Part shown: positions 1-64,000 of the stretch, in pieces
Position numbering within the stretch: the stretch's first letter is position 1
Layout: each line of letters starts with the position of its first letter
From: an uncultured Rikenellaceae bacterium
Lineage (GTDB): Bacteria > Bacteroidota > Bacteroidia > Bacteroidales > VadinHA17
Assembly: GCA_964472085.1 (NCBI GenBank)
Contig: CAYYIW010000013.1
Span: forward strand, 1,288 to 65,287
Direction: 5' to 3'
Length of the DNA: 64,000 nucleotides
Position numbers and translations under genes: made by a program
Notes under the pieces: generated by a model
Told to the model about the DNA's origin: nothing
Database searches by the model: none
What the model saw: the letters and a program-made list of their open reading frames with translations, nothing else

Positions 1-261
1 GATGGCACAGTGGCATTTTATGCCCATTTAATGCAAAACGGAGTCCTGGTGGAAAAAGGCGATCATGTTGAACAGGGTCAGAAAATAGTCCTCAGCGGTA
101 ATTCCGGCAATACGCTTAATTTCCCACACCTGCATGTGGGTTTATATGAGGGCTATCCTCCTGTGGAAACATTCGATCTTCCAATAGTATTTAAAAATCT
201 CGAGGGACCTGTCGATGATCTTGGAAGACTTATCGCCGATTGCTGGTATACTGCTTTATAG
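1..261 (+). CDS. M23/LytM-family metallopeptidase, C-terminal fragment (5' end outside window)
   Basis: The frame is open from base 1 (DGTVAFYAHL...). GNSGNTLNFPHLHVGLY carries the HxH zinc-ligand motif of the M23 C-terminal half. Confidence 0.7.
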   Translation, partial: DGTVAFYAHLMQNGVLVEKGDHVEQGQKIVLSGNSGNTLNFPHLHVGLYEGYPPVETFDLPIVFKNLEGPVDDLGRLIADCWYTAL

Positions 262-340
262 TGTTAAATTAGGTTAAAAGAACGGGACAAAATGTTTGTC
301 AGGAACCATTTTGGTTATCTTGCGTTCAAAACCTAACGTC

Positions 341-1564
341 ATGAGAGTATTCTTAAGTATTTCACTTTTAACCCTGTTGTTTTTTGGTTGCAGGTCTGAT
401 GAGGAAAAGCTGGTAAGAAGGGCTGATAAGATCCATGCCTCAATTTTAACTGTCGATACGCATTGTGATACTCCGATGGAACTTTCCAGCCCCGGTTTTG
501 ATCTTGGCGAAAGGCACGATGAAGGATGTGTGGATTTCCCGCGTATGGTCGAGGGAGGTTTGCATGCTGAGTTCTTTGCCGTGTTCACAGGTCAGGGGCC
601 GCGTAATGATTCAGCATTCGATGCTGTTCACCAGCAGGCTCTGAAGATATTCGGGGAGATACATAAGAATGTTGAAAAGAATAGTGCCGTAGCCGGGATC
701 GCCCTCACACCCGATGACGCTTACCGTCTGAAGCGGGAAGGGAAGATAGCGGCGTTTATAGGTATGGAGAATGGTTATCCCATAGGGCTTGATCTCACTA
801 AGGTAAAGGAGTTTTTTGATCTTGGCGCCAGGTATATAACCTTATGTCACACCAGGAACAATGATATCTGTGATTCATCAACCGATCCGGGAGGACCTGA
901 GAACAACGGCCTTTCCCCTTTCGGCGTTGAGGTGGTAAAAGAGATGAACCGTCTTGGTATGATGGTGGATGTATCGCATATCTCCGACAAGGCATTTTAC
1001 GATGTGATAAAGACTTCCTCTGCCCCTGTCATTGCTTCCCATTCTTCATGCAGGGCATTATGCGGGAGTCTCAGGAACATGACTGACGATATGATGCTGG
1101 CTCTGAAAGAAAATGGAGGTGTGATACAGATATGTATTCTTGGTAATTACCTGAAAACACCGGAGCCTAATCCCGAGTTTGATGAGAAACTGAAGGAACT
1201 CCGGGATAAATATGGCAGTTATAAAGACCTTTCCGATTCAATGAAGAAAGTACTTCGCACTGAGTACAGGGCTATACAGAAGAGATATGAGAAACCAGCC
1301 ACGGTGAAGGATGTAGTGGATCACATTGATCATGCTGTACAGGTTATGGGGATCGACTATGTGGGGATAGGAACGGATTTCGATGGAGGAGGCGGTGTTG
1401 AAGGTTGCAGGACAGCAGCTGAGATGAAAAATATAACAATTGAGATGCTCAGGCGGGGTTATACAAAGGCTGAGATCACCAAAATATGGGGAGGCAACAT
1501 CATGCGGGTGATGCGCAGGGTACAGGAAATAGCTGAGAAAGTATCAGGAAGTATTAGCTCCTGA
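341..1564 (+). CDS. Membrane dipeptidase (peptidase M19 family), probable lipoprotein
   Basis: Motifs VDTHCDTP, VSHISDKAF, ASHSSCRAL and GIGTDFDGGGG fit the renal-dipeptidase fold. The ATG at 341 gives the signal/lipobox MRVFLSISLLTLLFFGC. The track start at 296 is a TTG. Confidence 0.85.
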   Translation: MRVFLSISLLTLLFFGCRSDEEKLVRRADKIHASILTVDTHCDTPMELSSPGFDLGERHDEGCVDFPRMVEGGLHAEFFAVFTGQGPRNDSAFDAVHQQALKIFGEIHKNVEKNSAVAGIALTPDDAYRLKREGKIAAFIGMENGYPIGLDLTKVKEFFDLGARYITLCHTRNNDICDSSTDPGGPENNGLSPFGVEVVKEMNRLGMMVDVSHISDKAFYDVIKTSSAPVIASHSSCRALCGSLRNMTDDMMLALKENGGVIQICILGNYLKTPEPNPEFDEKLKELRDKYGSYKDLSDSMKKVLRTEYRAIQKRYEKPATVKDVVDHIDHAVQVMGIDYVGIGTDFDGGGGVEGCRTAAEMKNITIEMLRRGYTKAEITKIWGGNIMRVMRRVQEIAEKVSGSISS

Positions 1565-2639
1565 CCCTTGAGTATTTCAGCGATTTAACCATCCAGTCGG
1601 GCAGCGATTTGTTCGGGTCCCTTTTTCTCAGGTCAAGGTACCATCCCAGTTTTTTCAGGATAGGGATCTTATGTGTCTCCACAAATTCTATCAGTGTCCC
1701 GTCAGGATCTTCGATATATGCAAAATGACCGGCAGCTTCACCCATATCGAAACTGATTCCCTCATGGCTCTTTTTACTGTCGACCGTAAAAGGAAAACCC
1801 TGGCTCTCGCAGAATGTTTTCAGTTCATCCATCCCGTTAATGTCGTAACACAGGTGAATGAACCCGGGATCGCCCCAGTAACGTCCTTCATATATCTTTT
1901 TACCCGGTTGGCCTGCTGTACTTACAAGTTCAATCAGGCTCTGTCCCAGGACTTTGCTGAAGGGACCGGAGAATGACTTGGATCTCTTAAGCAGTACCCG
2001 CCTGCATTCTTTGTCACCACCAGGTAATTCTGCCAGGTCGGGGAAGATACCGGTAGCATCATAGACTACCTGGTCATATCCAAGTATATCGGAATAGACA
2101 ACACGCGATTTCTCAATATCCGATACACCTATCAAAGCTCCGAATGCGCCTCCTGTCAGTTTCTTCTCATTTCTGAACCAGTCATGTCCCTCTACCATCT
2201 GGAACAAATTATCGTCCGGATCCTTCATGAAGAATGTGGATTTATCGTCCGGATCCATTGCTGTAGATGACGGTACCCTGATACCTTCTTTCCTGTAGTA
2301 ATTGAGACTGTCATTAACATTTTTGGCCTTTATTTTACATGCAATGATCCCAAGGTCACCGATCTTAATCTCCTCCTTTATTTTGACTGGCTTTCTGCCT
2401 TTATACTGCCATATTTCAAATCCCCCCCCGCTCTGCAGGTTAAGAGCAAGAACCGCATGCCTGCTTCTTGGCTCTCCTCCTGTGTAAGGAATCATCAGCC
2501 TGGCTTCAGCTTCATCTTCAAAGATACGGCAGTCCATACCAAACTGGCGTATATACCACTTCCAGGCTTCTGTAACATTCATCACACCTATTCCCATCTG
2601 CTGGATGCCGCTGATTACATAGCTTTTCATGTTTAACAT
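1554..2639 (-). CDS. Two-domain VOC (glyoxalase/bleomycin-resistance/dioxygenase) superfamily protein
   Basis: 361 aa with duplicated glyoxalase-like halves (GIQQMGIGVMNV...FEIWQY and FGALIGVSDIEKS...GHFAYIEDPDGTLIEFVE). It is the last gene of a three-gene minus-strand operon. Confidence 0.6.
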   Translation of the reverse strand: MLNMKSYVISGIQQMGIGVMNVTEAWKWYIRQFGMDCRIFEDEAEARLMIPYTGGEPRSRHAVLALNLQSGGGFEIWQYKGRKPVKIKEEIKIGDLGIIACKIKAKNVNDSLNYYRKEGIRVPSSTAMDPDDKSTFFMKDPDDNLFQMVEGHDWFRNEKKLTGGAFGALIGVSDIEKSRVVYSDILGYDQVVYDATGIFPDLAELPGGDKECRRVLLKRSKSFSGPFSKVLGQSLIELVSTAGQPGKKIYEGRYWGDPGFIHLCYDINGMDELKTFCESQGFPFTVDSKKSHEGISFDMGEAAGHFAYIEDPDGTLIEFVETHKIPILKKLGWYLDLRKRDPNKSLPDWMVKSLKYSRVRS

Positions 2640-2648
2640 TTATTTCTC

Positions 2649-3455
2649 TTAAGTTGATTTTATTTTATCTGCTATCCTGAAAAAAAGCCAGGGAAGATAG
2701 CGCCTTATATGAAGCATTGCCATCTCACCTTTTCCGACCAGTATTTCATGTTTATTTCTTTTTATACCGTTAATGATCATCATTGCCGCTTCAGCAGAAG
2801 TGATACCTTTAGCCTGGCCCTCATCCAGCTTTCCGTGTTCTTTTCCTTCTGAATCAAGAGCATGCAAGGATATAGCTGTTCTCACTCTGCCGGGAATAAT
2901 AACGGAAGACATTATATTATATTTTTTATTTTCGAGATAAAGCGTCTCAAAAAACCCATGCAGGGCCTGTTTCGATGCTGAATAGGCCGATCTGAGGGGA
3001 AATCCGAATCTTCCTGATATACTGCTTGTAGCAAGTATATGTCCTGACTTTTGCTTTATCATATAAGGAAGTACAGCCTTTGTAAAGGCTATTGTGCCAA
3101 AATAATTTATTTCGAATATCTTCCTGTCGAGCCATAAGGGTGTTTCATCAATTCTGGCCCTCTGGCTTATCCCTCCAATGTTGATGAGGTAGTCAATCTT
3201 TCCTGTTTCCATTATTTGAGAATCTACAAGCTCGTTTATTGAAGAGGTATCGGAAAGATCAAAAGGAACACACCTGACCATGCCGGATGCTTCATTACAT
3301 GCAGCTTTAACTCTTTCAAGCTCTTCAGGCTCTTTTGAAGAAGCAATGACAAAGGCACCTCTTTTTGCAAATTCATAAACGAGTGCTTCACCAATCCCCG
3401 AAGAAGCTCCGGTTATCCAGGCTACTTTGTCTTTGAACATTGTATTCTTAATCAT
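2649..3455 (-). CDS. Short-chain dehydrogenase/reductase (SDR), DHRS7-like with hydrophobic C-terminal tail
   Basis: TGASSGIGEA cofactor motif and the YSASK catalytic Tyr/Lys motif. Its start lies 2 nt after the stop of the upstream acyltransferase. Confidence 0.9.
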   Translation of the reverse strand: MIKNTMFKDKVAWITGASSGIGEALVYEFAKRGAFVIASSKEPEELERVKAACNEASGMVRCVPFDLSDTSSINELVDSQIMETGKIDYLINIGGISQRARIDETPLWLDRKIFEINYFGTIAFTKAVLPYMIKQKSGHILATSSISGRFGFPLRSAYSASKQALHGFFETLYLENKKYNIMSSVIIPGRVRTAISLHALDSEGKEHGKLDEGQAKGITSAEAAMMIINGIKRNKHEILVGKGEMAMLHIRRYLPWLFFRIADKIKST

Positions 3456-3457
3456 GA

Positions 3458-4786
3458 TTATAAACCTGTGACCAGCATTAAAAGTTCAGCGTGATTTTGT
3501 CTGAGAATCGTAAATTCCCCGTTCTTTTTCCTGAGGTATTTCCTGATCCTGAATCCTCCTGTAATCCTTCTGAATCCCAGGTAATAATTCCAGGCAAAAA
3601 GACCTGACAGGGGAATCGTAAGGAAGACAGCCAGGGCCAGCCACCATGGTGACAAAAAGATTAATAACAGTATCAGGTAAAGAGGCATAAGTATAAATGC
3701 CAGTGCAAGTGAAAGACCGTATCGTATCGAGGAGTGAAACTGGACATCCCGTATTTTCTTTATCTGAAGGTTAGGGATCTCAAGGAAGACCAGGTTAAAT
3801 ATGTTACCATAAATGAACAGGGGGAATGAAGCTATTAGTCCTATCATACCTGCAATTAGCCATCCAAGCGGATGTTTCTTTTTCTCAAGAAGCCTGTAAT
3901 TGGCATTCATCTCTTTTGCCTTCTTCTTTACATAGAGGCTCAGATCGCAAATCTTCCTGTAAAGTACCGGATCTGATGATTTGAGTTTATTGAGCTTGTT
4001 GATAAGTATCCTGTCCCTGAACAGTTTTGGAAACCTGATATCGTCACTGTATTTTCCGTTAATCATGCTTCTCAGCTCATCAATGGCCTCATAGTCCTCT
4101 TCGGACTCGATATGTACCATATTCATCTTCATCTTTTCCGACAGTCTTGCCCTGAGTTCGTTGAGTGCCCTTTCCGGGCTTTCCCTGTATAGTTCATGGA
4201 ACTCAGACACCTCTACCGGTTTACCATAAACCACAGTAAGTACCTGTCTTACACGACTGTAGTTTGAGAATTCAAGACCCACAGGTATAAGCTTGATATT
4301 AAGATCGAACCCTGTAGCCTCTTCCGACTGGAAAGCAATCCTGCAAATGCCCTTCTTCAGCTGACGGAGCCTTCTGAAGCCTTCATGGTTACCTTCCGGA
4401 AGTATAACAAGCCCGTTATTGTTCCGGAGTACATCAATAGTCTTTGTGAATATCTCATCGTTTCCCTTGAGGTTGCTGTAACCATCCCGTAACCTGTATA
4501 CAGGCAGTAATTTGAGGAAATATAATATTGAAGCTATTGTTTTCTTTTTGAATATATCGGCTCTTGCAAGAAAAACCGGCTGTCCCCTGTGGGTAAAAAG
4601 AACAGCGAGGGCGTCCATAAGAGCATTCTGATGGTTCGGGGCAAAAATAAGGTGCTGGTCCGGAACGATGTTCTCCCGGCCCAGGATAATGACCCTTCTG
4701 TAAAAAACGTTGTTATGCCAGAAACCTGCAATAGTCTTTAAAAGGGCGTATCCAGCAGAGTACTTTTCAATGTTTTCCTTACCCAT
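3458..4786 (-). CDS. PlsC/GPAT-superfamily acyltransferase with C-terminal multi-TM extension
   Basis: HX4D motif (PNHQNALMD) and the LPEGNH block. The C-terminal ~130 aa contains several hydrophobic segments (LIAGMIGLIASFPLFIY, LALAFILMPLYLILLLIFLSPWWLALAVFL). Confidence 0.75.
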   Translation of the reverse strand: MGKENIEKYSAGYALLKTIAGFWHNNVFYRRVIILGRENIVPDQHLIFAPNHQNALMDALAVLFTHRGQPVFLARADIFKKKTIASILYFLKLLPVYRLRDGYSNLKGNDEIFTKTIDVLRNNNGLVILPEGNHEGFRRLRQLKKGICRIAFQSEEATGFDLNIKLIPVGLEFSNYSRVRQVLTVVYGKPVEVSEFHELYRESPERALNELRARLSEKMKMNMVHIESEEDYEAIDELRSMINGKYSDDIRFPKLFRDRILINKLNKLKSSDPVLYRKICDLSLYVKKKAKEMNANYRLLEKKKHPLGWLIAGMIGLIASFPLFIYGNIFNLVFLEIPNLQIKKIRDVQFHSSIRYGLSLALAFILMPLYLILLLIFLSPWWLALAVFLTIPLSGLFAWNYYLGFRRITGGFRIRKYLRKKNGEFTILRQNHAELLMLVTGL

Positions 4787-4977
4787 TTACTTTACATATC
4801 TTCACTTTCTAGTATTGTTGAAAAAATCACTGCCTATCTGCATCACAGAAGGTTTAAACATGCATTTTCAACAACTACAGAATACTTGATGCAAGTTATA
4901 AAAAATGCATTTCCACTATCAAATAGATAATTATTTTAGGTGTCTTTTAATAAATATTAAGTCTTTATACCACCATG

Positions 4978-5373
4978 TCACTGAAAATTGAAATCGTCAT
5001 TGATCCTGTCAATGGTTCTTCTTTCCTTTTTGGTTGGCCTACCGGTCCCCTTCTCCCGGAAACCTACTCTGGCTGAATACCTGAGATCCAGTTTTGCCTT
5101 TTCCTCCCCGGGAGTTATGTTTTCGATAAATTGGGGAACAAGTTTTGCAGAGATCCTGTTTTCGATGGGCTCAATAATGCGATATGTATAAGTGATAGGA
5201 GGTTTCCGTACTGTCAAAGTCTCATCGGCTTCAACGATCCTCGATGGTTTCACCTGGATGTCATTGATAGTTACTCGTCCTTTGCGGCATTCACCGGATG
5301 CAATGCTGCGTGTCTTATAGATCCTTACCGCCCACAGGAATTTATCGATCCTTATTGATTTATTTTCTTCCAT
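4978..5373 (-). CDS. hslR: S4-domain RNA-binding protein, Hsp15-like ribosome-recycling factor
   Basis: RIDKFLWAVRIYKTRSIASGECRKGRVTIN is an S4 alpha-L motif. The start codon directly abuts the pth stop (TAAATG). Confidence 0.7.
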   Translation of the reverse strand: MEENKSIRIDKFLWAVRIYKTRSIASGECRKGRVTINDIQVKPSRIVEADETLTVRKPPITYTYRIIEPIENRISAKLVPQFIENITPGEEKAKLDLRYSARVGFREKGTGRPTKKERRTIDRINDDFNFQ

Positions 5374-6003
5374 TTAATCCCGGTTGTCAGGATTTTCTTT
5401 TTCTGTTCTGTTATTGCCTGATGGCATCCTTACCTTACCCTCTTTATTGAAGGCGGTCATTGTGAGTTCGAGCCCGGCAAACGTAAAAGATTTGATTATC
5501 TCAATCACAACACCTATTCTTCCTTCCATGAATTCTTTTTCCTCCCTGGTCCATCTGCCAAGGACAAAATTCACCTGTGCACCTTTCCGGAAGTTATTGC
5601 CGATACCTATCCTGATCCTTGGATATTCATTGGTAGCGAGGACTGTGTTTATATGTGCAAGTCCGTTATGTCCGCCATCGCTGCCCTTTGGCCTCATCCT
5701 TATGCTCCCTTCAGGCAGGGCCAGGTCATCAACAATTACAAGCATGTTCTCAGGGACTATCTTTTCCTTCTTCATCCAGTAATTAACTGCATTGCCACTA
5801 AGGTTCATATAAGTAGAAGGTTTAAGAAGGATAAGTTCGCGGCCTTTATACCTTATGTTACATACAGCACCATAACGTCTGTCTGTGAAAGAAGCATTGG
5901 ATGCCAATGCCATGGCATCCAATACTGCAAATCCTATATTGTGACGGGTATCTTTATACTCTTCACCTATATTACCGAGACCAACTATCAGATATTTCAT
6001 CAA
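5374..6003 (-). CDS. pth: Peptidyl-tRNA hydrolase
   Basis: LIVGLGNIGEEYKDTRHNIGF and GHNGL motifs. Confidence 0.95.
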   Translation of the reverse strand: MMKYLIVGLGNIGEEYKDTRHNIGFAVLDAMALASNASFTDRRYGAVCNIRYKGRELILLKPSTYMNLSGNAVNYWMKKEKIVPENMLVIVDDLALPEGSIRMRPKGSDGGHNGLAHINTVLATNEYPRIRIGIGNNFRKGAQVNFVLGRWTREEKEFMEGRIGVVIEIIKSFTFAGLELTMTAFNKEGKVRMPSGNNRTEKENPDNRD

Positions 6004-6031
6004 TCCTGATTGTTGTTAAAAACAAAAGGCT

Positions 6032-6652
6032 TTATTCGGAAGCCTGTTCTTCAGCAGGTGCCTCTTCGGCAGGTTCTTCTTCAGCTATTTCTTCAACTGA
6101 TACTTGAGCAACACGTGAAGTTGCGATGGTGAGTATCATCAGTCTCCTGTTGTCCAGGAACTCAATCTTGTCGGCTGAAAGGTCGCCAACCTTGATGGAG
6201 TCGTGTATCTGGAGTTTTGTAATATCAACTGTTATATGTTCAGGAAGATCTTTGGGCAGTGCTCTTATCAGCAGGTTTCTTTTTTTCAGGCTGAGCTTAC
6301 CACCGGCAATAACGCCTGCTGAATCACCGGTAACCATAACAGGGACACTTATTACAACAGGTTTATCTTCGAATATTTCGATGAAATCAGCATGAATAAT
6401 GCTGTCCGTTACCGGATGGAACTGAATATCCTTAAGAACCGCTCTGACCTCCAGTTTGTCAATATGAAAATTCACAAGATGAGCTTCGTGAGTGTAAACG
6501 AGGTTTTTAAAACTCAGTTCAGGTGCCTCGAAATGGAGATTTCCATCTTTCCTGTAAATCACACATGGCACATTGCCGGCTTTCCTTGTCTGCCTGGAGC
6601 TTTTCTTGCCAAGTTCTGTCCTGACTGACCCTGTAATCTCAATAGTTTTCAT
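6032..6652 (-). CDS. rplY: 50S ribosomal protein L25 / general stress protein Ctc
   Basis: The N-terminal L25 fold sequence (R...GKKSSRQTRKAGNVPCVIY) and an acidic Glu/Ala-rich tail, typical of the long Ctc form. Confidence 0.9.
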   Translation of the reverse strand: MKTIEITGSVRTELGKKSSRQTRKAGNVPCVIYRKDGNLHFEAPELSFKNLVYTHEAHLVNFHIDKLEVRAVLKDIQFHPVTDSIIHADFIEIFEDKPVVISVPVMVTGDSAGVIAGGKLSLKKRNLLIRALPKDLPEHITVDITKLQIHDSIKVGDLSADKIEFLDNRRLMILTIATSRVAQVSVEEIAEEEPAEEAPAEEQASE

Positions 6653-6737
6653 TTATCTGTTTGTTATTGTGCTACTAAAAGTTACACTTCTGATAACTCC
6701 CCATCACACGTTTGACACATATAAAAATTTTGGCCTG

Positions 6738-6745
6738 CAAATATA
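6738..6745 (-). promoter_or_regulatory. Candidate Bacteroidota sigma-A -7 box (TATATTTG on the minus strand) for rplY-pth-hslR
   Basis: Plus-strand CAAATATA is the reverse complement of TAnnTTTG. It lies about 86 nt upstream of the rplY ATG. Confidence 0.35.
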
Positions 6746-6756
6746 GAATAAAGGAA

Positions 6757-7695
6757 TCAGAATACAAAATTTGTGCTTATAGACTGGTTGGTGTTCACAG
6801 CTTCTATTGTCGTGGCAAAAATTTCGGCAATAGACAGTATCTTTATCTTGGGTGAGGAAGCGTTCATAGGAACAGAATCGCTGACCACCAGTTCTTCTAT
6901 TGCAGATTTATCAATTCTTTCGATCGCATTACCTGAAAGTATCGGGTGTGTGGCAAATGCCCTGATACTTTTTGCTCCTCTTTCTTTCATCATGTCAGCA
7001 GCCAGGACCAGTGTCCCTGCGGTATCTACCATATCATCAATGATGACAACATTTCTTCCCTCAACCTCACCTATCACAGACATCTCTTCAATAACATTAG
7101 GTTTTTTTCGAAGTTTATAACAAAGTACCATTTCAGACTGAAGATGACGCGAATAGGCATTTGCCCTCTTTGAACCACCCATGTCGGGAGCAGATACGGT
7201 AAGATTGCTGAGTTTCAGTTTTTCTATATATGGTGCGAAGATAGCGGAGCCGAACAGGTGATCAACCGGTACATTGAAGAAACCCTGTATCTGGTCAGCA
7301 TGCAGATCCATCGTTATTATACGGTCAACACCTGCTGTGCTAAGCAAATCGGCCGATAGTTTTGACCCTATTGATACCCTGGGCCTGTCTTTCCGGTCCT
7401 GCCTGGCAAGTCCATAATATGGAATGACGGCAATGACCTTATATGCTGATGCTCTTTTCGCCGCATCGATCATCAGGAGAAGCTCAAGAAGGTTTTCTGC
7501 AGGAGGATTGGTAGATTGGACTATGAATACCATGCTGCCCCTTACCGACTCATTGAAACACGGCTGGAATTCACCGTCGCTGAATTCCGTTACTGAACTC
7601 TTCCCGAGTTCAATGCCGAGCTTGTCGGCTATCCTAAGGGCCAGATCTTTGGATGCCCTGCAGGAAAATAATTTCATTGGTGCTTTTCCGAACAT
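6757..7695 (-). CDS. prs: Ribose-phosphate pyrophosphokinase
   Basis: Motifs YYGLARQDRK, DLHADQIQGFF and VIIDDMVDTAGT. An alternative start at 7677 (MKLFS) is possible. Confidence 0.95.
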   Translation of the reverse strand: MFGKAPMKLFSCRASKDLALRIADKLGIELGKSSVTEFSDGEFQPCFNESVRGSMVFIVQSTNPPAENLLELLLMIDAAKRASAYKVIAVIPYYGLARQDRKDRPRVSIGSKLSADLLSTAGVDRIITMDLHADQIQGFFNVPVDHLFGSAIFAPYIEKLKLSNLTVSAPDMGGSKRANAYSRHLQSEMVLCYKLRKKPNVIEEMSVIGEVEGRNVVIIDDMVDTAGTLVLAADMMKERGAKSIRAFATHPILSGNAIERIDKSAIEELVVSDSVPMNASSPKIKILSIAEIFATTIEAVNTNQSISTNFVF

Positions 7696-7762
7696 TCTCC
7701 TAAAATTTTTTTGTAAAATTATTATAAATATGATGTTACAAAAATATAAATTCCGCCTGATA

Positions 7763-8371
7763 TCAGACGGAATTTGAAAACTTGTTCATAGATTCTTCTA
7801 TGTAGCTGAGTATGGTATCCCTCCCTTTCCCCGTAACTGCCGATGTGATGAAGGACGGAGGCAACGATTCCCAACTGTCAAGCATTATGCCGTTATATGT
7901 TTCGATTGACTTCTTAAGTGCCGCTGCTGAAAGCTTATCGCTTTTTGTAAACACCCTGGCAAAAGCTATCCTGTTAATACCAAGGAATTCCATGAATTCA
8001 ATATCTGATTGCTGCGGTTTATGTCTTGTATCGATAAGCACAAACAGGGAGACCAGGTTCTCTCTCTTAATAATAAACTCTTGGGTCGACCTGGTCCACC
8101 TTTCTCTAAGCCTGACCGGTACTTTGGCATAACCATATCCAGGCAGATCGACCAGGAACCAGCTGTCGTTGATCAGAAAATGGTTGATGGTCCTTGTCTT
8201 CCCGGGATGTCCCGATGTTTTTGCAAGTTTTCTTCTTCCCGTCAGCATATTGATCAGTGATGATTTTCCTACGTTCGATCTTCCAATAAAGCCGAATTCC
8301 GGCTTTGAAGTTGCAGGGCACTCTTTTAGAGAAGGGCTGCTTTTAATAAAACTGGCGGAACGAATTATCAT
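7763..8371 (-). CDS. engB: Ribosome-biogenesis GTPase YihA/YsxC (EngB)
   Basis: G1 motif GRSNVGKSSLINML, DLPGYGYAK and the TKSDK G4 motif. Confidence 0.9.
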   Translation of the reverse strand: MIIRSASFIKSSPSLKECPATSKPEFGFIGRSNVGKSSLINMLTGRRKLAKTSGHPGKTRTINHFLINDSWFLVDLPGYGYAKVPVRLRERWTRSTQEFIIKRENLVSLFVLIDTRHKPQQSDIEFMEFLGINRIAFARVFTKSDKLSAAALKKSIETYNGIMLDSWESLPPSFITSAVTGKGRDTILSYIEESMNKFSNSV

Positions 8372-8380
8372 GGTAAATGA

Positions 8381-9166
8381 CTAGTTAAGATCATTATAGG
8401 GCAGGTTGATCTTTTTATGTACCAGGTAGTTATTTCCGAAATTGGTCAGTATCTCCGCTATGACATCCACAGAACCCGGCTGAGGTTTTGATGTCTTCTT
8501 CAGGTTAAGATAACCAATGCCTTTAACGGTACGTATCTTTTCAAGATGCAGTGTATCAAAGAGGCCGTTCGTATAATTACCACGGTAGTACCTTACTTTC
8601 TGTGCTTTATTTGACAGTTCGAGAGTTATATGATAAATGCCGGTTGTACTGTAATCATCGGTCGTTTTAACCACCAGGCCCGGATAATCTTTTATTAGCT
8701 TTCCATTGCGGGTATATTCTTCAAGAAATGGTTCTCTGAAGCCTTTTTTGTATTTCAGAATGGCTTTAACTTCGCCTGTCCTGTAATATTGAGTCTGTGT
8801 TCCGTTAATGGTGTCGTGCAAGTAAGGTGTTATCCTGAAGATCTGTCCCTCCTCATAATACCATTTTGATGAGTCTTCGCGAAGACCGTCCACATACCAG
8901 AAAGTCATCCTGACTTTTCCGCTCATATAAAATGTCTTCTTTAATCCCTCTTCTATTCCGTTTTTGTAGGTCGTTTCGCTGACAATGTATCTGCCGCTCA
9001 TTAATTTTTTGATGCCAGTGAATCCTGTATCAGGCACTGCTGCAACAGTATCTTCAACCGGCTGAGCTTCCTTTTGCCGGGTCTGATTACCTTTGCAACC
9101 ACTGAATGACATGATAGCTACAGTGACCATAAGAGCCAGACTGATAGCATTACTTAATTTCTTCAT
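8381..9166 (-). CDS. Lipoprotein with MORN-variant (YwqK-like) repeats
   Basis: Signal/lipobox MVTVAIMSFSGC, followed by repeated YxNGxxxG units (YKNGIEEGLKKTFYMSGK, WYYEEGQIF, YYRTGEVKAI). Confidence 0.6.
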   Translation of the reverse strand: MKKLSNAISLALMVTVAIMSFSGCKGNQTRQKEAQPVEDTVAAVPDTGFTGIKKLMSGRYIVSETTYKNGIEEGLKKTFYMSGKVRMTFWYVDGLREDSSKWYYEEGQIFRITPYLHDTINGTQTQYYRTGEVKAILKYKKGFREPFLEEYTRNGKLIKDYPGLVVKTTDDYSTTGIYHITLELSNKAQKVRYYRGNYTNGLFDTLHLEKIRTVKGIGYLNLKKTSKPQPGSVDVIAEILTNFGNNYLVHKKINLPYNDLN

Positions 9167-9297
9167 TATGTTGGTGTATTTATATGATAAATGGTTTATA
9201 TACCGGGTTATATCTTACTCATTTGTGAAGTTAAGAAAGTTAAATGAATCGCAAAGGATCCGGTAGAAATTGTTACATGTCTGAAAGCAAGCAAAAA

Positions 9298-10293
9298 CTA
9301 CATGATATTGCCTGTTTCGATATAAACCTCAAGCAGCCTGCTTTCTGTCACCGGCTCAAGGCTTATTTCCTTTATCATAGCCGGTACCAGGCATGTCTCC
9401 CCCCTGGCAAGTGTCTCATACGATTGATCCCACCTGATCTTCAGTTCTCCTTCAACGCATATATAGATGACGAATGAGTCATTCAGATAGTATTCCCTCT
9501 TCAAAGTTCTGTTGAACCTTATGATATTGGTATTAAAGAATTCACATTTCACCAGGTTCTCCAGTGTGTTGATTTCAGGTTGTTTTATTATCTTATGGTG
9601 TCCCGAGGCTGTAAAATCTATAGCGTCAAGTGCCAGGTCGGTATGCAGTTCTCTTTTTTCTATCCCGGTGTTTTTCCTGTTCCAGTCGAATATCCTGTAA
9701 GTTATATCCGAAGTCTGCTGGATCTCTGCGAGAACGGTACCTGCACCAATGGCATGCACTCTACCGGCAGGGGTAAAGAACACATCACCCGGTTCGGCAA
9801 TTTCAACATTAAGAAGATCGGCCAGGGTCCCTTCAGCAAGTGCATCAATGTACATTTCCTTTGTCACGCCTTCCTGAAAGCCAGTATATATCTTAGCATC
9901 TTTCTCGCTTTCAAGTATATACCACATCTCTGTTTTGCCGTAGGCACTATGTCTTTCCTTTGCCAATTCATTTCCCGGATGAACCTGGATAGACAGGTCT
10001 TTCCTGGCTTCAATAAGTTTAATCAGCAATGGAAACTCATTTCCGAACTTCTCATATATAATATCACCTGTAATATCACCCATATAAACCTCTATGAGCT
10101 CCTCAATATTATTACCGGCGAGAAATCCGTTACTTATAACAGACTGGCTATCGGATACAGCGGAAATCTCCCAGCTTTCCCCTATTTTTCCTGGACCCGA
10201 AGATTTTTTGTTATACCTTGAAACAAGAGCATCTCCACCCCAGACTTTCTCTTTTAATAAAGTTTCAAATTTAAAAGGATACAGATCGGACAT
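9298..10293 (-). CDS. manA: Class I mannose-6-phosphate isomerase
   Basis: Motifs KEKVWGG, LSIQVHP, ETEMWYIL and AGRVHAIGAG fit the cupin-type PMI. Confidence 0.85.
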   Translation of the reverse strand: MSDLYPFKFETLLKEKVWGGDALVSRYNKKSSGPGKIGESWEISAVSDSQSVISNGFLAGNNIEELIEVYMGDITGDIIYEKFGNEFPLLIKLIEARKDLSIQVHPGNELAKERHSAYGKTEMWYILESEKDAKIYTGFQEGVTKEMYIDALAEGTLADLLNVEIAEPGDVFFTPAGRVHAIGAGTVLAEIQQTSDITYRIFDWNRKNTGIEKRELHTDLALDAIDFTASGHHKIIKQPEINTLENLVKCEFFNTNIIRFNRTLKREYYLNDSFVIYICVEGELKIRWDQSYETLARGETCLVPAMIKEISLEPVTESRLLEVYIETGNIM

Positions 10294-10310
10294 TCTATAC
10301 TACAAATCGT

Positions 10311-10318
10311 TATTTTTG
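10311..10318 (+). promoter_or_regulatory. Candidate -7 box TATTTTTG upstream of udk
   Basis: Matches TAnnTTTG and ends 28 nt before the udk ATG. A mirror-image CAAAAATA at 10332-10339 could serve the divergent manA. Confidence 0.35.
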
Positions 10319-10346
10319 AAAATTAGTACTGCAAAAATAGTTAAAT

Positions 10347-10952
10347 ATGTTGATAGTAGGAATAGCAGGTGGAACAGGTTCCGGGAAAACCACAGTCGTT
10401 AAAAAGATCAAGGAAGTATTTCCAAATGATGAAGTAGTGGTTATCCCGCAGGATTCCTATTATCGTGATAATATAGGTATTCCGCTCGAAGAAAGGCAGA
10501 AAATAAATTTTGATCATCCCGATTCAGTTGAGTTTGAGCTATTGATTAAACATCTTGAGCAGCTGAGGGAGGGCAGCCCGATAGATATGCCGATATATTC
10601 CTATCTTACCTGCCTGAGGGCAAAGGAGACAATTACAATAAAGCCCGCCAGGGTTGTCCTGGTAGATGGAATCCTTATTCTGGCCGATATGGCACTGCGT
10701 AATATGTTTGATATTAAAGTGTTTGTTGATGCAGATGCTGATGATCGCCTGGGCAGGGTGATCCAACGGGATATCGTTGAAAGGGGACGCTCGGTACTCA
10801 CGGTTTTAAAGAGGTATCATGATACTGTCAAACCATCTCATCTTCAGTTTATAGAACCCTCAAAACGTTATGCGGATATCATTATTCCCGGGGGAGGGGA
10901 GAACGAAGTGGGCATAGGTGTGCTTCTCTCGATTATTGAAAAACATCTGTAA
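10347..10952 (+). CDS. udk: Uridine kinase
   Basis: P-loop IGIAGGTGSGKTT, NFDHPDS and RDIVERGR motifs. Confidence 0.9.
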   Translation: MLIVGIAGGTGSGKTTVVKKIKEVFPNDEVVVIPQDSYYRDNIGIPLEERQKINFDHPDSVEFELLIKHLEQLREGSPIDMPIYSYLTCLRAKETITIKPARVVLVDGILILADMALRNMFDIKVFVDADADDRLGRVIQRDIVERGRSVLTVLKRYHDTVKPSHLQFIEPSKRYADIIIPGGGENEVGIGVLLSIIEKHL

Positions 10953-10970
10953 AACATAAAGGACTGTAAT

Positions 10971-11696
10971 ATGCTTGATGACATAAGAATAGAGGATATA
11001 CTTTTCCTCGATATCGAGACTGTTCCTGTAACGTCGTCATGGGATGAACTTGATCCCTCTTTCAGGGAATTATGGGAGAAAAAATCGGTTCATTTCAGGA
11101 CTGAAGGACAGTCGGCTGGTGACGTCTATTCCAGGGCAGGGATATATAGTGAATTCGGGAAGATAATATGTATTTCCGTTGGCATGATAAAGGAAAGGGA
11201 TCCTTTGGGATTCCGGCTCAAGTCATTCTTTGGCAGTGACGAAAAAAAGCTATTAATAGAGTTTTCAGATATGTTGTCAAAATTCACGGGTGCCAGGAGG
11301 GAAGCGCTCCTGTGTGCACATAACGGTAAAGAATTTGACTATCCCTATATTGCCAGGAGAATGATAATAAACAACCTGGTTATACCTCCCATACTAGACA
11401 ATGCCGGGAAGAAACCATGGGAAATTAAGCTGCTTGACACATTGGACCTGTGGAAATTCGGCGATTATAAAAGTTATACCTCACTCAACCTTTTAACAGC
11501 AGTACTGGGAATCCCGACACCGAAGGACGACATAGACGGAAGCATGGTGGCAGATGTTTATTATGGCGACAATGATATAAACAGGATAGTATATTATTGT
11601 GAAAAGGATGTACTGGCCTCTGCCAGGGTTTTGCTGCGCTTAATGAATATGCCTTATCTTGCCGATGAAAGGGTGGAGTCGGTTACTTTCACCTAG
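10971..11696 (+). CDS. Predicted 3'-5' exonuclease (RNase H-fold, PolB-exonuclease-like)
   Basis: Exo I-like LFLDIETVP, Exo II-like CAHNGKEFDYPY and Exo III-like YYCEKDV. Confidence 0.6.
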   Translation: MLDDIRIEDILFLDIETVPVTSSWDELDPSFRELWEKKSVHFRTEGQSAGDVYSRAGIYSEFGKIICISVGMIKERDPLGFRLKSFFGSDEKKLLIEFSDMLSKFTGARREALLCAHNGKEFDYPYIARRMIINNLVIPPILDNAGKKPWEIKLLDTLDLWKFGDYKSYTSLNLLTAVLGIPTPKDDIDGSMVADVYYGDNDINRIVYYCEKDVLASARVLLRLMNMPYLADERVESVTFT

Positions 11697-11739
11697 AAGG
11701 TTCTTTTTGAAGTGTGACACTGCGTGTACATCCCGGGTA

Positions 11740-12546
11740 TCATTCTGCAGCATCGAGGAGCTTCATGAAACTATTTGTTGTGGCTTCGGGCTGATCGGCA
11801 TGCAGCCAGTGACCGGCATTTTTTATTTCAATAATTTCTGCCGACGGGAATAGTTTTTTGATATCATCATAATCGGAAGGCAGCAGGTAATCGGAATCTG
11901 CTCCTTTAAGAAAAATGACAGGGAAACCATGTACCTGTTTCGAATAGGCTGAACGACGGTCAATACCTTCCATTATCCTGTCAAGGTTCATAAGCAATGA
12001 ACTGACGTTTATTCTCCAGACGAACTGGTTATCATGCGTTCTCTGAAGGTTTTTCATTATAAAACCTGTTATTTTCTCAGAACCAATTTTCTTTTTGAGG
12101 GCATGTTCCACTTCCGTTCTTGATTTCATAAGAGAAGGATCGAGGCTATTCATGGCTTCCAGTATGGACAGGTGCCGTTCATAAGCCCTGGCAGCATTAG
12201 GCTGACCGGCAAAAGGAGTAATATCGGCGATAAGAAGACCGTTTAACATTTCAGGCCATTTAATGGCAAAAGCTGCAGCTGTTTTTCCTCCCATGCTGTG
12301 TCCGGCAAGAAAGAATTTTGATATACCAAGGTCTGTGATCAGTTCATGTAAATCATCCCTCATAGAGTCATAATCGTGCAGATCGCTATGTGGTGAACGG
12401 CCATGGTTTCTCTGATCAGGAAGATAAACCGTGAAGGTTTCGCCAAGCTTTTTTGCTATAGTAACCCAGTTATCTGAAGAGCCATAGAGCCCGTGTAAAA
12501 TGACAAGTGGTGGTCCGGATCCGTATTTCCTGTAAAAGAGCTTCAT
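11740..12546 (-). CDS. Alpha/beta-fold hydrolase
   Basis: HGLYGSS oxyanion region, nucleophile elbow GHSMGG, and a C-terminal GHWLH catalytic His. Confidence 0.8.
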   Translation of the reverse strand: MKLFYRKYGSGPPLVILHGLYGSSDNWVTIAKKLGETFTVYLPDQRNHGRSPHSDLHDYDSMRDDLHELITDLGISKFFLAGHSMGGKTAAAFAIKWPEMLNGLLIADITPFAGQPNAARAYERHLSILEAMNSLDPSLMKSRTEVEHALKKKIGSEKITGFIMKNLQRTHDNQFVWRINVSSLLMNLDRIMEGIDRRSAYSKQVHGFPVIFLKGADSDYLLPSDYDDIKKLFPSAEIIEIKNAGHWLHADQPEATTNSFMKLLDAAE

Positions 12547-12554
12547 GGGTGAAT

Positions 12555-13268
12555 TCAGGCAAGCTGTCTTTTATACATCTGTATTGAGTTTTCAAGACCC
12601 AGGTAAAGTGCATCAGATATCAGTGCATGACCAATGGAGACTTCATCTAACCAGGGTATATTCTGATGGAAATATCTCAGGTTATCAAGATTCAGGTCAT
12701 GTCCTGCATTGACTCCAAGTCCAGCCTGCCTGGCAACTTCAGCGGCTTTAATAAACGGCTCAACAGCTTCTATGGCATTACTGCTGCATATATTAGCATA
12801 TGGTTCAGTATAAAGTTCAATCCTGTCAGCTTCTGTAAGAGCAGCATTCTCAATATTCACAGGTATAGTATCGACGAACAGGGAGGTTCTTATACCTTCT
12901 TTTTTGAAAGTTGTAACAATATCTTTCAGGAAGCTTCTGTTTTTAACTGTATCCCAGCCGGCATTGGATGTGATGGCATCATGGGCATCAGGTACAAGAG
13001 TAACCTGGTCGGGTTTTACGGAAAGTACAAGTGCTATGAATTTATCCGACGGATAACCTTCAATATTGAATTCGGTGGTTATTATGGTTTTTATTTCCAT
13101 AACGTCGACATACCTTATATGTCTCTCATCAGGACGTGGGTGAACTGTTATCCCGTCGGCACCGAAAAGCTGGCAGTTAATAGCCGCGTTAAGAACATTG
13201 GGAATATTTCCGCCCCGGGCATTTCTGAGTGTGGCTATTTTATTGATATTAACGCTTAATTTTGTCAT
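12555..13268 (-). CDS. pdxJ: Pyridoxine 5'-phosphate synthase
   Basis: Motifs [24 protein letters not shown] and NAGHDLN. I place the start at the inner ATG (MTKLSVN). The track start is 13292. Confidence 0.9.
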
Positions 13269-13363
13269 GTTAACTGATATATGATTTATCAATACCGCAA
13301 TTGTGGTGCAAAATTACAATAACTGACTTTTTTTTTACTACTTTAGTTGAAAATAAAACACAT

Positions 13364-14029
13364 ATGGTAGCCAAAGACTTGATATCGCAGGTAATACCTT
13401 CTCTTAAGACATCTGATACAGGACAGACTGCCCTGAACTGGATGGAGATCTTCAGGATATCTCATTTGCCCATTGTGAATAACCAGGATTTCCTGGGTCT
13501 TATTTCAGATGCTGATATATACGATATGAATCAGCCGGAAGAATCGATAGGCAACCATGCTCTTGCTCTTTTCAAACCTTATGTATCAACTGAACAGCAC
13601 ATATTTGAGGTCATCGGGCTTGCCTCGAGGCTTAAACTATCGGTAGTACCGGTACTTGATAACCAGAATCATTACAAGGGAGTTATCACCACCACGGACC
13701 TGATACGTCATCTGGCGGGTATTTCGTCACTTGACCAGCCGGGAGGTATCATAGTGCTTGAGATGACGGAGCGCGATTATTCTCTTTCCCAGATTGCCCA
13801 GATCATAGAAGGCAACAATGTTAAGGTCCTGAGTATTTACATTACATCACCTAAGGATTCCACCAAGATGGAGGTCACCATTAAAGTTAATACAAGCGAT
13901 CTCTCATCTGTCATAAGGACTTTTGAAAGATATAACTATGAGGTTAAGACATGGGTTACCACAAATGATACTATGGATGACTTTTATTCGGAGCGGTACG
14001 ACCAGTTGATGAAATATCTAAATATCTGA
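13364..14029 (+). CDS. CBS-domain pair protein
   Basis: Two CBS-like units (HLPIVNNQDFLGLISDADI and VVPVLDNQNHYKGVITTTDL). The ATG at 13364 is preferred over the TTG at 13301. Its stop abuts the nadK ATG. Confidence 0.7.
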   Translation: MVAKDLISQVIPSLKTSDTGQTALNWMEIFRISHLPIVNNQDFLGLISDADIYDMNQPEESIGNHALALFKPYVSTEQHIFEVIGLASRLKLSVVPVLDNQNHYKGVITTTDLIRHLAGISSLDQPGGIIVLEMTERDYSLSQIAQIIEGNNVKVLSIYITSPKDSTKMEVTIKVNTSDLSSVIRTFERYNYEVKTWVTTNDTMDDFYSERYDQLMKYLNI

Positions 14030-14911
14030 ATGAGTATGCTGGAAAGAGTTGCCATTTACAGCAAGGATAATAATCTGAAAACCAGGGAAGGGGTCAGCAG
14101 GCTTATCGATGAGTTCTGCAGCAGGGGCATTAGGACTCAGATACATCAGAAAAACATTGATATTTCTGCTTACAGGTGTGGGGAAATGATTGAACATATA
14201 CCTGATCCCTCGGTAAAAGCAGAGCGACCCGATCTTGTTTTAAGTGTAGGTGGTGACGGTACCTTTCTTGAAACGGTTCTGAAGGTAAAAAATAAGGGAG
14301 TTCCCGTTGCAGGGGTCAATACGGGAAGGATGGGTTTCCTGGCTAATATACCGGCTGATGAGATAAGTCATTCCATTGATCTGCTCTGCGAGGGTGAGTA
14401 TGAGATAGTTGAAAGATGTATGCTGGAAATTGTAAAGCCTTCAGGGCTTTTCGATGAAAACGGGTCAGCTCTCAACGAGATTACAATTCAAAAGGCCGAT
14501 CCCAGTATGATCACAATAAATGTTTATGTTGATGATACTTATCTTAATACATACTGGTCCGATGGTCTTATAGTGTCAACGGCTACGGGTTCGACTGCAT
14601 ACAACCTGAGTGTGGGAGGTCCTATACTTTCACCCGAGGATGATAGTTTTATAATATCACCTATCTCTCCTCATAACCTTACTATTCGTCCTATTATTAT
14701 CTCCGGAGACAGCAGGTTGAGAATGGTTGTGGAAGGGAGAAGCAATGATTTTATTGCAACAAGTGATTTCAGGTCGGCACGGGTATCTTTTTCAGATGAG
14801 ATACATATATCAAGGGCTCCCGTTAACCTAAAGACTGTTATGCTGAAAAGTATGGATTTCTACAGTACATTAAGGAATAAGCTGATGTGGGGCGCCGACC
14901 GGAGGAATTGA
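14030..14911 (+). CDS. nadK: NAD+ kinase
   Basis: Motifs GGDGTFL, NTGRMGFLA and TGSTAYNLS. Confidence 0.9.
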   Translation: MSMLERVAIYSKDNNLKTREGVSRLIDEFCSRGIRTQIHQKNIDISAYRCGEMIEHIPDPSVKAERPDLVLSVGGDGTFLETVLKVKNKGVPVAGVNTGRMGFLANIPADEISHSIDLLCEGEYEIVERCMLEIVKPSGLFDENGSALNEITIQKADPSMITINVYVDDTYLNTYWSDGLIVSTATGSTAYNLSVGGPILSPEDDSFIISPISPHNLTIRPIIISGDSRLRMVVEGRSNDFIATSDFRSARVSFSDEIHISRAPVNLKTVMLKSMDFYSTLRNKLMWGADRRN

Positions 14912-15106
14912 CTTAATAATTACTATATTTGCGACGACCTTAAATCTAAAGTGCTTATGAAGCGATCCGATTTGGCCGGTCATCATCCGCAATATTCCGG
15001 CTATTATGACGTTTATTATTGTTTGAATTTCACATTTACTCACAAACTGAATACCGGGCCCGCAGGGTTACCATCATTCAGATGATAATGAGATGGCACA
15101 GTATTA

Positions 15107-15784
15107 ATGAAAAGGATAATCGGTACTTCTTTGTTTATTATAACGGCACTGGCTGCATCCGGGCAGAGAAGTTCTGATTTCGGTGTTCTTGCGGGTGTTA
15201 CTTCTTACATCGGTGATATTAATCCCGGGAGGTTATTATATGATCCCTCTCCTGCAGCAGGTGCCTTATACAGGTTTAATCTTCATCCCAGGCAATCGTT
15301 GCGCGCCAGCTTTATCTATGGTGGTTTAAGAGGAAATGATCTTGATTTCAACAATTCTTTCCAGATAGCACGCGGAGCTTCTTTCTCGGGTACGGTAGGA
15401 GAGGTGGCAGTCCAGTTTGAGTTCAATTTTTTCCCTTATACATTAGGAGGCAAACGATGGGACTGGACTCCTTATCTTGCAGCCGGAGTAGGAATTGCCT
15501 TTATTAATACCACCTCCTATACATATGTCCCTGTTATCCCATTCTCTGCAGGTTTCAGAATAAATATATACAAAAATTTAGGATTAGAGATTGAATATGG
15601 TTTTCGTAAAACTTTTTATGATAACTTTGACGGCCTGAAAGATTTGGTTGCCCCGTCTGACTACACATGGACGCACAATAATGACTGGTACACTTTTACA
15701 GGTATAGCATTAACGTGGAAGATCTATAACAAGTTGGCCGGATGTCCTGCTTACAGTGACGTGGATTCCCAGAGAAAACGTTAG
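15107..15784 (+). CDS. Outer-membrane beta-barrel protein (DUF6089-like)
   Basis: Signal peptide, alternating beta-strand pattern and an aromatic C-terminal region. From memory, its position upstream of uppS-bamA is the conserved Bacteroidota arrangement. Confidence 0.6.
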   Translation: MKRIIGTSLFIITALAASGQRSSDFGVLAGVTSYIGDINPGRLLYDPSPAAGALYRFNLHPRQSLRASFIYGGLRGNDLDFNNSFQIARGASFSGTVGEVAVQFEFNFFPYTLGGKRWDWTPYLAAGVGIAFINTTSYTYVPVIPFSAGFRINIYKNLGLEIEYGFRKTFYDNFDGLKDLVAPSDYTWTHNNDWYTFTGIALTWKIYNKLAGCPAYSDVDSQRKR

Positions 15785-15787
15785 GAT

Positions 15788-16534
15788 ATGCAATTAAGGA
15801 AACAGATAGATGCCAGTAAATTGCCTTCGCATGTGGCAATAATTATGGATGGAAACGGACGGTGGGCGCGGCAACGCGGTCTCGAAAGGGCATTTGGACA
15901 CCAGCAGGGAGTTAATGCTGTAAGGGAAGTCTTGGAAGCTGCTGCGGAGCTGGGTATCGGTTATCTGACCCTTTATGCTTTTTCTACCGAAAACTGGGCA
16001 AGACCCGACGAGGAGATCTCTGCCCTGATGGGTATTATGATACAGTCTCTTAACAATGAAACGGATACTCTTTTAAAAAACAACATCCGGATGAGAGCCA
16101 TTGGAGATGTTAACAGGCTGGCGCCGGATGTACAGAACCGCCTCTTTGAAACAATAAACCTGACTTCCGTAAGCACAGGGCTGAATCTGGTTATCGCTAT
16201 CAGCTACAGTTCACGCTGGGAGATAGCAGAGGCAGCCAGGAGGCTGGCAGCAGATGTTAAGAAAGGGATAATGGATCCCATGTCTGTTACTGAGGATGAT
16301 TTTGAGAAATATCTTACCACTTACGGTATTCCCGATCCTGAACTGATGATCAGGACCAGTGGTGAAATAAGAATTAGCAATTTTCTTTTATGGCAGATGG
16401 CATATACGGAATTATACTTTACTGAAAAACTTTGGCCCGATTTTGGTAAGGATGATTTTTACAGTGCCATTAAAGACTATCAGAAAAGAGAAAGGCGTTT
16501 TGGAAGAACGAGTGAACAAAGTTTGGAAAAATAA
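15788..16534 (+). CDS. uppS: Undecaprenyl-diphosphate synthase (isoprenyl transferase)
   Basis: Motifs HVAIIMDGNGRWA, LYAFSTENW and IRTSGEIRISNFLLWQ. Confidence 0.95.
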   Translation: MQLRKQIDASKLPSHVAIIMDGNGRWARQRGLERAFGHQQGVNAVREVLEAAAELGIGYLTLYAFSTENWARPDEEISALMGIMIQSLNNETDTLLKNNIRMRAIGDVNRLAPDVQNRLFETINLTSVSTGLNLVIAISYSSRWEIAEAARRLAADVKKGIMDPMSVTEDDFEKYLTTYGIPDPELMIRTSGEIRISNFLLWQMAYTELYFTEKLWPDFGKDDFYSAIKDYQKRERRFGRTSEQSLEK

Positions 16535-16538
16535 TTTA

Positions 16539-19058
16539 ATGATCGTGAGCAGCAAAATTAAAAGTACTTTTTTGGCACTGTTACTGACTCTGACGAGTCT
16601 ATCACTTTTTGCACAGGAGAAGGAGGAGATAATAAATTACTCAATGCCCGAACAATATGTTATAGCAGGACTTTCCGTTACAGGGGTTCGTTTTCTCGAT
16701 ACCAATGCTCTCATTGGTATTTCGGGTCTGCGAAAAGGTCAGGAGATTACCATTCCGGGCGATGCCATAACCACCGCAGTTCAGAAGCTGTGGCAACAGG
16801 GCCTTTTCTCAGACGTGCGTATCTCAATTGATAAAACCGTTGCGGATTCAGTTTATCTCGATATATACCTGCAGGAACGTCCGCGAATTTCTGCCGTAAA
16901 ATATAACGGTATGAAAAGTACCGAAACGCAGGACCTTGTCAAGAAGATTAATCTTCCGATAGGTTCACAGGTTACAGATTACCTGCTTAATACTGCCAAA
17001 AAAATAATTGTTGATCATTTTGTGGAAAAGGGCTTCCTCAATACGACTGTCAATTTTGTACAGAAGGCTGATCCTGATCAGCCCAATAATGTTGTTCTCA
17101 CTATCAATGTGGATAAAAAACAAAGGGTTAAGATCGGTGAGATAAAATTTGTAGGGAATGAGTATTTCGATAACTCAAAATTGAGGAGGCAGTTTAAAAA
17201 GACAAAGAAGAAGAACCTTAACTTCTTCAGGTCCTCAAAGTTCATAGAGGAGAAATATGAAGAGGATAAGCAAAAACTATATACCTTTTATAATGATAAC
17301 GGGTTCAAGGATTTTCAGATAGTATCGGATTCCATGTTCCATATCTCCAACGACCGCGTGGGACTTATAATAAAGGTCAGTGAGGGTCAGCAGTACTTCC
17401 TTCGTAACATTAACTGGGTAGGTAACAGTGTCTACACCAAAGACGTGTTGCAAAGAGCATTCAACGTGAAGAAAGGTACAATATATAACCAATCGCTGAT
17501 CGATGACAGGCTTAACGGTACTGCAGGGGCTCAGGATCCTGTCAGCAACCTGTACCAGGATAACGGTTATCTTTTCTCACGTCTGACACCGGTTGAGGCA
17601 AAGGTTGATAATGATTCCATTGATCTTGAGATAAGGATCTATGAGGGTGACCAGGCATACCTGAACAATGTGATCATATCGGGGAACACCCGTACCAATG
17701 AACATGTTGCACGGCGAGAACTCTATACCCTGCCTGGCGATCTGTTCAGCAAGGATAAAATAATACGTTCAATACGACAGCTTGGTGTCCTGGGTCATTT
17801 CGATCCTGAGAAGATAAATCCTACACCACTGCCTGATATAACAAACGGCACCGTGGACCTTTTATACAAACTTGAAGAGAAGGCTGATGACCAGTTCGAA
17901 ATATCAGGCGGCTGGGGAGCGGGAATGCTTGTCGGTACGATTGGAGTAAGGTTTAATAACGTTTCTATCAAACATTTTCTTGATCTCAAGAGATGGAAGC
18001 CCTATCCGTCGGGTGACGGACAATCGATAAGTATCAGGGCCCAGTCAAACGGCCGTATTTACCAGTCATATAATATTTCCTTTATTGAACCCTGGCTGGG
18101 AGGAAAAAATCCTAACTCATTCTCGGTTTCATTATACAGGTCGGTGATGACCAATGGTAAAAAGAAGGGTGAGGACGGACGCCAGTCGATGATTATCGAC
18201 GGAGCCAGTATAGGACTTGGCAAGCGTCTTTCATGGCCTGATGATTATTTTTCAATTTATGGTGAACTCAGTTACCAGAGGTATAACCTGAATAATTACA
18301 ATGTTTACAGGTTCCTGTTTCAGAACGGTACATCCAACCTGCTGAGCTTTACAGCCAAGCTGACACGGTTCTCAACAAGTCCTAACCTTATTTACCCGAG
18401 AAGCGGATCTTCCTTCACTCTTTCTGTACAGGCCACACCTCCATATTCCGCAATCAGCGGTAAAGATATGAGTAACGTTTCCGATGAGGTTAAATATAAA
18501 TGGATTGAATTCCACAAATGGACATTCAAAGCTGATTACTATTACCCGTTATCGAAAAATGATAAACTTGTGCTGGATACCAGGTTCTCCTTCGGATACC
18601 TCGGTTTCTATAACAAGAAGATAGGACCTTCACCATTTGAGAATTACTACCTTGGTGGTGATGGTATGACAGGATATAGTTTCTACGGAAGGGAAGTAAT
18701 TGCCCTGAGGGGCTATACCAACGGATCCCTTACACCGACGGACCCAAAAACAGGCGCATCGGCCGGTAACGTTTATTCAAAGATAACAGCCGAGCTGAGA
18801 TACCCGGTTACATTGAATCCTTCAGCAACTATATATGTGCTTACCTTCCTCGAAGCAGGTAAGGCCTGGTATAAGCTCAACCAGTATAATCCGTTCAGGA
18901 TGAACCGTTCAGCAGGAATTGGTGTAAGGGCTAATCTCCCGATGTTCGGGTTGCTGGGGATCGACTGGGGATACGGATTCGATCCCGTTGATGATCCTAC
19001 CAACTATCCAAATGCTAACCATTCACAATTTCATTTTGTAATAGGACAACAATTTTAG
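16539..19058 (+). CDS. bamA: Outer membrane protein assembly factor BamA
   Basis: Signal peptide, POTRA-like repeats and a C-terminal Omp85 barrel ending ...FHFVIGQQF. The ATG at 16539 is preferred because the track start at 16443 overlaps uppS. Confidence 0.9.
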   Translation: MIVSSKIKSTFLALLLTLTSLSLFAQEKEEIINYSMPEQYVIAGLSVTGVRFLDTNALIGISGLRKGQEITIPGDAITTAVQKLWQQGLFSDVRISIDKTVADSVYLDIYLQERPRISAVKYNGMKSTETQDLVKKINLPIGSQVTDYLLNTAKKIIVDHFVEKGFLNTTVNFVQKADPDQPNNVVLTINVDKKQRVKIGEIKFVGNEYFDNSKLRRQFKKTKKKNLNFFRSSKFIEEKYEEDKQKLYTFYNDNGFKDFQIVSDSMFHISNDRVGLIIKVSEGQQYFLRNINWVGNSVYTKDVLQRAFNVKKGTIYNQSLIDDRLNGTAGAQDPVSNLYQDNGYLFSRLTPVEAKVDNDSIDLEIRIYEGDQAYLNNVIISGNTRTNEHVARRELYTLPGDLFSKDKIIRSIRQLGVLGHFDPEKINPTPLPDITNGTVDLLYKLEEKADDQFEISGGWGAGMLVGTIGVRFNNVSIKHFLDLKRWKPYPSGDGQSISIRAQSNGRIYQSYNISFIEPWLGGKNPNSFSVSLYRSVMTNGKKKGEDGRQSMIIDGASIGLGKRLSWPDDYFSIYGELSYQRYNLNNYNVYRFLFQNGTSNLLSFTAKLTRFSTSPNLIYPRSGSSFTLSVQATPPYSAISGKDMSNVSDEVKYKWIEFHKWTFKADYYYPLSKNDKLVLDTRFSFGYLGFYNKKIGPSPFENYYLGGDGMTGYSFYGREVIALRGYTNGSLTPTDPKTGASAGNVYSKITAELRYPVTLNPSATIYVLTFLEAGKAWYKLNQYNPFRMNRSAGIGVRANLPMFGLLGIDWGYGFDPVDDPTNYPNANHSQFHFVIGQQF

Positions 19059-19082
19059 TCAACCAATTTTAAATCAAAGACC

Positions 19083-19598
19083 ATGAAGAAGATAAGTGTA
19101 TTAACCGTTTTGTTTTTTCTGACCGCGGCAGTGACCATGGCACAGAAATATGCATTTGTTGATTCTGAATATATCCGGAAGAATATTCCGGCTTTTAATG
19201 CTGCACAGGACCAGCTTGACAAGCTTTCACAACAATGGGAAAAAGAAGTTTCTGACGGATATGCTGTTGTGGAACAGATGTATAAATCATACCAGAATGA
19301 TGCTGTTCTTCTCTCTCAGGAAATGAAAACGAAGAGGGAAAATGCCATCACAGCGAAGGAGAAAGAAATGAGGGACCTGCAGAACAAGTATTTCGGTATG
19401 GATGGGGAACTGTTCAAGAAAAGAGAAGAACTCATCAAGCCGATCCAGGATGAAATACTGAAAGCAATAAAGGAGATAGCTGTAGACGGCAGTTATGCCG
19501 TGATTTTTGACACGGCAGGTGGCGGTAACATACTGTTTGCCAACCCAAAATACGATATCAGCGACGAGGTTCTGCAAAAATTAGGTTATAAAAATTAA
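19083..19598 (+). CDS. OmpH/Skp-family periplasmic chaperone
   Basis: Signal peptide followed by a long Lys/Glu/Gln-rich coiled-coil. Located downstream of bamA. Confidence 0.8.
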   Translation: MKKISVLTVLFFLTAAVTMAQKYAFVDSEYIRKNIPAFNAAQDQLDKLSQQWEKEVSDGYAVVEQMYKSYQNDAVLLSQEMKTKRENAITAKEKEMRDLQNKYFGMDGELFKKREELIKPIQDEILKAIKEIAVDGSYAVIFDTAGGGNILFANPKYDISDEVLQKLGYKN

Positions 19599-19638
19599 TT
19601 AATTACATTTGCATTTATTCTTTACTAAAATTACTAAA

Positions 19639-20160
19639 ATGAAAAGATTTATTGGAATAGCGGCATTAGCAATTACTGTTGCTTTGTTTGGGCAGAATAT
19701 AAAAGCTCAGAATTTCAAGTTCGGGCATATTAACAGTGATGAACTCATCCAGTCAATGCCGGAATTTGATTCAGCACAGGTTAAGCTTGAGAATTTCCGT
19801 AAGGAACTTGTTAATGCTCTTGAATTGATGTCTGTGGAGTTGAATAACAAGAGTGATACATATCAGAAAGAAAGCAAGAATTATACTGACATTGTAAAAC
19901 AAACAAAACAGCAGGAACTGACAGATCTTAACAGGAGGATACAGGAGTTCCAGTCAAATGCACAGCAGCAGTTGCAGGATAAGCAGGTGGAACTCTTCCA
20001 ACCTATATATTCAAAGGTGGATTCCGTTATTAAGGATGTTGGCAAGGCAAACGGTTTTACATATATCTTTGATGTGGCAAAGGGTTCGATACTCTATTTC
20101 GATACATCAAAGAGTACGGATGTTTTACCGCTTGTTAAGACCAAACTTGGTTTGAAGTAA
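19639..20160 (+). CDS. OmpH/Skp-family periplasmic chaperone (second copy)
   Basis: MKRFIGIAALAITVALF signal followed by a coiled-coil. The ATG at 19639 is preferred over the TTG at 19609. Confidence 0.8.
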   Translation: MKRFIGIAALAITVALFGQNIKAQNFKFGHINSDELIQSMPEFDSAQVKLENFRKELVNALELMSVELNNKSDTYQKESKNYTDIVKQTKQQELTDLNRRIQEFQSNAQQQLQDKQVELFQPIYSKVDSVIKDVGKANGFTYIFDVAKGSILYFDTSKSTDVLPLVKTKLGLK

Positions 20161-20180
20161 TATAAGTAAATTATATTTAA

Positions 20181-20306
20181 AGGACTGTATCAGAAGTATT
20201 TATTTTTACGCCCTGCCCCCTAAAGGGGGTTTAATACTTATAGAAAGGTTAAGGTTCCCAATAGTGGATCCGGGGATTAAAAAAACGATGCTTTTGATAC
20301 AGTCTT
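20181..20306 (+). other. Candidate structured RNA element / complex 3'-UTR-leader structure
   Basis: A 16-bp long-range helix pairs 20181-20196 with 20291-20306 (14 Watson-Crick pairs plus 2 G-U pairs). The two G-U positions would be C-A mismatches on the opposite strand. It encloses the CCCCC-UAAA-GGGGG hairpin. Confidence 0.3.
20216..20232 (+). terminator. Candidate intrinsic terminator after the skp genes
   Basis: CCCCC/GGGGG stem with a UAAA loop followed by only UUU, so the U tract is short. Confidence 0.3.
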
Positions 20307-20327
20307 ATTTTTAATATATTTTGTAAA

Positions 20328-21128
20328 ATGAAAGACCAGCCAATAGGGATCTTCGATTCAGGGGTCGGAGGGCTGACCGTGGCACATGCAATCAAACAGT
20401 TAATGCCAGGTGAGAGTCTTGTATATTTCGGCGATACAGCACATCTTCCCTATGGTGATAAATCAGCCGAGTCCATAAGTTACTATTCTCACCGGATAAC
20501 AGAATTTCTTCTTGAGCATAAGGCAAAGGTTGTACTTGTTGCCTGTAATTCAGCTTCAGCTTCAGCCTTCGATTCTCTGCTAAAGGATTTTAAGGGTAAG
20601 ACTATCCTTTTGGATGTTATTGATCCTGTGGTTGACTACCTTGCTGAAAGAAGCTTCAGAAAAATAGCTGTTATCGGTACAAAGAGAACCATTACTTCCG
20701 GTTCATATGAAACAAAGATACAGAAAGTCTCTCCTTCCACTTCAGTGGTATCGATGGCCACTCCCCTTCTTGTGCCGATGATAGAAGAGGGATTTATATA
20801 TGATGATATCAGTAATGCTATAATAAGAACTTACCTGTCACATCAGTCACTGTCAGATATCCAGGCTCTGATACTTGGATGCACACATTATCCGATAATA
20901 AAGAACCAGATAAGCAAATTTTTCAATTTCAATGTTGAGGTGATCGATTCATCGCGGATAGTTGCAATGTTACTCAGAAAGACTCTTGAAGAAAAAGATC
21001 TCCTAAATGATACAGGAAAAGTAAAGGACCTGTTTTATATTTCTGATTATACGCCTTATTTCAGTAAAATTGCAAAAATGTTTTTTGAAGGGAATATAAA
21101 TCTCGTGAAATCAGATATATGGAGTTAG
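20328..21128 (+). CDS. murI: Glutamate racemase
   Basis: Motifs IGIFDSGVGGLTV, VACNSAS and GCTHYP. Confidence 0.95.
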   Translation: MKDQPIGIFDSGVGGLTVAHAIKQLMPGESLVYFGDTAHLPYGDKSAESISYYSHRITEFLLEHKAKVVLVACNSASASAFDSLLKDFKGKTILLDVIDPVVDYLAERSFRKIAVIGTKRTITSGSYETKIQKVSPSTSVVSMATPLLVPMIEEGFIYDDISNAIIRTYLSHQSLSDIQALILGCTHYPIIKNQISKFFNFNVEVIDSSRIVAMLLRKTLEEKDLLNDTGKVKDLFYISDYTPYFSKIAKMFFEGNINLVKSDIWS

Positions 21129-21400
21129 GTTCACTGGTTTAAAATTATTCTATATTTAATGGCCTGATAGTACAACAATTAAAAAAAACAAATCTTTTCT
21201 TATCAGATTCTCCGATACCTCAAAATATCACAAATGGCATCTGGACAATATATACTGAATTTGTATTATTCTGGTGAAACAAACAGGGATATATATTGTT
21301 AGTTACGAAACAGGATAATTAGGAGAGTGCTTCAGTGAAAATATGATCAATATCATAGCAGAAAAGATTTTTAAATTTGATTTATGAGTTTTTAAAAATA

Positions 21401-21408
21401 TAATTTTG
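21401..21408 (+). promoter_or_regulatory. Candidate -7 box TAATTTTG upstream of korA
   Basis: Matches TAnnTTTG, with a TTTG at 21376-21379 at plausible -33 spacing. It ends 62 nt before the korA ATG. Confidence 0.4.
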
Positions 21409-21470
21409 CCTTTCATAAATCGTTAAGACTAAAGGTGATTATCCTTGGCTGAAAAAAAATTAACATTGTC

Positions 21471-23315
21471 ATGGTTAGAAAATCAAAGGTAATTGAAAGA
21501 GAAGAAGTGGTAATCCGTTTCTCAGGTGATTCCGGGGATGGAATGCAGCTTACGGGGACATTATTTTCCGATACAGCAGCGCATTTCGGGAACGACCTAA
21601 TTACTTTTCCTGACTACCCTGCCGAAATACGTGCACCACAGGGAACAGTAGGAGGAGTATCAGGGTTCCAGGTTCACCTGGGTCATTCAGAAATTAATAC
21701 ACCTGGAGATTTTTCAGATGTTCTGGTTGCAATGAACCCTGCAGCAATCAAAGCAAATGCAAATCTTGTCAAGCAGGGTGGCACAATAATATATGACAGT
21801 GACAATTTCACTGATAAAAACATAGCAAAAGCAGGGTATGAAAAAGATCCTGTAAAGGAAGAGAAACTGGATGCCTTCAATGTTATTGCAGCTCCGATTT
21901 CTTCCATGGTAAAGGAGGCACTTAAAGATCTTAACCTGGAACCTAAAATGATTCTAAGGACGAAGAACATGTTTGCTCTTGGTATGGTATACTGGCTTTT
22001 TGGCCGTGATCTGGAATATACTGAAGATTATTTTGACAAGAAATTCCACAAATTACCTGATATAGCAGAGGCAAACAAGATAGCTCTCAGGGCTGGATAC
22101 TATTACGCTGAGACTATTGAGGCACTGTCTCCTGTTTATAAGATACTTCCGGCCAAGATCGCCACAGGGACTTACCGGAATATCAATGGTAATACTGCTA
22201 CAGCCTGGGGATTCCTGGCTGCCGGGGAAAAGGCAGGGCTGGATATTTTCATAGGATCATATCCCATAACGCCTGCTACAGGTATTCTTGAGGAGATGGC
22301 TGCCAGGAAGGATCTCGGCGTGAAAAGTTTTCAGGCTGAAGACGAGATAGCAGGCATATGTACCTCTCTTGGCGCAAGCTTTGCCGGACATCTTTCTGTA
22401 ACCTCCACCTCTGGTCCTGGGCTGGCCTTAAAATCAGAGGCTATAGGATTGGCAGTGATGACAGAGCTTCCTATTGTTATTGTGGATGTTCAGCGGGGAG
22501 GGCCTTCTACAGGTCTGCCTACAAAAACAGAACAGTCCGACCTTATGCAGGCACTTTATGGCAGGAACGGTGAAAGTCCTGTGGTTGTTATTGCTGCCAG
22601 CACTCCTCCCGATTGTTTTCATTTCGCATTTGAAGCTGCAAGGATTGCACTGGAACATATGACACCTGTCCTTCTCCTTACCGACAGTTATCTTGCCAAC
22701 GGTACGGAACCATGGAAAGTCCCGGATATGAGTGAGTTACCAAAGATAAAACCACGGTTTGCTGATCCCAAGGATACTCCTTTCCTCCCTTATAAACGTG
22801 ATGAAAAAACGCTTGCCCGCTCCTGGGCAATACCAGGAACACCCGGACTTGAGCACAGAATAGGGGGACTGGAAAAAACTGCCAAGGGAACTGTGTCTTA
22901 TATACCTGAAAATCACGAATATATGGTTAATGTAAGAGCAGAAAAAATAGCCAGGGTTGCTGATAAGATCCCTGACCTGGTTCCTCAGGGCCCCAAATCG
23001 GGAGATATGCTGCTTGTGGGCTGGGGAGGCTCATATGGTTATCTGATAACAGCTGTTCGTGAATTGCAGGAAGAAGGCTATAAAGTTAGTCTGGCAAGCT
23101 TTAACTATATAAATCCGTTACCCAAAAACACAGCGGACGTATTCAAAAGATTCAAAAAAATTGTCATTTGTGAACTTAACCTCGGACAATTTGCGGATTA
23201 CCTGAGGATGAAGCACCAGGAATTCCAATACCATCAGATAAATAAGGTTCAGGGACTTCCTTTTACCGTTACTGATATTAAAGAAAAATGTATCAAATTA
23301 CTGGAGGAGAATTAA
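21471..23315 (+). CDS. korA: 2-oxoglutarate/2-oxoacid:ferredoxin oxidoreductase, alpha subunit
   Basis: 614 aa with the fused gamma-alpha architecture (FSGDSGDGMQLTG...; YPITPAT; SGPGLALK). Confidence 0.9.
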   Translation: MVRKSKVIEREEVVIRFSGDSGDGMQLTGTLFSDTAAHFGNDLITFPDYPAEIRAPQGTVGGVSGFQVHLGHSEINTPGDFSDVLVAMNPAAIKANANLVKQGGTIIYDSDNFTDKNIAKAGYEKDPVKEEKLDAFNVIAAPISSMVKEALKDLNLEPKMILRTKNMFALGMVYWLFGRDLEYTEDYFDKKFHKLPDIAEANKIALRAGYYYAETIEALSPVYKILPAKIATGTYRNINGNTATAWGFLAAGEKAGLDIFIGSYPITPATGILEEMAARKDLGVKSFQAEDEIAGICTSLGASFAGHLSVTSTSGPGLALKSEAIGLAVMTELPIVIVDVQRGGPSTGLPTKTEQSDLMQALYGRNGESPVVVIAASTPPDCFHFAFEAARIALEHMTPVLLLTDSYLANGTEPWKVPDMSELPKIKPRFADPKDTPFLPYKRDEKTLARSWAIPGTPGLEHRIGGLEKTAKGTVSYIPENHEYMVNVRAEKIARVADKIPDLVPQGPKSGDMLLVGWGGSYGYLITAVRELQEEGYKVSLASFNYINPLPKNTADVFKRFKKIVICELNLGQFADYLRMKHQEFQYHQINKVQGLPFTVTDIKEKCIKLLEEN

Positions 23316-23316
23316 A

Positions 23317-24339
23317 ATGGATGATTTAAAATTAACAAAATATATTCCCAAGGATTTCAAGAGTGACCAGGAAGTAAGATGGTGTCCAGGTTGTGGTGAT
23401 CATGCGATACTTAGTGCGGTACAAAAAGCACTTGCAGAACTGGGAATTCCAAAGGAGAAATTTGCATTTATATCAGGTATAGGCTGTTCCTCGAGGTTCC
23501 CGTATTACATGGATACGTATGGGTTTCATGGCATACACGGGCGGGCTGCGGCAATAGCATCTGGTGTTAAGGTAGCAAATCCTGAGCTTTCTGTATGGCA
23601 GATGACCGGTGACGGAGATGCCCTGGCTATAGGAGGTAATCATTTTATCCATGTTGTAAGGAGAAATATTGACATCAATATAATCCTGTTTAATAATGAA
23701 ATATATGGTCTGACAAAGGGACAATATTCACCTACCTCATCAAAAGGGATTATCACAAAAACAAGTCCCTATGGAACTGTAGAGGAACCGTTTTCAGTTG
23801 GTGAACTGGTGATAGGGGCAAAGGGAAGGTTTTTTGCCCGTACCGTAGATACAAACGTAGCGTTGTCGACACAGATATATATTGAAGCAGCCAGGCATAA
23901 AGGCACATCTGTAATTGAAGCCCTTCAGAATTGCGTGATCTTTAATGACGGTATTCACGATACTATTGCAGCCAGGGATGTGAGGGAGGACAGAACTATT
24001 ATTCTGAAACAGGGTGAACCTATGATCTTCGGAAAGAACAATGATAAGGGACTTATCCTTGAGGGCCTTAAACTAAAGGTTGTAAATATCGGGGAAAATG
24101 GCATCACAGACAAGGACATTCTTGTTCACGATTCACAAGAGGAAAACCCGGGTATTCACTATATGCTTGCCAACATGAAGTATCCGCAGTATCCTGTCGC
24201 CCTTGGCGTGATACGTGCTGTTCCCGGTCCTACTTATGAAGCGGCTGTTGCCGACCAGATCGAAACAGTCAGGAAGAATGCTAAAATAAAGAGTGTAAGC
24301 GATCTTTTAATGAGCGGATCGACATGGAAAGTTGATTAA
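23317..24339 (+). CDS. korB: 2-oxoglutarate/2-oxoacid:ferredoxin oxidoreductase, beta subunit (TPP-binding)
   Basis: Motifs WCPGCGDH, GIGCSSRFPYY and TGDGDALAIGGNH. It starts 1 nt after the korA stop. Confidence 0.9.
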   Translation: MDDLKLTKYIPKDFKSDQEVRWCPGCGDHAILSAVQKALAELGIPKEKFAFISGIGCSSRFPYYMDTYGFHGIHGRAAAIASGVKVANPELSVWQMTGDGDALAIGGNHFIHVVRRNIDINIILFNNEIYGLTKGQYSPTSSKGIITKTSPYGTVEEPFSVGELVIGAKGRFFARTVDTNVALSTQIYIEAARHKGTSVIEALQNCVIFNDGIHDTIAARDVREDRTIILKQGEPMIFGKNNDKGLILEGLKLKVVNIGENGITDKDILVHDSQEENPGIHYMLANMKYPQYPVALGVIRAVPGPTYEAAVADQIETVRKNAKIKSVSDLLMSGSTWKVD

Positions 24340-24432
24340 TTTAACCGTTTCCTTAATAACGGCCTTCCAGTTAATTCCATCTCATCATCAATTTTATTAA
24401 TTTTAGAATTTATTCTGATGATTAATTGACAG

Positions 24433-27400
24433 ATGGAAGAGGCTAATAAAAATAATCCTGATTATAAACGGTTACTCCATGAACAGCAGGAAAGACTGAA
24501 GGAACTGGCATGTATAAACCGTACAACTGCTATTCTTAAAGAGGGGCGACCCATTGAGGAATCACTTCAGCAGGTAGTGCTGGTACTTCCGACTGCCTGG
24601 CAGTATCCTGAATATACTGTGGCACGTATTACCTATATGGATAAGGTTTATGAATCAGCTGATTTTGTTGAGACAGCCTGGAGGATGGGACAGGAATTCG
24701 AGACTGTTGACGGAGAGACAGGAACAATAGAGGTATTCTATACTACGAAATTCAGCCAGGCGAGTGAAGGCCCTTTCCTTCAGGAAGAAAGAGATCTTAT
24801 CCAGAACATTGCAGGTATCCTGACAGGATATATTAACAGCCATAAGGCCCTCGACATAATAAGGATGTCCCGGGCCGGTCAGGGAGAAGAAGAGCTGGGG
24901 GAGATATCAAGCAGGAAATTGCTCCAGAGATTCCTCGACAGGCATAATGCCGAAAGAGATGTCTTTCATGATCTCATGCCTTTCAAGGTGAAAGAGATAC
25001 TTCTTGTGGCAAACCTTTATGATGCCTACTCCATTGAAGGGGAAGGGCGGTTCTCGGACCATATGCTTGGTGAATATTACCAGCTGAGCCTGACATCAAT
25101 ACCCAGGGTAACAGGTGTTTCAGGTGAGGATGAAGCGTTTGCCAGGCTGAAAGCCAGACATTATGATCTAATTATAATAATGATCGGTGTTGACAGGGAA
25201 AGTCCTATGGTACTTTGCAGAAAGATAAAAGACAAATACCCGTATATTCCCACCTTTCTCCTTCTTAACAATCCACTGGATGTTTCCTTTGTGAAAAGAC
25301 AGCAGACCCTTGGCGTTCCTTTTGATAATTATTTTGTATGGACCGGCGAGTCAAAGGTGTTCTTTGCTATGGTCAAGTTGCTCGAAGACAGGGTTAATGC
25401 AGATAATGATACCAAAAAGGGACTTACCAGGGTAATCCTGATCGTTGAAGATTCTGCCATCTATTACTCAAGCTACCTGCCCATTCTCTATACCCTGGTG
25501 ATGGAGCAGACCAGGAACCTTATTGAAGATGTTTCTACTGATGAGCTTTACAAAGTGCTCAAACTAAGGGCACGGCCAAAGATATTGCTGGCTTTGACCT
25601 ATGAAGAATCCTTATCGCTGTATGAGAAATACAGGGACAGCCTGCTGTGTGTCATATCCGATATGCGGTTCCCTAAAAACGGTAAGTTGAACAAGACAGC
25701 CGGGTTTGATCTTATTCAGCATATAAAGAAGGACCTGCCCAACCTCCCGTCTGTACTCCAATCATCTGATCCTGAAAGTGCCAGATTTGCCCATCAATTG
25801 AAAGCTAATTTCATTAACAAGAACTCCGAGAGCCTTTTACAGGATCTTAAATCCTTTATAAACTATTATCTGGGCTTCGGTCATTTTGTTTATCGCGATA
25901 CCCAGGGAAGGCAGATCGCAGTAGCAAAATCAATGAAGGAATTCGAAGCCTATCTTCAGACAGTACCTGAAGATTCGCTGGTCTATCACTCGATGAAAAA
26001 CCATTTCTCCCTGTGGCTGATGGCCCGGGGTGAAGTCAAGATTGCTAAAATGATCAACCCGATAAGGGTATCCGACTTTAACAGTCTTAAAGAACTCAGG
26101 GAATTTCTCATTGACATTATCAGGAAACGCAGGCGTGAGATGAACAAAGGAAAGGTCATCAATTTTGATGAGACGGCTGTAATAGATGAGACAAACGTGG
26201 TAAGTCTTGCAGGTGGCTCTCTCGGTGGTAAGGGAAGAGGCCTGGCATTTATAAGCACCCTGATTTACAGCTTTGAGCTTGGCAGACTTCTCCCGGGTAT
26301 AAACATTAAAACTCCTGTAACAGCCATAATAGGAACCGATGAGTTTGATATGTTCATGGAGCGTAATCACCTCTGGGGTAAAGTTAAAGAGGAGAAAGAC
26401 TATGATGTTCTCAAGAATCTGTTTCTGGAAGGAAGCCTGAGCTATACTCTCGAAAAGGAACTCAGGGTCTTTATTAATAAGATTGATAAACCACTGGCGG
26501 TGCGATCATCAAGCCTGTTTGAAGATTCTATGAGCCAGCCTTTCTCCGGTATATTTGGTACATATCTCCTTCCAAATAACAATCATGATCCGGATATCAG
26601 GCTCAGGCAGCTTTCGAATGCAATAAAGCTTGTCTTTGCCTCCATTTATTCAAGAAATGCCAGAACCTATTTTGAAGCCATCAACTACAAGGTGGAGCAG
26701 GAGAAGATGGCTGTTGTTATTCAGTCTGTCGTTGGTAACAGGTTTGAAAATGCCTTTTATCCTCATATCAGTGGTACTGCCCAGTCATTTAATTTCTACC
26801 CTGTAGCACATATGACACCCCAGGACGGCTTTGCCGTTATAGCTGTCGGACTTGGCCAGTATGTGGTTGAGGGTGAAAGGGCATTCAGGTTTTCACCTGC
26901 TTATCCTTCTCTCGATATAGTATCTCATAAAGACCTCTATAAGAATTCCCAGGTAAGCTTTTATGCTGTAGACATGGCTAAAAAGGAACTCAACCTGCTG
27001 GAAGGAGAGACAGCCGGACTGATTAGCCTCGATATCGGTGAGGCTGAAAGACACGGAACCCTGCAGCATCTTGCCTCAGTTCTAAACCTTGATAATGATA
27101 CAATTACGCCGGGTCTTGATGTCTCCGGACCACGGGTTGTGAATTTTGCCGATATCATGAAGTTCGATTATGTTCCCCTGGCATCAACATTGCAGGTGGT
27201 TCTGGATGTGGTCACTGAGGCTTTTGGTACTCCTGTGGAGATAGAGTTTGCTGTCGACCTGACAAAAGATGAGGATGGTAATACCACCTTTTACCTGCTT
27301 CAGATCAAGCCTCTTGTGGGAAGCGGGGCAGGATATAATATTGATCCCGACAGTATTTGTACTGAAGATATGATACTTATGACCAGAAAGAGCATGGGTA

Positions 27401-27891
27401 ACGGTGTTGTCTCTGACATAACGGATCTTATATATGTTGATCCGGATAAATTCAATAACATGCTTACCAATGAAATGGCAGATGAGATAGACCTGATGAA
27501 TGAGAAAATGATGTCCGAGAACAGGAAATATGTACTGATTGGTCCGGGCAGGTGGGGTACAAAAGACAGGTTTCTCGGAATACCTGTTGCCTGGCCCCAG
27601 ATATCCAATGCCAGGGTGATCGTTGAGGTGAGCCTTCCGAATTTTCATCTTGATGCTTCACTCGGTTCTCATTTCTTCCATAATGTTACCTCTATGAATG
27701 TGGGTTATTTCTCAATTAATCGCGGTTCACATGAAGGTGTGATCTATTGGAACAAACTGCAGGACCAGCAGGTAATAGATGAGGGAAAATTCTTCAGGCA
27801 CATAAGGTTTGATAAACCACTATTGATACGCATGGACGGTAAAAAAGGAATGGCAGTAATATCTTTGAATAACGAACAGTCCAGTAAATGA
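24433..27891 (+). CDS. Multidomain protein of unknown function: N-terminal sensor-like module, pseudo-receiver, receiver-like domain, PpsA/PPDK-type N-terminal ATP-grasp domain, unknown C-terminal domain
   Basis: 1152 aa. The sensor-like block is LKELACINRTTAIL...LPTAWQYPEY...EGPFLQEERDLIQNIAGIL. The pseudo-receiver shows ILLVANLYDAY and DLIIIMIGVD. The receiver-like domain shows ILIVEDS and CVISDMRFP (Asp codon at 25660). ATG-grasp motifs are GGKGRGLAF (26224-26250), VRSSSLFEDS (from 26500) and EIEFAVD...YLLQIKP. The C-terminal domain contains GPGRWGTKD (from 27541). Confidence 0.85.
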   Translation: MEEANKNNPDYKRLLHEQQERLKELACINRTTAILKEGRPIEESLQQVVLVLPTAWQYPEYTVARITYMDKVYESADFVETAWRMGQEFETVDGETGTIEVFYTTKFSQASEGPFLQEERDLIQNIAGILTGYINSHKALDIIRMSRAGQGEEELGEISSRKLLQRFLDRHNAERDVFHDLMPFKVKEILLVANLYDAYSIEGEGRFSDHMLGEYYQLSLTSIPRVTGVSGEDEAFARLKARHYDLIIIMIGVDRESPMVLCRKIKDKYPYIPTFLLLNNPLDVSFVKRQQTLGVPFDNYFVWTGESKVFFAMVKLLEDRVNADNDTKKGLTRVILIVEDSAIYYSSYLPILYTLVMEQTRNLIEDVSTDELYKVLKLRARPKILLALTYEESLSLYEKYRDSLLCVISDMRFPKNGKLNKTAGFDLIQHIKKDLPNLPSVLQSSDPESARFAHQLKANFINKNSESLLQDLKSFINYYLGFGHFVYRDTQGRQIAVAKSMKEFEAYLQTVPEDSLVYHSMKNHFSLWLMARGEVKIAKMINPIRVSDFNSLKELREFLIDIIRKRRREMNKGKVINFDETAVIDETNVVSLAGGSLGGKGRGLAFISTLIYSFELGRLLPGINIKTPVTAIIGTDEFDMFMERNHLWGKVKEEKDYDVLKNLFLEGSLSYTLEKELRVFINKIDKPLAVRSSSLFEDSMSQPFSGIFGTYLLPNNNHDPDIRLRQLSNAIKLVFASIYSRNARTYFEAINYKVEQEKMAVVIQSVVGNRFENAFYPHISGTAQSFNFYPVAHMTPQDGFAVIAVGLGQYVVEGERAFRFSPAYPSLDIVSHKDLYKNSQVSFYAVDMAKKELNLLEGETAGLISLDIGEAERHGTLQHLASVLNLDNDTITPGLDVSGPRVVNFADIMKFDYVPLASTLQVVLDVVTEAFGTPVEIEFAVDLTKDEDGNTTFYLLQIKPLVGSGAGYNIDPDSICTEDMILMTRKSMGNGVVSDITDLIYVDPDKFNNMLTNEMADEIDLMNEKMMSENRKYVLIGPGRWGTKDRFLGIPVAWPQISNARVIVEVSLPNFHLDASLGSHFFHNVTSMNVGYFSINRGSHEGVIYWNKLQDQQVIDEGKFFRHIRFDKPLLIRMDGKKGMAVISLNNEQSSK

Positions 27892-30863
27892 GTTTTATAG
27901 AAGGCATACCTGATCTTGAGAAGTTTGATTTCAGCGATACATCTTTCGACCTGCTGATGCAGAAGAGAATACATCATGTGCTGATAATTTGCAGTAACTA
28001 TGATAATTATATGCTGGAAGAGGATGGCCGTATCGATGAGCAGATATTTAATGAATACGCATCCCTGAACCTTCGTTATCCCCCCACTTTTGTCCAGACT
28101 GATAATGATAAGGACGCCTTCAGAATCCTTGAGGAAGGCAATATTGATCTTGTTATTTCAATGCTGAGTATTAAGGGCGCCGATGTCTTTGCCCTGGCAA
28201 AAAGGATCAAGGCAAGATATGAACATATCCCTATAGTTGTGCTGACATATTTTACCAGGGAAGTATCGATACGGCTTGAAGGTGAGGATCTTAGTGCCAT
28301 TGATTATGTCTTTTGCTGGCTTGGTGATACATCTCTGATACTGGCCATCATTAAGCTGATAGAGGATAAGATGAATGCCGACTATGATATTGAGAATGTA
28401 GGTGTACAGGCTATTATCCTTGTGGAGAACTCAGTAAGGTACATATCTTCCTATCTCCCAAATTTATATAAGATTGTGCTTATGCAATCTCTTGATTTTC
28501 AGAGTGAAGCTCTGAATGAGCACCAAAGAATGCTCAAGATGAGAGGTAGGCCGAAGATACTTCTTGCCAGCAATTTCGATGATGCTCTGGCATTATACAG
28601 GAAATATAAGTACAATGTACTAGGAATAATATCGGATATAAGCTATAAACGCGATGGTGTACAGGATGAGAAAGCGGGTATCGAATTGTGTAAGGTAGTA
28701 TTTGCAGATGATGACCAGGTGCCGTTTCTCCTTCAATCATCCAGTACTGCACATAAAAAGGATGCTGAAGGTCTTGGTGCAGGATTTATCAATAAATATT
28801 CAAAGACATTATCACTGGAGCTTCGCAATTATATCATTCAATATCTTGCTTTCGGTCCTTTTGTATTCAGAAATCCCGATACCCTCGAACCCATAGCAAT
28901 AGCAACTGACCTCCAGAACCTGCAGCAGAAGATTCTTTCTGTACCTGATAATACACTTGAATACCATGCTACACATAACCACTTCTCGAAATGGCTGAAT
29001 GCCAGGGCTCTTTTCCCTGTGGCACAGATGTTCAAATATATCAGGAAAGAGGATTTTGCCACGATGGACGAGATGAGACGTTTTCTTTATGTTGCCATCT
29101 CAAGTTTCCGTTTTGGTAAGGGACGGGGAGTAATTGCAAAATTCGACAAGTCAAGTTTCGATGAATACCAGATTTTCTCAAGAATAGGAGAAGGCTCAAT
29201 CGGAGGCAAGGCAAGGGGATTGGCTTTTATAAACAGTATAATTAAAACCCACAGGTTATTCAATAAATTTACGGATGTCCTGATAACAATACCAAGAACA
29301 GTCGTATTGAGTACCGATATCTTCGACGAGTTCATGGAACAGAATAATCTCTATTCCGTAGCTTTGTCGGACCTGCCGGATGAGGAGATACTAAACAGGT
29401 TCCTTGTTGCTGACCTGCCAGGGTATATATACCAGGATTTTTATGCTTTCCTGGGTGTCTCCAGGAACTTTCCGATTGCGGTGCGATCTTCATCTAAACT
29501 GGAAGATTCACATTACCAGCCTTTTGCAGGTATTTATTCCACGTACATGATACCCAGGCTGTCTGATAATAAATTGATGGTCAGGGTGTTATCTGACGCC
29601 ATTAAAGAAGTTTATGCATCGGTTTATTATAAAGCCAGCAAAGCATATATGAATGCTACCTCCAATGCTCTTGATGAGGAAAAGATGGGCATTATTCTCC
29701 AGGAAGTATGTGGTAACAGGCATGGTGAGATTTATTACCCGACACTATCCGGGGTGGCCCGTTCAATAAATTATTACCCTATCGGAGCAGAAAAAGCTGA
29801 AGATGGAATAGTAAATATAGGTTTGGGACTGGGGAAACTGATTGTGGAAGGAGGTTTATCACTGAGATTTTCACCAAAATATCCGAAAAAGATACTTCAG
29901 CTCTCATCTCCTGAAACTGCGCTTCGTGACACGCAGAAAGAATTTTTTGCCCTCGACCTGAATATCGACAGCTTTGTCCCTTCAACGGATGATGGTGTTA
30001 ATATACTTAAACTGGATATCAAGGATATTAACAATGAGAATGCTATGAAATATGCAGCCTCGGTCTATGACAGGAACAATAACATTTTGCGCGACGGGAT
30101 ATCCTATCCCGGGAAAAAGATCATCACTTTTTCCAATATATTACAGCACAAGATATTTCCCCTGGCCGACATTGTAAGTACCCTTCTTGAGATAGGACAA
30201 CGCGAGATGAACAATCCTGTGGAGATTGAATTTGCGGCTAACCTGGAGACACCCGCAGGAGCTCCCAGGATATTCAGTTTTCTTCAGATCAGGCCTATTG
30301 TATATTCAGAAGAAACGCAAAGTATAAATCTTGATGCTGTTAAGGAACAGGACACTATTTGTTTCTCAGAATCTGCACTTGGTAACGGATTCTTTAAGGG
30401 GATTTGCGATCTGGTCTATATCAGGCCTGAATCATTCAGTGCTACGAATAATAAAACAGTTGCTGATGAAATAGATAAACTTAATACAAGGTTTAATAGG
30501 GAAGGACGCAGTTATATTCTTATCGGTCCCGGACGGTGGGGTTCTACCGATCCATGGCTGGGGATCCCGGTCAAATGGCCCCAGATATCAGGGGCGAGGA
30601 TAATAATTGAGTCGGGATTAAAGAATTACAGGATAGATCCCAGCCAGGGCACCCATTTCTTTCAGAACCTGACCTCTTTCAGGGTGGGATATTTTACAAT
30701 AAATCCTTATATACATGAGGGTTACTATGATGTGGGTTTCCTCGACAGGCAGAAGTGCATTTACGAAAATGAATTTATCAGGCATGTCCGCTTTAAGGAA
30801 CCTCTTGAAATAATGATTGACGGACGTTCACACAGGGGAGCGATCCTTAAACCAAAAATTTAG
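27888..30863 (+). CDS. Paralog of the preceding gene without the N-terminal sensor module: pseudo-receiver, receiver-like domain, PPDK_N-type ATP-grasp domain, unknown C-terminal domain
   Basis: 991 aa. Its ATG overlaps the upstream TGA (ATGA at 27888-27891). Motifs: VLIICSNYDNY, AIILVENS, GIISDISY (Asp codon at 28635), GGKARGLAF (29202-29228), VRSSSKLEDS (from 29481), EIEFAAN...FLQIRP and GPGRWGSTD (from 30525). Confidence 0.85.
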   Translation: MSFIEGIPDLEKFDFSDTSFDLLMQKRIHHVLIICSNYDNYMLEEDGRIDEQIFNEYASLNLRYPPTFVQTDNDKDAFRILEEGNIDLVISMLSIKGADVFALAKRIKARYEHIPIVVLTYFTREVSIRLEGEDLSAIDYVFCWLGDTSLILAIIKLIEDKMNADYDIENVGVQAIILVENSVRYISSYLPNLYKIVLMQSLDFQSEALNEHQRMLKMRGRPKILLASNFDDALALYRKYKYNVLGIISDISYKRDGVQDEKAGIELCKVVFADDDQVPFLLQSSSTAHKKDAEGLGAGFINKYSKTLSLELRNYIIQYLAFGPFVFRNPDTLEPIAIATDLQNLQQKILSVPDNTLEYHATHNHFSKWLNARALFPVAQMFKYIRKEDFATMDEMRRFLYVAISSFRFGKGRGVIAKFDKSSFDEYQIFSRIGEGSIGGKARGLAFINSIIKTHRLFNKFTDVLITIPRTVVLSTDIFDEFMEQNNLYSVALSDLPDEEILNRFLVADLPGYIYQDFYAFLGVSRNFPIAVRSSSKLEDSHYQPFAGIYSTYMIPRLSDNKLMVRVLSDAIKEVYASVYYKASKAYMNATSNALDEEKMGIILQEVCGNRHGEIYYPTLSGVARSINYYPIGAEKAEDGIVNIGLGLGKLIVEGGLSLRFSPKYPKKILQLSSPETALRDTQKEFFALDLNIDSFVPSTDDGVNILKLDIKDINNENAMKYAASVYDRNNNILRDGISYPGKKIITFSNILQHKIFPLADIVSTLLEIGQREMNNPVEIEFAANLETPAGAPRIFSFLQIRPIVYSEETQSINLDAVKEQDTICFSESALGNGFFKGICDLVYIRPESFSATNNKTVADEIDKLNTRFNREGRSYILIGPGRWGSTDPWLGIPVKWPQISGARIIIESGLKNYRIDPSQGTHFFQNLTSFRVGYFTINPYIHEGYYDVGFLDRQKCIYENEFIRHVRFKEPLEIMIDGRSHRGAILKPKI

Positions 30864-30877
30864 ATCGTTTCCCTGAT

Positions 30878-31759
30878 TCAGAATACTGCCGCTTCCGTTA
30901 TTACATCACCACTGACTTTTTTTATCAGGCCCTGCAATACATTGCCAGGACCCACTTCAATGAAGGTGTCGGCACCGTCACCTATCATGTTCTTAATACT
31001 CTGGGTCCATTTTACAGGTGAAGTAAGTTGTGATATAAGATTGGTTTTTATTATGACGGGGTCAATTGAAGATAATGCATTAACATTCTGATATACAGGG
31101 CATGCAGGTATACTAAAGCTGGTGTTGTTTATGGCTTCCTCGAGTTCCAGGCGGGCAGGCTCCATCAAAGGAGAATGGAAAGCACCGCCTACTGTCAGCT
31201 TAAGAGCTCTCTTCGCACCTTTCTCCTTAAGGAGTTCTATGGCTGCATCGATCCCTTTTTCTGAGCCGGAGATGACAATCTGCCCGGGACTGTTATAGTT
31301 GGCCGGAACAACGATCTCCTTTATTGAGTCGCATACCTCTTCAACTACAGCATCATCCAGTCCAAGAATCGCTGCCATGGTGGAAGGCGTTAATTCACAG
31401 GCTTTCTGCATGGCCCGGGCCCTTTTGTAGACCAGGAGAAGTCCGTCTTCAAAAGAAAGTGTCTTGTTGGCAACAAGGGCAGAAAACTCTCCCAGTGAAT
31501 GACCTGCAACCATATCAGGTTTAAAATTGTCTCCCATGATTGCTGCGAGAATAGTTGAATGCAGAAAAATGGCTGGCTGTGTTACTCTAGTCTGTTTCAG
31601 ATCTTCAACAGTACCCTCGAACATCAGGTCTGTAATACTGAATCCCAGTATTTTATCTGCTTTCATAAATAAATCACGGGCAAGATCCGATTTGTCGAAA
31701 AGATCTTTTCCCATACCCGGATACTGGGCTCCCTGTCCGGGGAATACATATGCTTTCAT
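30878..31759 (-). CDS. fabD: Malonyl-CoA:ACP transacylase
   Basis: FPGQGAQYPGMG, the GHSLGEFSAL nucleophile motif and GAFHSPLM. Confidence 0.95.
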   Translation of the reverse strand: MKAYVFPGQGAQYPGMGKDLFDKSDLARDLFMKADKILGFSITDLMFEGTVEDLKQTRVTQPAIFLHSTILAAIMGDNFKPDMVAGHSLGEFSALVANKTLSFEDGLLLVYKRARAMQKACELTPSTMAAILGLDDAVVEEVCDSIKEIVVPANYNSPGQIVISGSEKGIDAAIELLKEKGAKRALKLTVGGAFHSPLMEPARLELEEAINNTSFSIPACPVYQNVNALSSIDPVIIKTNLISQLTSPVKWTQSIKNMIGDGADTFIEVGPGNVLQGLIKKVSGDVITEAAVF

Positions 31760-31783
31760 GGTGTAAAAGTTTTAAAAGAATTC

Positions 31784-32440
31784 TTAGTGTAATCTGGATC
31801 CGATAAGGTGTATGAATTCTTCCCTGGTATTAAGTTCCCTCAGGAATATCCCGGTAAAGGCGGAAGTTGTTGTTACAGAATTCTGTTTCTGGATACCACG
31901 TATCTGCATACACATATGCTGAGCTTCGATTACCACGGCAACACCTATTGGATTTAGACATTCCTGAATGCAGTTACGTATCTGGGTTGTTAACCTTTCC
32001 TGTACCTGGAGCCTTCTGCTGAATGCTTCAACGACCCTGGCTATTTTACTGAGTCCTGTGATATAACCGTCAGGAATATATGCAACATGGGCTTTTCCGA
32101 AAAAAGGAAGCATATGATGTTCGCACATCGAGTAAAGGTCAATATCCTTTACGATTACCATTTGTTTATATTCCTCTTTGAATTTGGCCGAATTGATTAT
32201 ATTACAGGGATTCTGGGAATATCCCATTGTCAGGAATGTAAGAGCCTTGGCCACTCTTTCAGGCGTTTTAAGAAGACCTTCCCTGTCCGGATCTTCACCT
32301 ATAAGTTCCAGTACACGATAGTAAATGCCTGAGAGTTCTTCGATTTTTTCCGGATCCCATATTTCCTGTTTTGAATAACCATTGTTCCCGGCAGGTGTGG
32401 AACATGTCGTTTCATTGACTTTTTTATCCATAATATTCAA
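31784..32440 (-). CDS. folE: GTP cyclohydrolase I
   Basis: [25 protein letters not shown] and HMCM motifs. It overlaps the queD 3' end. Confidence 0.9.
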
Positions 32441-32834
32441 TTGTATTGTTTTCCGTTTCCTGGATCCTCACACAGTGTAAAAATATCCCATCCTTTTCAA
32501 TCTCAGGTATCAGTTCATTCCAGATTGCCACTGCAAGATTTTCTGTGGTAGCAATTTTACCTTTCATAAAGTCAACCTCCGTGTTAATATTTTTATGATC
32601 CAGCTTGCTGATCACTTTATCGAGGATAATTCTTTTAAGCGTGTCTATATTCATAACAAAACCATAGTCCTCCGACATCTCTCCTTTGATTGTTACCCAG
32701 AGTATGTAATTATGGCCGTGCCAGTTAGGATTTGAGCATTTTCCGAATACCCTGCTGTTCACCTCATCAGACCAGTCTTCCCGGAACATTCGGTGTGCTG
32801 CACTGAACCTTTCTCTTCGGGTTAGGTATATCAT
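32424..32834 (-). CDS. queD: 6-carboxy-5,6,7,8-tetrahydropterin synthase / 6-pyruvoyl-tetrahydropterin synthase family
   Basis: FSAAHR and [11 protein letters not shown] (Cys plus the HGH zinc motif). Coupled to folE. Confidence 0.8.
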
Positions 32835-32946
32835 GCTGATTATTATTTATGTTACAATATTAACCAATAATTTTCATCTTTCTGACCCATAAATGCAATA
32901 TCTTTACAGACCTGGGAATAACAAAAGCCAGTTATATGAACTAACC

Positions 32947-33636
32947 ATGTCACTAAGAATTCTTATCGTAACGGCTACTGTACCGGAGGCAGAGATCATA
33001 AGGAACCTCGGTGGAGATCACGCACATGGGAGGCCTTTAATTTTCGGGAACTATAAGATAGATGTCCTTGTTACCGGTGTTGGTGCAATGGCTACTTCAT
33101 GGTCTTTGCATCAATGGATATCCTCCAAAGGCAAACCTCACCTGGCAATTAATGCAGGGATTGCCGGCAGTTACAGGGACGATATAAATAAAGGTGATGT
33201 GGTGATGCCTGTTACAGACTGTTTTGCTGATGCCGGCATAGAAGACGGGAAGAAATTTCTTACCCTTCATGAAGCGGGTCTTACGAGCAAGGATGATTTC
33301 CCGTTCCGTCAGGGACTGCTTCATGCTGATGATACATACAGGGAACTGCTGAAAAGCAGCATAAGACCTGTGAATGCAATAACTGTTAATACGGCTACGG
33401 GATCCGATATAACAATGGGGAAGCTGGTTGATAAATATTATCCTGATATCGAGACGATGGAAGGCGCCACTTTTTTCTATATTTGCCTGATGGAAAATAT
33501 CCCTTTCCTCGCTTTGAGGGCTGTTTCCAATAAAGTCGAAACCCGTAACAGGAAAAACTGGGATATTAAACTGGCCCTGGATAACCTGTCGGAAAAGTTT
33601 AAGGAAGTTATAATTAATTTTGACTTAAGTATATGA
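32947..33636 (+). CDS. mqnB: Futalosine hydrolase (PNP/UDP-phosphorylase-fold nucleosidase)
   Basis: Nucleosidase-like ILIVTAT...VTGVG...AGIAGS...METMEGA pattern. It has an ATGA overlap with mqnD. The ATG at 32947 is preferred over 32893. Confidence 0.7.
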   Translation: MSLRILIVTATVPEAEIIRNLGGDHAHGRPLIFGNYKIDVLVTGVGAMATSWSLHQWISSKGKPHLAINAGIAGSYRDDINKGDVVMPVTDCFADAGIEDGKKFLTLHEAGLTSKDDFPFRQGLLHADDTYRELLKSSIRPVNAITVNTATGSDITMGKLVDKYYPDIETMEGATFFYICLMENIPFLALRAVSNKVETRNRKNWDIKLALDNLSEKFKEVIINFDLSI

Positions 33637-34463
33637 AACTGACGCTGGGTTTCTCACCTTGTCCGAATGACACATTCATTTTTGATGCCATGGTCCACGG
33701 AAGGATAGACACTGAGGGACTTGAGTTTGATTATTTTCTTGCAGATGTTGAAGAGCTCAACAGGAAAGCACTGGATTCAACGGTAGACATAACTAAAATA
33801 AGTTATCATGCATATGCATATGTGGCTGATAATTACCTGATCCTTGACTCCGGAAGTGCCCTTGGTCATCATAATGGCCCGTTGCTGATAAGCAAGAAAA
33901 TAATTGAACCGTCAACAATACCCGGGCTCAGGATTGCTATTCCCGGTAAGATGACAACGGCAAATCTACTTTTCAGTATAGCATGGCCTGATGCCCTGAA
34001 CAAGACTGAGTACCTTTTTTCAGATATTGAAGATGCCCTGCTTAATGAGGAAGTGGATGCGGGACTGATAATTCACGAGACCAGATTCACCTATTACAGG
34101 AAGGGATTGCACAAGATCGCTGATATGGGCCAGTACTGGGAAAAGGAAACAGGGCTAACTATCCCTCTTGGTGCCATAGTAATAAACAGGTCTGTTCCGG
34201 AAAATGTCGCTCTTAAGGTTAACCGTATACTAAGGAGAAGTCTCGAGTACGCATATAAAGACTCATTTGCCTCTTATGATTTTGTAGCCGATAATGCGAA
34301 AGAAATGGATAGCAGTGTGATGAACAGCCATATTAAGCTATATGTTAACGAATATTCGCTGGACCTTGGTGAAAAAGGCAGAAATGCTATCCGTGGTCTA
34401 TACAGGATAGCCGGCGAAAAGGGTGTTATACCTTCATTACCCGAAAAGATATTCCTTACCTAA
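33633..34463 (+). CDS. mqnD: 1,4-dihydroxy-6-naphthoate synthase
   Basis: MKLTLGFSPCPNDTFIFDAMVHGRID is the typical MqnD N-terminus. Periplasmic-binding-like fold, 276 aa. Confidence 0.85.
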   Translation: MKLTLGFSPCPNDTFIFDAMVHGRIDTEGLEFDYFLADVEELNRKALDSTVDITKISYHAYAYVADNYLILDSGSALGHHNGPLLISKKIIEPSTIPGLRIAIPGKMTTANLLFSIAWPDALNKTEYLFSDIEDALLNEEVDAGLIIHETRFTYYRKGLHKIADMGQYWEKETGLTIPLGAIVINRSVPENVALKVNRILRRSLEYAYKDSFASYDFVADNAKEMDSSVMNSHIKLYVNEYSLDLGEKGRNAIRGLYRIAGEKGVIPSLPEKIFLT

Positions 34464-34490
34464 TTGTACACCGTTCCAGTATAAAAATGT

Positions 34491-34498
34491 TATCTTTG
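34491..34498 (+). promoter_or_regulatory. Candidate -7 box TATCTTTG upstream of the superoxide dismutase gene
   Basis: Matches TAnnTTTG and ends 67 nt before the ATG. Confidence 0.35.
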
Positions 34499-34565
34499 AA
34501 CTTAGTGAATAGTACATTGTTTGAATAGTATGTAGTATAATTAATAATCCAAAAAGATTTTTATT

Positions 34566-35147
34566 ATGGCATTTGAATTACCAAAATTACCTTACAAATT
34601 AGATGCTCTTGTTCCTTATATTAGTGAGGAGACCCTTGATTTCCATTATGGTAAGCATCATCAGGCATATGTAAATAATCTCAATGGGCTCATTCCGGGT
34701 ACTGAATTTGAAAAAGTCAACCTGGAAATGATCATTAAAAAAGCTGAAGGGGGAATTTACAATAATGCAGCACAGGTTTGGAATCATACCTTCTATTTTG
34801 AATCATTTGCAAAAGGCGGGAGAAAAGCTCCTGTCGGAGCTCTTGCCGATGCCATTAATGCATCATTTGGTTCTTTTGATGCTTTTAAGGAGCAGTTCAA
34901 CAAGGCTGCCGGTACTCTTTTCGGTGCAGGATGGGCGTGGCTCGCCGGCAAAGATGATGGTACACTGCAGATAGTACAGGAATCAAATGCAGGAAACCCC
35001 TTGCGGAAAGGGATGAAACCTGTAATCACATGCGATGTTTGGGAACATGCTTATTATATTGATTACAGGAATAAGCGCCCGGATTATATCAAATCATTCT
35101 GGGAGATACTCGATTGGGATATTATAGCCAAACGTTACGAAAAATAA
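34566..35147 (+). CDS. sodB: Fe/Mn-family superoxide dismutase (metal specificity not determinable by eye)
   Basis: Motifs LPYKLDALVPYIS, HYGKHHQAYV and DVWEHAYYIDY. Confidence 0.9.
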   Translation: MAFELPKLPYKLDALVPYISEETLDFHYGKHHQAYVNNLNGLIPGTEFEKVNLEMIIKKAEGGIYNNAAQVWNHTFYFESFAKGGRKAPVGALADAINASFGSFDAFKEQFNKAAGTLFGAGWAWLAGKDDGTLQIVQESNAGNPLRKGMKPVITCDVWEHAYYIDYRNKRPDYIKSFWEILDWDIIAKRYEK

Positions 35148-35158
35148 ACTAATCCATA

Positions 35159-35204
35159 CAACCTTATACAATTTTCAAGATCGGTTTCAAGGTTGAATTT
35201 TTTT
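35159..35204 (+). terminator. Candidate intrinsic terminator downstream of sod
   Basis: A 7-bp stem CAACCTT/AAGGTTG (35159-35165 with 35189-35195) and a long 23-nt loop, followed by T7 (35198-35204). A second hairpin plus T-run lies at 35228-35265. Confidence 0.4.
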
Positions 35205-35482
35205 ACGTTCGATACAGTAATTTTAAGATCCCGGGGAATTCTGAATTTTCCGGGGTTTCATTTTTCAACCGGGTAATGAAAGCAGATCATTTTGTTTAAT
35301 ACAGCAGGAACACAATCCTTTGATCCTTTCCCGGGCAAAGGCTTCTGCCCGTGTCTTATGAAGATGTTCACGGGTGAACTATAAGCTTTCTGCATTGTTC
35401 ACAAAATAGGAAGATGTAATGATTATTTTGATCAATTTTTATTAAATTGCCCGGGTTACTTAAACCCGAAAAAATATAATCA

Positions 35483-37057
35483 ATGAAGAAAATCCTACTG
35501 TTATTTGTTGGCCTTATGTTTGTTGTAAATACTGCTTTACCTCAACAAAATAAAGTTATTGACAAGATCATAGAACTTGGTAAAACAGATAACCGGACAA
35601 TGAATCACCTTGATGTTATTACCAACCGTTTCGGGGGACGCCTGGTGGGTTCTGATGCCTATGCAAATGCGGCATCGTGGTGTGCCTCTGAATTTCGTAA
35701 ATGGGGAATGAATGTTATAATTGATGAAGCGGGCACTGTGCCGGTAGGATTTGACCGTGGTCCATGGTTTGGCAGGATGTTATCAGATAACGGTATGATA
35801 CTCCATTTTGCCACTCCGTCATATACTTCTGGGACAAAAGGCGTGGAAAGAGGACCAGTTCTTATTGAACCCAGGACCACTGCCGAGTTTGAAAATATGA
35901 AGGGAGCTTTAAAAGGGTCATGGGTACTTATTTCGGGGCAAAACAGCGGATGGCCTGTAGATATATCATCAAGGGCAGATTCGATGAGAGCCCGTATCAT
36001 AGCCTGGAATGATTCAGTAACAAGGATCAACAGGCAGATCATGGGAGAGAATCGCAGGAATCGTGGAGAACCACAGAAACCGCTTCTGGAACTGAAAGAC
36101 GAACCAGCTTTGTTCTACAGCCAGATGCGTGATGCCGGGATACTTGGCATTATCCAGTCATCACCGGTTCCGATCAGGGCTCTTTATGACAGGAAGAACC
36201 TTGATAATATGACTTTTGATAACCTGCCAACTGTTTGCGACATCAAACTTGATGAGCATCAGTACGATATTATCAAACAAATGGCTAAAGAACGCCGGTA
36301 TTTCCTCCTTGAGTTTGATATCAGGAATCATTTTAAGCCGGGTCCTGTGGCTTATCATAATATTATTGGTGTTATCAGGGGAACAAAATATCCTGATCAG
36401 TATGTTATGATGGGTGCTCATCTTGATGCTTTCGATGTAGCTACAGGCGGTGTTGATGATGGATCGGGAGTGGCTCCGGTGATGGAGGCAGCTAGATTGA
36501 TAATGGCAGCCGGTGGCAAGCCGGAACGTACTATACTCGTCTGTTTATGGGCCGGAGAAGAGTTTGGCCTTTTTGGCTCCAAACATTGGGTTGAGGCTAA
36601 TAAAGCCAAATTGTCAGATATATCAAACTACTTCAATCGCGATGGCGGACCTACTGTTGCTACGGGTCTGACTGTTCCGGGAGCTATGTACGACGATTTC
36701 AAGAAGATATGCAAACATCTGAACAGTATTAATCCTGATTTTCCGTTCACACTGAAAAAAAGGACTTCACCTCCGCGTCCGCGTCCGACAAGGGCAGGGG
36801 GATCTGATCATGCATATTTTGCGATGAATGGTGTACCTACTTTAAGTTTTGATATCCCTGATGCAAAGGGATTAAACTTTAACTACGGAGAGATATGGCA
36901 TACGGAAAGGGATACTTATACCAAGAGTATTCCTGAGTATGAAAAGCACACAGCTGTTGTTACGGCCGTTGTAGTATATGGTGTGGCTAACCTCGATCAC
37001 CTTCTTTCAAGAGACGGGCTGTATGAGGAAAACAAAGAAGATAATAGTAAAAAATAA
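35483..37057 (+). CDS. M28-family aminopeptidase with PA-like insert
   Basis: Signal peptide, zinc-ligand regions GAHLDAFDVATGGVDDGSG and WAGEEFGLFGS, and GGSDH. Confidence 0.85.
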   Translation: MKKILLLFVGLMFVVNTALPQQNKVIDKIIELGKTDNRTMNHLDVITNRFGGRLVGSDAYANAASWCASEFRKWGMNVIIDEAGTVPVGFDRGPWFGRMLSDNGMILHFATPSYTSGTKGVERGPVLIEPRTTAEFENMKGALKGSWVLISGQNSGWPVDISSRADSMRARIIAWNDSVTRINRQIMGENRRNRGEPQKPLLELKDEPALFYSQMRDAGILGIIQSSPVPIRALYDRKNLDNMTFDNLPTVCDIKLDEHQYDIIKQMAKERRYFLLEFDIRNHFKPGPVAYHNIIGVIRGTKYPDQYVMMGAHLDAFDVATGGVDDGSGVAPVMEAARLIMAAGGKPERTILVCLWAGEEFGLFGSKHWVEANKAKLSDISNYFNRDGGPTVATGLTVPGAMYDDFKKICKHLNSINPDFPFTLKKRTSPPRPRPTRAGGSDHAYFAMNGVPTLSFDIPDAKGLNFNYGEIWHTERDTYTKSIPEYEKHTAVVTAVVVYGVANLDHLLSRDGLYEENKEDNSKK

Positions 37058-37085
37058 CCAGTTAGTAACTTAAAATATCTGAAAG

Positions 37086-37655
37086 ATGAATCTCAGGGAC
37101 ATTGTCACAAAGACACGATCATACCGTCGTTTTGATGAATCATATAAAATTGACTACAGGACTCTCGAGTCACTTGTCGGGCTGGCAAGACTGTCATCAA
37201 CAGGTGGTAACAGGCAACCTCTCAAATTCATGATCTATAATACACCCAAAGATTGTGAAAAGATATTTCCCTATCTGGCATGGGCTGCCTACCTGACTGG
37301 CTGGCACGGACCGGAAAGGGGAGAGAGACCTACGGGTTATATTATTATTCTCGGGGATACTTCAATAACAGATATTTTTGGTGTGGACCATGGCATAGCT
37401 GCTCAGACAATGATGCTGGGTGCAACAGAAGCAGGACTGGGTGGCTGTATAATAGCCTCCATCAAAAGAGAAGAACTGCGTGATGAGATCGGATTGCCTG
37501 ACAAATATGAAATTCTTCTGATTCTGGCCCTGGGAAAACCAGTGGAGAATGTGATCATTGAGGAGATTAAAGATGATGATGTCAAATACTGGAGAGATGA
37601 TGAGAATAATCATCATGTACCTAAAAGAACACTGAAGGAACTTATTATCAAATAA
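37086..37655 (+). CDS. Nitroreductase-family flavoprotein
   Basis: RSYRRF N-terminal motif, GGNRQP and the overall nitroreductase pattern. Confidence 0.85.
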   Translation: MNLRDIVTKTRSYRRFDESYKIDYRTLESLVGLARLSSTGGNRQPLKFMIYNTPKDCEKIFPYLAWAAYLTGWHGPERGERPTGYIIILGDTSITDIFGVDHGIAAQTMMLGATEAGLGGCIIASIKREELRDEIGLPDKYEILLILALGKPVENVIIEEIKDDDVKYWRDDENNHHVPKRTLKELIIK

Positions 37656-37659
37656 AAGA

Positions 37660-38406
37660 ATGAAAAGGGAAGTACGGATATTTTTTTTAATTTTCTGTTT
37701 ATCGGTAATGGCTCTGCCGGGAAAAGGGCAGATAGTGCAGGATTCTACTCACAAGATACTGTTTCATGGTGTTGTTATGGATGCGCTCACACTGACACCT
37801 GTTGAAAACTCACAGATAGCAATCAACAGGATTTTCAGTTCGGTTACAGGGAAAAGTGGCAGATTCTCATTTTACGTCAATAAGAAAGACACAGTCGTCT
37901 TCAGTAGTATGGGTTATAAGCCTGCCACAATGATTATCAGTGATACATTGTCGAATAGTGAATTTATGGCCGGGATATACCTGAACAATGACACCCTCGA
38001 AATACCGGAGGTGGTGATCCTGCCAAGGTATTCAAATATCAGGGCTGAAATTCTTAATGCAAAGAGTAAAATGCCGTCAACCATGGCAAATGCGAGATAT
38101 AATGTGGCATTATCAGCCTACCAGGCAAGGAATACCCAGGGCCAGCTCAATGATCCTGCATCTAATTATTCATACATACACCAGCAGCAGAAGATTCAGG
38201 CAATTGAAAGAGGGGGAATCCCTTCCGACCAGATTGCGGGCATCAATCCACTTATACTGTTGCCGGGATTGTATATGCTGATTCATGGGGTACCAGAGAA
38301 ACCTGAACCAATGCGTTCAGAACTCAGCAATTATGAAATAGACCAGATTAACAGGGCTTATCTGCAGTTGATTGAAAACAGGAAATATCTGTTTTTATCC
38401 CGGTGA
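37660..38406 (+). CDS. Secreted protein with carboxypeptidase-regulatory-like (CarboxypepD_reg) domain
   Basis: Signal peptide, then FHGVVMDALTLTPVENSQIAI...GRFSFYVNKKDTVVFSSMGYKP, which is typical of this beta-sandwich. Confidence 0.55.
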   Translation: MKREVRIFFLIFCLSVMALPGKGQIVQDSTHKILFHGVVMDALTLTPVENSQIAINRIFSSVTGKSGRFSFYVNKKDTVVFSSMGYKPATMIISDTLSNSEFMAGIYLNNDTLEIPEVVILPRYSNIRAEILNAKSKMPSTMANARYNVALSAYQARNTQGQLNDPASNYSYIHQQQKIQAIERGGIPSDQIAGINPLILLPGLYMLIHGVPEKPEPMRSELSNYEIDQINRAYLQLIENRKYLFLSR

Positions 38407-38471
38407 AATTATCGGGGCCAGTTAATGATAATATATATTATACTGTCTTTAAAATCCTTACAGGCTGATTT

Positions 38472-39383
38472 CTAACCTTTGAAGAAGATGGCCTTGATTA
38501 TTTGACTTGCCATCCGGGGATTCTCTTTCAGACGACGGGTCGAATATCCGAACCATTGCTTTCCAAATGGTACATATACTCTCATATCATGACCATCACT
38601 TACAATTGCATCCCTTCGCGCAGGCGCAACTCCATATAGCATCTGGAATTCATACATGTTCTTCGGAACGTTGTATTTCTCAATAAGACTGTATGCTCCT
38701 TCAATGAGTTTCCTGTCGTGTGTGGCAATACCTACATGGATCTTATTGATAAAAAGGAACTCAAGGTCTTTAAGATAATGTTCATTAATCTCATCATGAT
38801 TTTTAAACGCAATTGCAGCGGGCTCCACATAAATACCCTTACAGAGCCTGTAGCTCAGTGGTATCGATTCACTGTTCAGATCCAGCATATTCTCGATATC
38901 ACTGAATGTTCTTTTCAGGTAAGCCTGTAAAACAAGCCCGACATTGGCAGGAAATTCAGCTTTAAGTTTCCGGAACAGTTCTATCTCATCATCAGTACAT
39001 GGTGAATCTTCCATGTCTATCCTTACAAAGCCCTGGTAACCTGCCACTTTTTCTATTATTTCCCTTATATGACGGTAACAAACATCCTTGTCGATCAGGA
39101 GACCGAAACTTGTCGGTTTGAGTGAAAAGTTACCATCTATACTGTTACTGTATGCTGTATCAATAAGGGAGAGATACTCTTTTTTATTTTCCTCAGCTTC
39201 TTCAAGGGTGCTAATAAACTCTCCCAGTATATCAATGGTTACCATGATTCTTTTACTGTTCAGTTCTTTTGATACCTGCATGGCGTCTTCAACGGTTTCA
39301 CCGGATATATAAGATTTGGAGAATAACCAGATGAATTTTTTAGGCAAATAAGGCAATATCGCCGCGATAAGCTTGTTAAACAT
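38472..39383 (-). CDS. Proline dehydrogenase family protein (monofunctional)
   Basis: TIM-barrel Pro_dh pattern (VRIDMEDS, LQAYLKR, YEFQMLYGV, RVYVPFG, YSTRRLKENP). Confidence 0.8.
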   Translation of the reverse strand: MFNKLIAAILPYLPKKFIWLFSKSYISGETVEDAMQVSKELNSKRIMVTIDILGEFISTLEEAEENKKEYLSLIDTAYSNSIDGNFSLKPTSFGLLIDKDVCYRHIREIIEKVAGYQGFVRIDMEDSPCTDDEIELFRKLKAEFPANVGLVLQAYLKRTFSDIENMLDLNSESIPLSYRLCKGIYVEPAAIAFKNHDEINEHYLKDLEFLFINKIHVGIATHDRKLIEGAYSLIEKYNVPKNMYEFQMLYGVAPARRDAIVSDGHDMRVYVPFGKQWFGYSTRRLKENPRMASQIIKAIFFKG

Positions 39384-39582
39384 AATATCTAATTTCTTCT
39401 GTTACAGATGTAATAATATTACTCCTTAAAAGATATAAATAAACTACAAGTCAATGCTTTTTTTAATGACCTTTGTCAGGTCAGAATGTGCATAAATAGC
39501 ATGAAATTACTTAATTTAAAGAAATTTTTCTGGTAGTGCAACCATTCTCTTCAATGTAAAGTCTTAAAAATGTCCTCAGTTT

Positions 39583-40146
39583 ATGATGAGAGACCGGCAA
39601 ATAATAGAGGGATGCGCAAAGCATGATAGAAGAGCGCAGCAAGAACTGTTCAGGCAATATTCACGATTTCTGCTTGGCGTATGCCTCCGTTATGCCACAG
39701 ATAAAGCTGAGGCGGAGGATATTTTGCAGGAGAGTTTCCTGAAGATATATTTTAACATAAAAGATTATTCAGGAACAGGTTCTTTCCAGGGATGGCTCAG
39801 AAAGGTTGCTGTGAACACCGCAATAACTCATTATCACAAAAACCTGAAATACAGGTATCATGTTGATATTGATGAATATGTTTCGGGAGAGACGGGAGTG
39901 ACCAGTTTTGAGGAAGATTTTTTCACTTCTGAGGAGCTTTACAGGGTGCTGGGCGAACTTCCTTCAGGTTACAGAATGGTATTTAACCTGTATGCCGTTG
40001 AAGGATATAAACATAAGGAGATTGCTGAGATGCTTGGTATTGATACAAATACATCAAAATCGCAGTACAGCAGGGCAAAAGCGGCGTTGAGAGAAAAGCT
40101 GAATAAACTGCGCATTATAAAAGACAGTTACGGGGGAAATGAATAG
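39583..40146 (+). CDS. ECF-type RNA polymerase sigma-70 factor
   Basis: Region 2 (AEDILQESFLKIY...GWLRKVAVNTAI) and region 4 (GYKHKEIAEMLGIDTNTSKSQYSRAK). Confidence 0.9.
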   Translation: MMRDRQIIEGCAKHDRRAQQELFRQYSRFLLGVCLRYATDKAEAEDILQESFLKIYFNIKDYSGTGSFQGWLRKVAVNTAITHYHKNLKYRYHVDIDEYVSGETGVTSFEEDFFTSEELYRVLGELPSGYRMVFNLYAVEGYKHKEIAEMLGIDTNTSKSQYSRAKAALREKLNKLRIIKDSYGGNE

Positions 40147-40172
40147 ATAATTATGTTATAAACAGAAGTAGT

Positions 40173-41504
40173 TTGAAATCGAAAAAGCATGATATGAGTG
40201 TAAGGGAGCTGTACAGGCGCGAGCTTGGAAAAGCCACAGTGGATCCTTCTTCTTCGTTTCAGGAGAGCCTGATGCACCATCTGGCACGCCGGGAATTCAT
40301 GCATTTTATACCTTCAAAATTCAATATATATTACCTGGGAGCAATTTTACTTGCTGGTGTTACAGCCGGTTTATTGATTTTCACTACCTCCTCTTCAGAT
40401 TTATCAGGAACCCCGGGTGATAAATTCAGTAACCCTGATTCTGCAGCAACCAGGTTTATTGATATACAGAAAGTATCGCCTGTCAGGGTGGAGAAAGATA
40501 CTGTTTATAAAAGTGTTAGTGTAAAATCTGAAATAAAGGAAAAGGCAGAGGATAATAACAACCAGGTCACAGGTATCGAAAAAAGGGATACGGAAATTGT
40601 GAACGAGGTAGCAGTGGCAGGTGTTATGGACTCTATACGGAATAATGGTATGTTCGAAACATCAAAGCCCGGTGCCAGGAAATTGAAGGAAAGTTACCGG
40701 TCAGGAACCACGTTGTTTGGTATGTCTTCCACTAAAGGTTGTGCCCCGCTGAAGATACAATTTTTAAATAATGCCGGTTCATTCGATTCCTGCAGGTGGA
40801 CATTTGGTGACGGAGGCTATTCCGATGAAATAAACCCTGACTGGATTTATGATGTGGATGGTGAATACAGGGTTACACTTCAGGTTTTCAGACGTGATGG
40901 TTATCATGCATCGTCATCAGCCCTTATTACAGTCTTTCCAAAGCCCAGGGCTCGTTTCGAGATCTCGCCGCAAAAGGCAATAATCCCGAATGACAGAATT
41001 ACTTTCCTTAATTATTCTACTGATGCTGTCCGTTTCAGGTGGGATTTTGGTGATGGTGATACTTCAGAACTGTTTGAACCAGTTCATAAATATGATAAAT
41101 ACGGTAACTATAATATAAGCCTGGTAGCTTATTCTGAATCCGGCTGTTCTGATTCCCTGACTGTACGGAATGCATTCTCCGATTCCCAGTTTTTCATTGA
41201 GTTTCCCAATGCTTTCATTCCTAATACGGGGGGCTCCACAGGGGGGTTGTACTCATCAAAGAGCGATGAGGCGGCACAGGTCTTTCATCCTGTTTTTTCA
41301 GGTGTGGCAGAATATCAGTTAAAGATTTTCAGTAAGCTGGGTGTCCTTATTTTCGAAAGTAATGATCTGAACATTGGTTGGGACGGATACTACAATGGCC
41401 AGCTGTGCAACCCGGGTGTTTATATCTGGAAAGTACGGGGTACCTTTATTAACGGTGAGCCTTTTGTAAATATGGGAGATGTTACGCTTCTGAAAAACCA
41501 GTGA
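40173..41504 (+). CDS. Membrane-anchored protein with two PKD domains and a T9SS type-B (CHU_C/gliding-motility) C-terminal sorting domain
   Basis: One TM segment lies about 50 aa in (IYYLGAILLAGVTAGLLIF). PKD signatures are WTFGDGGYS...GEYRVTLQV and WDFGDGDTS...GNYNISLVA. The C-terminus is FPNAFIPN...GWDGYYNG...GVYIWKV...GDVTLL. The track start is a TTG. An ATG at 40194 is an alternative. Confidence 0.8.
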   Translation: MKSKKHDMSVRELYRRELGKATVDPSSSFQESLMHHLARREFMHFIPSKFNIYYLGAILLAGVTAGLLIFTTSSSDLSGTPGDKFSNPDSAATRFIDIQKVSPVRVEKDTVYKSVSVKSEIKEKAEDNNNQVTGIEKRDTEIVNEVAVAGVMDSIRNNGMFETSKPGARKLKESYRSGTTLFGMSSTKGCAPLKIQFLNNAGSFDSCRWTFGDGGYSDEINPDWIYDVDGEYRVTLQVFRRDGYHASSSALITVFPKPRARFEISPQKAIIPNDRITFLNYSTDAVRFRWDFGDGDTSELFEPVHKYDKYGNYNISLVAYSESGCSDSLTVRNAFSDSQFFIEFPNAFIPNTGGSTGGLYSSKSDEAAQVFHPVFSGVAEYQLKIFSKLGVLIFESNDLNIGWDGYYNGQLCNPGVYIWKVRGTFINGEPFVNMGDVTLLKNQ

Positions 41505-41615
41505 ACTGAGCAACAAAAACAGTGTTTTTATCATACTCCGGTTTTATTTACCGGGAATAGTATAACTTTTTACTGAATTCTTCGTTCAAGATTGACGGGG
41601 TCTGGATAAAATTTG

Positions 41616-41642
41616 ATGAAATTTAAGGTATTTAAATTTCAT
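41616..41642. repeat. Perfect 11-bp inverted repeat ATGAAATTTAA-ggtat-TTAAATTTCAT upstream of porP/sprF-like gene
   Basis: Read directly from the sequence. The arms are 41616-41626 and 41632-41642, about 40 nt before the TTG start at 41682. Confidence 0.6.
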
Positions 41643-41681
41643 TTAGCTATTTTAGTCAACATAAACCTAACCTGATCAATC

Positions 41682-42671
41682 TTGGCGAAGAGGAATATAT
41701 ATCTGCTGCTACTGTCACTGGCGATTTTTACAGATAGTTTTGGTCAGGATCCTACTTTTTCCCAGTTTTATGCTAATTCCCTGTATCTGGCACCTTCATT
41801 TGCAGGTGCAACAGCGGAATACAGGTTTTCACTCAATTACCGTAACCAGTGGCCTGCAGTACCAGGTGTATTTCATACTTACAGTATCTCATTCGACAAG
41901 GCTATGCCAAATTTCAATTCCGGTATCGGAGTGCTGGCAACATACGATGTGGCAGGCTCAGGTAACCTGAGCACTACTAATATCGGCCTTCTTTATTCAT
42001 ACGATATCAATCTTAATGATGAATGGCATATAAGGCCCGGGATAAATTTTAAATTTTATTATCTCGGACTCGATATATATAAGCTTGTGTTCAACAGCCA
42101 GATAACCGGAAGTGGCACATCGCCATCTGTTACACCTCCCCCTTTCGACAATGTAGCGGATGTTGATTTTGCCACTTCTGCAATGGCTTATAACGACAGG
42201 TACTGGGGAGGCTTTACCCTTGATCACCTCCTTTCTCCCAAAACATCTTTTTACGGTAACGATGCAACAGTGCCAATAAAGTTCAATATGTTCGGTGGAG
42301 CACAGATCATCAGAAAGACCCGGTTGAGGCAGAAAATGCAGGAGGTAATGTCTATTGCCTTCAATTTCCAGACACAGGGAAAGTTTTACCAGTCGGATCT
42401 CGGTTTATACTATTACAAGGCACCCCTGATATTCGGATTATGGTACAGGGGAATACCTCTTGTTACATCCCAGGCAGGTGATGCGATCATAGGTCTTATA
42501 GGGATTAAGACCGACCAGCTTCATATAGGTTACAGCTATGATTTCACCATTTCCAACCTCATCGGTTCTACCGGAGGTGCACATGAAATATCCCTGGTAT
42601 ATGAGTTCAACAATCTGTCTATAGGACAGATGAGGAAAAGGATAAGGGCTATACCGTGTCCTGAATTCTGA
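41682..42671 (+). CDS. PorP/SprF-family type IX secretion system membrane protein
   Basis: Signal peptide followed by QDPTFSQFYANSLYLAPSFAG, the family-typical N-terminus. The TTG start is forced by an in-frame TGA at 41673-41675. Confidence 0.85.
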   Translation: MAKRNIYLLLLSLAIFTDSFGQDPTFSQFYANSLYLAPSFAGATAEYRFSLNYRNQWPAVPGVFHTYSISFDKAMPNFNSGIGVLATYDVAGSGNLSTTNIGLLYSYDINLNDEWHIRPGINFKFYYLGLDIYKLVFNSQITGSGTSPSVTPPPFDNVADVDFATSAMAYNDRYWGGFTLDHLLSPKTSFYGNDATVPIKFNMFGGAQIIRKTRLRQKMQEVMSIAFNFQTQGKFYQSDLGLYYYKAPLIFGLWYRGIPLVTSQAGDAIIGLIGIKTDQLHIGYSYDFTISNLIGSTGGAHEISLVYEFNNLSIGQMRKRIRAIPCPEF

Positions 42672-42788
42672 TGGCAACCTTTCCGGCCTTAATCACAACA
42701 TTCTTAAAATTATACTGATGGGGTAGGCAAATTTATTAATTTGCTTATATTTGCGCCTGATCAATTGTTTAATAAATCAAAATTCACG

Positions 42789-43379
42789 ATGAAGAAATTA
42801 TCCATAGTCCTTTTTGTTGTATTGTTCCTGGCAATTATAGGTCTCTATTTCCTTCATTTCACCGGAGAAAAGAAAGAAGTTACCACAGAAAAGCCAACCG
42901 ATAATATCTCAAATGGTATTGCCTATGTGAACATTGACTCTGTAATTTTTAAGTTCGACATGTTTTTCGACAGGAGAGATGAGCTTCTGGCAAAACAGAA
43001 AAAGGCAGAAGCCGAACTTAATGCCAAGGGAAGCCAGTATGAGAAGGCAGGAAAAGACTACCAGGAGAAAGTGAGTAAAGGACTCGTAACAAGAGCTACA
43101 GCTGCTCAGATGGAACAGTCTCTTGTTCAGCAGCAACAGGACCTTGTCAACCTTCGTGATAAACTTCAGTCGGACCTGATGGAAGAGGAACAGGTTATGA
43201 ACCGCCAGATACTGGAATACATAACAAAATTCCTAGAAGCTCATAAAAGCGAATATAACTATCAGCTGATACTGGGTAAAAGCTTTGGAAGCGTAATTCT
43301 TTATAGCGACAGCACAATGGATATAACCCAGCGTGTGGTTGATGAGCTTAATAAAAAATACAAGGAAGAGAAAAAGTAA
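42789..43379 (+). CDS. OmpH/Skp-like periplasmic protein
   Basis: MKKLSIVLFVVLFLAIIGLYF anchor/signal, then a Gln/Lys/Glu-rich coiled-coil. The ATG at 42789 is preferred over the TTG at 42741. Confidence 0.6.
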   Translation: MKKLSIVLFVVLFLAIIGLYFLHFTGEKKEVTTEKPTDNISNGIAYVNIDSVIFKFDMFFDRRDELLAKQKKAEAELNAKGSQYEKAGKDYQEKVSKGLVTRATAAQMEQSLVQQQQDLVNLRDKLQSDLMEEEQVMNRQILEYITKFLEAHKSEYNYQLILGKSFGSVILYSDSTMDITQRVVDELNKKYKEEKK

Positions 43380-43385
43380 AATCCT

Positions 43386-44645
43386 ATGGGCTTTGCCTCA
43401 GGTTACCTTGATAAAAGGACATTGTTCCCCGGACTTATCAGTGAGGTGCCTGACAGAAGAACAGGTATCATTATTGTTGTACCTGCCTACGATGAACCTG
43501 GCATATCAGGATTATTGGATTCCCTCGCACACTGTGAAGAGCCGGGATGTGCCGTTGAGGTACTGGTTATTATAAATGCACCACAGGATGCACCCGGGTT
43601 GTCAATTGAGAATAACGGGCTTACAATAAAGAATATAGAAAGCTGGAAAAAGAAAAACAAAGATTGTTTTTTCCGGCTTTTTTATTTTAACGCTGATCCG
43701 GTTGTCAGGGGTTGGGGAGTGGGACTGGCAAGGAAAACGGGCATGGATGAGGCAGCGCGGCGTTTTAATATTACAGGTAATCCTGATGGAGTGATACTGA
43801 ATATTGATGCTGACTGCACTGTCGATCCTTCTTATCTGAAAGCTGTATATGAGGGTCTTTATTTACGGAAGGACAGGTCAGCCTGTTCCATATATTTTGA
43901 GCACCCCTTGTCGGGCATTGTTTTACAGCAATCCTTCTATTTATGCATTACTCTGTATGAGTTACATCTTCGCTATTACTACCAGGCCCTGACATTTACA
44001 GGATTTCCATTTGTTTTTCATACTGTGGGCTCTGCTATGGCTGTAAAGGCTTTGGCATATGTGCGGGCAGGAGGAATGAACAGGAGACAGGCCGGTGAGG
44101 ATTTCTATTTCATTCAGAAGCTTGTGCCTGCAGGTGGTTTCTTTTACCTCAATACCACAACCGTATTCCCTTCACCAAGAGCATCGGGCAGGGTTCCTTT
44201 CGGGACCGGGGCATCAATGGCAAGGATGAATACCGGGAAAGAGGTCCTGTACCTTTCCTATAATTTACAGGCTTTCAGAGACCTGAGGATAATGTTCGGA
44301 CTGCTGGATGATATTTACGACACTGATATCAGCAGCCTGCCCTCTGTTTATCAGAGATTGCCGGAAAGCATAAAGATGTTCACAGTCATGGACGAATGGA
44401 CAAATAAACTGGCAGAGATAAAAAACAACACTTCAGGTCTTTCTTCATTTAAAAAAAGGTACTTTGGATGGTTTAATATGTTCAGGGTGGTTAAGTATCT
44501 GAACTTTGTTCATATATCTTATTTTGATAAGATGGATGTCACAATTTCCGCCAGGGATCTGTTAAATGAAACCGGGAAAGGTGAATACTTAAATAATGCA
44601 ACGGATCTTCTTTGGTTTTACAGGAGGATGGAAAAAGAAAGCTAA
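43386..44645 (+). CDS. Glycosyltransferase family 2-like protein
   Basis: IIIVVPAYDEPG N-terminal motif and the NIDADC DxD motif. Confidence 0.65.
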   Translation: MGFASGYLDKRTLFPGLISEVPDRRTGIIIVVPAYDEPGISGLLDSLAHCEEPGCAVEVLVIINAPQDAPGLSIENNGLTIKNIESWKKKNKDCFFRLFYFNADPVVRGWGVGLARKTGMDEAARRFNITGNPDGVILNIDADCTVDPSYLKAVYEGLYLRKDRSACSIYFEHPLSGIVLQQSFYLCITLYELHLRYYYQALTFTGFPFVFHTVGSAMAVKALAYVRAGGMNRRQAGEDFYFIQKLVPAGGFFYLNTTTVFPSPRASGRVPFGTGASMARMNTGKEVLYLSYNLQAFRDLRIMFGLLDDIYDTDISSLPSVYQRLPESIKMFTVMDEWTNKLAEIKNNTSGLSSFKKRYFGWFNMFRVVKYLNFVHISYFDKMDVTISARDLLNETGKGEYLNNATDLLWFYRRMEKES

Positions 44646-44983
44646 TTATTTTTCCTGGTAATTTTCCTGTCTTCGGATGGTGTTAAAATGATATACAGAT
44701 CCTCATCAGGTTTCTTCATATGATATTGTTCCCTTGCAAATTTCTCGAGGTTATGATTATCTGTTTTGAGCTCATATAACTTTTGTCTGTCCGCTTTGAT
44801 CTTCTCCTGGTAATATTCTCTTTCAGATCGTAACTTATGCAGTTCCCTCATATCCCTGAACCTGGTTATCAGATTGTTTGAGTCAAATAATATTATCCAT
44901 ACAAGGAAGACAATCAGTGTCAGGATATACTTATTCCTGAAAAACGGCGAAACATTCTCAAGAAATTTGAACCGGTGATTCAT
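44642..44983 (-). CDS. Septum-formation initiator (FtsB/DivIC/FtsL-like) protein
   Basis: 113 aa with a single N-terminal TM (ILTLIVFLVWIILF) followed by a coiled-coil (RELHKLRSEREYYQEKIKADRQKLYELK). Confidence 0.6.
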   Translation of the reverse strand: MNHRFKFLENVSPFFRNKYILTLIVFLVWIILFDSNNLITRFRDMRELHKLRSEREYYQEKIKADRQKLYELKTDNHNLEKFAREQYHMKKPDEDLYIILTPSEDRKITRKNN

Positions 44984-45070
44984 ATTACAAACCTACAATA
45001 TTTTTTTAATTCATAATCATAATGAACGGATATCTCTATCACTTTAACGTAACAATTCGGGGCTAACTGC

Positions 45071-45078
45071 TATCTTTG
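45071..45078 (+). promoter_or_regulatory. Candidate -7 box TATCTTTG upstream of the W/Mo transporter-Moco operon
   Basis: Matches TAnnTTTG and ends 70 nt before the ATG at 45149. Confidence 0.4.
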
Positions 45079-45148
45079 TAAACGTTAAGGTTGAACCAGG
45101 TAACTCGCTTTCATAGCTATCTGGGAAATATTGATATTGTAGCGATTC

Positions 45149-46105
45149 ATGAAATTAATCATACAGGCTTCGGTTATACTGTTATTTATTGTATCAGGTT
45201 GTGGCAATACTGTTTCCAGTAATGAGATCATTATTTTTCATGCCGGGAGTCTCTCTGTTCCCCTCAGGCAACTTAAAGATGCTTATGAAAAGCAGCACCC
45301 GGGGATCAGTATCTTGCTGGAACCGTCAGGGAGCCTGGTTTGTGCCAGGAAGGTAACGGAATTAAAAAAACCATGTGATATTGTGGCATCAGCTGATTAT
45401 ACTGTGATTGAAAAGCTGCTTATACCAGGTTATACATCATGGAATATTAAGTTTGCCACCAATGAACTTGTTATAGCCTATAATGATAAGGCAAAGTATG
45501 GTGCAGAGATTAATTCCGGTAACTGGATTGATATCTTATCGCGTAATGATGTGATCTATGGCCGATCAGATCCTAATACGGACCCTTGTGGTTACAGGAC
45601 GGTGCTTTTATTCAGGCTGGCTGAGAAATATTATAGCATGCCGGGGCTTACGGAAAGGTTAATTTCGAAGGATCAGGATTATATCAGACCAAAGTCAGTC
45701 GACCTGGTTGCACTGGCTGAAGCTCATTCAATAGATTATATGTTTGAGTATAAATCAGTAGCTATACAGCACGGGATGAAGTACATAGAATTACCTGATG
45801 AGATAAATCTGTCTGATCCCTCAATGGAGCCGGAATACAAAAAAGTATCTGTGGAAGTCACAGGTAATAAACCCGGATCAAAAATCAGGATAGCCGGTGA
45901 TTATATAATGTACAGCATTACTGTCCTGGATAATGCCCCGCACAGGGAACGGGCCCTTAAATTCCTGCAATATATGCTGAGTGAAGAAGGTATGGATATA
46001 TTCAGACGGGACGGGCAGAAGCCGATAGTACCTGCTATTTCTGATCAGCCGGATAAGATACCGGCTATTCTGTCTGGCTTTATTGGGAATAATCCTGCGA
46101 ATTGA
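45149..46105 (+). CDS. Tungstate/molybdate ABC transporter substrate-binding lipoprotein (WtpA/ModA-like)
   Basis: Lipobox FIVSGC. IIFHAGSLSVP...LEPSGSLVCARKV...DIVASADY resembles the WtpA-type oxyanion-binding fold. Confidence 0.7.
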   Translation: MKLIIQASVILLFIVSGCGNTVSSNEIIIFHAGSLSVPLRQLKDAYEKQHPGISILLEPSGSLVCARKVTELKKPCDIVASADYTVIEKLLIPGYTSWNIKFATNELVIAYNDKAKYGAEINSGNWIDILSRNDVIYGRSDPNTDPCGYRTVLLFRLAEKYYSMPGLTERLISKDQDYIRPKSVDLVALAEAHSIDYMFEYKSVAIQHGMKYIELPDEINLSDPSMEPEYKKVSVEVTGNKPGSKIRIAGDYIMYSITVLDNAPHRERALKFLQYMLSEEGMDIFRRDGQKPIVPAISDQPDKIPAILSGFIGNNPAN

Positions 46106-46111
46106 TATAAA

Positions 46112-46921
46112 ATGAACAGATACGGACCTTTTAACTGGATATTGCTGATTTTATCGTCCCTGATACTTTTGTTTCTTATTGCACCCTTGCTGGGACTTTT
46201 TATACAGACAAGTGCAGGAGAATTCCTTGAGACGGCAAAAGACAAAGAGGTTCAGGACAGCATATGGCTTACTATATGGGTGGCTTTTGCAGCGACTTTC
46301 TTCTTTGCTATAGCTGCCATACCTTTTTCATGGTTGCTGGCACGTAAGAATTTTCCTTTGAAGGGTATAGTCCAGGGGCTTATCGACCTTCCGGTAGTGC
46401 TTCCCCATACAGCGGCAGGTATTGCGTTACTGGGCTTTATATCTCGTGATGGACCCCTGGGTAAGATAGCTTCGTTTGCCGGTATAAACCTGGTCAATAA
46501 TCCGGCAGGTATTGCCCTGGCAATGGCTTTTGTCAGCCTTCCCTTCCTGATCAATTCAGCCCGTGATGGTTTTGCCGCAGTGCCGGAAAGACTTGAAAAA
46601 GCTGCCCTGAACCTTGGAGCCAGTCGAACAAGGGTCTTTTTCACAGTATCACTCCCCCTGGCATGGAGGAGTATAATAACCGGCTTTATCATGATGTTTG
46701 CCAGGGGAATGAGCGAGTTTGGTGCGGTGGTGATCATAGCCTATCATCCGATGATAGCCCCGGTACTTATTTATGACAGGTTCACCTCATTCGGGCTGTC
46801 ATCTGCAAGGCCGGCTGCTGTTTTATTTATAATTGTTGCCCTGGCAGTCTTTACCGTGCTCCGGTTGTTATCCGAGAGACGAAGACCAGTTATGGTTAAA
46901 AAAGAATATGCTGACTCTTAA
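46112..46921 (+). CDS. ABC transporter permease (ModB/WtpB-like)
   Basis: Multi-TM protein with the EAA-like loop (LEKAALNLGASRTRVFFTVSLP). Confidence 0.85.
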   Translation: MNRYGPFNWILLILSSLILLFLIAPLLGLFIQTSAGEFLETAKDKEVQDSIWLTIWVAFAATFFFAIAAIPFSWLLARKNFPLKGIVQGLIDLPVVLPHTAAGIALLGFISRDGPLGKIASFAGINLVNNPAGIALAMAFVSLPFLINSARDGFAAVPERLEKAALNLGASRTRVFFTVSLPLAWRSIITGFIMMFARGMSEFGAVVIIAYHPMIAPVLIYDRFTSFGLSSARPAAVLFIIVALAVFTVLRLLSERRRPVMVKKEYADS

Positions 46922-47966
46922 GAACATATCAAAGAAGCTGGGCGAGTTTCACCTTACTGATATCAGCATCGAGATACCTGATGGTACTTACTATGTACTT
47001 CTGGGTCGTTCCGGTTCGGGAAAAACCCAGCTTCTTGAACTTATTGCAGGACTTAACAAGCCGGATTCGGGAGAGATATGGCTCGATGGTGATAATATTA
47101 CAGCTGACAGGATACAGGGAAGAGGAACAGGACTGGTCTTCCAGGATTATGCCATATTCCCAAATATGACGGTATTCGGCAATATAGCCTATTCTTTGAA
47201 TGCCAACAGAACTGAAAGGACTGGAATGCGCAGGAGAGTGGAGAGCGTGGCACGGGAGCTGAACATACTCCATCTGCTTGACAGGGATACCCATCACCTC
47301 TCGGGCGGTGAACTGCAGAGGGTGGCTCTGGCCCGTACCCTTATAACACGACCCAAATTACTCCTCCTTGATGAACCAATGGCTTCAATCGATGCCAGTC
47401 TGAAGGATGACATAAAACGGTTGCTTAGAAACCTTAACAGGAAGGGACTGACAATAATCCATGTTACACATGATTACCGTGAAGCGGTAAGTCTTGCTAC
47501 CAAGGTAGGTGTAATCCATAACGGGAAAATTATACAGGAAGGAAAAACGGATGAGGTCTTCAGAAGGCCTGTAAACAGGTTTGTGGCCAGGTATTCAGGT
47601 ATCAGGAATTTCTACAGGGTCACCTTCAGGAAGGAGTCAGGGAACTGGGAAGCAGTATGCAATGACGGGCTTACTTTCCTGATGTCCGAAGATGAATATC
47701 CGGAAACAGGTCTTATGATCTTAAGGAGTGATGATATAAAAATATTGCATGAAGGACCATCAAATGGTGAAGATAATTGTTTTAAAGGTAAAGTGACAGA
47801 AATACTGCCCTCTGAATATGGAATGGAGATAACAGTGGATACGGGTGAAGTTTTTTATGTTGATGTCTCTGCAGACACATTTAAAGAATACCCGGTATAT
47901 GAAAATTCTGAGGTGTGGATCTCGTTCAGCAGGAAGGCAGGTGTCGCCCTTCATGGAACCAGTTGA
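46908..47966 (+). CDS. ABC transporter ATP-binding protein with C-terminal TOBE-like domain (ModC/WtpC-like)
   Basis: Walker A GRSGSGKT, signature LSGGELQR and Walker B LLLLDEP. The ATG at 46908 (MLTLKNIS) is preferred over the track start at 46833. Confidence 0.9.
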   Translation: MLTLKNISKKLGEFHLTDISIEIPDGTYYVLLGRSGSGKTQLLELIAGLNKPDSGEIWLDGDNITADRIQGRGTGLVFQDYAIFPNMTVFGNIAYSLNANRTERTGMRRRVESVARELNILHLLDRDTHHLSGGELQRVALARTLITRPKLLLLDEPMASIDASLKDDIKRLLRNLNRKGLTIIHVTHDYREAVSLATKVGVIHNGKIIQEGKTDEVFRRPVNRFVARYSGIRNFYRVTFRKESGNWEAVCNDGLTFLMSEDEYPETGLMILRSDDIKILHEGPSNGEDNCFKGKVTEILPSEYGMEITVDTGEVFYVDVSADTFKEYPVYENSEVWISFSRKAGVALHGTS

Positions 47967-47992
47967 AAACGAAAAATAAAATATATAAATAA

Positions 47993-49174
47993 ATGGGAAT
48001 TATATCATTTGAAGAAGCATATGAAACAGTAATGAATTCGGCATTTAGTGTCGGAGGAGAAACTGTTCCTTTTACCGGGTCGCTTAACAGGATACTGGAA
48101 GACAGTGTGACAAGTGACACTGATCTGCCTCCCTTTAACAGGGCGACAGTGGACGGGTATGCATGTCGAAGGGAAGATCTGGGCAATGAACTTGATATCC
48201 TGGAGATTATTCCGGCAGGTAAAACACCTTCAGAGACAGTAAGAGAAAACCAGTGTTCAAAGATCATGACCGGGGCAGTTGTACCGGAGGGAGCCGATAC
48301 GGTATTTATGGTTGAGGATTCGGAAATAACAGTATCGGGAAGAGTCAGGTTCACAGGTTCTTTTACCAAAGAAAATATTTCATTAAGGGGGGAGGATATA
48401 AAAAGCGGGGACACTGTACTCATAAAAGGGACACTGATCAAACCACAGGATATCGCAATTATGGCGACAGTGGGATGCGCAAGGGTCAGGGTGAGCCGAA
48501 AAATAAGGATAGCTGTTATCAGCTCAGGTGATGAACTGGTTGAGCCTTCTGAGAAACCAGGTCCTGAATATATAAGGAATTCCAATGCCTACCAGCTGAT
48601 GGCTCAGATAGACAAAACAGGGGCTGCAGGGAAATACTTTGGTATAGTAAGGGATAATGAGGAAGAGACATTAAAAATTCTTAAGGAAGCACTTTATGAC
48701 AGCGATTTAGTGATCATTACAGGAGGAGTATCTATGGGCGATTTTGACTTTGTACCTTCTGTAATGGAGAGAGCCAATATAAAGATATTATTCTCAAGGG
48801 TAAGGGTACAACCCGGGAAACCCACAACCTTCGGTGTACACAGCAATGCCCTGGTGTTTGGATTACCCGGCAACCCCGTATCGTCCTTTGTCCAGTTTGA
48901 ACTGCTGGTCAGGCCTCTGTTATATAAGATGATGGGGCACGATTACAAACCGCTGGTTCTTCCTTTGCAGATGAGGAGGGTATTTTCCCGTAAGGCCGCT
49001 GATCGTATGGGATGGATACCCGTCAGAACAACTGATGAAGGCAATGTGGAGCCGGTTGTGTACCACGGTTCGGGTCATATTGCATCACTTGCTGAAACGG
49101 ATGGTCTTGTTGCATTACAGATTGGAAAACATAAAATAGAAAAGGGGGAAGTAGTAAGTGTACGATTCTTATAA
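47993..49174 (+). CDS. moeA: Molybdopterin molybdenum/tungsten transferase
   Basis: MoeA pattern: PPFNRATVDGYA, TGAVVPEGADTV, ITGGVSMGDFDF and QPGKPTTFG. Confidence 0.9.
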   Translation: MGIISFEEAYETVMNSAFSVGGETVPFTGSLNRILEDSVTSDTDLPPFNRATVDGYACRREDLGNELDILEIIPAGKTPSETVRENQCSKIMTGAVVPEGADTVFMVEDSEITVSGRVRFTGSFTKENISLRGEDIKSGDTVLIKGTLIKPQDIAIMATVGCARVRVSRKIRIAVISSGDELVEPSEKPGPEYIRNSNAYQLMAQIDKTGAAGKYFGIVRDNEEETLKILKEALYDSDLVIITGGVSMGDFDFVPSVMERANIKILFSRVRVQPGKPTTFGVHSNALVFGLPGNPVSSFVQFELLVRPLLYKMMGHDYKPLVLPLQMRRVFSRKAADRMGWIPVRTTDEGNVEPVVYHGSGHIASLAETDGLVALQIGKHKIEKGEVVSVRFL

Positions 49175-49958
49175 CAGGAAGATAAATTATCTTCGTATAT
49201 CGGTCACCGACCGCTGTAACCTGAGGTGTACATATTGTATGCCTGAAGAGGGGATTAAGCTGCTACGGCATGAAGATATCCTTTCTTATAATGAAATCAG
49301 GGATTTCACAGCTTTTGCAGTATCGGAAGGGATAAACAAGGTAAGGATCACGGGCGGTGAGCCGCTGGTCAGAAAAAACGTTGTAGCGCTGGTGGAGATG
49401 TTAGCAGCCATTAAAGGATTAAGTGACCTTTCAATGACCACCAATGGTATCTTATTGAAAGAATATGCCGCAGACCTGAAAGAAGCAGGTCTTATGAGAA
49501 TCAATATCAGCCTGGATACCCTCGATCCGGGAAAGTTCAAAAGTATTACAAGGACGGGCAATATCAATGATGTCATTGAAGGTATAATAGCAGCCAGGGA
49601 AACCGGTCTGTACCCGATAAAGATAAATTGCGTTATTGAGAATTCAAGGAATGAACCTGATGCATTGGCGGTTAACCGGTTCTGTCAGGAAAACGGGTTG
49701 GAATTAAGGTATATACGGCAGATGGACCTGGTAAAAGGACATTTTTATACTGTTGAAGGAGGTACAGGGGGGAATTGTTCAATATGCAACAGGTTAAGAT
49801 TAACCGCTAACGGGCGACTCAAACCATGCCTGTTCAGTAACCTGGAATATAATATCAGGGAGTTGGGGTATAAAAAAGCACTGGCACAGGCTCTGGAGCA
49901 TAAACCTAAATGCGGAACTGTTAACAGTACAGGAGCTTTTTATAATATTGGAGGATAA
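49158..49958 (+). CDS. moaA: GTP 3',8-cyclase (compact MoaA)
   Basis: Radical-SAM YLRISVTDRCNLRCTYC, second-cluster Cys residues (CSICNRLRLTANGRLKPC) and a C-terminal GG. GTG start overlaps the moeA end by 17 nt. Confidence 0.85.
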   Translation: MYDSYNRKINYLRISVTDRCNLRCTYCMPEEGIKLLRHEDILSYNEIRDFTAFAVSEGINKVRITGGEPLVRKNVVALVEMLAAIKGLSDLSMTTNGILLKEYAADLKEAGLMRINISLDTLDPGKFKSITRTGNINDVIEGIIAARETGLYPIKINCVIENSRNEPDALAVNRFCQENGLELRYIRQMDLVKGHFYTVEGGTGGNCSICNRLRLTANGRLKPCLFSNLEYNIRELGYKKALAQALEHKPKCGTVNSTGAFYNIGG

Positions 49959-49988
49959 TATGACCTTTAAAATCAAAATTATTTACAG

Positions 49989-50435
49989 ATGAAACAACTG
50001 ACTCATACCGATGAAAAGGGAAAAGCAACTATGGTTGATGTGGGCGACAAGGTAATCCGGGAAAGAATTGCACGCGCAAAGGGTCATATCACACTGGCAG
50101 CCGAAACTATCAAACTTATACAGGAAAATCAGATTAAGAAAGGCGATGTTCTTACTGTAGCACAGCTCGCGGGAATAAGTGCCGCAAAGGAGACCTCCTC
50201 ACTTATCCCTCTGTGCCATAATATAGTACTCGATAATGTGAGGGTGAATATGGCTATAGATAAAACTGGTGTGGTTGCTGAGAGCCAGGTAAGGTGTTCA
50301 GGCAAAACGGGTGTTGAAATGGAGGCCCTGACCGCTGTCAGCATAGCCCTTCTTACTGTCTGGGATATGTGCAAGGCAGTAGACAGTAATATGAATATTG
50401 ATAACGTAACACTTCTGGAGAAAATTAAGAGATGA
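49989..50435 (+). CDS. moaC: Cyclic pyranopterin monophosphate synthase
   Basis: Motifs KGDVLTVAQLAGI, AKETSSLIPLCHN and GVEMEALTA. Confidence 0.95.
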   Translation: MKQLTHTDEKGKATMVDVGDKVIRERIARAKGHITLAAETIKLIQENQIKKGDVLTVAQLAGISAAKETSSLIPLCHNIVLDNVRVNMAIDKTGVVAESQVRCSGKTGVEMEALTAVSIALLTVWDMCKAVDSNMNIDNVTLLEKIKR

Positions 50436-50944
50436 ACCTGCCTGATAAACTTGACATACTGATCATTACCCTCAGCGACAGGGCCTACAAAGGCGAGTAT
50501 AAGGACCTAAGCGGTCCCATGGTTAAGGAAAAGGCGGAGTCATTCCTGTCCGTATCCGGGCTTAAGGGTAAGATTGAAATAGTTGTCTTGCCTGATGATG
50601 CCGGCATGCTTGAGAATCTGCTTCATAGATCCGTACCGGACTATAATATAATTATTACAACAGGTGGCACCGGTATAGGTCCGAGAGACATAACAGTGGA
50701 AACTGTCAGGCCAATGCTTACTAAAGAAATACCGGGTATTATGGAGTTTATAAGGGTAAAGTACGGCATGGAGAAGCCCAATGCACTTCTTAGCAGGGGG
50801 GTAGCTGGTATAATAAACAATACACTTGTATATACAATTCCCGGTTCGGTGCGGGCTGCCGGAGAGTATATGGATGAAATATTAAAGACTGTTGATCATA
50901 CGATCCAGATGCTCTATGGCATCGATACCCATCAGAAACATTAG
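50432..50944 (+). CDS. MogA/MoaB-family molybdenum cofactor biosynthesis protein
   Basis: TTGGTGIGPRD motif. ATGA overlap with moaC. Confidence 0.85.
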   Translation: MNLPDKLDILIITLSDRAYKGEYKDLSGPMVKEKAESFLSVSGLKGKIEIVVLPDDAGMLENLLHRSVPDYNIIITTGGTGIGPRDITVETVRPMLTKEIPGIMEFIRVKYGMEKPNALLSRGVAGIINNTLVYTIPGSVRAAGEYMDEILKTVDHTIQMLYGIDTHQKH

Positions 50945-52290
50945 TTACTCATATTATTAAGGGTATTGGCAATAGCTGTACCTATTACCCTGTCGTAACG
51001 TTCAAGTGGATTTCTGTAATAGATAAGTACTATATAATCATTCTCTGTCTCATAATGGTTACCTTCAAATATTCCCGAAGTGCCATATTTTTCCCCTTTT
51101 TTCAGAAATTCATACTCATAGTTGTACCAGCCCTGTTTCAGTAACATGGTACATTCGTACTGTTTCCCGCTCTCGTTATATGTCATTATATTATTGCTAT
51201 TGTTTTCCCAGTCATTAAGAGCACCCGCCACATATACATTTCCATCCTTCAACATGTAAGCAGAGAGAAGGGTGAAATACACATTAACATAATCTGCCTC
51301 TATATCAGGTCTCTTACCTTCCTGGAATGCAATATAGTACTTGCCGTTAAAATCCTTCCAGTAAAAGTAAGGCTTGAACTCACGGTTCTCCGAGGGGTAC
51401 AGGTAAACATTATACCTGCCCATAGCATAATCGATGCTCTTCACATATTCACTCTGGTACCGGATACTTTTAATATCAAAATATCGGAATTCATTTCCGC
51501 CGGGGAATATATTTTTATCCGACAGGCTATTGTATTTTAACTCTCCGTTGCCATAAAAGTCAGGCTTAAGGTTTCTTTTATCGTTATCCCATCTGCCGTT
51601 TTGCAGGATGAAGGCATATATGTTCAAATACGGATTTGTTATATTGTAGCCTGTATAGTCGACTGTAAAATCCACCTGCTGGTGGGTATTGGTTTCATTT
51701 GTCATCATCGGCCGGTGGGCATCGATATTTATCCGCACAGCATCTTCGGTTATAATGAATCTCCGTGTTATAACGGGTTTTTCAGGTGTATCATAGGGGT
51801 ATACAACAAGGATGTAGTTACCTGAAAGGTTAAAAGATACCATATCGTTGGGAAAAGTAAGGCTGTAATGGAAATAGTTCACAGTAGTGTTAAAAGATGC
51901 CTGGTAGTCATCAACAGGATTGTCGGGAAATCCTGAAAGATATTCATTCTTAAAGATATCGGATTTGTTCCAGTCTTTATCGCAATGAATGAATGTGTAA
52001 TAATAAGACTGTGACTGGTTTGCAAGAAGATCAAATCCCAGGACAAGCTTATCATCACTGTGCAGTTTGATTATCGGGTATGATAAGTTCCATCCTTCTT
52101 TATACAGCTGAACAGTTTTTATTTTTTCAGAAAATATATGATCGGTACGGAGAAGAGAATCTTGTTTATTTTGTTGGGCATTCAGCGTCATTGAGCTAAT
52201 TATGACTATTATAACGCTAAAGGATGTACGTGTTAAAAATGTTAAAAAATAACCGGTTTGTCTAAACAGATCAGTTTCCTTTCTGAACAT
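50941..52290 (-). CDS. Secreted hypothetical protein, possibly DUF5103 / T9SS-plug-like family (assignment from memory, unverified)
   Basis: N-terminal signal-like segment. The C-terminal region resembles a glycogen/starch-binding-type beta-sandwich (VYVAGALNDWENN...YECTMLLKQGWYNYEYEF). Confidence 0.45.
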   Translation of the reverse strand: MFRKETDLFRQTGYFLTFLTRTSFSVIIVIISSMTLNAQQNKQDSLLRTDHIFSEKIKTVQLYKEGWNLSYPIIKLHSDDKLVLGFDLLANQSQSYYYTFIHCDKDWNKSDIFKNEYLSGFPDNPVDDYQASFNTTVNYFHYSLTFPNDMVSFNLSGNYILVVYPYDTPEKPVITRRFIITEDAVRINIDAHRPMMTNETNTHQQVDFTVDYTGYNITNPYLNIYAFILQNGRWDNDKRNLKPDFYGNGELKYNSLSDKNIFPGGNEFRYFDIKSIRYQSEYVKSIDYAMGRYNVYLYPSENREFKPYFYWKDFNGKYYIAFQEGKRPDIEADYVNVYFTLLSAYMLKDGNVYVAGALNDWENNSNNIMTYNESGKQYECTMLLKQGWYNYEYEFLKKGEKYGTSGIFEGNHYETENDYIVLIYYRNPLERYDRVIGTAIANTLNNMSN

Positions 52291-52391
52291 TTATTCTAAT
52301 TTTATATATTAGCTGATTCGTTATAAACTATAAAATTATATAAATGTTGTATCATATTTGACACTTTTATACAAATATGACAATGTATTTA

Positions 52392-52399
52392 TACTTTTG
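52392..52399 (+). promoter_or_regulatory. Candidate -7 box TACTTTTG upstream of nqrA
   Basis: Matches TAnnTTTG and ends 61 nt before the nqrA ATG. Confidence 0.4.
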
Positions 52400-52460
52400 T
52401 ACTTCTTTTGTTAACAAATTAACAGTACGAACTGGTTTCAAACAGTTATAACATAATAAT

Positions 52461-53813
52461 ATGTCATCATCAATTAGACTTAAAAGAGGACTTGACATCA
52501 AAATTGAAGGGAAAGCAGATAAGGTTCTGGTTCCTGAATATCATTCCGCTCTTTATGGGGTAAAGCCCGTGGATTTCCCTGGTCTGACACCTAAACTGGA
52601 AGTTAAACCCGGTGATTCAGTAATGGCAGGGACGCCTCTTTTTCATGATAAACTAAGGCCCGGGATAAAATTTGTATCTCCTGTAAGCGGCACGGTAGCC
52701 GGGGTTATCAGGGGCGACAGGCGTAAGTTGCTTGAAGTTACGGTGAAAAAGGAAGGAGATGATTTTGTGTCATTTGGTAAAGCAGATCCGGCAGATCTTT
52801 CTTCTGAAAAGATCAGTGAAGCTTTGCTTAATGCAGGACTATGGCCGGCAATACGACAGAGGCCGTATCATATAATAGCAAATCCTGCTGTCAGGCCTAA
52901 ATCAATTTTTATTTCTGGTTTTGACAGTTCTCCCCTGGCTCCTGATTACAGCTTCATTGCAGAGAATTCATCAGAGGCTTATTTCAGGAAAGGTCTGAAG
53001 GCTCTCGGGAAACTGACAGATGGAAAGATAAACCTTGTTCTTAATGGAAAGGAAGAGGCACCGGAAATACTGAAAGGAGCTGAAGGAGTTGAGATATCTT
53101 ATTTCTCAGGCCCTCATCCTTCCGGTAATATAGGTATCCATATACATCATCTTGATCCGGTTAATAAAGGTGAGATTGTCTGGTATGTCAACCTGCAGGA
53201 TGTATTTGCTATCGGAAGACTTTTTGAAGAAGGGGTATACAATCATGAGCGTATAGTTGCCCTTGCGGGCTCAGAGGTCATAAAAAAAGGTTACTACAGG
53301 GTGCGTTCAGGAGCTTCAGTGACTGAAATGGTCAATAATAATGTAAAGGAGGGGCATCTTCGTTACATAAGCGGGAATGTGCTTACAGGATCACGGATAG
53401 AGGCAGATGGGTATATAGGCTATTATGATTCGCTGGTAACTGTTATACCTGAAGGGGATTATTTTGAGTTTTTCGGATGGATCAAACCTGGATTAAATAA
53501 ATACAGTTTCTCGAAGACATTCCTTTCAAGCCTGATTCCGCGGAAGAGTTATCGTCTCGATACAAATTTCCATGGAGGTGAGAGAGCTTTTGTGATCACA
53601 GGCAAGTATGAGAAAGTGGTTCCGATGGATATTTATCCCATGCAACTGTTAAAAGCTATACTTGCGGAGGATATAGATATGATGGAGAACCTTGGAATAT
53701 ATGAGATAGCAGAAGAAGATTTTGCATTGTGTGATTTTATTTGTCCTTCCAAGATAGAGATACAGTCGATTGTAAGGAAGGGTCTTGACCTGATGGTCAG
53801 AGAGATGAGTTAA
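52461..53813 (+). CDS. nqrA: Na+-translocating NADH:quinone oxidoreductase subunit A
   Basis: 450 aa with the N-terminus IRLKRGLDIKIEGKA. First gene of the canonical nqrABCDEF order. Confidence 0.9.
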   Translation: MSSSIRLKRGLDIKIEGKADKVLVPEYHSALYGVKPVDFPGLTPKLEVKPGDSVMAGTPLFHDKLRPGIKFVSPVSGTVAGVIRGDRRKLLEVTVKKEGDDFVSFGKADPADLSSEKISEALLNAGLWPAIRQRPYHIIANPAVRPKSIFISGFDSSPLAPDYSFIAENSSEAYFRKGLKALGKLTDGKINLVLNGKEEAPEILKGAEGVEISYFSGPHPSGNIGIHIHHLDPVNKGEIVWYVNLQDVFAIGRLFEEGVYNHERIVALAGSEVIKKGYYRVRSGASVTEMVNNNVKEGHLRYISGNVLTGSRIEADGYIGYYDSLVTVIPEGDYFEFFGWIKPGLNKYSFSKTFLSSLIPRKSYRLDTNFHGGERAFVITGKYEKVVPMDIYPMQLLKAILAEDIDMMENLGIYEIAEEDFALCDFICPSKIEIQSIVRKGLDLMVREMS

Positions 53814-53834
53814 TAACCTGAGATAAAATATATA

Positions 53835-55010
53835 ATGGATTCTTTACGAAAGAAGATAGATAAGATCAAACCACATTTCACAGAAGGTGGTAAGTTTGGT
53901 AAATTACGTTCTGTATTTGAAGGATTTGAGTCTTTCCTTTATGTTCCGGACAAGGTAACGTTCAAGGGTTCTCATATACGCGACAGTATTGATATGAAGC
54001 GTACAATGATGGTAGTTATTATTGCCCTGCTCCCTGCCTTTCTGTTCGGATCATACAATGTGGGCCTGCAGTATTTCAGGTCAGTAGGGGGAGAGGCAAC
54101 AATCCTGCAGATGTTCTGGTTCGGGTTCCTGAAGATACTTCCGCTTGTCATTGTCAGCTATGTTGTCGGACTTGGTATCGAGTTTATATCGGCCCAGATC
54201 AGGGGACATGAGATCAATGAAGGATTTCTTGTTACCGGACTTCTTATTCCTCTTATCATGCCAGTTGATGTTCCCCTGTGGATGCTTGCACTGGCAACGG
54301 CTTTTGCTGTTATAATAGGGAAGGAGGTATTTGGAGGAACAGGGATGAATGTTTTTAACCCTGCTCTTATGGCCAGGGCATTTCTCTTTTTCAGCTATCC
54401 GGGCTGGATGACAGGTGATAAGGTATGGATAGCAGGACTTATGAAAGGAAAAGATGTAATTGACGGTTTTTCAGGGGCAACACCTCTGTCGTTATGTGCT
54501 GCCGGTAATACATCACACCTGCCTTCGTTCCTCCATATGTTTATAGGCACCATTCCCGGATCCGTAGGTGAGACTTCAACACTGGCCATACTCATAGGTG
54601 CTCTTATTCTGATAATGACAGGAGTTGGAAGCTGGAAGATAATAGTAAGTGTATTTGCCGGTGGTTTTGGTATGGGTTTGTTACTGAATGCTTTTGCCGT
54701 CAATCCTTTTATGGAGGTTCCCGCTTATTATCATTTTGTGATGGGAGGATTTGCTTTTGGTGCTGTCTTTATGGCCACTGACCCGGTATCAGGATCACAG
54801 ACTGAGAGAGGTAAATGGATCTACGGCTTTCTTATTGGTGTGCTGTCTGTACTCTTCCGGGTGGTAAACCCTGCATATCCCGAAGGCGTTATGCTGGCGA
54901 TACTGCTAATGAATGCATTTGCACCGCTGATAGACTACTTCGTTATCCAGTCGAGCATTAAAAAGAGGCTTAAACGTGCTAAACTCGCAACAAACAATAT
55001 TGTAAGATGA
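53835..55010 (+). CDS. nqrB: Na+-NQR subunit B
   Basis: Polytopic membrane protein with the GFSGATPL FMN-attachment region and FMATDPVS. Confidence 0.9.
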   Translation: MDSLRKKIDKIKPHFTEGGKFGKLRSVFEGFESFLYVPDKVTFKGSHIRDSIDMKRTMMVVIIALLPAFLFGSYNVGLQYFRSVGGEATILQMFWFGFLKILPLVIVSYVVGLGIEFISAQIRGHEINEGFLVTGLLIPLIMPVDVPLWMLALATAFAVIIGKEVFGGTGMNVFNPALMARAFLFFSYPGWMTGDKVWIAGLMKGKDVIDGFSGATPLSLCAAGNTSHLPSFLHMFIGTIPGSVGETSTLAILIGALILIMTGVGSWKIIVSVFAGGFGMGLLLNAFAVNPFMEVPAYYHFVMGGFAFGAVFMATDPVSGSQTERGKWIYGFLIGVLSVLFRVVNPAYPEGVMLAILLMNAFAPLIDYFVIQSSIKKRLKRAKLATNNIVR

Positions 55011-55708
55011 AACAGTTCAGTAACAGATATATATTCATTTTTTCCTCTATTATGGTGATTCTCGTGGCAACACTTCTTTCCCTTGCTGCCACAGTTCTGC
55101 AGCCTCTGCAGCAGAAGAACCTTGAAATTGAGAAGAAGAAAAGCATGCTTGAGTCTATCGGTGTGCCATCAACACGAAAGACGACAGAATCGTTATATGC
55201 CAGGCATATAACATCAAGTTTTGTTCTTAATGATAAAGGAGAAGAAGTTCCGGGTATTGATGCATTCAATGTTGATCTCAGTATTGAACAAAAGAAACCT
55301 CTTGACCAGCAATACTTTCCTGTTTTCAGGGCTACTGCCGATAACGGTGACAGTGTCGTTATACTGCCTGTCAGGGGAAAAGGCCTGTGGGGTCCGATAT
55401 GGGGATATATATCGCTGAAATCGGATATGAACACTATATACGGGGCGACTTTTGATCATCAGGGGGAGACTCCCGGACTGGGTGCTGAGATAAGCACTCC
55501 CCCATTTGAGAATATGTTCCCTGGCAAGAAGATTTATGAGGGTGATAAATTTGTCTCCATAGATGTGGTTAAAGGAGGGGCTAAACCTAATGATCCTCAT
55601 GGTGTAGATGCAATTTCAGGAGGGACCTTAACAAGTAAGGGCCTTCAGAATATGCTATATGATTGTCTCGGAAAATATAACACATGGCTTTTAAAAAACA
55701 GAAAATAG
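55007..55708 (+). CDS. nqrC: Na+-NQR subunit C
   Basis: Single N-terminal TM and the FMN-binding motif DAISGGTLTSKG. Confidence 0.9.
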   Translation: MKQFSNRYIFIFSSIMVILVATLLSLAATVLQPLQQKNLEIEKKKSMLESIGVPSTRKTTESLYARHITSSFVLNDKGEEVPGIDAFNVDLSIEQKKPLDQQYFPVFRATADNGDSVVILPVRGKGLWGPIWGYISLKSDMNTIYGATFDHQGETPGLGAEISTPPFENMFPGKKIYEGDKFVSIDVVKGGAKPNDPHGVDAISGGTLTSKGLQNMLYDCLGKYNTWLLKNRK

Positions 55709-55716
55709 TATAGTAT

Positions 55717-56370
55717 ATGAGTACCAAGGAAAAAGAGCCGTTATTCTCGGCAAAAAATTTAAGGATCTTTACCGCACCGCTGAGTAAGGAAAATCCTATT
55801 ACTGTACAGGTTCTGGGTATATGTTCTGCCCTGGCAATAACAGTAAAGCTTAAACCCGCCCTGGTTATGGCTTTGTCTGTAACCATCGTGGTTGCTGTAT
55901 CAAACGTTGTTGTTGCAGCGATGAGAAAACTTATTCCTGAAAGGATCAGGATAATTGTACAACTTGTGGTTATTGCTACCATGGTTATCCTGGTCGACCA
56001 GTCCCTGAAGGCATTCGCTTTCGATGTGAGCAAACAGCTGTCTGTCTTTGTCGGTCTTATAATCACCAACTGTATCATCATGGGCCGGCTTGAAGCATTT
56101 GCCATGGCAAATAAACCGTGGCCTTCATTTATCGACGGACTGGGAAATGGTGCCGGGTATGGTATAATATTGATAATTGTTGCCTTCTTCAGGGAACTGC
56201 TGGGATCAGGGACTGTCTATGGTTACCCCGTGATGACAAAACTTGGTTTCTATTCAACTGGTTATCATAATAACGGTCTCATGATCCTGCCTCCGATGGC
56301 ACTGATCACAGTTGGAATAATTATATGGGTACAACGTAGCAGGAATAAAAGTCTGATCGAGAAAAAATAG
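55717..56370 (+). CDS. nqrD: Na+-NQR subunit D
   Basis: Motifs QVLGICSALAIT, LIITNCIIMGRLEAFA and DGLGNGAGY (RnfE/NqrD family). Confidence 0.9.
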   Translation: MSTKEKEPLFSAKNLRIFTAPLSKENPITVQVLGICSALAITVKLKPALVMALSVTIVVAVSNVVVAAMRKLIPERIRIIVQLVVIATMVILVDQSLKAFAFDVSKQLSVFVGLIITNCIIMGRLEAFAMANKPWPSFIDGLGNGAGYGIILIIVAFFRELLGSGTVYGYPVMTKLGFYSTGYHNNGLMILPPMALITVGIIIWVQRSRNKSLIEKK

Positions 56371-56380
56371 ACAATAAATT

Positions 56381-56998
56381 ATGGAACATCTGTTAAATAT
56401 ATTTGTAAAGTCGATCTTTATCGACAACATGGTCTTTGCCTTTTTTCTGGGAATGTGCTCATTCCTGGCTGTGTCGAAGACTGTCAAGACATCTATCGGA
56501 CTTGGTATTGCAGTGGTATTTGTACTGTTGATCACCACCCCGGTTAACTTTCTTGTAGAACATTATATACTCAATAAAGGAGCGCTGTCGTGGCTTGGTA
56601 AAGGATTTGCCGATGTCGATCTCAGCTTTCTTACCTTCATGGTCTTTATAGCCGTTATTGCGGCTATGGTCCAGCTGGTTGAGATGATCGTTGAGAAGTT
56701 CAGCCAGTCATTATATAATTCACTTGGTATCTTTCTCCCGCTGATCGCTGTGAACTGCGCAATACTGGGAGCTTCACTCTTTATGCAGGAACGTGAATAC
56801 CAGACATTGGGTGAAGCTACTGTTTTTGGATTGGGCTCAGGAATAGGCTGGATGCTTGCAATAGTCAGTGTAGCTGCGATCCGTGAGAAACTCGCGTATA
56901 GTAATGTGCCTGATCCGCTTAAGGGACTTGGCATAACTTTCATTCTGACAGGCCTGATGGCAATTGCATTTATGGGATTTATGGGAATTAAACTATAA
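56381..56998 (+). CDS. nqrE: Na+-NQR subunit E
   Basis: RnfA/NqrE pattern: [12 protein letters not shown] and [10 protein letters not shown]. Confidence 0.9.
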
Positions 56999-57014
56999 AA
57001 GAAATTTTTTGATT

Positions 57015-58268
57015 ATGATCTTAGCTATTTCAACAGGCGGTACAATTTTATACAGCATTATTGTTTTCTTGTTAATAATATTAATGCTGGTCAGCGTTCT
57101 CATCATAGCCAAAGAGAAACTGGCCCCCAAAGGGGAAGTTAAAATGCAGATAAATGACCGTGAGTTTACAGTCTCTCCGGGATCGAATCTGCTCTCCACC
57201 CTTTCGGGTAATGATATATTTCTTCCTTCCGCCTGTGGTGGTGGCGGCACATGTGGTATGTGTAAATGCCAGGTAGTTGAGGGAGGTGGCTCTATTCTGC
57301 CTACCGAAACAGGCTTTTTTACCAGAAAGGAACAACAGAATCACTGGCGACTGGGTTGCCAGGTTAAGGTAAGGGAAAACATCCGTATAAAAGTCCCCGA
57401 AGCAGTGATGGGGATCAAAAAGTGGGAATGTGTGGTTATCTCCAACAGAAACGTGGCAACATTCATTAAGGAATTTGTGGTTAAGCTTCCGGAAGGGGAG
57501 GCCATGGATTTCACACCTGGTGGATATATCCAGATTGATGTTCCCAAATATGAAACAAGCTTCAGGGAATTCGATATAGAAGAGCAGTTCAGGAGCGACT
57601 GGGATAACTATAAGATGTGGGACCTGCGTGTTAAGAACAACGAAGAGACTTTCAGGGCTTATTCCATGGCTAACTATCCTGCTGAGAAAAACCTTATAAA
57701 GCTGAATATAAGAATTGCAACACCGCCATGGGATAATGTGAAAAAGCAGTTTAAGAATGTTCCTCCTGGTCTGTGTTCGTCATATATCTTCTCACGTAAA
57801 CCGGGCGATAAAGTAGAACTTTCAGGACCTTACGGGGAATTCCATATCAAAGATACCGATAATGAAATGGTCTATATAGGTGGAGGAGCAGGCATGGCAC
57901 CCCTGAGATCTCATATATTCCACCTGTTCCATACCCTTAAGACAAAAAGGAAAGTGTCATACTGGTATGGTGCAAGATCCTTAAGGGAAGTGTTTTATGA
58001 AGATGAGTTCAGATCCATCGAAAAAGACTTCCCCAACTTTACTTTTAACCTGGCTCTTTCAGAGCCTTTGCCTGAAGATAACTGGAAAGGGTATACAGGT
58101 TTCATTCACCAGGTGCTTTATGACAACTACCTGAGTAAACATGAAGAGCCGGAAGAAATTGAATATTATTTCTGTGGTCCGCCGCAAATGAATAATGCCG
58201 TGGTAAAAACTCTAGACGGGCTGGGAGTGCCAAATGAAAATATTTCGTTTGATGATTTTGGAATATGA
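57015..58268 (+). CDS. nqrF: Na+-NQR subunit F
   Basis: N-terminal TM, 2Fe-2S motif CGGGGTCGMCKC, RAYSMANY FAD site and GGGAGMAP NADH site. The ATG at 57015 is preferred over 56964. Confidence 0.9.
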   Translation: MILAISTGGTILYSIIVFLLIILMLVSVLIIAKEKLAPKGEVKMQINDREFTVSPGSNLLSTLSGNDIFLPSACGGGGTCGMCKCQVVEGGGSILPTETGFFTRKEQQNHWRLGCQVKVRENIRIKVPEAVMGIKKWECVVISNRNVATFIKEFVVKLPEGEAMDFTPGGYIQIDVPKYETSFREFDIEEQFRSDWDNYKMWDLRVKNNEETFRAYSMANYPAEKNLIKLNIRIATPPWDNVKKQFKNVPPGLCSSYIFSRKPGDKVELSGPYGEFHIKDTDNEMVYIGGGAGMAPLRSHIFHLFHTLKTKRKVSYWYGARSLREVFYEDEFRSIEKDFPNFTFNLALSEPLPEDNWKGYTGFIHQVLYDNYLSKHEEPEEIEYYFCGPPQMNNAVVKTLDGLGVPNENISFDDFGI

Positions 58269-59275
58269 TAAAAAAACTGTTACCGGTATCGCTGATTCTC
58301 TTAGCTCTTTTGATATCATGCAATGAGAAAAAAACTGAACTGGCCAGTTTCAAAGGGTTCACACAGGGGACAACATACAGTATTGTATACGAAAACAACA
58401 AGGATCTGGATGCACAGGACCTTAAAAATCAAGTAGAGAAAATACTGCACGATTTTGATATGTCCCTGTCGGTATATATTGACTCATCCATCATATCGAG
58501 GATAAACAGGAATGAGGATGCTGCTGTTGATACCTTCTTTACAGGTGTCTTTGATGAATCGGCCATGATATCAGCAATGACCAACGGTGCCTTTGATATA
58601 ACTGTTGGTCCCCTTGTTGATGCCTGGGGTTTCGGGCCCGACGGACGGAGGACTTTCAAGGCATCTGACCTCGACAGCCTTATGCAGCTGATTGGCATGT
58701 CGAAGGTGGCTCTGGTTAACGGTCATATAAAAAAAAGAGATCCCAGGATATCTCTTGATGTTAATGCTATCGCACAGGGCTATTCAGTAGATGTTGTATG
58801 CCGGTATTTTAACCACCTGGGCCTTAAGGATTACCTGGTAGAGATAGGCGGAGAAGTGAGGGCTGGAGGAACAAAGGACGGGGAGTTATGGAAAATAGGC
58901 ATTGACAAACCGGTAGACAATAATATGTTCCCTGGGGAGGATCTGCAGGCAGTAATAAAAATATCTGACAAAGCCCTGGCTACATCGGGTAATTACAGGA
59001 AGTTCTATATAGAGAACGGGATTAAATATTCTCACGAGATTGATCCCATTACCGGGTATCCTGCAAAAAATACTCTTCTTAGTGCAACCATTCTTGCTGA
59101 TAAGTGCGGCATCGCCGATGGACTGGCAACAGCCTGTATGGTCATGGGAACGCAAAAGTCAATTGATTTTATTAATGACCACCCTGAGTACAGTGCCTAT
59201 TTTGTCTATTCAGATGAGAAGGGAAATTTCAAAACATGGTTTTCCCCCGGCCTGAAGAAATACCTTGAAGAATAG
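58265..59275 (+). CDS. apbE: FAD:protein FMN transferase (flavin transferase for NqrB/NqrC), lipoprotein
   Basis: Lipobox LLALLISC and ApbE pattern (GTTYSIVY, DITVGPLVDAWGF, NAIAQGY, ALATSGNY). ATGA overlap with nqrF. Confidence 0.9.
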   Translation: MIKKLLPVSLILLALLISCNEKKTELASFKGFTQGTTYSIVYENNKDLDAQDLKNQVEKILHDFDMSLSVYIDSSIISRINRNEDAAVDTFFTGVFDESAMISAMTNGAFDITVGPLVDAWGFGPDGRRTFKASDLDSLMQLIGMSKVALVNGHIKKRDPRISLDVNAIAQGYSVDVVCRYFNHLGLKDYLVEIGGEVRAGGTKDGELWKIGIDKPVDNNMFPGEDLQAVIKISDKALATSGNYRKFYIENGIKYSHEIDPITGYPAKNTLLSATILADKCGIADGLATACMVMGTQKSIDFINDHPEYSAYFVYSDEKGNFKTWFSPGLKKYLEE

Positions 59276-59327
59276 TAATCGTTTAGTATACTTTATTGCC
59301 AGTGAAAGGTAAGTGAAGTCAGGGTCC

Positions 59328-59555
59328 CTATAGACTTTTAAGACTACATGATGAACATCCGGGGAAACCGTCGGTAGGATTGCATCCGATATCGGTCTGT
59401 TGAGCACATTTAATCCCTCTCTTACGCATTTCAGGGTTTCTGCTGATATGTGTTTCAGGGAACCTGCCCTGCGGCTTCAACAGGATACTGACACCAAATC
59501 CAATTCCTGCTATTGCAAGGAATATAACACTCAATATCACCAGCTTTACAAACAT
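59328..59555 (-). CDS. Small single-TM Cys-rich membrane protein (75 aa), candidate NqrM-like maturation factor
   Basis: MFVKLVILSVIFLAIAGIGFGVSILL TM, then four Cys in IKCAQQTDIGCNPTDGFPGCSSC. A purine-rich stretch precedes the ATG at 59555. The 112-aa track version adds an implausible N-terminus. Confidence 0.55.
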   Translation of the reverse strand: MFVKLVILSVIFLAIAGIGFGVSILLKPQGRFPETHISRNPEMRKRGIKCAQQTDIGCNPTDGFPGCSSCSLKSL

Positions 59556-59700
59556 TTTTCCTCTTTCCCTTCCTGTAATTTTATAATTTTCTTTTTGTGT
59601 CCGGAATATGCAATTCCGGCTGCCGGGTACAAAGATAACCATCATTTCGCAGTGTGAACTAAACAACCGGTAAAAATATTTGTTTAAAGTTAAAAGATCA

Positions 59701-59708
59701 TAATTTTG
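59701..59708 (+). promoter_or_regulatory. Candidate -7 box TAATTTTG upstream of the fused E1 gene
   Basis: Matches TAnnTTTG and ends 18 nt before the ATG at 59727, which implies a very short leader. Confidence 0.35.
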
Positions 59709-59726
59709 AATATTATTCAGATAATA

Positions 59727-62141
59727 ATGAAGCAGGAAACAAACGTATCAGACCTTAAAGCAGACAAGAAAGCAGTGCTGGCCGACTGGAGGCTGGCAAA
59801 CCTGAGCAGGGATCTAAGTGTAACCGGGAGGAGAGAAGTACTGACCGGGAAGGCCAAATTCGGTATATTTGGCGATGGCAAAGAGATAGTCCAGATAGCA
59901 ATGGCAAAGCAGTTCAGGGATGGAGACTGGCGATCGGGATATTACCGTGACCAGACCTGGATGATGGCAATGGGACTTTATGATTCATTGGAATTCTTTC
60001 ATCAGCTCTACGGTATCACAGACCGGAGTGTCCATCATGGAAGTGGGGGAAGGGTTTTTAATAATCACTTTTCAGTGCCAAATATAGATCCTGATGGAAC
60101 CTGGAGAGACCTTACCAAACAAAAGAACTCCTCAGCAGACATATCTCCGACCGCCGGACAGATGCCACGACTTCTGGGATTGGCATATGCGTCGAAACTG
60201 TTCCGTCAGAATAAAGACCTTCAGCAATATAAAACCCTGTCACTTAAGGGAAATGAAGTGGCATTCGGGGCGATAGGTGATGCCAGTACTTCAGAAGGCT
60301 ATTTCTGGGAAACAATAAATGCTGCCGGAGTCTTACAGGTCCCACTGGCAGTTTCTGTCTATGATGATGGTTACGGTATATCTGTACCGAAAAAATACCA
60401 GACTACCAAAGGCAGTATTTCTGAAATACTCAAGGGCTTTGAGGGAACAAAGAATAAACCTGGAATAAAGATATTCAGGGGGAAAGGCTGGGATTATCAA
60501 GGTCTGATAAAGATGTATGAAGAAGGAATAGCCGTTTGTCGTGAGACACATACCCCGGTTGTTTTTCATATCGAGGAAGTCACACAGCCACAGGGGCATT
60601 CAACATCCGGATCGCATGAGAGATACAAGAGTGAAGAAAGGCTAAAGTGGGAAGCTGAATTTGATCCTATCAGCAAGATGCGTGAATGGATCATTGAAAC
60701 AGGAATAGCTACTGCAGGTGAGCTTGATAAGCTGGCTGAGGAAGCCGAAGAAGAGACCAGGGCTTCAAGAAAGAAAAGCTGGGAAATGTTCCAGAGCCCT
60801 ATTAAGATAGAAAGGGATGCCCTGGTGAAGATTATAAGCGAACGTTCATGTTCCTGCATAGATCAGTATAAGGAAGATTCGGTGGATAAATTCACTGAAG
60901 ATCTTAAACAGGTTGTATCACCGATTCGAAAGGATAATTTTTCTACCGCACGTAAGATTCTGAGAAATGTATGCCAGAACTGTTTGAAGTCAGACAGCCT
61001 GAAGGATGATCTGAATGGTTGGCTGAAGAGAAATTTTGCGGATGCGGAAAAGAGTTATGATGCCTTCCTCTATAATGAAACCCCCGCCTCTGTAATGAAT
61101 GTCAAACCTGTTCCACCGGAATATTCGGAGAACTCACCGGAGGTCCCCGGGCGCCAGGTACTGCATGAAAATTTTAATGCACTATTTGAAAGGTATCCCA
61201 AGCTGGTGATCTTTGGCGAAGACACCGGTCATATCGGAGGTGTTAACCAGGCACTGGAAGGGTTGCAGAAAAAATTTGGTGAGTTGAGGATTACGGATAC
61301 CGGGATCAGGGAAGCAACAATTCTTGGCCAGGGAATAGGGCTTGCCTTGCGGGGATTACGTCCGATATCCGAGATACAGTATCTCGATTATCTTATGTAT
61401 GCTCTTCAGGTTCTGAGCGATGACCTGGCAACAACATATTACAGGACGGCAGGAAGAATGATCGCACCCCTGATCATCAGGACCCGCGGACACCGCCTGG
61501 AGGGTATGTGGCATTCAGGATCACCCATGAGTATGCTTATTAACTCTGTACGGGGAATATATGTTTGTTCTCCCAGGGATATGACACGGGCAGCGGGATT
61601 TTATAATACCCTGCTCGAAGGCAATGATCCTGCTATTGTAATTGAGCCCCTTAATGGCTACAGGCTTAAGGAAAGGCTACCAGATAATACCGGTGATTTT
61701 AAAATACCGCTTGGTATTCCTGAGATAATGAACAGTGGTACTGATATCACACTTGTTACTTACGGTTCTATAGTCAGGATAGCCATGGAGGCTGTAAAAC
61801 AGCTTGCTGCACATGATATTTCAGTGGAACTGATAGATGTGCAGACGCTTGTTCCCTTTGACAAGAACGGTGTAATACTGGAATCGGTGAAGAAGACCAA
61901 CAGGATTCTCTTCCTTGATGAGGATGTGCCCGGTGGCACAACGGCTTATATGATGCAGGAAGTAATGGAGACACAGGGGGCATGGAAATACCTCGACAGT
62001 TCACCAAAGACCCTTTCGGCAAAAGAACACAGGCCTGCCTATACCAGTGATGGTGATTATTTTTCCAAACCGAATGCCGAAGATATATTTGAGGCTGTTT
62101 ATGCAATTATGAATGAAGCTCAGCCTGCAAAATATGTCTAA
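59727..62141 (+). CDS. Fused alpha/beta E1 component of a 2-oxoacid (branched-chain-type) dehydrogenase, TPP-dependent
   Basis: The alpha-like half has GAIGDASTSEGYFWE. The beta/transketolase-like half has RITDTGIREATILGQGIGLALRGLRP and a C-terminal transketolase-C-like region. The ATG at 59727 is preferred over the TTG at 59706. Confidence 0.8.
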   Translation: MKQETNVSDLKADKKAVLADWRLANLSRDLSVTGRREVLTGKAKFGIFGDGKEIVQIAMAKQFRDGDWRSGYYRDQTWMMAMGLYDSLEFFHQLYGITDRSVHHGSGGRVFNNHFSVPNIDPDGTWRDLTKQKNSSADISPTAGQMPRLLGLAYASKLFRQNKDLQQYKTLSLKGNEVAFGAIGDASTSEGYFWETINAAGVLQVPLAVSVYDDGYGISVPKKYQTTKGSISEILKGFEGTKNKPGIKIFRGKGWDYQGLIKMYEEGIAVCRETHTPVVFHIEEVTQPQGHSTSGSHERYKSEERLKWEAEFDPISKMREWIIETGIATAGELDKLAEEAEEETRASRKKSWEMFQSPIKIERDALVKIISERSCSCIDQYKEDSVDKFTEDLKQVVSPIRKDNFSTARKILRNVCQNCLKSDSLKDDLNGWLKRNFADAEKSYDAFLYNETPASVMNVKPVPPEYSENSPEVPGRQVLHENFNALFERYPKLVIFGEDTGHIGGVNQALEGLQKKFGELRITDTGIREATILGQGIGLALRGLRPISEIQYLDYLMYALQVLSDDLATTYYRTAGRMIAPLIIRTRGHRLEGMWHSGSPMSMLINSVRGIYVCSPRDMTRAAGFYNTLLEGNDPAIVIEPLNGYRLKERLPDNTGDFKIPLGIPEIMNSGTDITLVTYGSIVRIAMEAVKQLAAHDISVELIDVQTLVPFDKNGVILESVKKTNRILFLDEDVPGGTTAYMMQEVMETQGAWKYLDSSPKTLSAKEHRPAYTSDGDYFSKPNAEDIFEAVYAIMNEAQPAKYV

Positions 62142-62228
62142 ACAGGCTTACACTATATGAATAACAGCATTGGGGCCGGGTATCATTTCTTCACGGCCGC
62201 TGTTCCATGTGTTAAAAAGGATATGAAG

Positions 62229-62259
62229 TCCCCCGGTCAGTTTTCCGGGGGAATTTTTT
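62229..62259 (+). terminator. Intrinsic terminator for the E1 gene
   Basis: Perfect 8-bp GC-rich stem TCCCCCGG/CCGGGGGA with an 8-nt loop, followed by A-T6. The stop codon of the convergent gene lies in the loop. Confidence 0.7.
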
Positions 62260-64000
62260 CATTCACACCGATAATCTTGAGTAGTTCCATGGCTGCTTCC
62301 CTTGGTCCGCTTGTTGCATATCCGGGTATGCCGAGCCTAGTCCGCATCTGTCCTACGAAGACCTCATGCTTGAAGAATGAGCGGAAATATTTTTCAGCTA
62401 TCTTATCATGAAGCTCCTTATATTCAGGAGGGCCAAAGATATTGGCAAAATATGAATGGACCAGTCCGCTGGATGTTGTCGTTCCCTTGCTCATAACAGC
62501 TCCCTCACTGAAGATGTCGAGAGCCCACTCCGGGGAATTGAATCTTTCTATTACAGGATGTTCGTCGTCGATCTCCTCGTAGTTATTGGCGTAAAGAATG
62601 TAATCGATCTTATGTCCGCTTGTAATAGTCTCAAAGCTTGTAACAGGCATAACAATACGGGCATTCACCTGGTTTGGGTTCATTATTATTGATCTGTCCA
62701 GGTGGCCGAATGCATATCCCGGCTGCAGGTCATCCAGGCGCAGGAATGCTCCTATCTCCGTGCCGAAACCAAGAGCATTTCCATTTTTGTCAAGTTCAAT
62801 AGATCCCATATCATCGGCTATGATGGTAAGGTCCCGTATATGTTTTTCTGCAAGTACCCTGAAAGCTTCCAGTGTCTCAGATTTCCCGGCCCCGGTATCC
62901 CCCATCATAAGAATAGTGGCCTCTTTGTCGCCCTGCAGGAGTATCTTGACCATAGCACCATGAAACGGCATATGCCCCGATTTTATTACTATGGAGTTAT
63001 GAAGCGTAAGGATCATCTTTTTAAGGTACCCGAAATACCCGAACTCAGGCCTGTTAGGTATGGCTCCGACAAAAATACCATTGTCATTATCCTCATAAAA
63101 GACTGTAGAATATGATGCAAGATCGTCCAGGGCTGTTCCGGGTACACCGTATATGAAGAGGGCATCCGGTTTCCTTCGTAGGTCCGAATCATCGGCAAGC
63201 TGGAACAGGTTACACATGGAGAAACCAAGCTCGAAGAAGTCCATGTGAAAATAGACCATTATGAACAGCTTACCTACCTTGGTCGGATAGCACAGCCATT
63301 CTTCAGGGTTTAGGTCAACAAGATCAATCGGATTCTGTGAGATCTTTTTGAAATGCCCCGTACGCTTGTTCATCGGTTGTTGTACGACCAGCGGAGGATA
63401 TATCAGCATCTGTCTAATAACAGGCAGTGCATTGAGTTTTTTATATTTTTCAGCTTTGTAGGCTACGTTCTTTGGTAATGAAATGACAGCCATCTCCGCA
63501 CCTGCCGGTATCTGCCTGTAAACCGTCGGATGTGTTCCTGTTATGTTTTCCTGGATATGGCGGTAAACCGTCCTTATAAGGTGCGTTAACTGCTCTATTG
63601 TCTCATTAAAGGTACGATAGGGCCTCTTATCAAGCCTGTCGCCCTGGGAATCATTTATAATAAACCTGTCGAAATGACGCCAGAAATCATACAGGTATTC
63701 CACAAAACTGTTAAGGTTTTCTGTATCCCGGAGAAATGTGACCGACCTGTCAAAAATATGAGGTACAAGATTACTCTCATATTTAACGAGTAATGTAAGG
63801 GTTTTTACGAGGTCATCAACAGAATCTCTGTTGTTATCACATTCGCTGAAAATACATAATAAAGGTGAGTTCTTTAATTTCAGCTTTTCCAGGCAAAGAT
63901 CAAGGACGATTCTGAACTTATCACTTGCCAGCAGTTCCTCCGGAGTCTCGCACATCCTCTCGCGGATGTTGAGAATAGCTTTGTTTCCAATAATACGTAA
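62237..64000 (-). CDS. Uncharacterised PEPCK/HprK-fold P-loop protein (possibly DUF4914-like), 5' end may lie outside window
   Basis: P-loop MMGDTGAGKSE (62876-62902) followed by IADDMGS...GFGTEIGAF, parallel to the kinase-1a/Asp/loop layout of HPr kinase and ATP-PEPCK. The frame stays open upstream of the first ATG (63955) to base 64000. Confidence 0.65.
   Translation of the reverse strand, partial: LRIIGNKAILNIRERMCETPEELLASDKFRIVLDLCLEKLKLKNSPLLCIFSECDNNRDSVDDLVKTLTLLVKYESNLVPHIFDRSVTFLRDTENLNSFVEYLYDFWRHFDRFIINDSQGDRLDKRPYRTFNETIEQLTHLIRTVYRHIQENITGTHPTVYRQIPAGAEMAVISLPKNVAYKAEKYKKLNALPVIRQMLIYPPLVVQQPMNKRTGHFKKISQNPIDLVDLNPEEWLCYPTKVGKLFIMVYFHMDFFELGFSMCNLFQLADDSDLRRKPDALFIYGVPGTALDDLASYSTVFYEDNDNGIFVGAIPNRPEFGYFGYLKKMILTLHNSIVIKSGHMPFHGAMVKILLQGDKEATILMMGDTGAGKSETLEAFRVLAEKHIRDLTIIADDMGSIELDKNGNALGFGTEIGAFLRLDDLQPGYAFGHLDRSIIMNPNQVNARIVMPVTSFETITSGHKIDYILYANNYEEIDDEHPVIERFNSPEWALDIFSEGAVMSKGTTTSSGLVHSYFANIFGPPEYKELHDKIAEKYFRSFFKHEVFVGQMRTRLGIPGYATSGPREAAMELLKIIGVNEKIPPEN

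Follow-up and report, generated by a model that had tools for sequence, protein, structure and literature searches.

A phosphoenolpyruvate carboxykinase-like P-loop protein family with its own N-terminal module, from an uncultured Rikenellaceae bacterium

The window (the whole 64,000-nucleotide stretch analysed, from an uncultured Rikenellaceae bacterium) ends inside a minus-strand ORF that is open to its edge and comprises 587 sense codons (translation 64000 to 62240) before a TGA at 62237–62239 (Table 1), in line with the at least 587 codons open to base 64000 of the first-pass annotation. The first in-window ATG would give a protein of 572 residues (frame 62237..63955 in the ORF listing), but this ATG at 63955 is ruled out as the true start by a 592-residue, 95% identical orthologue (P0001) that begins MQRST-LRIIGNK...; the window therefore lacks only five codons (MQRST), or 15 nt. 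Judged from orthologues the full-length protein has about 592 residues, and it is essentially complete inside the window. A T-run follows the 3' hairpin on the plus strand and the minus-strand flank is T-rich too; with T-rich flanks on both sides, the hairpin is a candidate terminator and may serve both the PEPCK-like gene and the convergent E1-dehydrogenase gene.

Table 1. Features of the PEPCK-like gene and its 3' flank (window positions; residues numbered as in the window translation).
Feature	Position	Strand	Basis
PEPCK-like protein CDS	62237..64000	-	587 codons + TGA stop 62237-62239; true ATG 15 nt past base 64000; dN/dS 0.073
Family-specific N-terminal module, residues 1-216	63353..64000	-	model secondary structure; unaligned to PEPCK
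Residues 217-316, match to second half of PEPCK N-terminal lobe (E. coli ~101-205), incl. NLFEL and KPD motifs	63053..63352	-	hhalign, family alignment A1 vs ATP-PEPCK alignment A2
Residues 317-587, PEPCK-like nucleotide-binding catalytic domain	62240..63052	-	Foldseek, hhalign
YFGYLKKMILTLHN; Y322, G324, K327, K328 = E. coli PEPCK Y207, G209, K212, K213 (substrate/CO2 and Mn2+ site)	62996..63037	-	hhalign
PFHGA; H347 = PEPCK H232 (Mn2+ ligand) and conserved HprK/P His	62954..62968	-	hhalign; H 36/42
P-loop GDTGAGKSE; T369 = S250, K373 = K254, S374 = T255; HprK/P-type wording (GDSGxGKSE)	62876..62902	-	hhalign, conservation
IADDMG; D396/D397 = PEPCK D268/D269 and HprK/P DD pair	62804..62821	-	hhalign; 39-40/42
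GTEIGAFLRLDD; E415, G417, R421 = PEPCK E282, G284, K288	62729..62764	-	hhalign, conservation
NARIVMP; N446, R448 = PEPCK N331, R333	62645..62665	-	hhalign; R 38/42
KGTT...YFANIFGP block, opposite PEPCK AGTE...FSACFGAPF block	62429..62488	-	alignment
GC-rich hairpin, 8 pairs, over stop codon; between PEPCK-like gene and convergent E1-dehydrogenase gene	62229..62252	.	

That the ORF is a real gene, conserved far beyond chance, is confirmed by the number and diversity of its homologues, by the substitution pattern and by the P-loop. More than 6,100 homologues are present in a set of 5.8 billion proteins, the best 120 of them being 80–95% identical to the window protein, and the family comprises 566 clusters at 50% identity. 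The family occurs in at least 554 species of more than a dozen phyla, mostly in metagenome-assembled genomes (MAGs) of anaerobes but also in cultured Limosilactobacillus; its hosts range over Bacteroidales, Omnitrophota, Anaerolineae, syntrophic Deltaproteobacteria and Limosilactobacillus, with 53–61% identity across phyla. Comparison with one orthologue (L001, 93.5% identical) gives a dN/dS of 0.073, which shows strong purifying selection, and at P-loop positions G367, G372 and K373 all 42 of 42 diverse members carry the same residue.

The family stands between two textbook enzymes of central carbon metabolism and its regulation, phosphoenolpyruvate carboxykinase (PEPCK) and HPr kinase/phosphorylase (HprK/P). 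The AlphaFold2 model of the window protein (pLDDT 90.1, pTM 0.90) has 122 Foldseek matches in the PDB at E <= 0.001, and the best 50 of the 122 are all PEPCKs, with no HprK structure among them. The closest is the Thermus ATP-PEPCK [2pc9_B, E 3.7e-16, TM 0.46/0.52, 444 columns]; E. coli PEPCK (2pxz) aligns over 507 columns, and the two-domain PEPCK fold is present, with 420–507 columns and TM of 0.45–0.52 to several ATP-PEPCKs. GTP-dependent PEPCKs (PEPCK_GTP/PEPCK_C) are also matched significantly (e.g. 2fah_A, E 7.7e-14), but they rank below the ATP type in Foldseek and give no sequence-level signal. The assignment to the PEPCK/HprK superfamily proposed in the first-pass annotation is thus borne out by structure, and profile–profile comparison agrees: hhalign of family alignment A1 with eight ATP-PEPCKs has a probability of 94.3% (E 1e-7, 328 columns) and pairs residues 216–576 with E. 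coli 101–467. The similarity begins at about residue 216 and is not confined to the C-terminal half, as had been supposed.

The window protein falls below the curated cut-offs of PEPCK_ATP (PF01293, 12.5 bits vs 26.5), Hpr_kinase_C, DUF4914 and all NCBIfam models, where the best of the PRK09344 PEPCK models, NF006821, scores 16.5 bits vs 369; the L. fermentum orthologue is also below the PF01293 cut-off (23.9 bits). Among the 42 diverse members weak matches are found to PEPCK_ATP in 32 (best member E 2.3e-6), to DUF4914 in 21 and to Hpr_kinase_C in 12. Searches of PDB sequences with a single sequence or a profile (BLAST, phmmer) detected no PEPCK similarity; all that they returned was Walker-A noise, for example from Rab GTPases and ABC ATPases. 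The PEPCK relationship is therefore visible only through fold and profile–profile comparison.

In the aligned region hhalign pairs Y322, K327, K328, H347, T369, K373 and S374 with Y207, K212, K213, H232, S250, K254 and T255 of PEPCK, and further D396–D397 with D268–D269, E415 with E282, R421 with K288 (Lys in PEPCK, Arg here), N446 with N331, R448 with R333 and T554 with T441; G209 and G284 are shared as well. Y322 is conserved in 40, K327 in 41, K328 in 36 and N335 in all of the 42 diverse members, and the counterparts of the PEPCK catalytic and metal residues K212, K213, H232, K254, T255, D268, D269 and R333 are all paired and conserved in 36–42 of 42. As judged from the alignment, all residues by which ATP-PEPCK binds the nucleotide phosphates and Mg2+ have conserved counterparts: K373 and S374 in the P-loop, K328, H347 and D397 at the second metal site, and K327, R421, R448 and D396 as the phosphoryl-stabilizing set. 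The GTEIGAFLRLDD motif also contains two conserved residues, D423 and D424, that are specific to the family. The adenosine-binding set of PEPCK (E297, R449, T455), in contrast, is not matched: E297/P298 lie in a deletion, L310-E311-N312 are deleted too, and T455 is not conserved, standing opposite a conserved Ala. Three substitutions set the protein further apart from ATP-PEPCK (L249 to Asp, T256 to Glu and E210 to Tyr). Since the ribose and adenine contacts are unmatched, the phosphoryl donor of the PEPCK-like protein is uncertain.

These correspondences bear on the possibility that the protein is a genuine but very diverged PEPCK isozyme (PEP + CO2 + ADP <-> oxaloacetate + ATP). Every PEP/oxaloacetate, CO2 and Mn2+ contact of the aligned region is kept (Y207, K212, K213, H232, S250, D269, R333), no structure matches both lobes better than PEPCK (PckA, EC 4.1.1.49), which is also of similar overall size, and NCBI and UniRef carry the PEPCK name for the Limosilactobacillus protein and several MAG proteins. 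Nonetheless we regard an isozyme as unlikely, given the low PF01293 and NCBIfam scores of the window and L. fermentum proteins, the loss of the base and ribose contacts and the nature of the N-terminal region.

That region is where the family departs most from PEPCK. The first 100 or so PEPCK residues, which include the substrate-binding R65, have no aligned counterpart in the family (hhalign, PEPCK residues 1–100), and the R65 motif TGRSPKDK is absent from alignment A1; a module of about 216 residues without a known structural relative stands in their place. In the model this module (residues 1–216) consists of a β-hairpin, a helical bundle (about 20–155) and β elements, and R112, Y146-R147, R162 and N211-x-R213 are conserved in it, contributing four conserved arginines (R112, R147, R162 and R213). 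Modelled alone, residues 1–316 have no PDB match at E <= 0.001 in Foldseek, PEPCK structures included. The first-pass annotation had described an unrecognized N-terminal region of about 330 residues; the region is indeed unusual, but only some 216 residues are specific to the family.

The P-loop points towards the other neighbour in the superfamily. The motifs quoted in the first-pass annotation (HGAMVKILLQGDKEATILMMGDTGAGKSE, IADDMGS, GFGTEIGAF and LDD) are all present, and GDTGAGKSE maps exactly to the 62876–62902 given there for the P-loop. Its wording, GDSGAGKSETLEA, is HprK-like (HprK/P: GDSGxGKSETALEL), and the HprK/P-type arrangement of a G-x-S-G-x-G-K-S-E P-loop with a His upstream and a DD pair downstream is present. 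This likeness (G-D-S-G-x-G-K-S-E-T-x-L-E in HprK/P, PF07475 and TIGR00679) would suit a protein kinase/phosphorylase acting on a Ser/Thr of a metabolic protein with ATP or PPi, and by phosphorolysis in reverse, in which the N-terminal helical module served as a docking surface; the weak Hpr_kinase_C matches in 12 of 42 members fit it, as do the ribose- and base-gripping PEPCK elements, shortened here as in HprK/P. The comparison of PDB HprK/P sequences with the family (hhalign, 79.8%, E 1.5e-5) nevertheless covers 48 columns, against 328 with PEPCK, and stops after the DD pair. The window protein is about twice as long as HprK/P, scores 13.5 bits vs 33.3 with Hpr_kinase_C and 11.6 bits vs 240 with TIGR00679, has no match to Hpr_kinase_N in a profile search, and carries GTEIGAFxRLDD in place of the HprK signature E-I-R-G-L-G-I. 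It retains PEPCK-specific motifs that HprK/P lacks, Y-x-G-x-x-K-K and N-x-R, which serve a small-molecule substrate and Mn2+, and no HPr gene or other conserved partner gene is linked to it. With no HprK among the best 50 Foldseek matches either, we consider a protein kinase/phosphorylase improbable; of PEPCK and HprK/P the former is clearly the nearer relative, as the similarity to it starts near residue 216 and includes the two motifs.

The window protein is not a member of DUF4914 (PF16260), an uncharacterized family that the first-pass annotation put in the PEP-carboxykinase-like clan and tentatively suggested for it. The score is 12.6 bits vs 25.7 (window residues 328–405 vs profile positions 209–287 of 612; best of the 42 members, E 5.6e-5), and the likeness is weak and centred on the KK motif, the P-loop and the DD region. 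The P-loop region starts about 120 residues further into the protein than into the DUF4914 profile, which implies a different N-terminal architecture. The shared P-loop fold places the family in the PEPCK/HprK superfamily (Pfam clan / SCOP c.91), and so do weak matches to the profiles of several clan members, which consistently fall on one site.

Gene context was compared at 84 loci, with ORFs called and clustered in this analysis. The conserved neighbours (DUF179, holA, the fused E1 dehydrogenase and ApbE/nqr) reflect synteny within Bacteroidales only, and none is co-directional with the PEPCK-like gene. Outside Bacteroidales no neighbour cluster occurs in more than six loci, and no Pfam family recurs more than three times among 92 same-strand adjacent genes. 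With no conserved neighbour beyond the Bacteroidales synteny, context is silent on the substrate. The gene is monocistronic in close and distant relatives and, with a divergent neighbour upstream and a convergent one downstream, would be expressed alone. No canonical pckA lies within the 64-kb window, and no link was found to the PPDK_N pair at 24433–30863, as the first-pass annotation had also judged. In two Omnitrophota genomes (L065/L070) a canonical pckA, 58% identical to that of E. coli, lies two genes upstream on the same strand, in a pckA–CxxCxxCC–target string; the family member in these strings is thus not simply the organism's PEPCK, which again counts against an isozyme, even though occasional neighbours that use oxaloacetate or aspartate (this pckA and argG/argH) could be read in its favour. 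argG/argH adjoin the family gene at L064 and L059. With only two loci each, probably from one lineage each, the pckA string and the argG/argH adjacency are leads rather than evidence.

Some members are called EcfA2 by JGI automatic naming and others 'hypothetical protein'. The former name, and sub-threshold matches to ABC_tran, AAA_29 and Zeta_toxin over only about 30 residues around Walker A, would suggest a generic P-loop ATPase, for example that of an ABC/ECF transporter, or else an NTPase of a defence or toxin system. The evidence speaks against such a role, which we hold to be very improbable: the fold is that of PEPCK and not of ABC proteins, all three profiles stay below their cut-offs, no transporter genes are conserved near the family gene in the neighbourhood loci, and the gene has a stable chromosomal synteny in Bacteroidales. 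A role as a defence or mobile gene was rejected, as PADLOC gave one insignificant match only (LeoC, E 0.021) and the phage collection none; the plasmid collection contributed one match, an L. fermentum record that resembles chromosomal DNA.

Residues from about 216 to 587 form a two-lobed PEPCK catalytic core, and on our best reading the protein is a soluble enzyme of an unnamed family in the PEP-carboxykinase/HPr-kinase superfamily. We favour, with moderate confidence, a phosphotransferase of the PEPCK superfamily that is catalytically active, depends on Mn/Mg and has a substrate that is probably small and anionic. In such an enzyme the cleft that separates the N-terminal module from the P-loop domain would hold the substrate, and a phosphoryl group would pass between this substrate and a nucleotide, or possibly pyrophosphate, in a reaction that depends on a divalent metal. 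Most likely the substrate would be a small anionic metabolite, for example a carboxylate or phospho-carboxylate from central C3/C4 metabolism, and this need not be PEP or oxaloacetate. More tentatively, the family may represent a third functional branch of the superfamily that would join a PEPCK-type Mn2+/Mg2+ core to an HprK-type P-loop and add a substrate-binding module of a new kind. Its reaction would be an undescribed one at the PEP–oxaloacetate–aspartate node of anaerobes, perhaps using PPi or a donor without adenine.

The protein had been called uncharacterized, and literature on DUF4914, PEPCK-like proteins, Lactobacillus pckA and Lreu_1313 indeed yielded no characterization of any family member; many members do already bear the name 'phosphoenolpyruvate carboxykinase' in NCBI and UniRef, a label without support from curated models. 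Should that label be wrong, the Limosilactobacillus and many MAG 'PEPCK' entries are mis-annotated, and an anaplerotic or gluconeogenic step in genome-scale models of lactobacilli and in reconstructions from anaerobe MAGs is false, while a real reaction is absent from them. Orthologues are present in the cultured, genetically tractable Limosilactobacillus reuteri (listed as Lreu_1313) and L. fermentum (AYP99509.1), which makes the question of function directly testable.

Individual members deviate from the common pattern. P0182, which looked like a fusion with SAICAR synthetase, was rejected because its ORF carries a frameshift and lies on a contig of high GC content, and other longer 'fusion' members contain no extra Pfam domain. 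In the divergent members P0184, P0188 and P0200, H347, S374 or the DD pair has been lost, and these three proteins may be inactive.

The PEPCK-like reading frame lies on the minus strand where the first-pass annotation had placed it, all the peptide motifs quoted there are found in its translation, and the P-loop (GDTGAGKSE) maps exactly to the claimed position (table). The ORF listing begins the gene at the first ATG inside the window (62237..63955); this ATG, at 63955, is not where the gene truly starts. The upstream end, open at the window edge, is supplied by the contig of P0001, the closest homologue (95% identical, 592 aa). P0001 starts MQRST and continues LRIIGNK, so the part of the gene cut off by the window edge is just 15 nt; residue 1 in our numbering is the first in-window codon, residue 6 of the full protein. 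On the P0001 contig an AT-rich spacer of 108 bp lies between the orthologue and a DUF179 gene transcribed divergently. The Bacteroidetes -7 element has the consensus TAnnTTTG, which we take to be matched by TATTTTTG in this spacer, some 20 nt before the ATG. This is clearly a genuine gene and it is demonstrably under strong purifying selection [DNA identity with the orthologue at locus L001 93.5%, dN/dS 0.073]. The GC-rich hairpin at its 3' end is followed by a T-run on the plus strand, the minus-strand flank is T-rich too, and the hairpin may be a terminator shared with the convergent E1 gene.

Sequence models assign the protein to no family. DUF4914, to which it had tentatively been referred, scores 12.6 bits (cut-off 25.7), so membership is not upheld; Hpr_kinase_C (13.5 against 33.3), PEPCK_ATP (12.5 against 26.5) and Zeta_toxin (14.0 against 22.3) likewise stay below their curated thresholds, and all the sub-threshold Pfam matches fall at residues 321-406. 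NCBIfam, a phmmer search of the PDB and a comparison of the family profile with PDB sequences gave no meaningful match. Among 42 diverse members the weak matches are consistent (PEPCK_ATP in 32, DUF4914 in 21, Hpr_kinase_C in 12). AlphaFold2, run on the 42-sequence alignment, gives a confident model (pLDDT 90.1, pTM 0.90). Foldseek finds 122 PDB matches to it at E <= 0.001, and the 50 best are PEPCKs without exception, the ATP type leading [Thermus 2pc9_B, E 3.7e-16, TM 0.46/0.52, 444 columns; E. coli 2pxz, 507 columns; GTP-PEPCKs score about 1e-13], in agreement with the PEPCK/HPr-kinase-type fold first proposed. Family sequences are already in databases, often as PEPCK, and three public names are in use: 'energy-coupling factor transporter ATP-binding protein EcfA2' (JGI), 'phosphoenolpyruvate carboxykinase' (NCBI, UniRef) and 'hypothetical protein'. 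The EcfA2 label would imply a generic P-loop ATPase; the fold contradicts that name and we regard such a function as highly improbable. No curated model or experiment supporting the PEPCK name was found in the literature or databases.

The family profile was aligned by hhalign to eight ATP-PEPCKs, namely E. coli pck and annotated pckA genes from plasmid-collection records (Riemerella, Sulfurimonas, Staphylococcus, Rhizobium, Sphingobium, Bacillus and Halarchaeum). The match (94.3%, E 1e-7, 328 columns) pairs residues 216-576 with E. coli 101-467, in a register that single-sequence comparison reproduces, and the paired positions (table) are kept in 36-42 of the 42 members. In E. coli PEPCK, K213, H232 and D269 bind Mn2+, K254 and T255 bind ATP-Mg2+, K212, K288 and R333 contact the transferred phosphoryl group and substrate, and Y207 lines the CO2/substrate site. 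Because these functional residues are paired and conserved, the phosphoryl-transfer machinery is intact; the alignment shows a PEPCK-type catalytic core in which none of the residues for nucleotide phosphate, Mg2+, Mn2+ and the transition state is missing.

Outside this core the protein departs from PEPCK. PEPCK residues 1-100, the segment whose R65 defines substrate binding, have no aligned counterpart; in their place the model has about 216 residues that form a β-hairpin, a helical bundle (residues ~20-155) and β elements. An N-terminal region of ~330 aa had been described as unmatched. This holds for residues 1-316 modelled alone (pLDDT 86.6), with zero PDB matches at E <= 0.001 and only E 0.4-0.8 and TM <= 0.2 against PEPCK structures, whereas the PEPCK alignment of the whole protein already begins at 216. 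The module has conserved residues of its own (R112, which is invariant, W107, Y146-R147, R162, G167, N211 and R213). PEPCK E297/P298 and L310-E311-N312 fall in a deletion and T455 is replaced, so the PEPCK ribose and base contacts are not kept. The family P-loop, G-D-S-G-A-G-K-S-E-T-L-E-A, has the wording of HprK/P rather than the G-L-S-G-T-G-K-T-T-L of PEPCK.

A parallel to both enzymes had been drawn in the first-pass annotation, and the His, P-loop and DD elements do align to both; the HprK/P match (79.8%, E 1.5e-5) spans only 48 columns, against 328 for PEPCK. The HprK/P alignment comprised the sequences of PDB entries 1ko7, 1jb1 and 1knx; the retrieval query, a B. subtilis-like sequence (HprK-like at E 8e-125), was left out. 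A HprK-like protein kinase/phosphorylase, which the P-loop wording would suit, is quite unlikely: the HprK/P signature and N-domain are absent, and the PEPCK-specific Y-x-G-x-x-K-K and N-x-R motifs, missing from HprK/P, are retained. From the two comparisons the family forms a branch of its own in the PEPCK/HprK superfamily, clearly nearer PEPCK, in which an HprK-like P-loop is combined with a new module at the N-terminus. By its residues it would work like a PEPCK-superfamily phosphotransferase, and the analysis so far found nothing that sets its chemistry apart from known phosphoryl transfer. On balance we favour a putative active metal-dependent phosphotransferase, whose substrate would sit between the P-loop domain and the module at the N-terminus, which is rich in arginine; retention of the PEPCK-specific motifs makes a small anionic metabolite the likeliest substrate. 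Since the base and ribose contacts differ from PEPCK, no single donor (ATP, another NTP or PPi) is predicted.

Coordinates of the features and residue pairs (hhalign) with E. coli PEPCK
Feature	Location	Strand	Detail
PPDK_N (ATP-grasp) pair	24433-30863	+	1152 aa with DUF5752 match; 991 aa
T9SS_plug-type gene	50941-52290	-	judged by synteny with L001
nqrA-F, apbE	52461-59275	+	complete Na+-NQR set, then flavin transferase
E1 fusion	59706-62141	+	811 aa; E1 alpha (E1_dh) + E1 beta (Transket_pyr + Transketolase_C)
GC-rich hairpin	62229-62252		8 bp (TCCCCCGG...CCGGGGGA); TGA stop of PEPCK-like gene in loop
PEPCK-like gene	62237-64000	-	587 sense codons from 64000 down to 62240; TGA at 62237-62239
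P-loop	62876-62902	-	GDTGAGKSE
L065 string	5672-9740		pckA, CxxCxxCC (PF03692), family gene
L070 string	5709-9740		as L065
L064 string	6667-11125		argG, family gene, argH
L059 string	3176-8123		family gene, one small ORF, argG + argH
Y322			Y207
G324			G209
K327			K212
K328			K213
H347			H232
T/S369			S250
K373			K254
S374			T255
D396, D397			D268, D269
E415			E282
G417			G284
R421			K288
N446			N331
R448			R333
T554			T441

In Bacteroidales (some 24-25 loci) the order is PNP_UDP-holA, DUF179 on the opposite strand, the family gene and the convergent E1 gene; with no co-directional neighbour, the gene is monocistronic. In the window the E1 gene encodes a 2-oxoacid dehydrogenase fused into a single polypeptide, with the nqr set just upstream and the T9SS_plug-type gene beyond that. 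Loci outside Bacteroidales have unrelated neighbourhoods: any one neighbour cluster turns up in six of about 55 loci at most, each Pfam family is seen three times or fewer across the 92 genes adjacent on the same strand, and a distant member on a 1.9-Mb contig neighbours tRNA synthetase, Tex and YdjC genes. In two Omnitrophota MAGs (L065, L070) the family gene closes a tight same-strand string with a canonical pckA (58% identical to E. coli PckA). A genuine PEPCK that has diverged in sequence would fit the shared core, and we consider it doubtful: the R65 segment is absent, and co-existence with pckA argues against simple replacement. At L056 the CxxCxxCC gene adjoins the family gene without pckA. 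At L064 the end of the family gene overlaps argH by 4 nt. The pckA and argG/argH adjacencies, two loci each and each probably from one lineage, give a faint hint of the oxaloacetate/aspartate node for the proposed phosphotransferase. The PPDK_N pair, the smaller with an N-terminal response-regulator receiver domain, showed none of the remaining PPDK/PEP-synthase architecture in our scan; as in the first-pass annotation, nothing was seen to link it to the gene, from which it lies 31 kb away, and the +/-10 kb on either side of close orthologues does not contain it.

Widespread and strongly constrained, the family is part of a textbook enzyme superfamily, and its Limosilactobacillus orthologues are tractable. 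A word-indexed search returns >6,100 homologues, the best 120 being 80-95% identical, 572-598 aa long and without a precomputed Pfam domain. Exhaustive search of 50%-identity representatives yields 566 clusters at E <= 1e-3 (153 at E <= 1e-30), with full-length members (550-600 aa) down to ~27% identity. A survey of one genome per GTDB species finds relatives in at least 554 species. Every one of the best 80 is a MAG: Bacteroidales or Rikenellaceae account for about 25 (71-84% identity), the remainder, at 53-61%, being Planctomycetales, Omnitrophota, Anaerolineae/Chloroflexota, Spirochaetota, Syntrophorhabdus, Smithella, Syntrophus, Sporomusaceae/Pelosinus, KSB1, Neomarinimicrobiota, Riflebacteria, Delongbacteria and others. 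Further clusters come from Bipolaricaulota and Falkowbacteria (CPR lineage). Three divergent members of the 42-sequence alignment (P0184, P0188, P0200) no longer have H347, the serine of the P-loop or one residue of the DD pair (e.g. GKHET, GKADV, LPVNGYL) and may be inactive paralogues or pseudo-enzymes.

The gene is also present in cultured Limosilactobacillus. L. fermentum DR9 AYP99509.1 (569 aa, 38% identity over 485 residues) is annotated 'phosphoenolpyruvate carboxykinase', as are relatives throughout the genus (L. vaginalis, L. panis, L. antri, L. caccae, L. fastidiosus and others). For L. reuteri, shotgun proteomics lists Lreu_1313, 'phosphoenolpyruvate carboxykinase', 64.8 kDa (PMC5218481), a mass that would suit the present family (564-569 aa) better than canonical PckA (~540 aa). 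The DR9 locus (L096) is on 'plasmid unnamed2' (CP033373.1, 252 kb), which looks like chromosomal sequence; the genes round the homologue are of housekeeping type (Mn-dependent pyrophosphatase, msrB, cytosine deaminase, rarA), and the collection has several further 'plasmid' entries that are chromosomes of Mb size.
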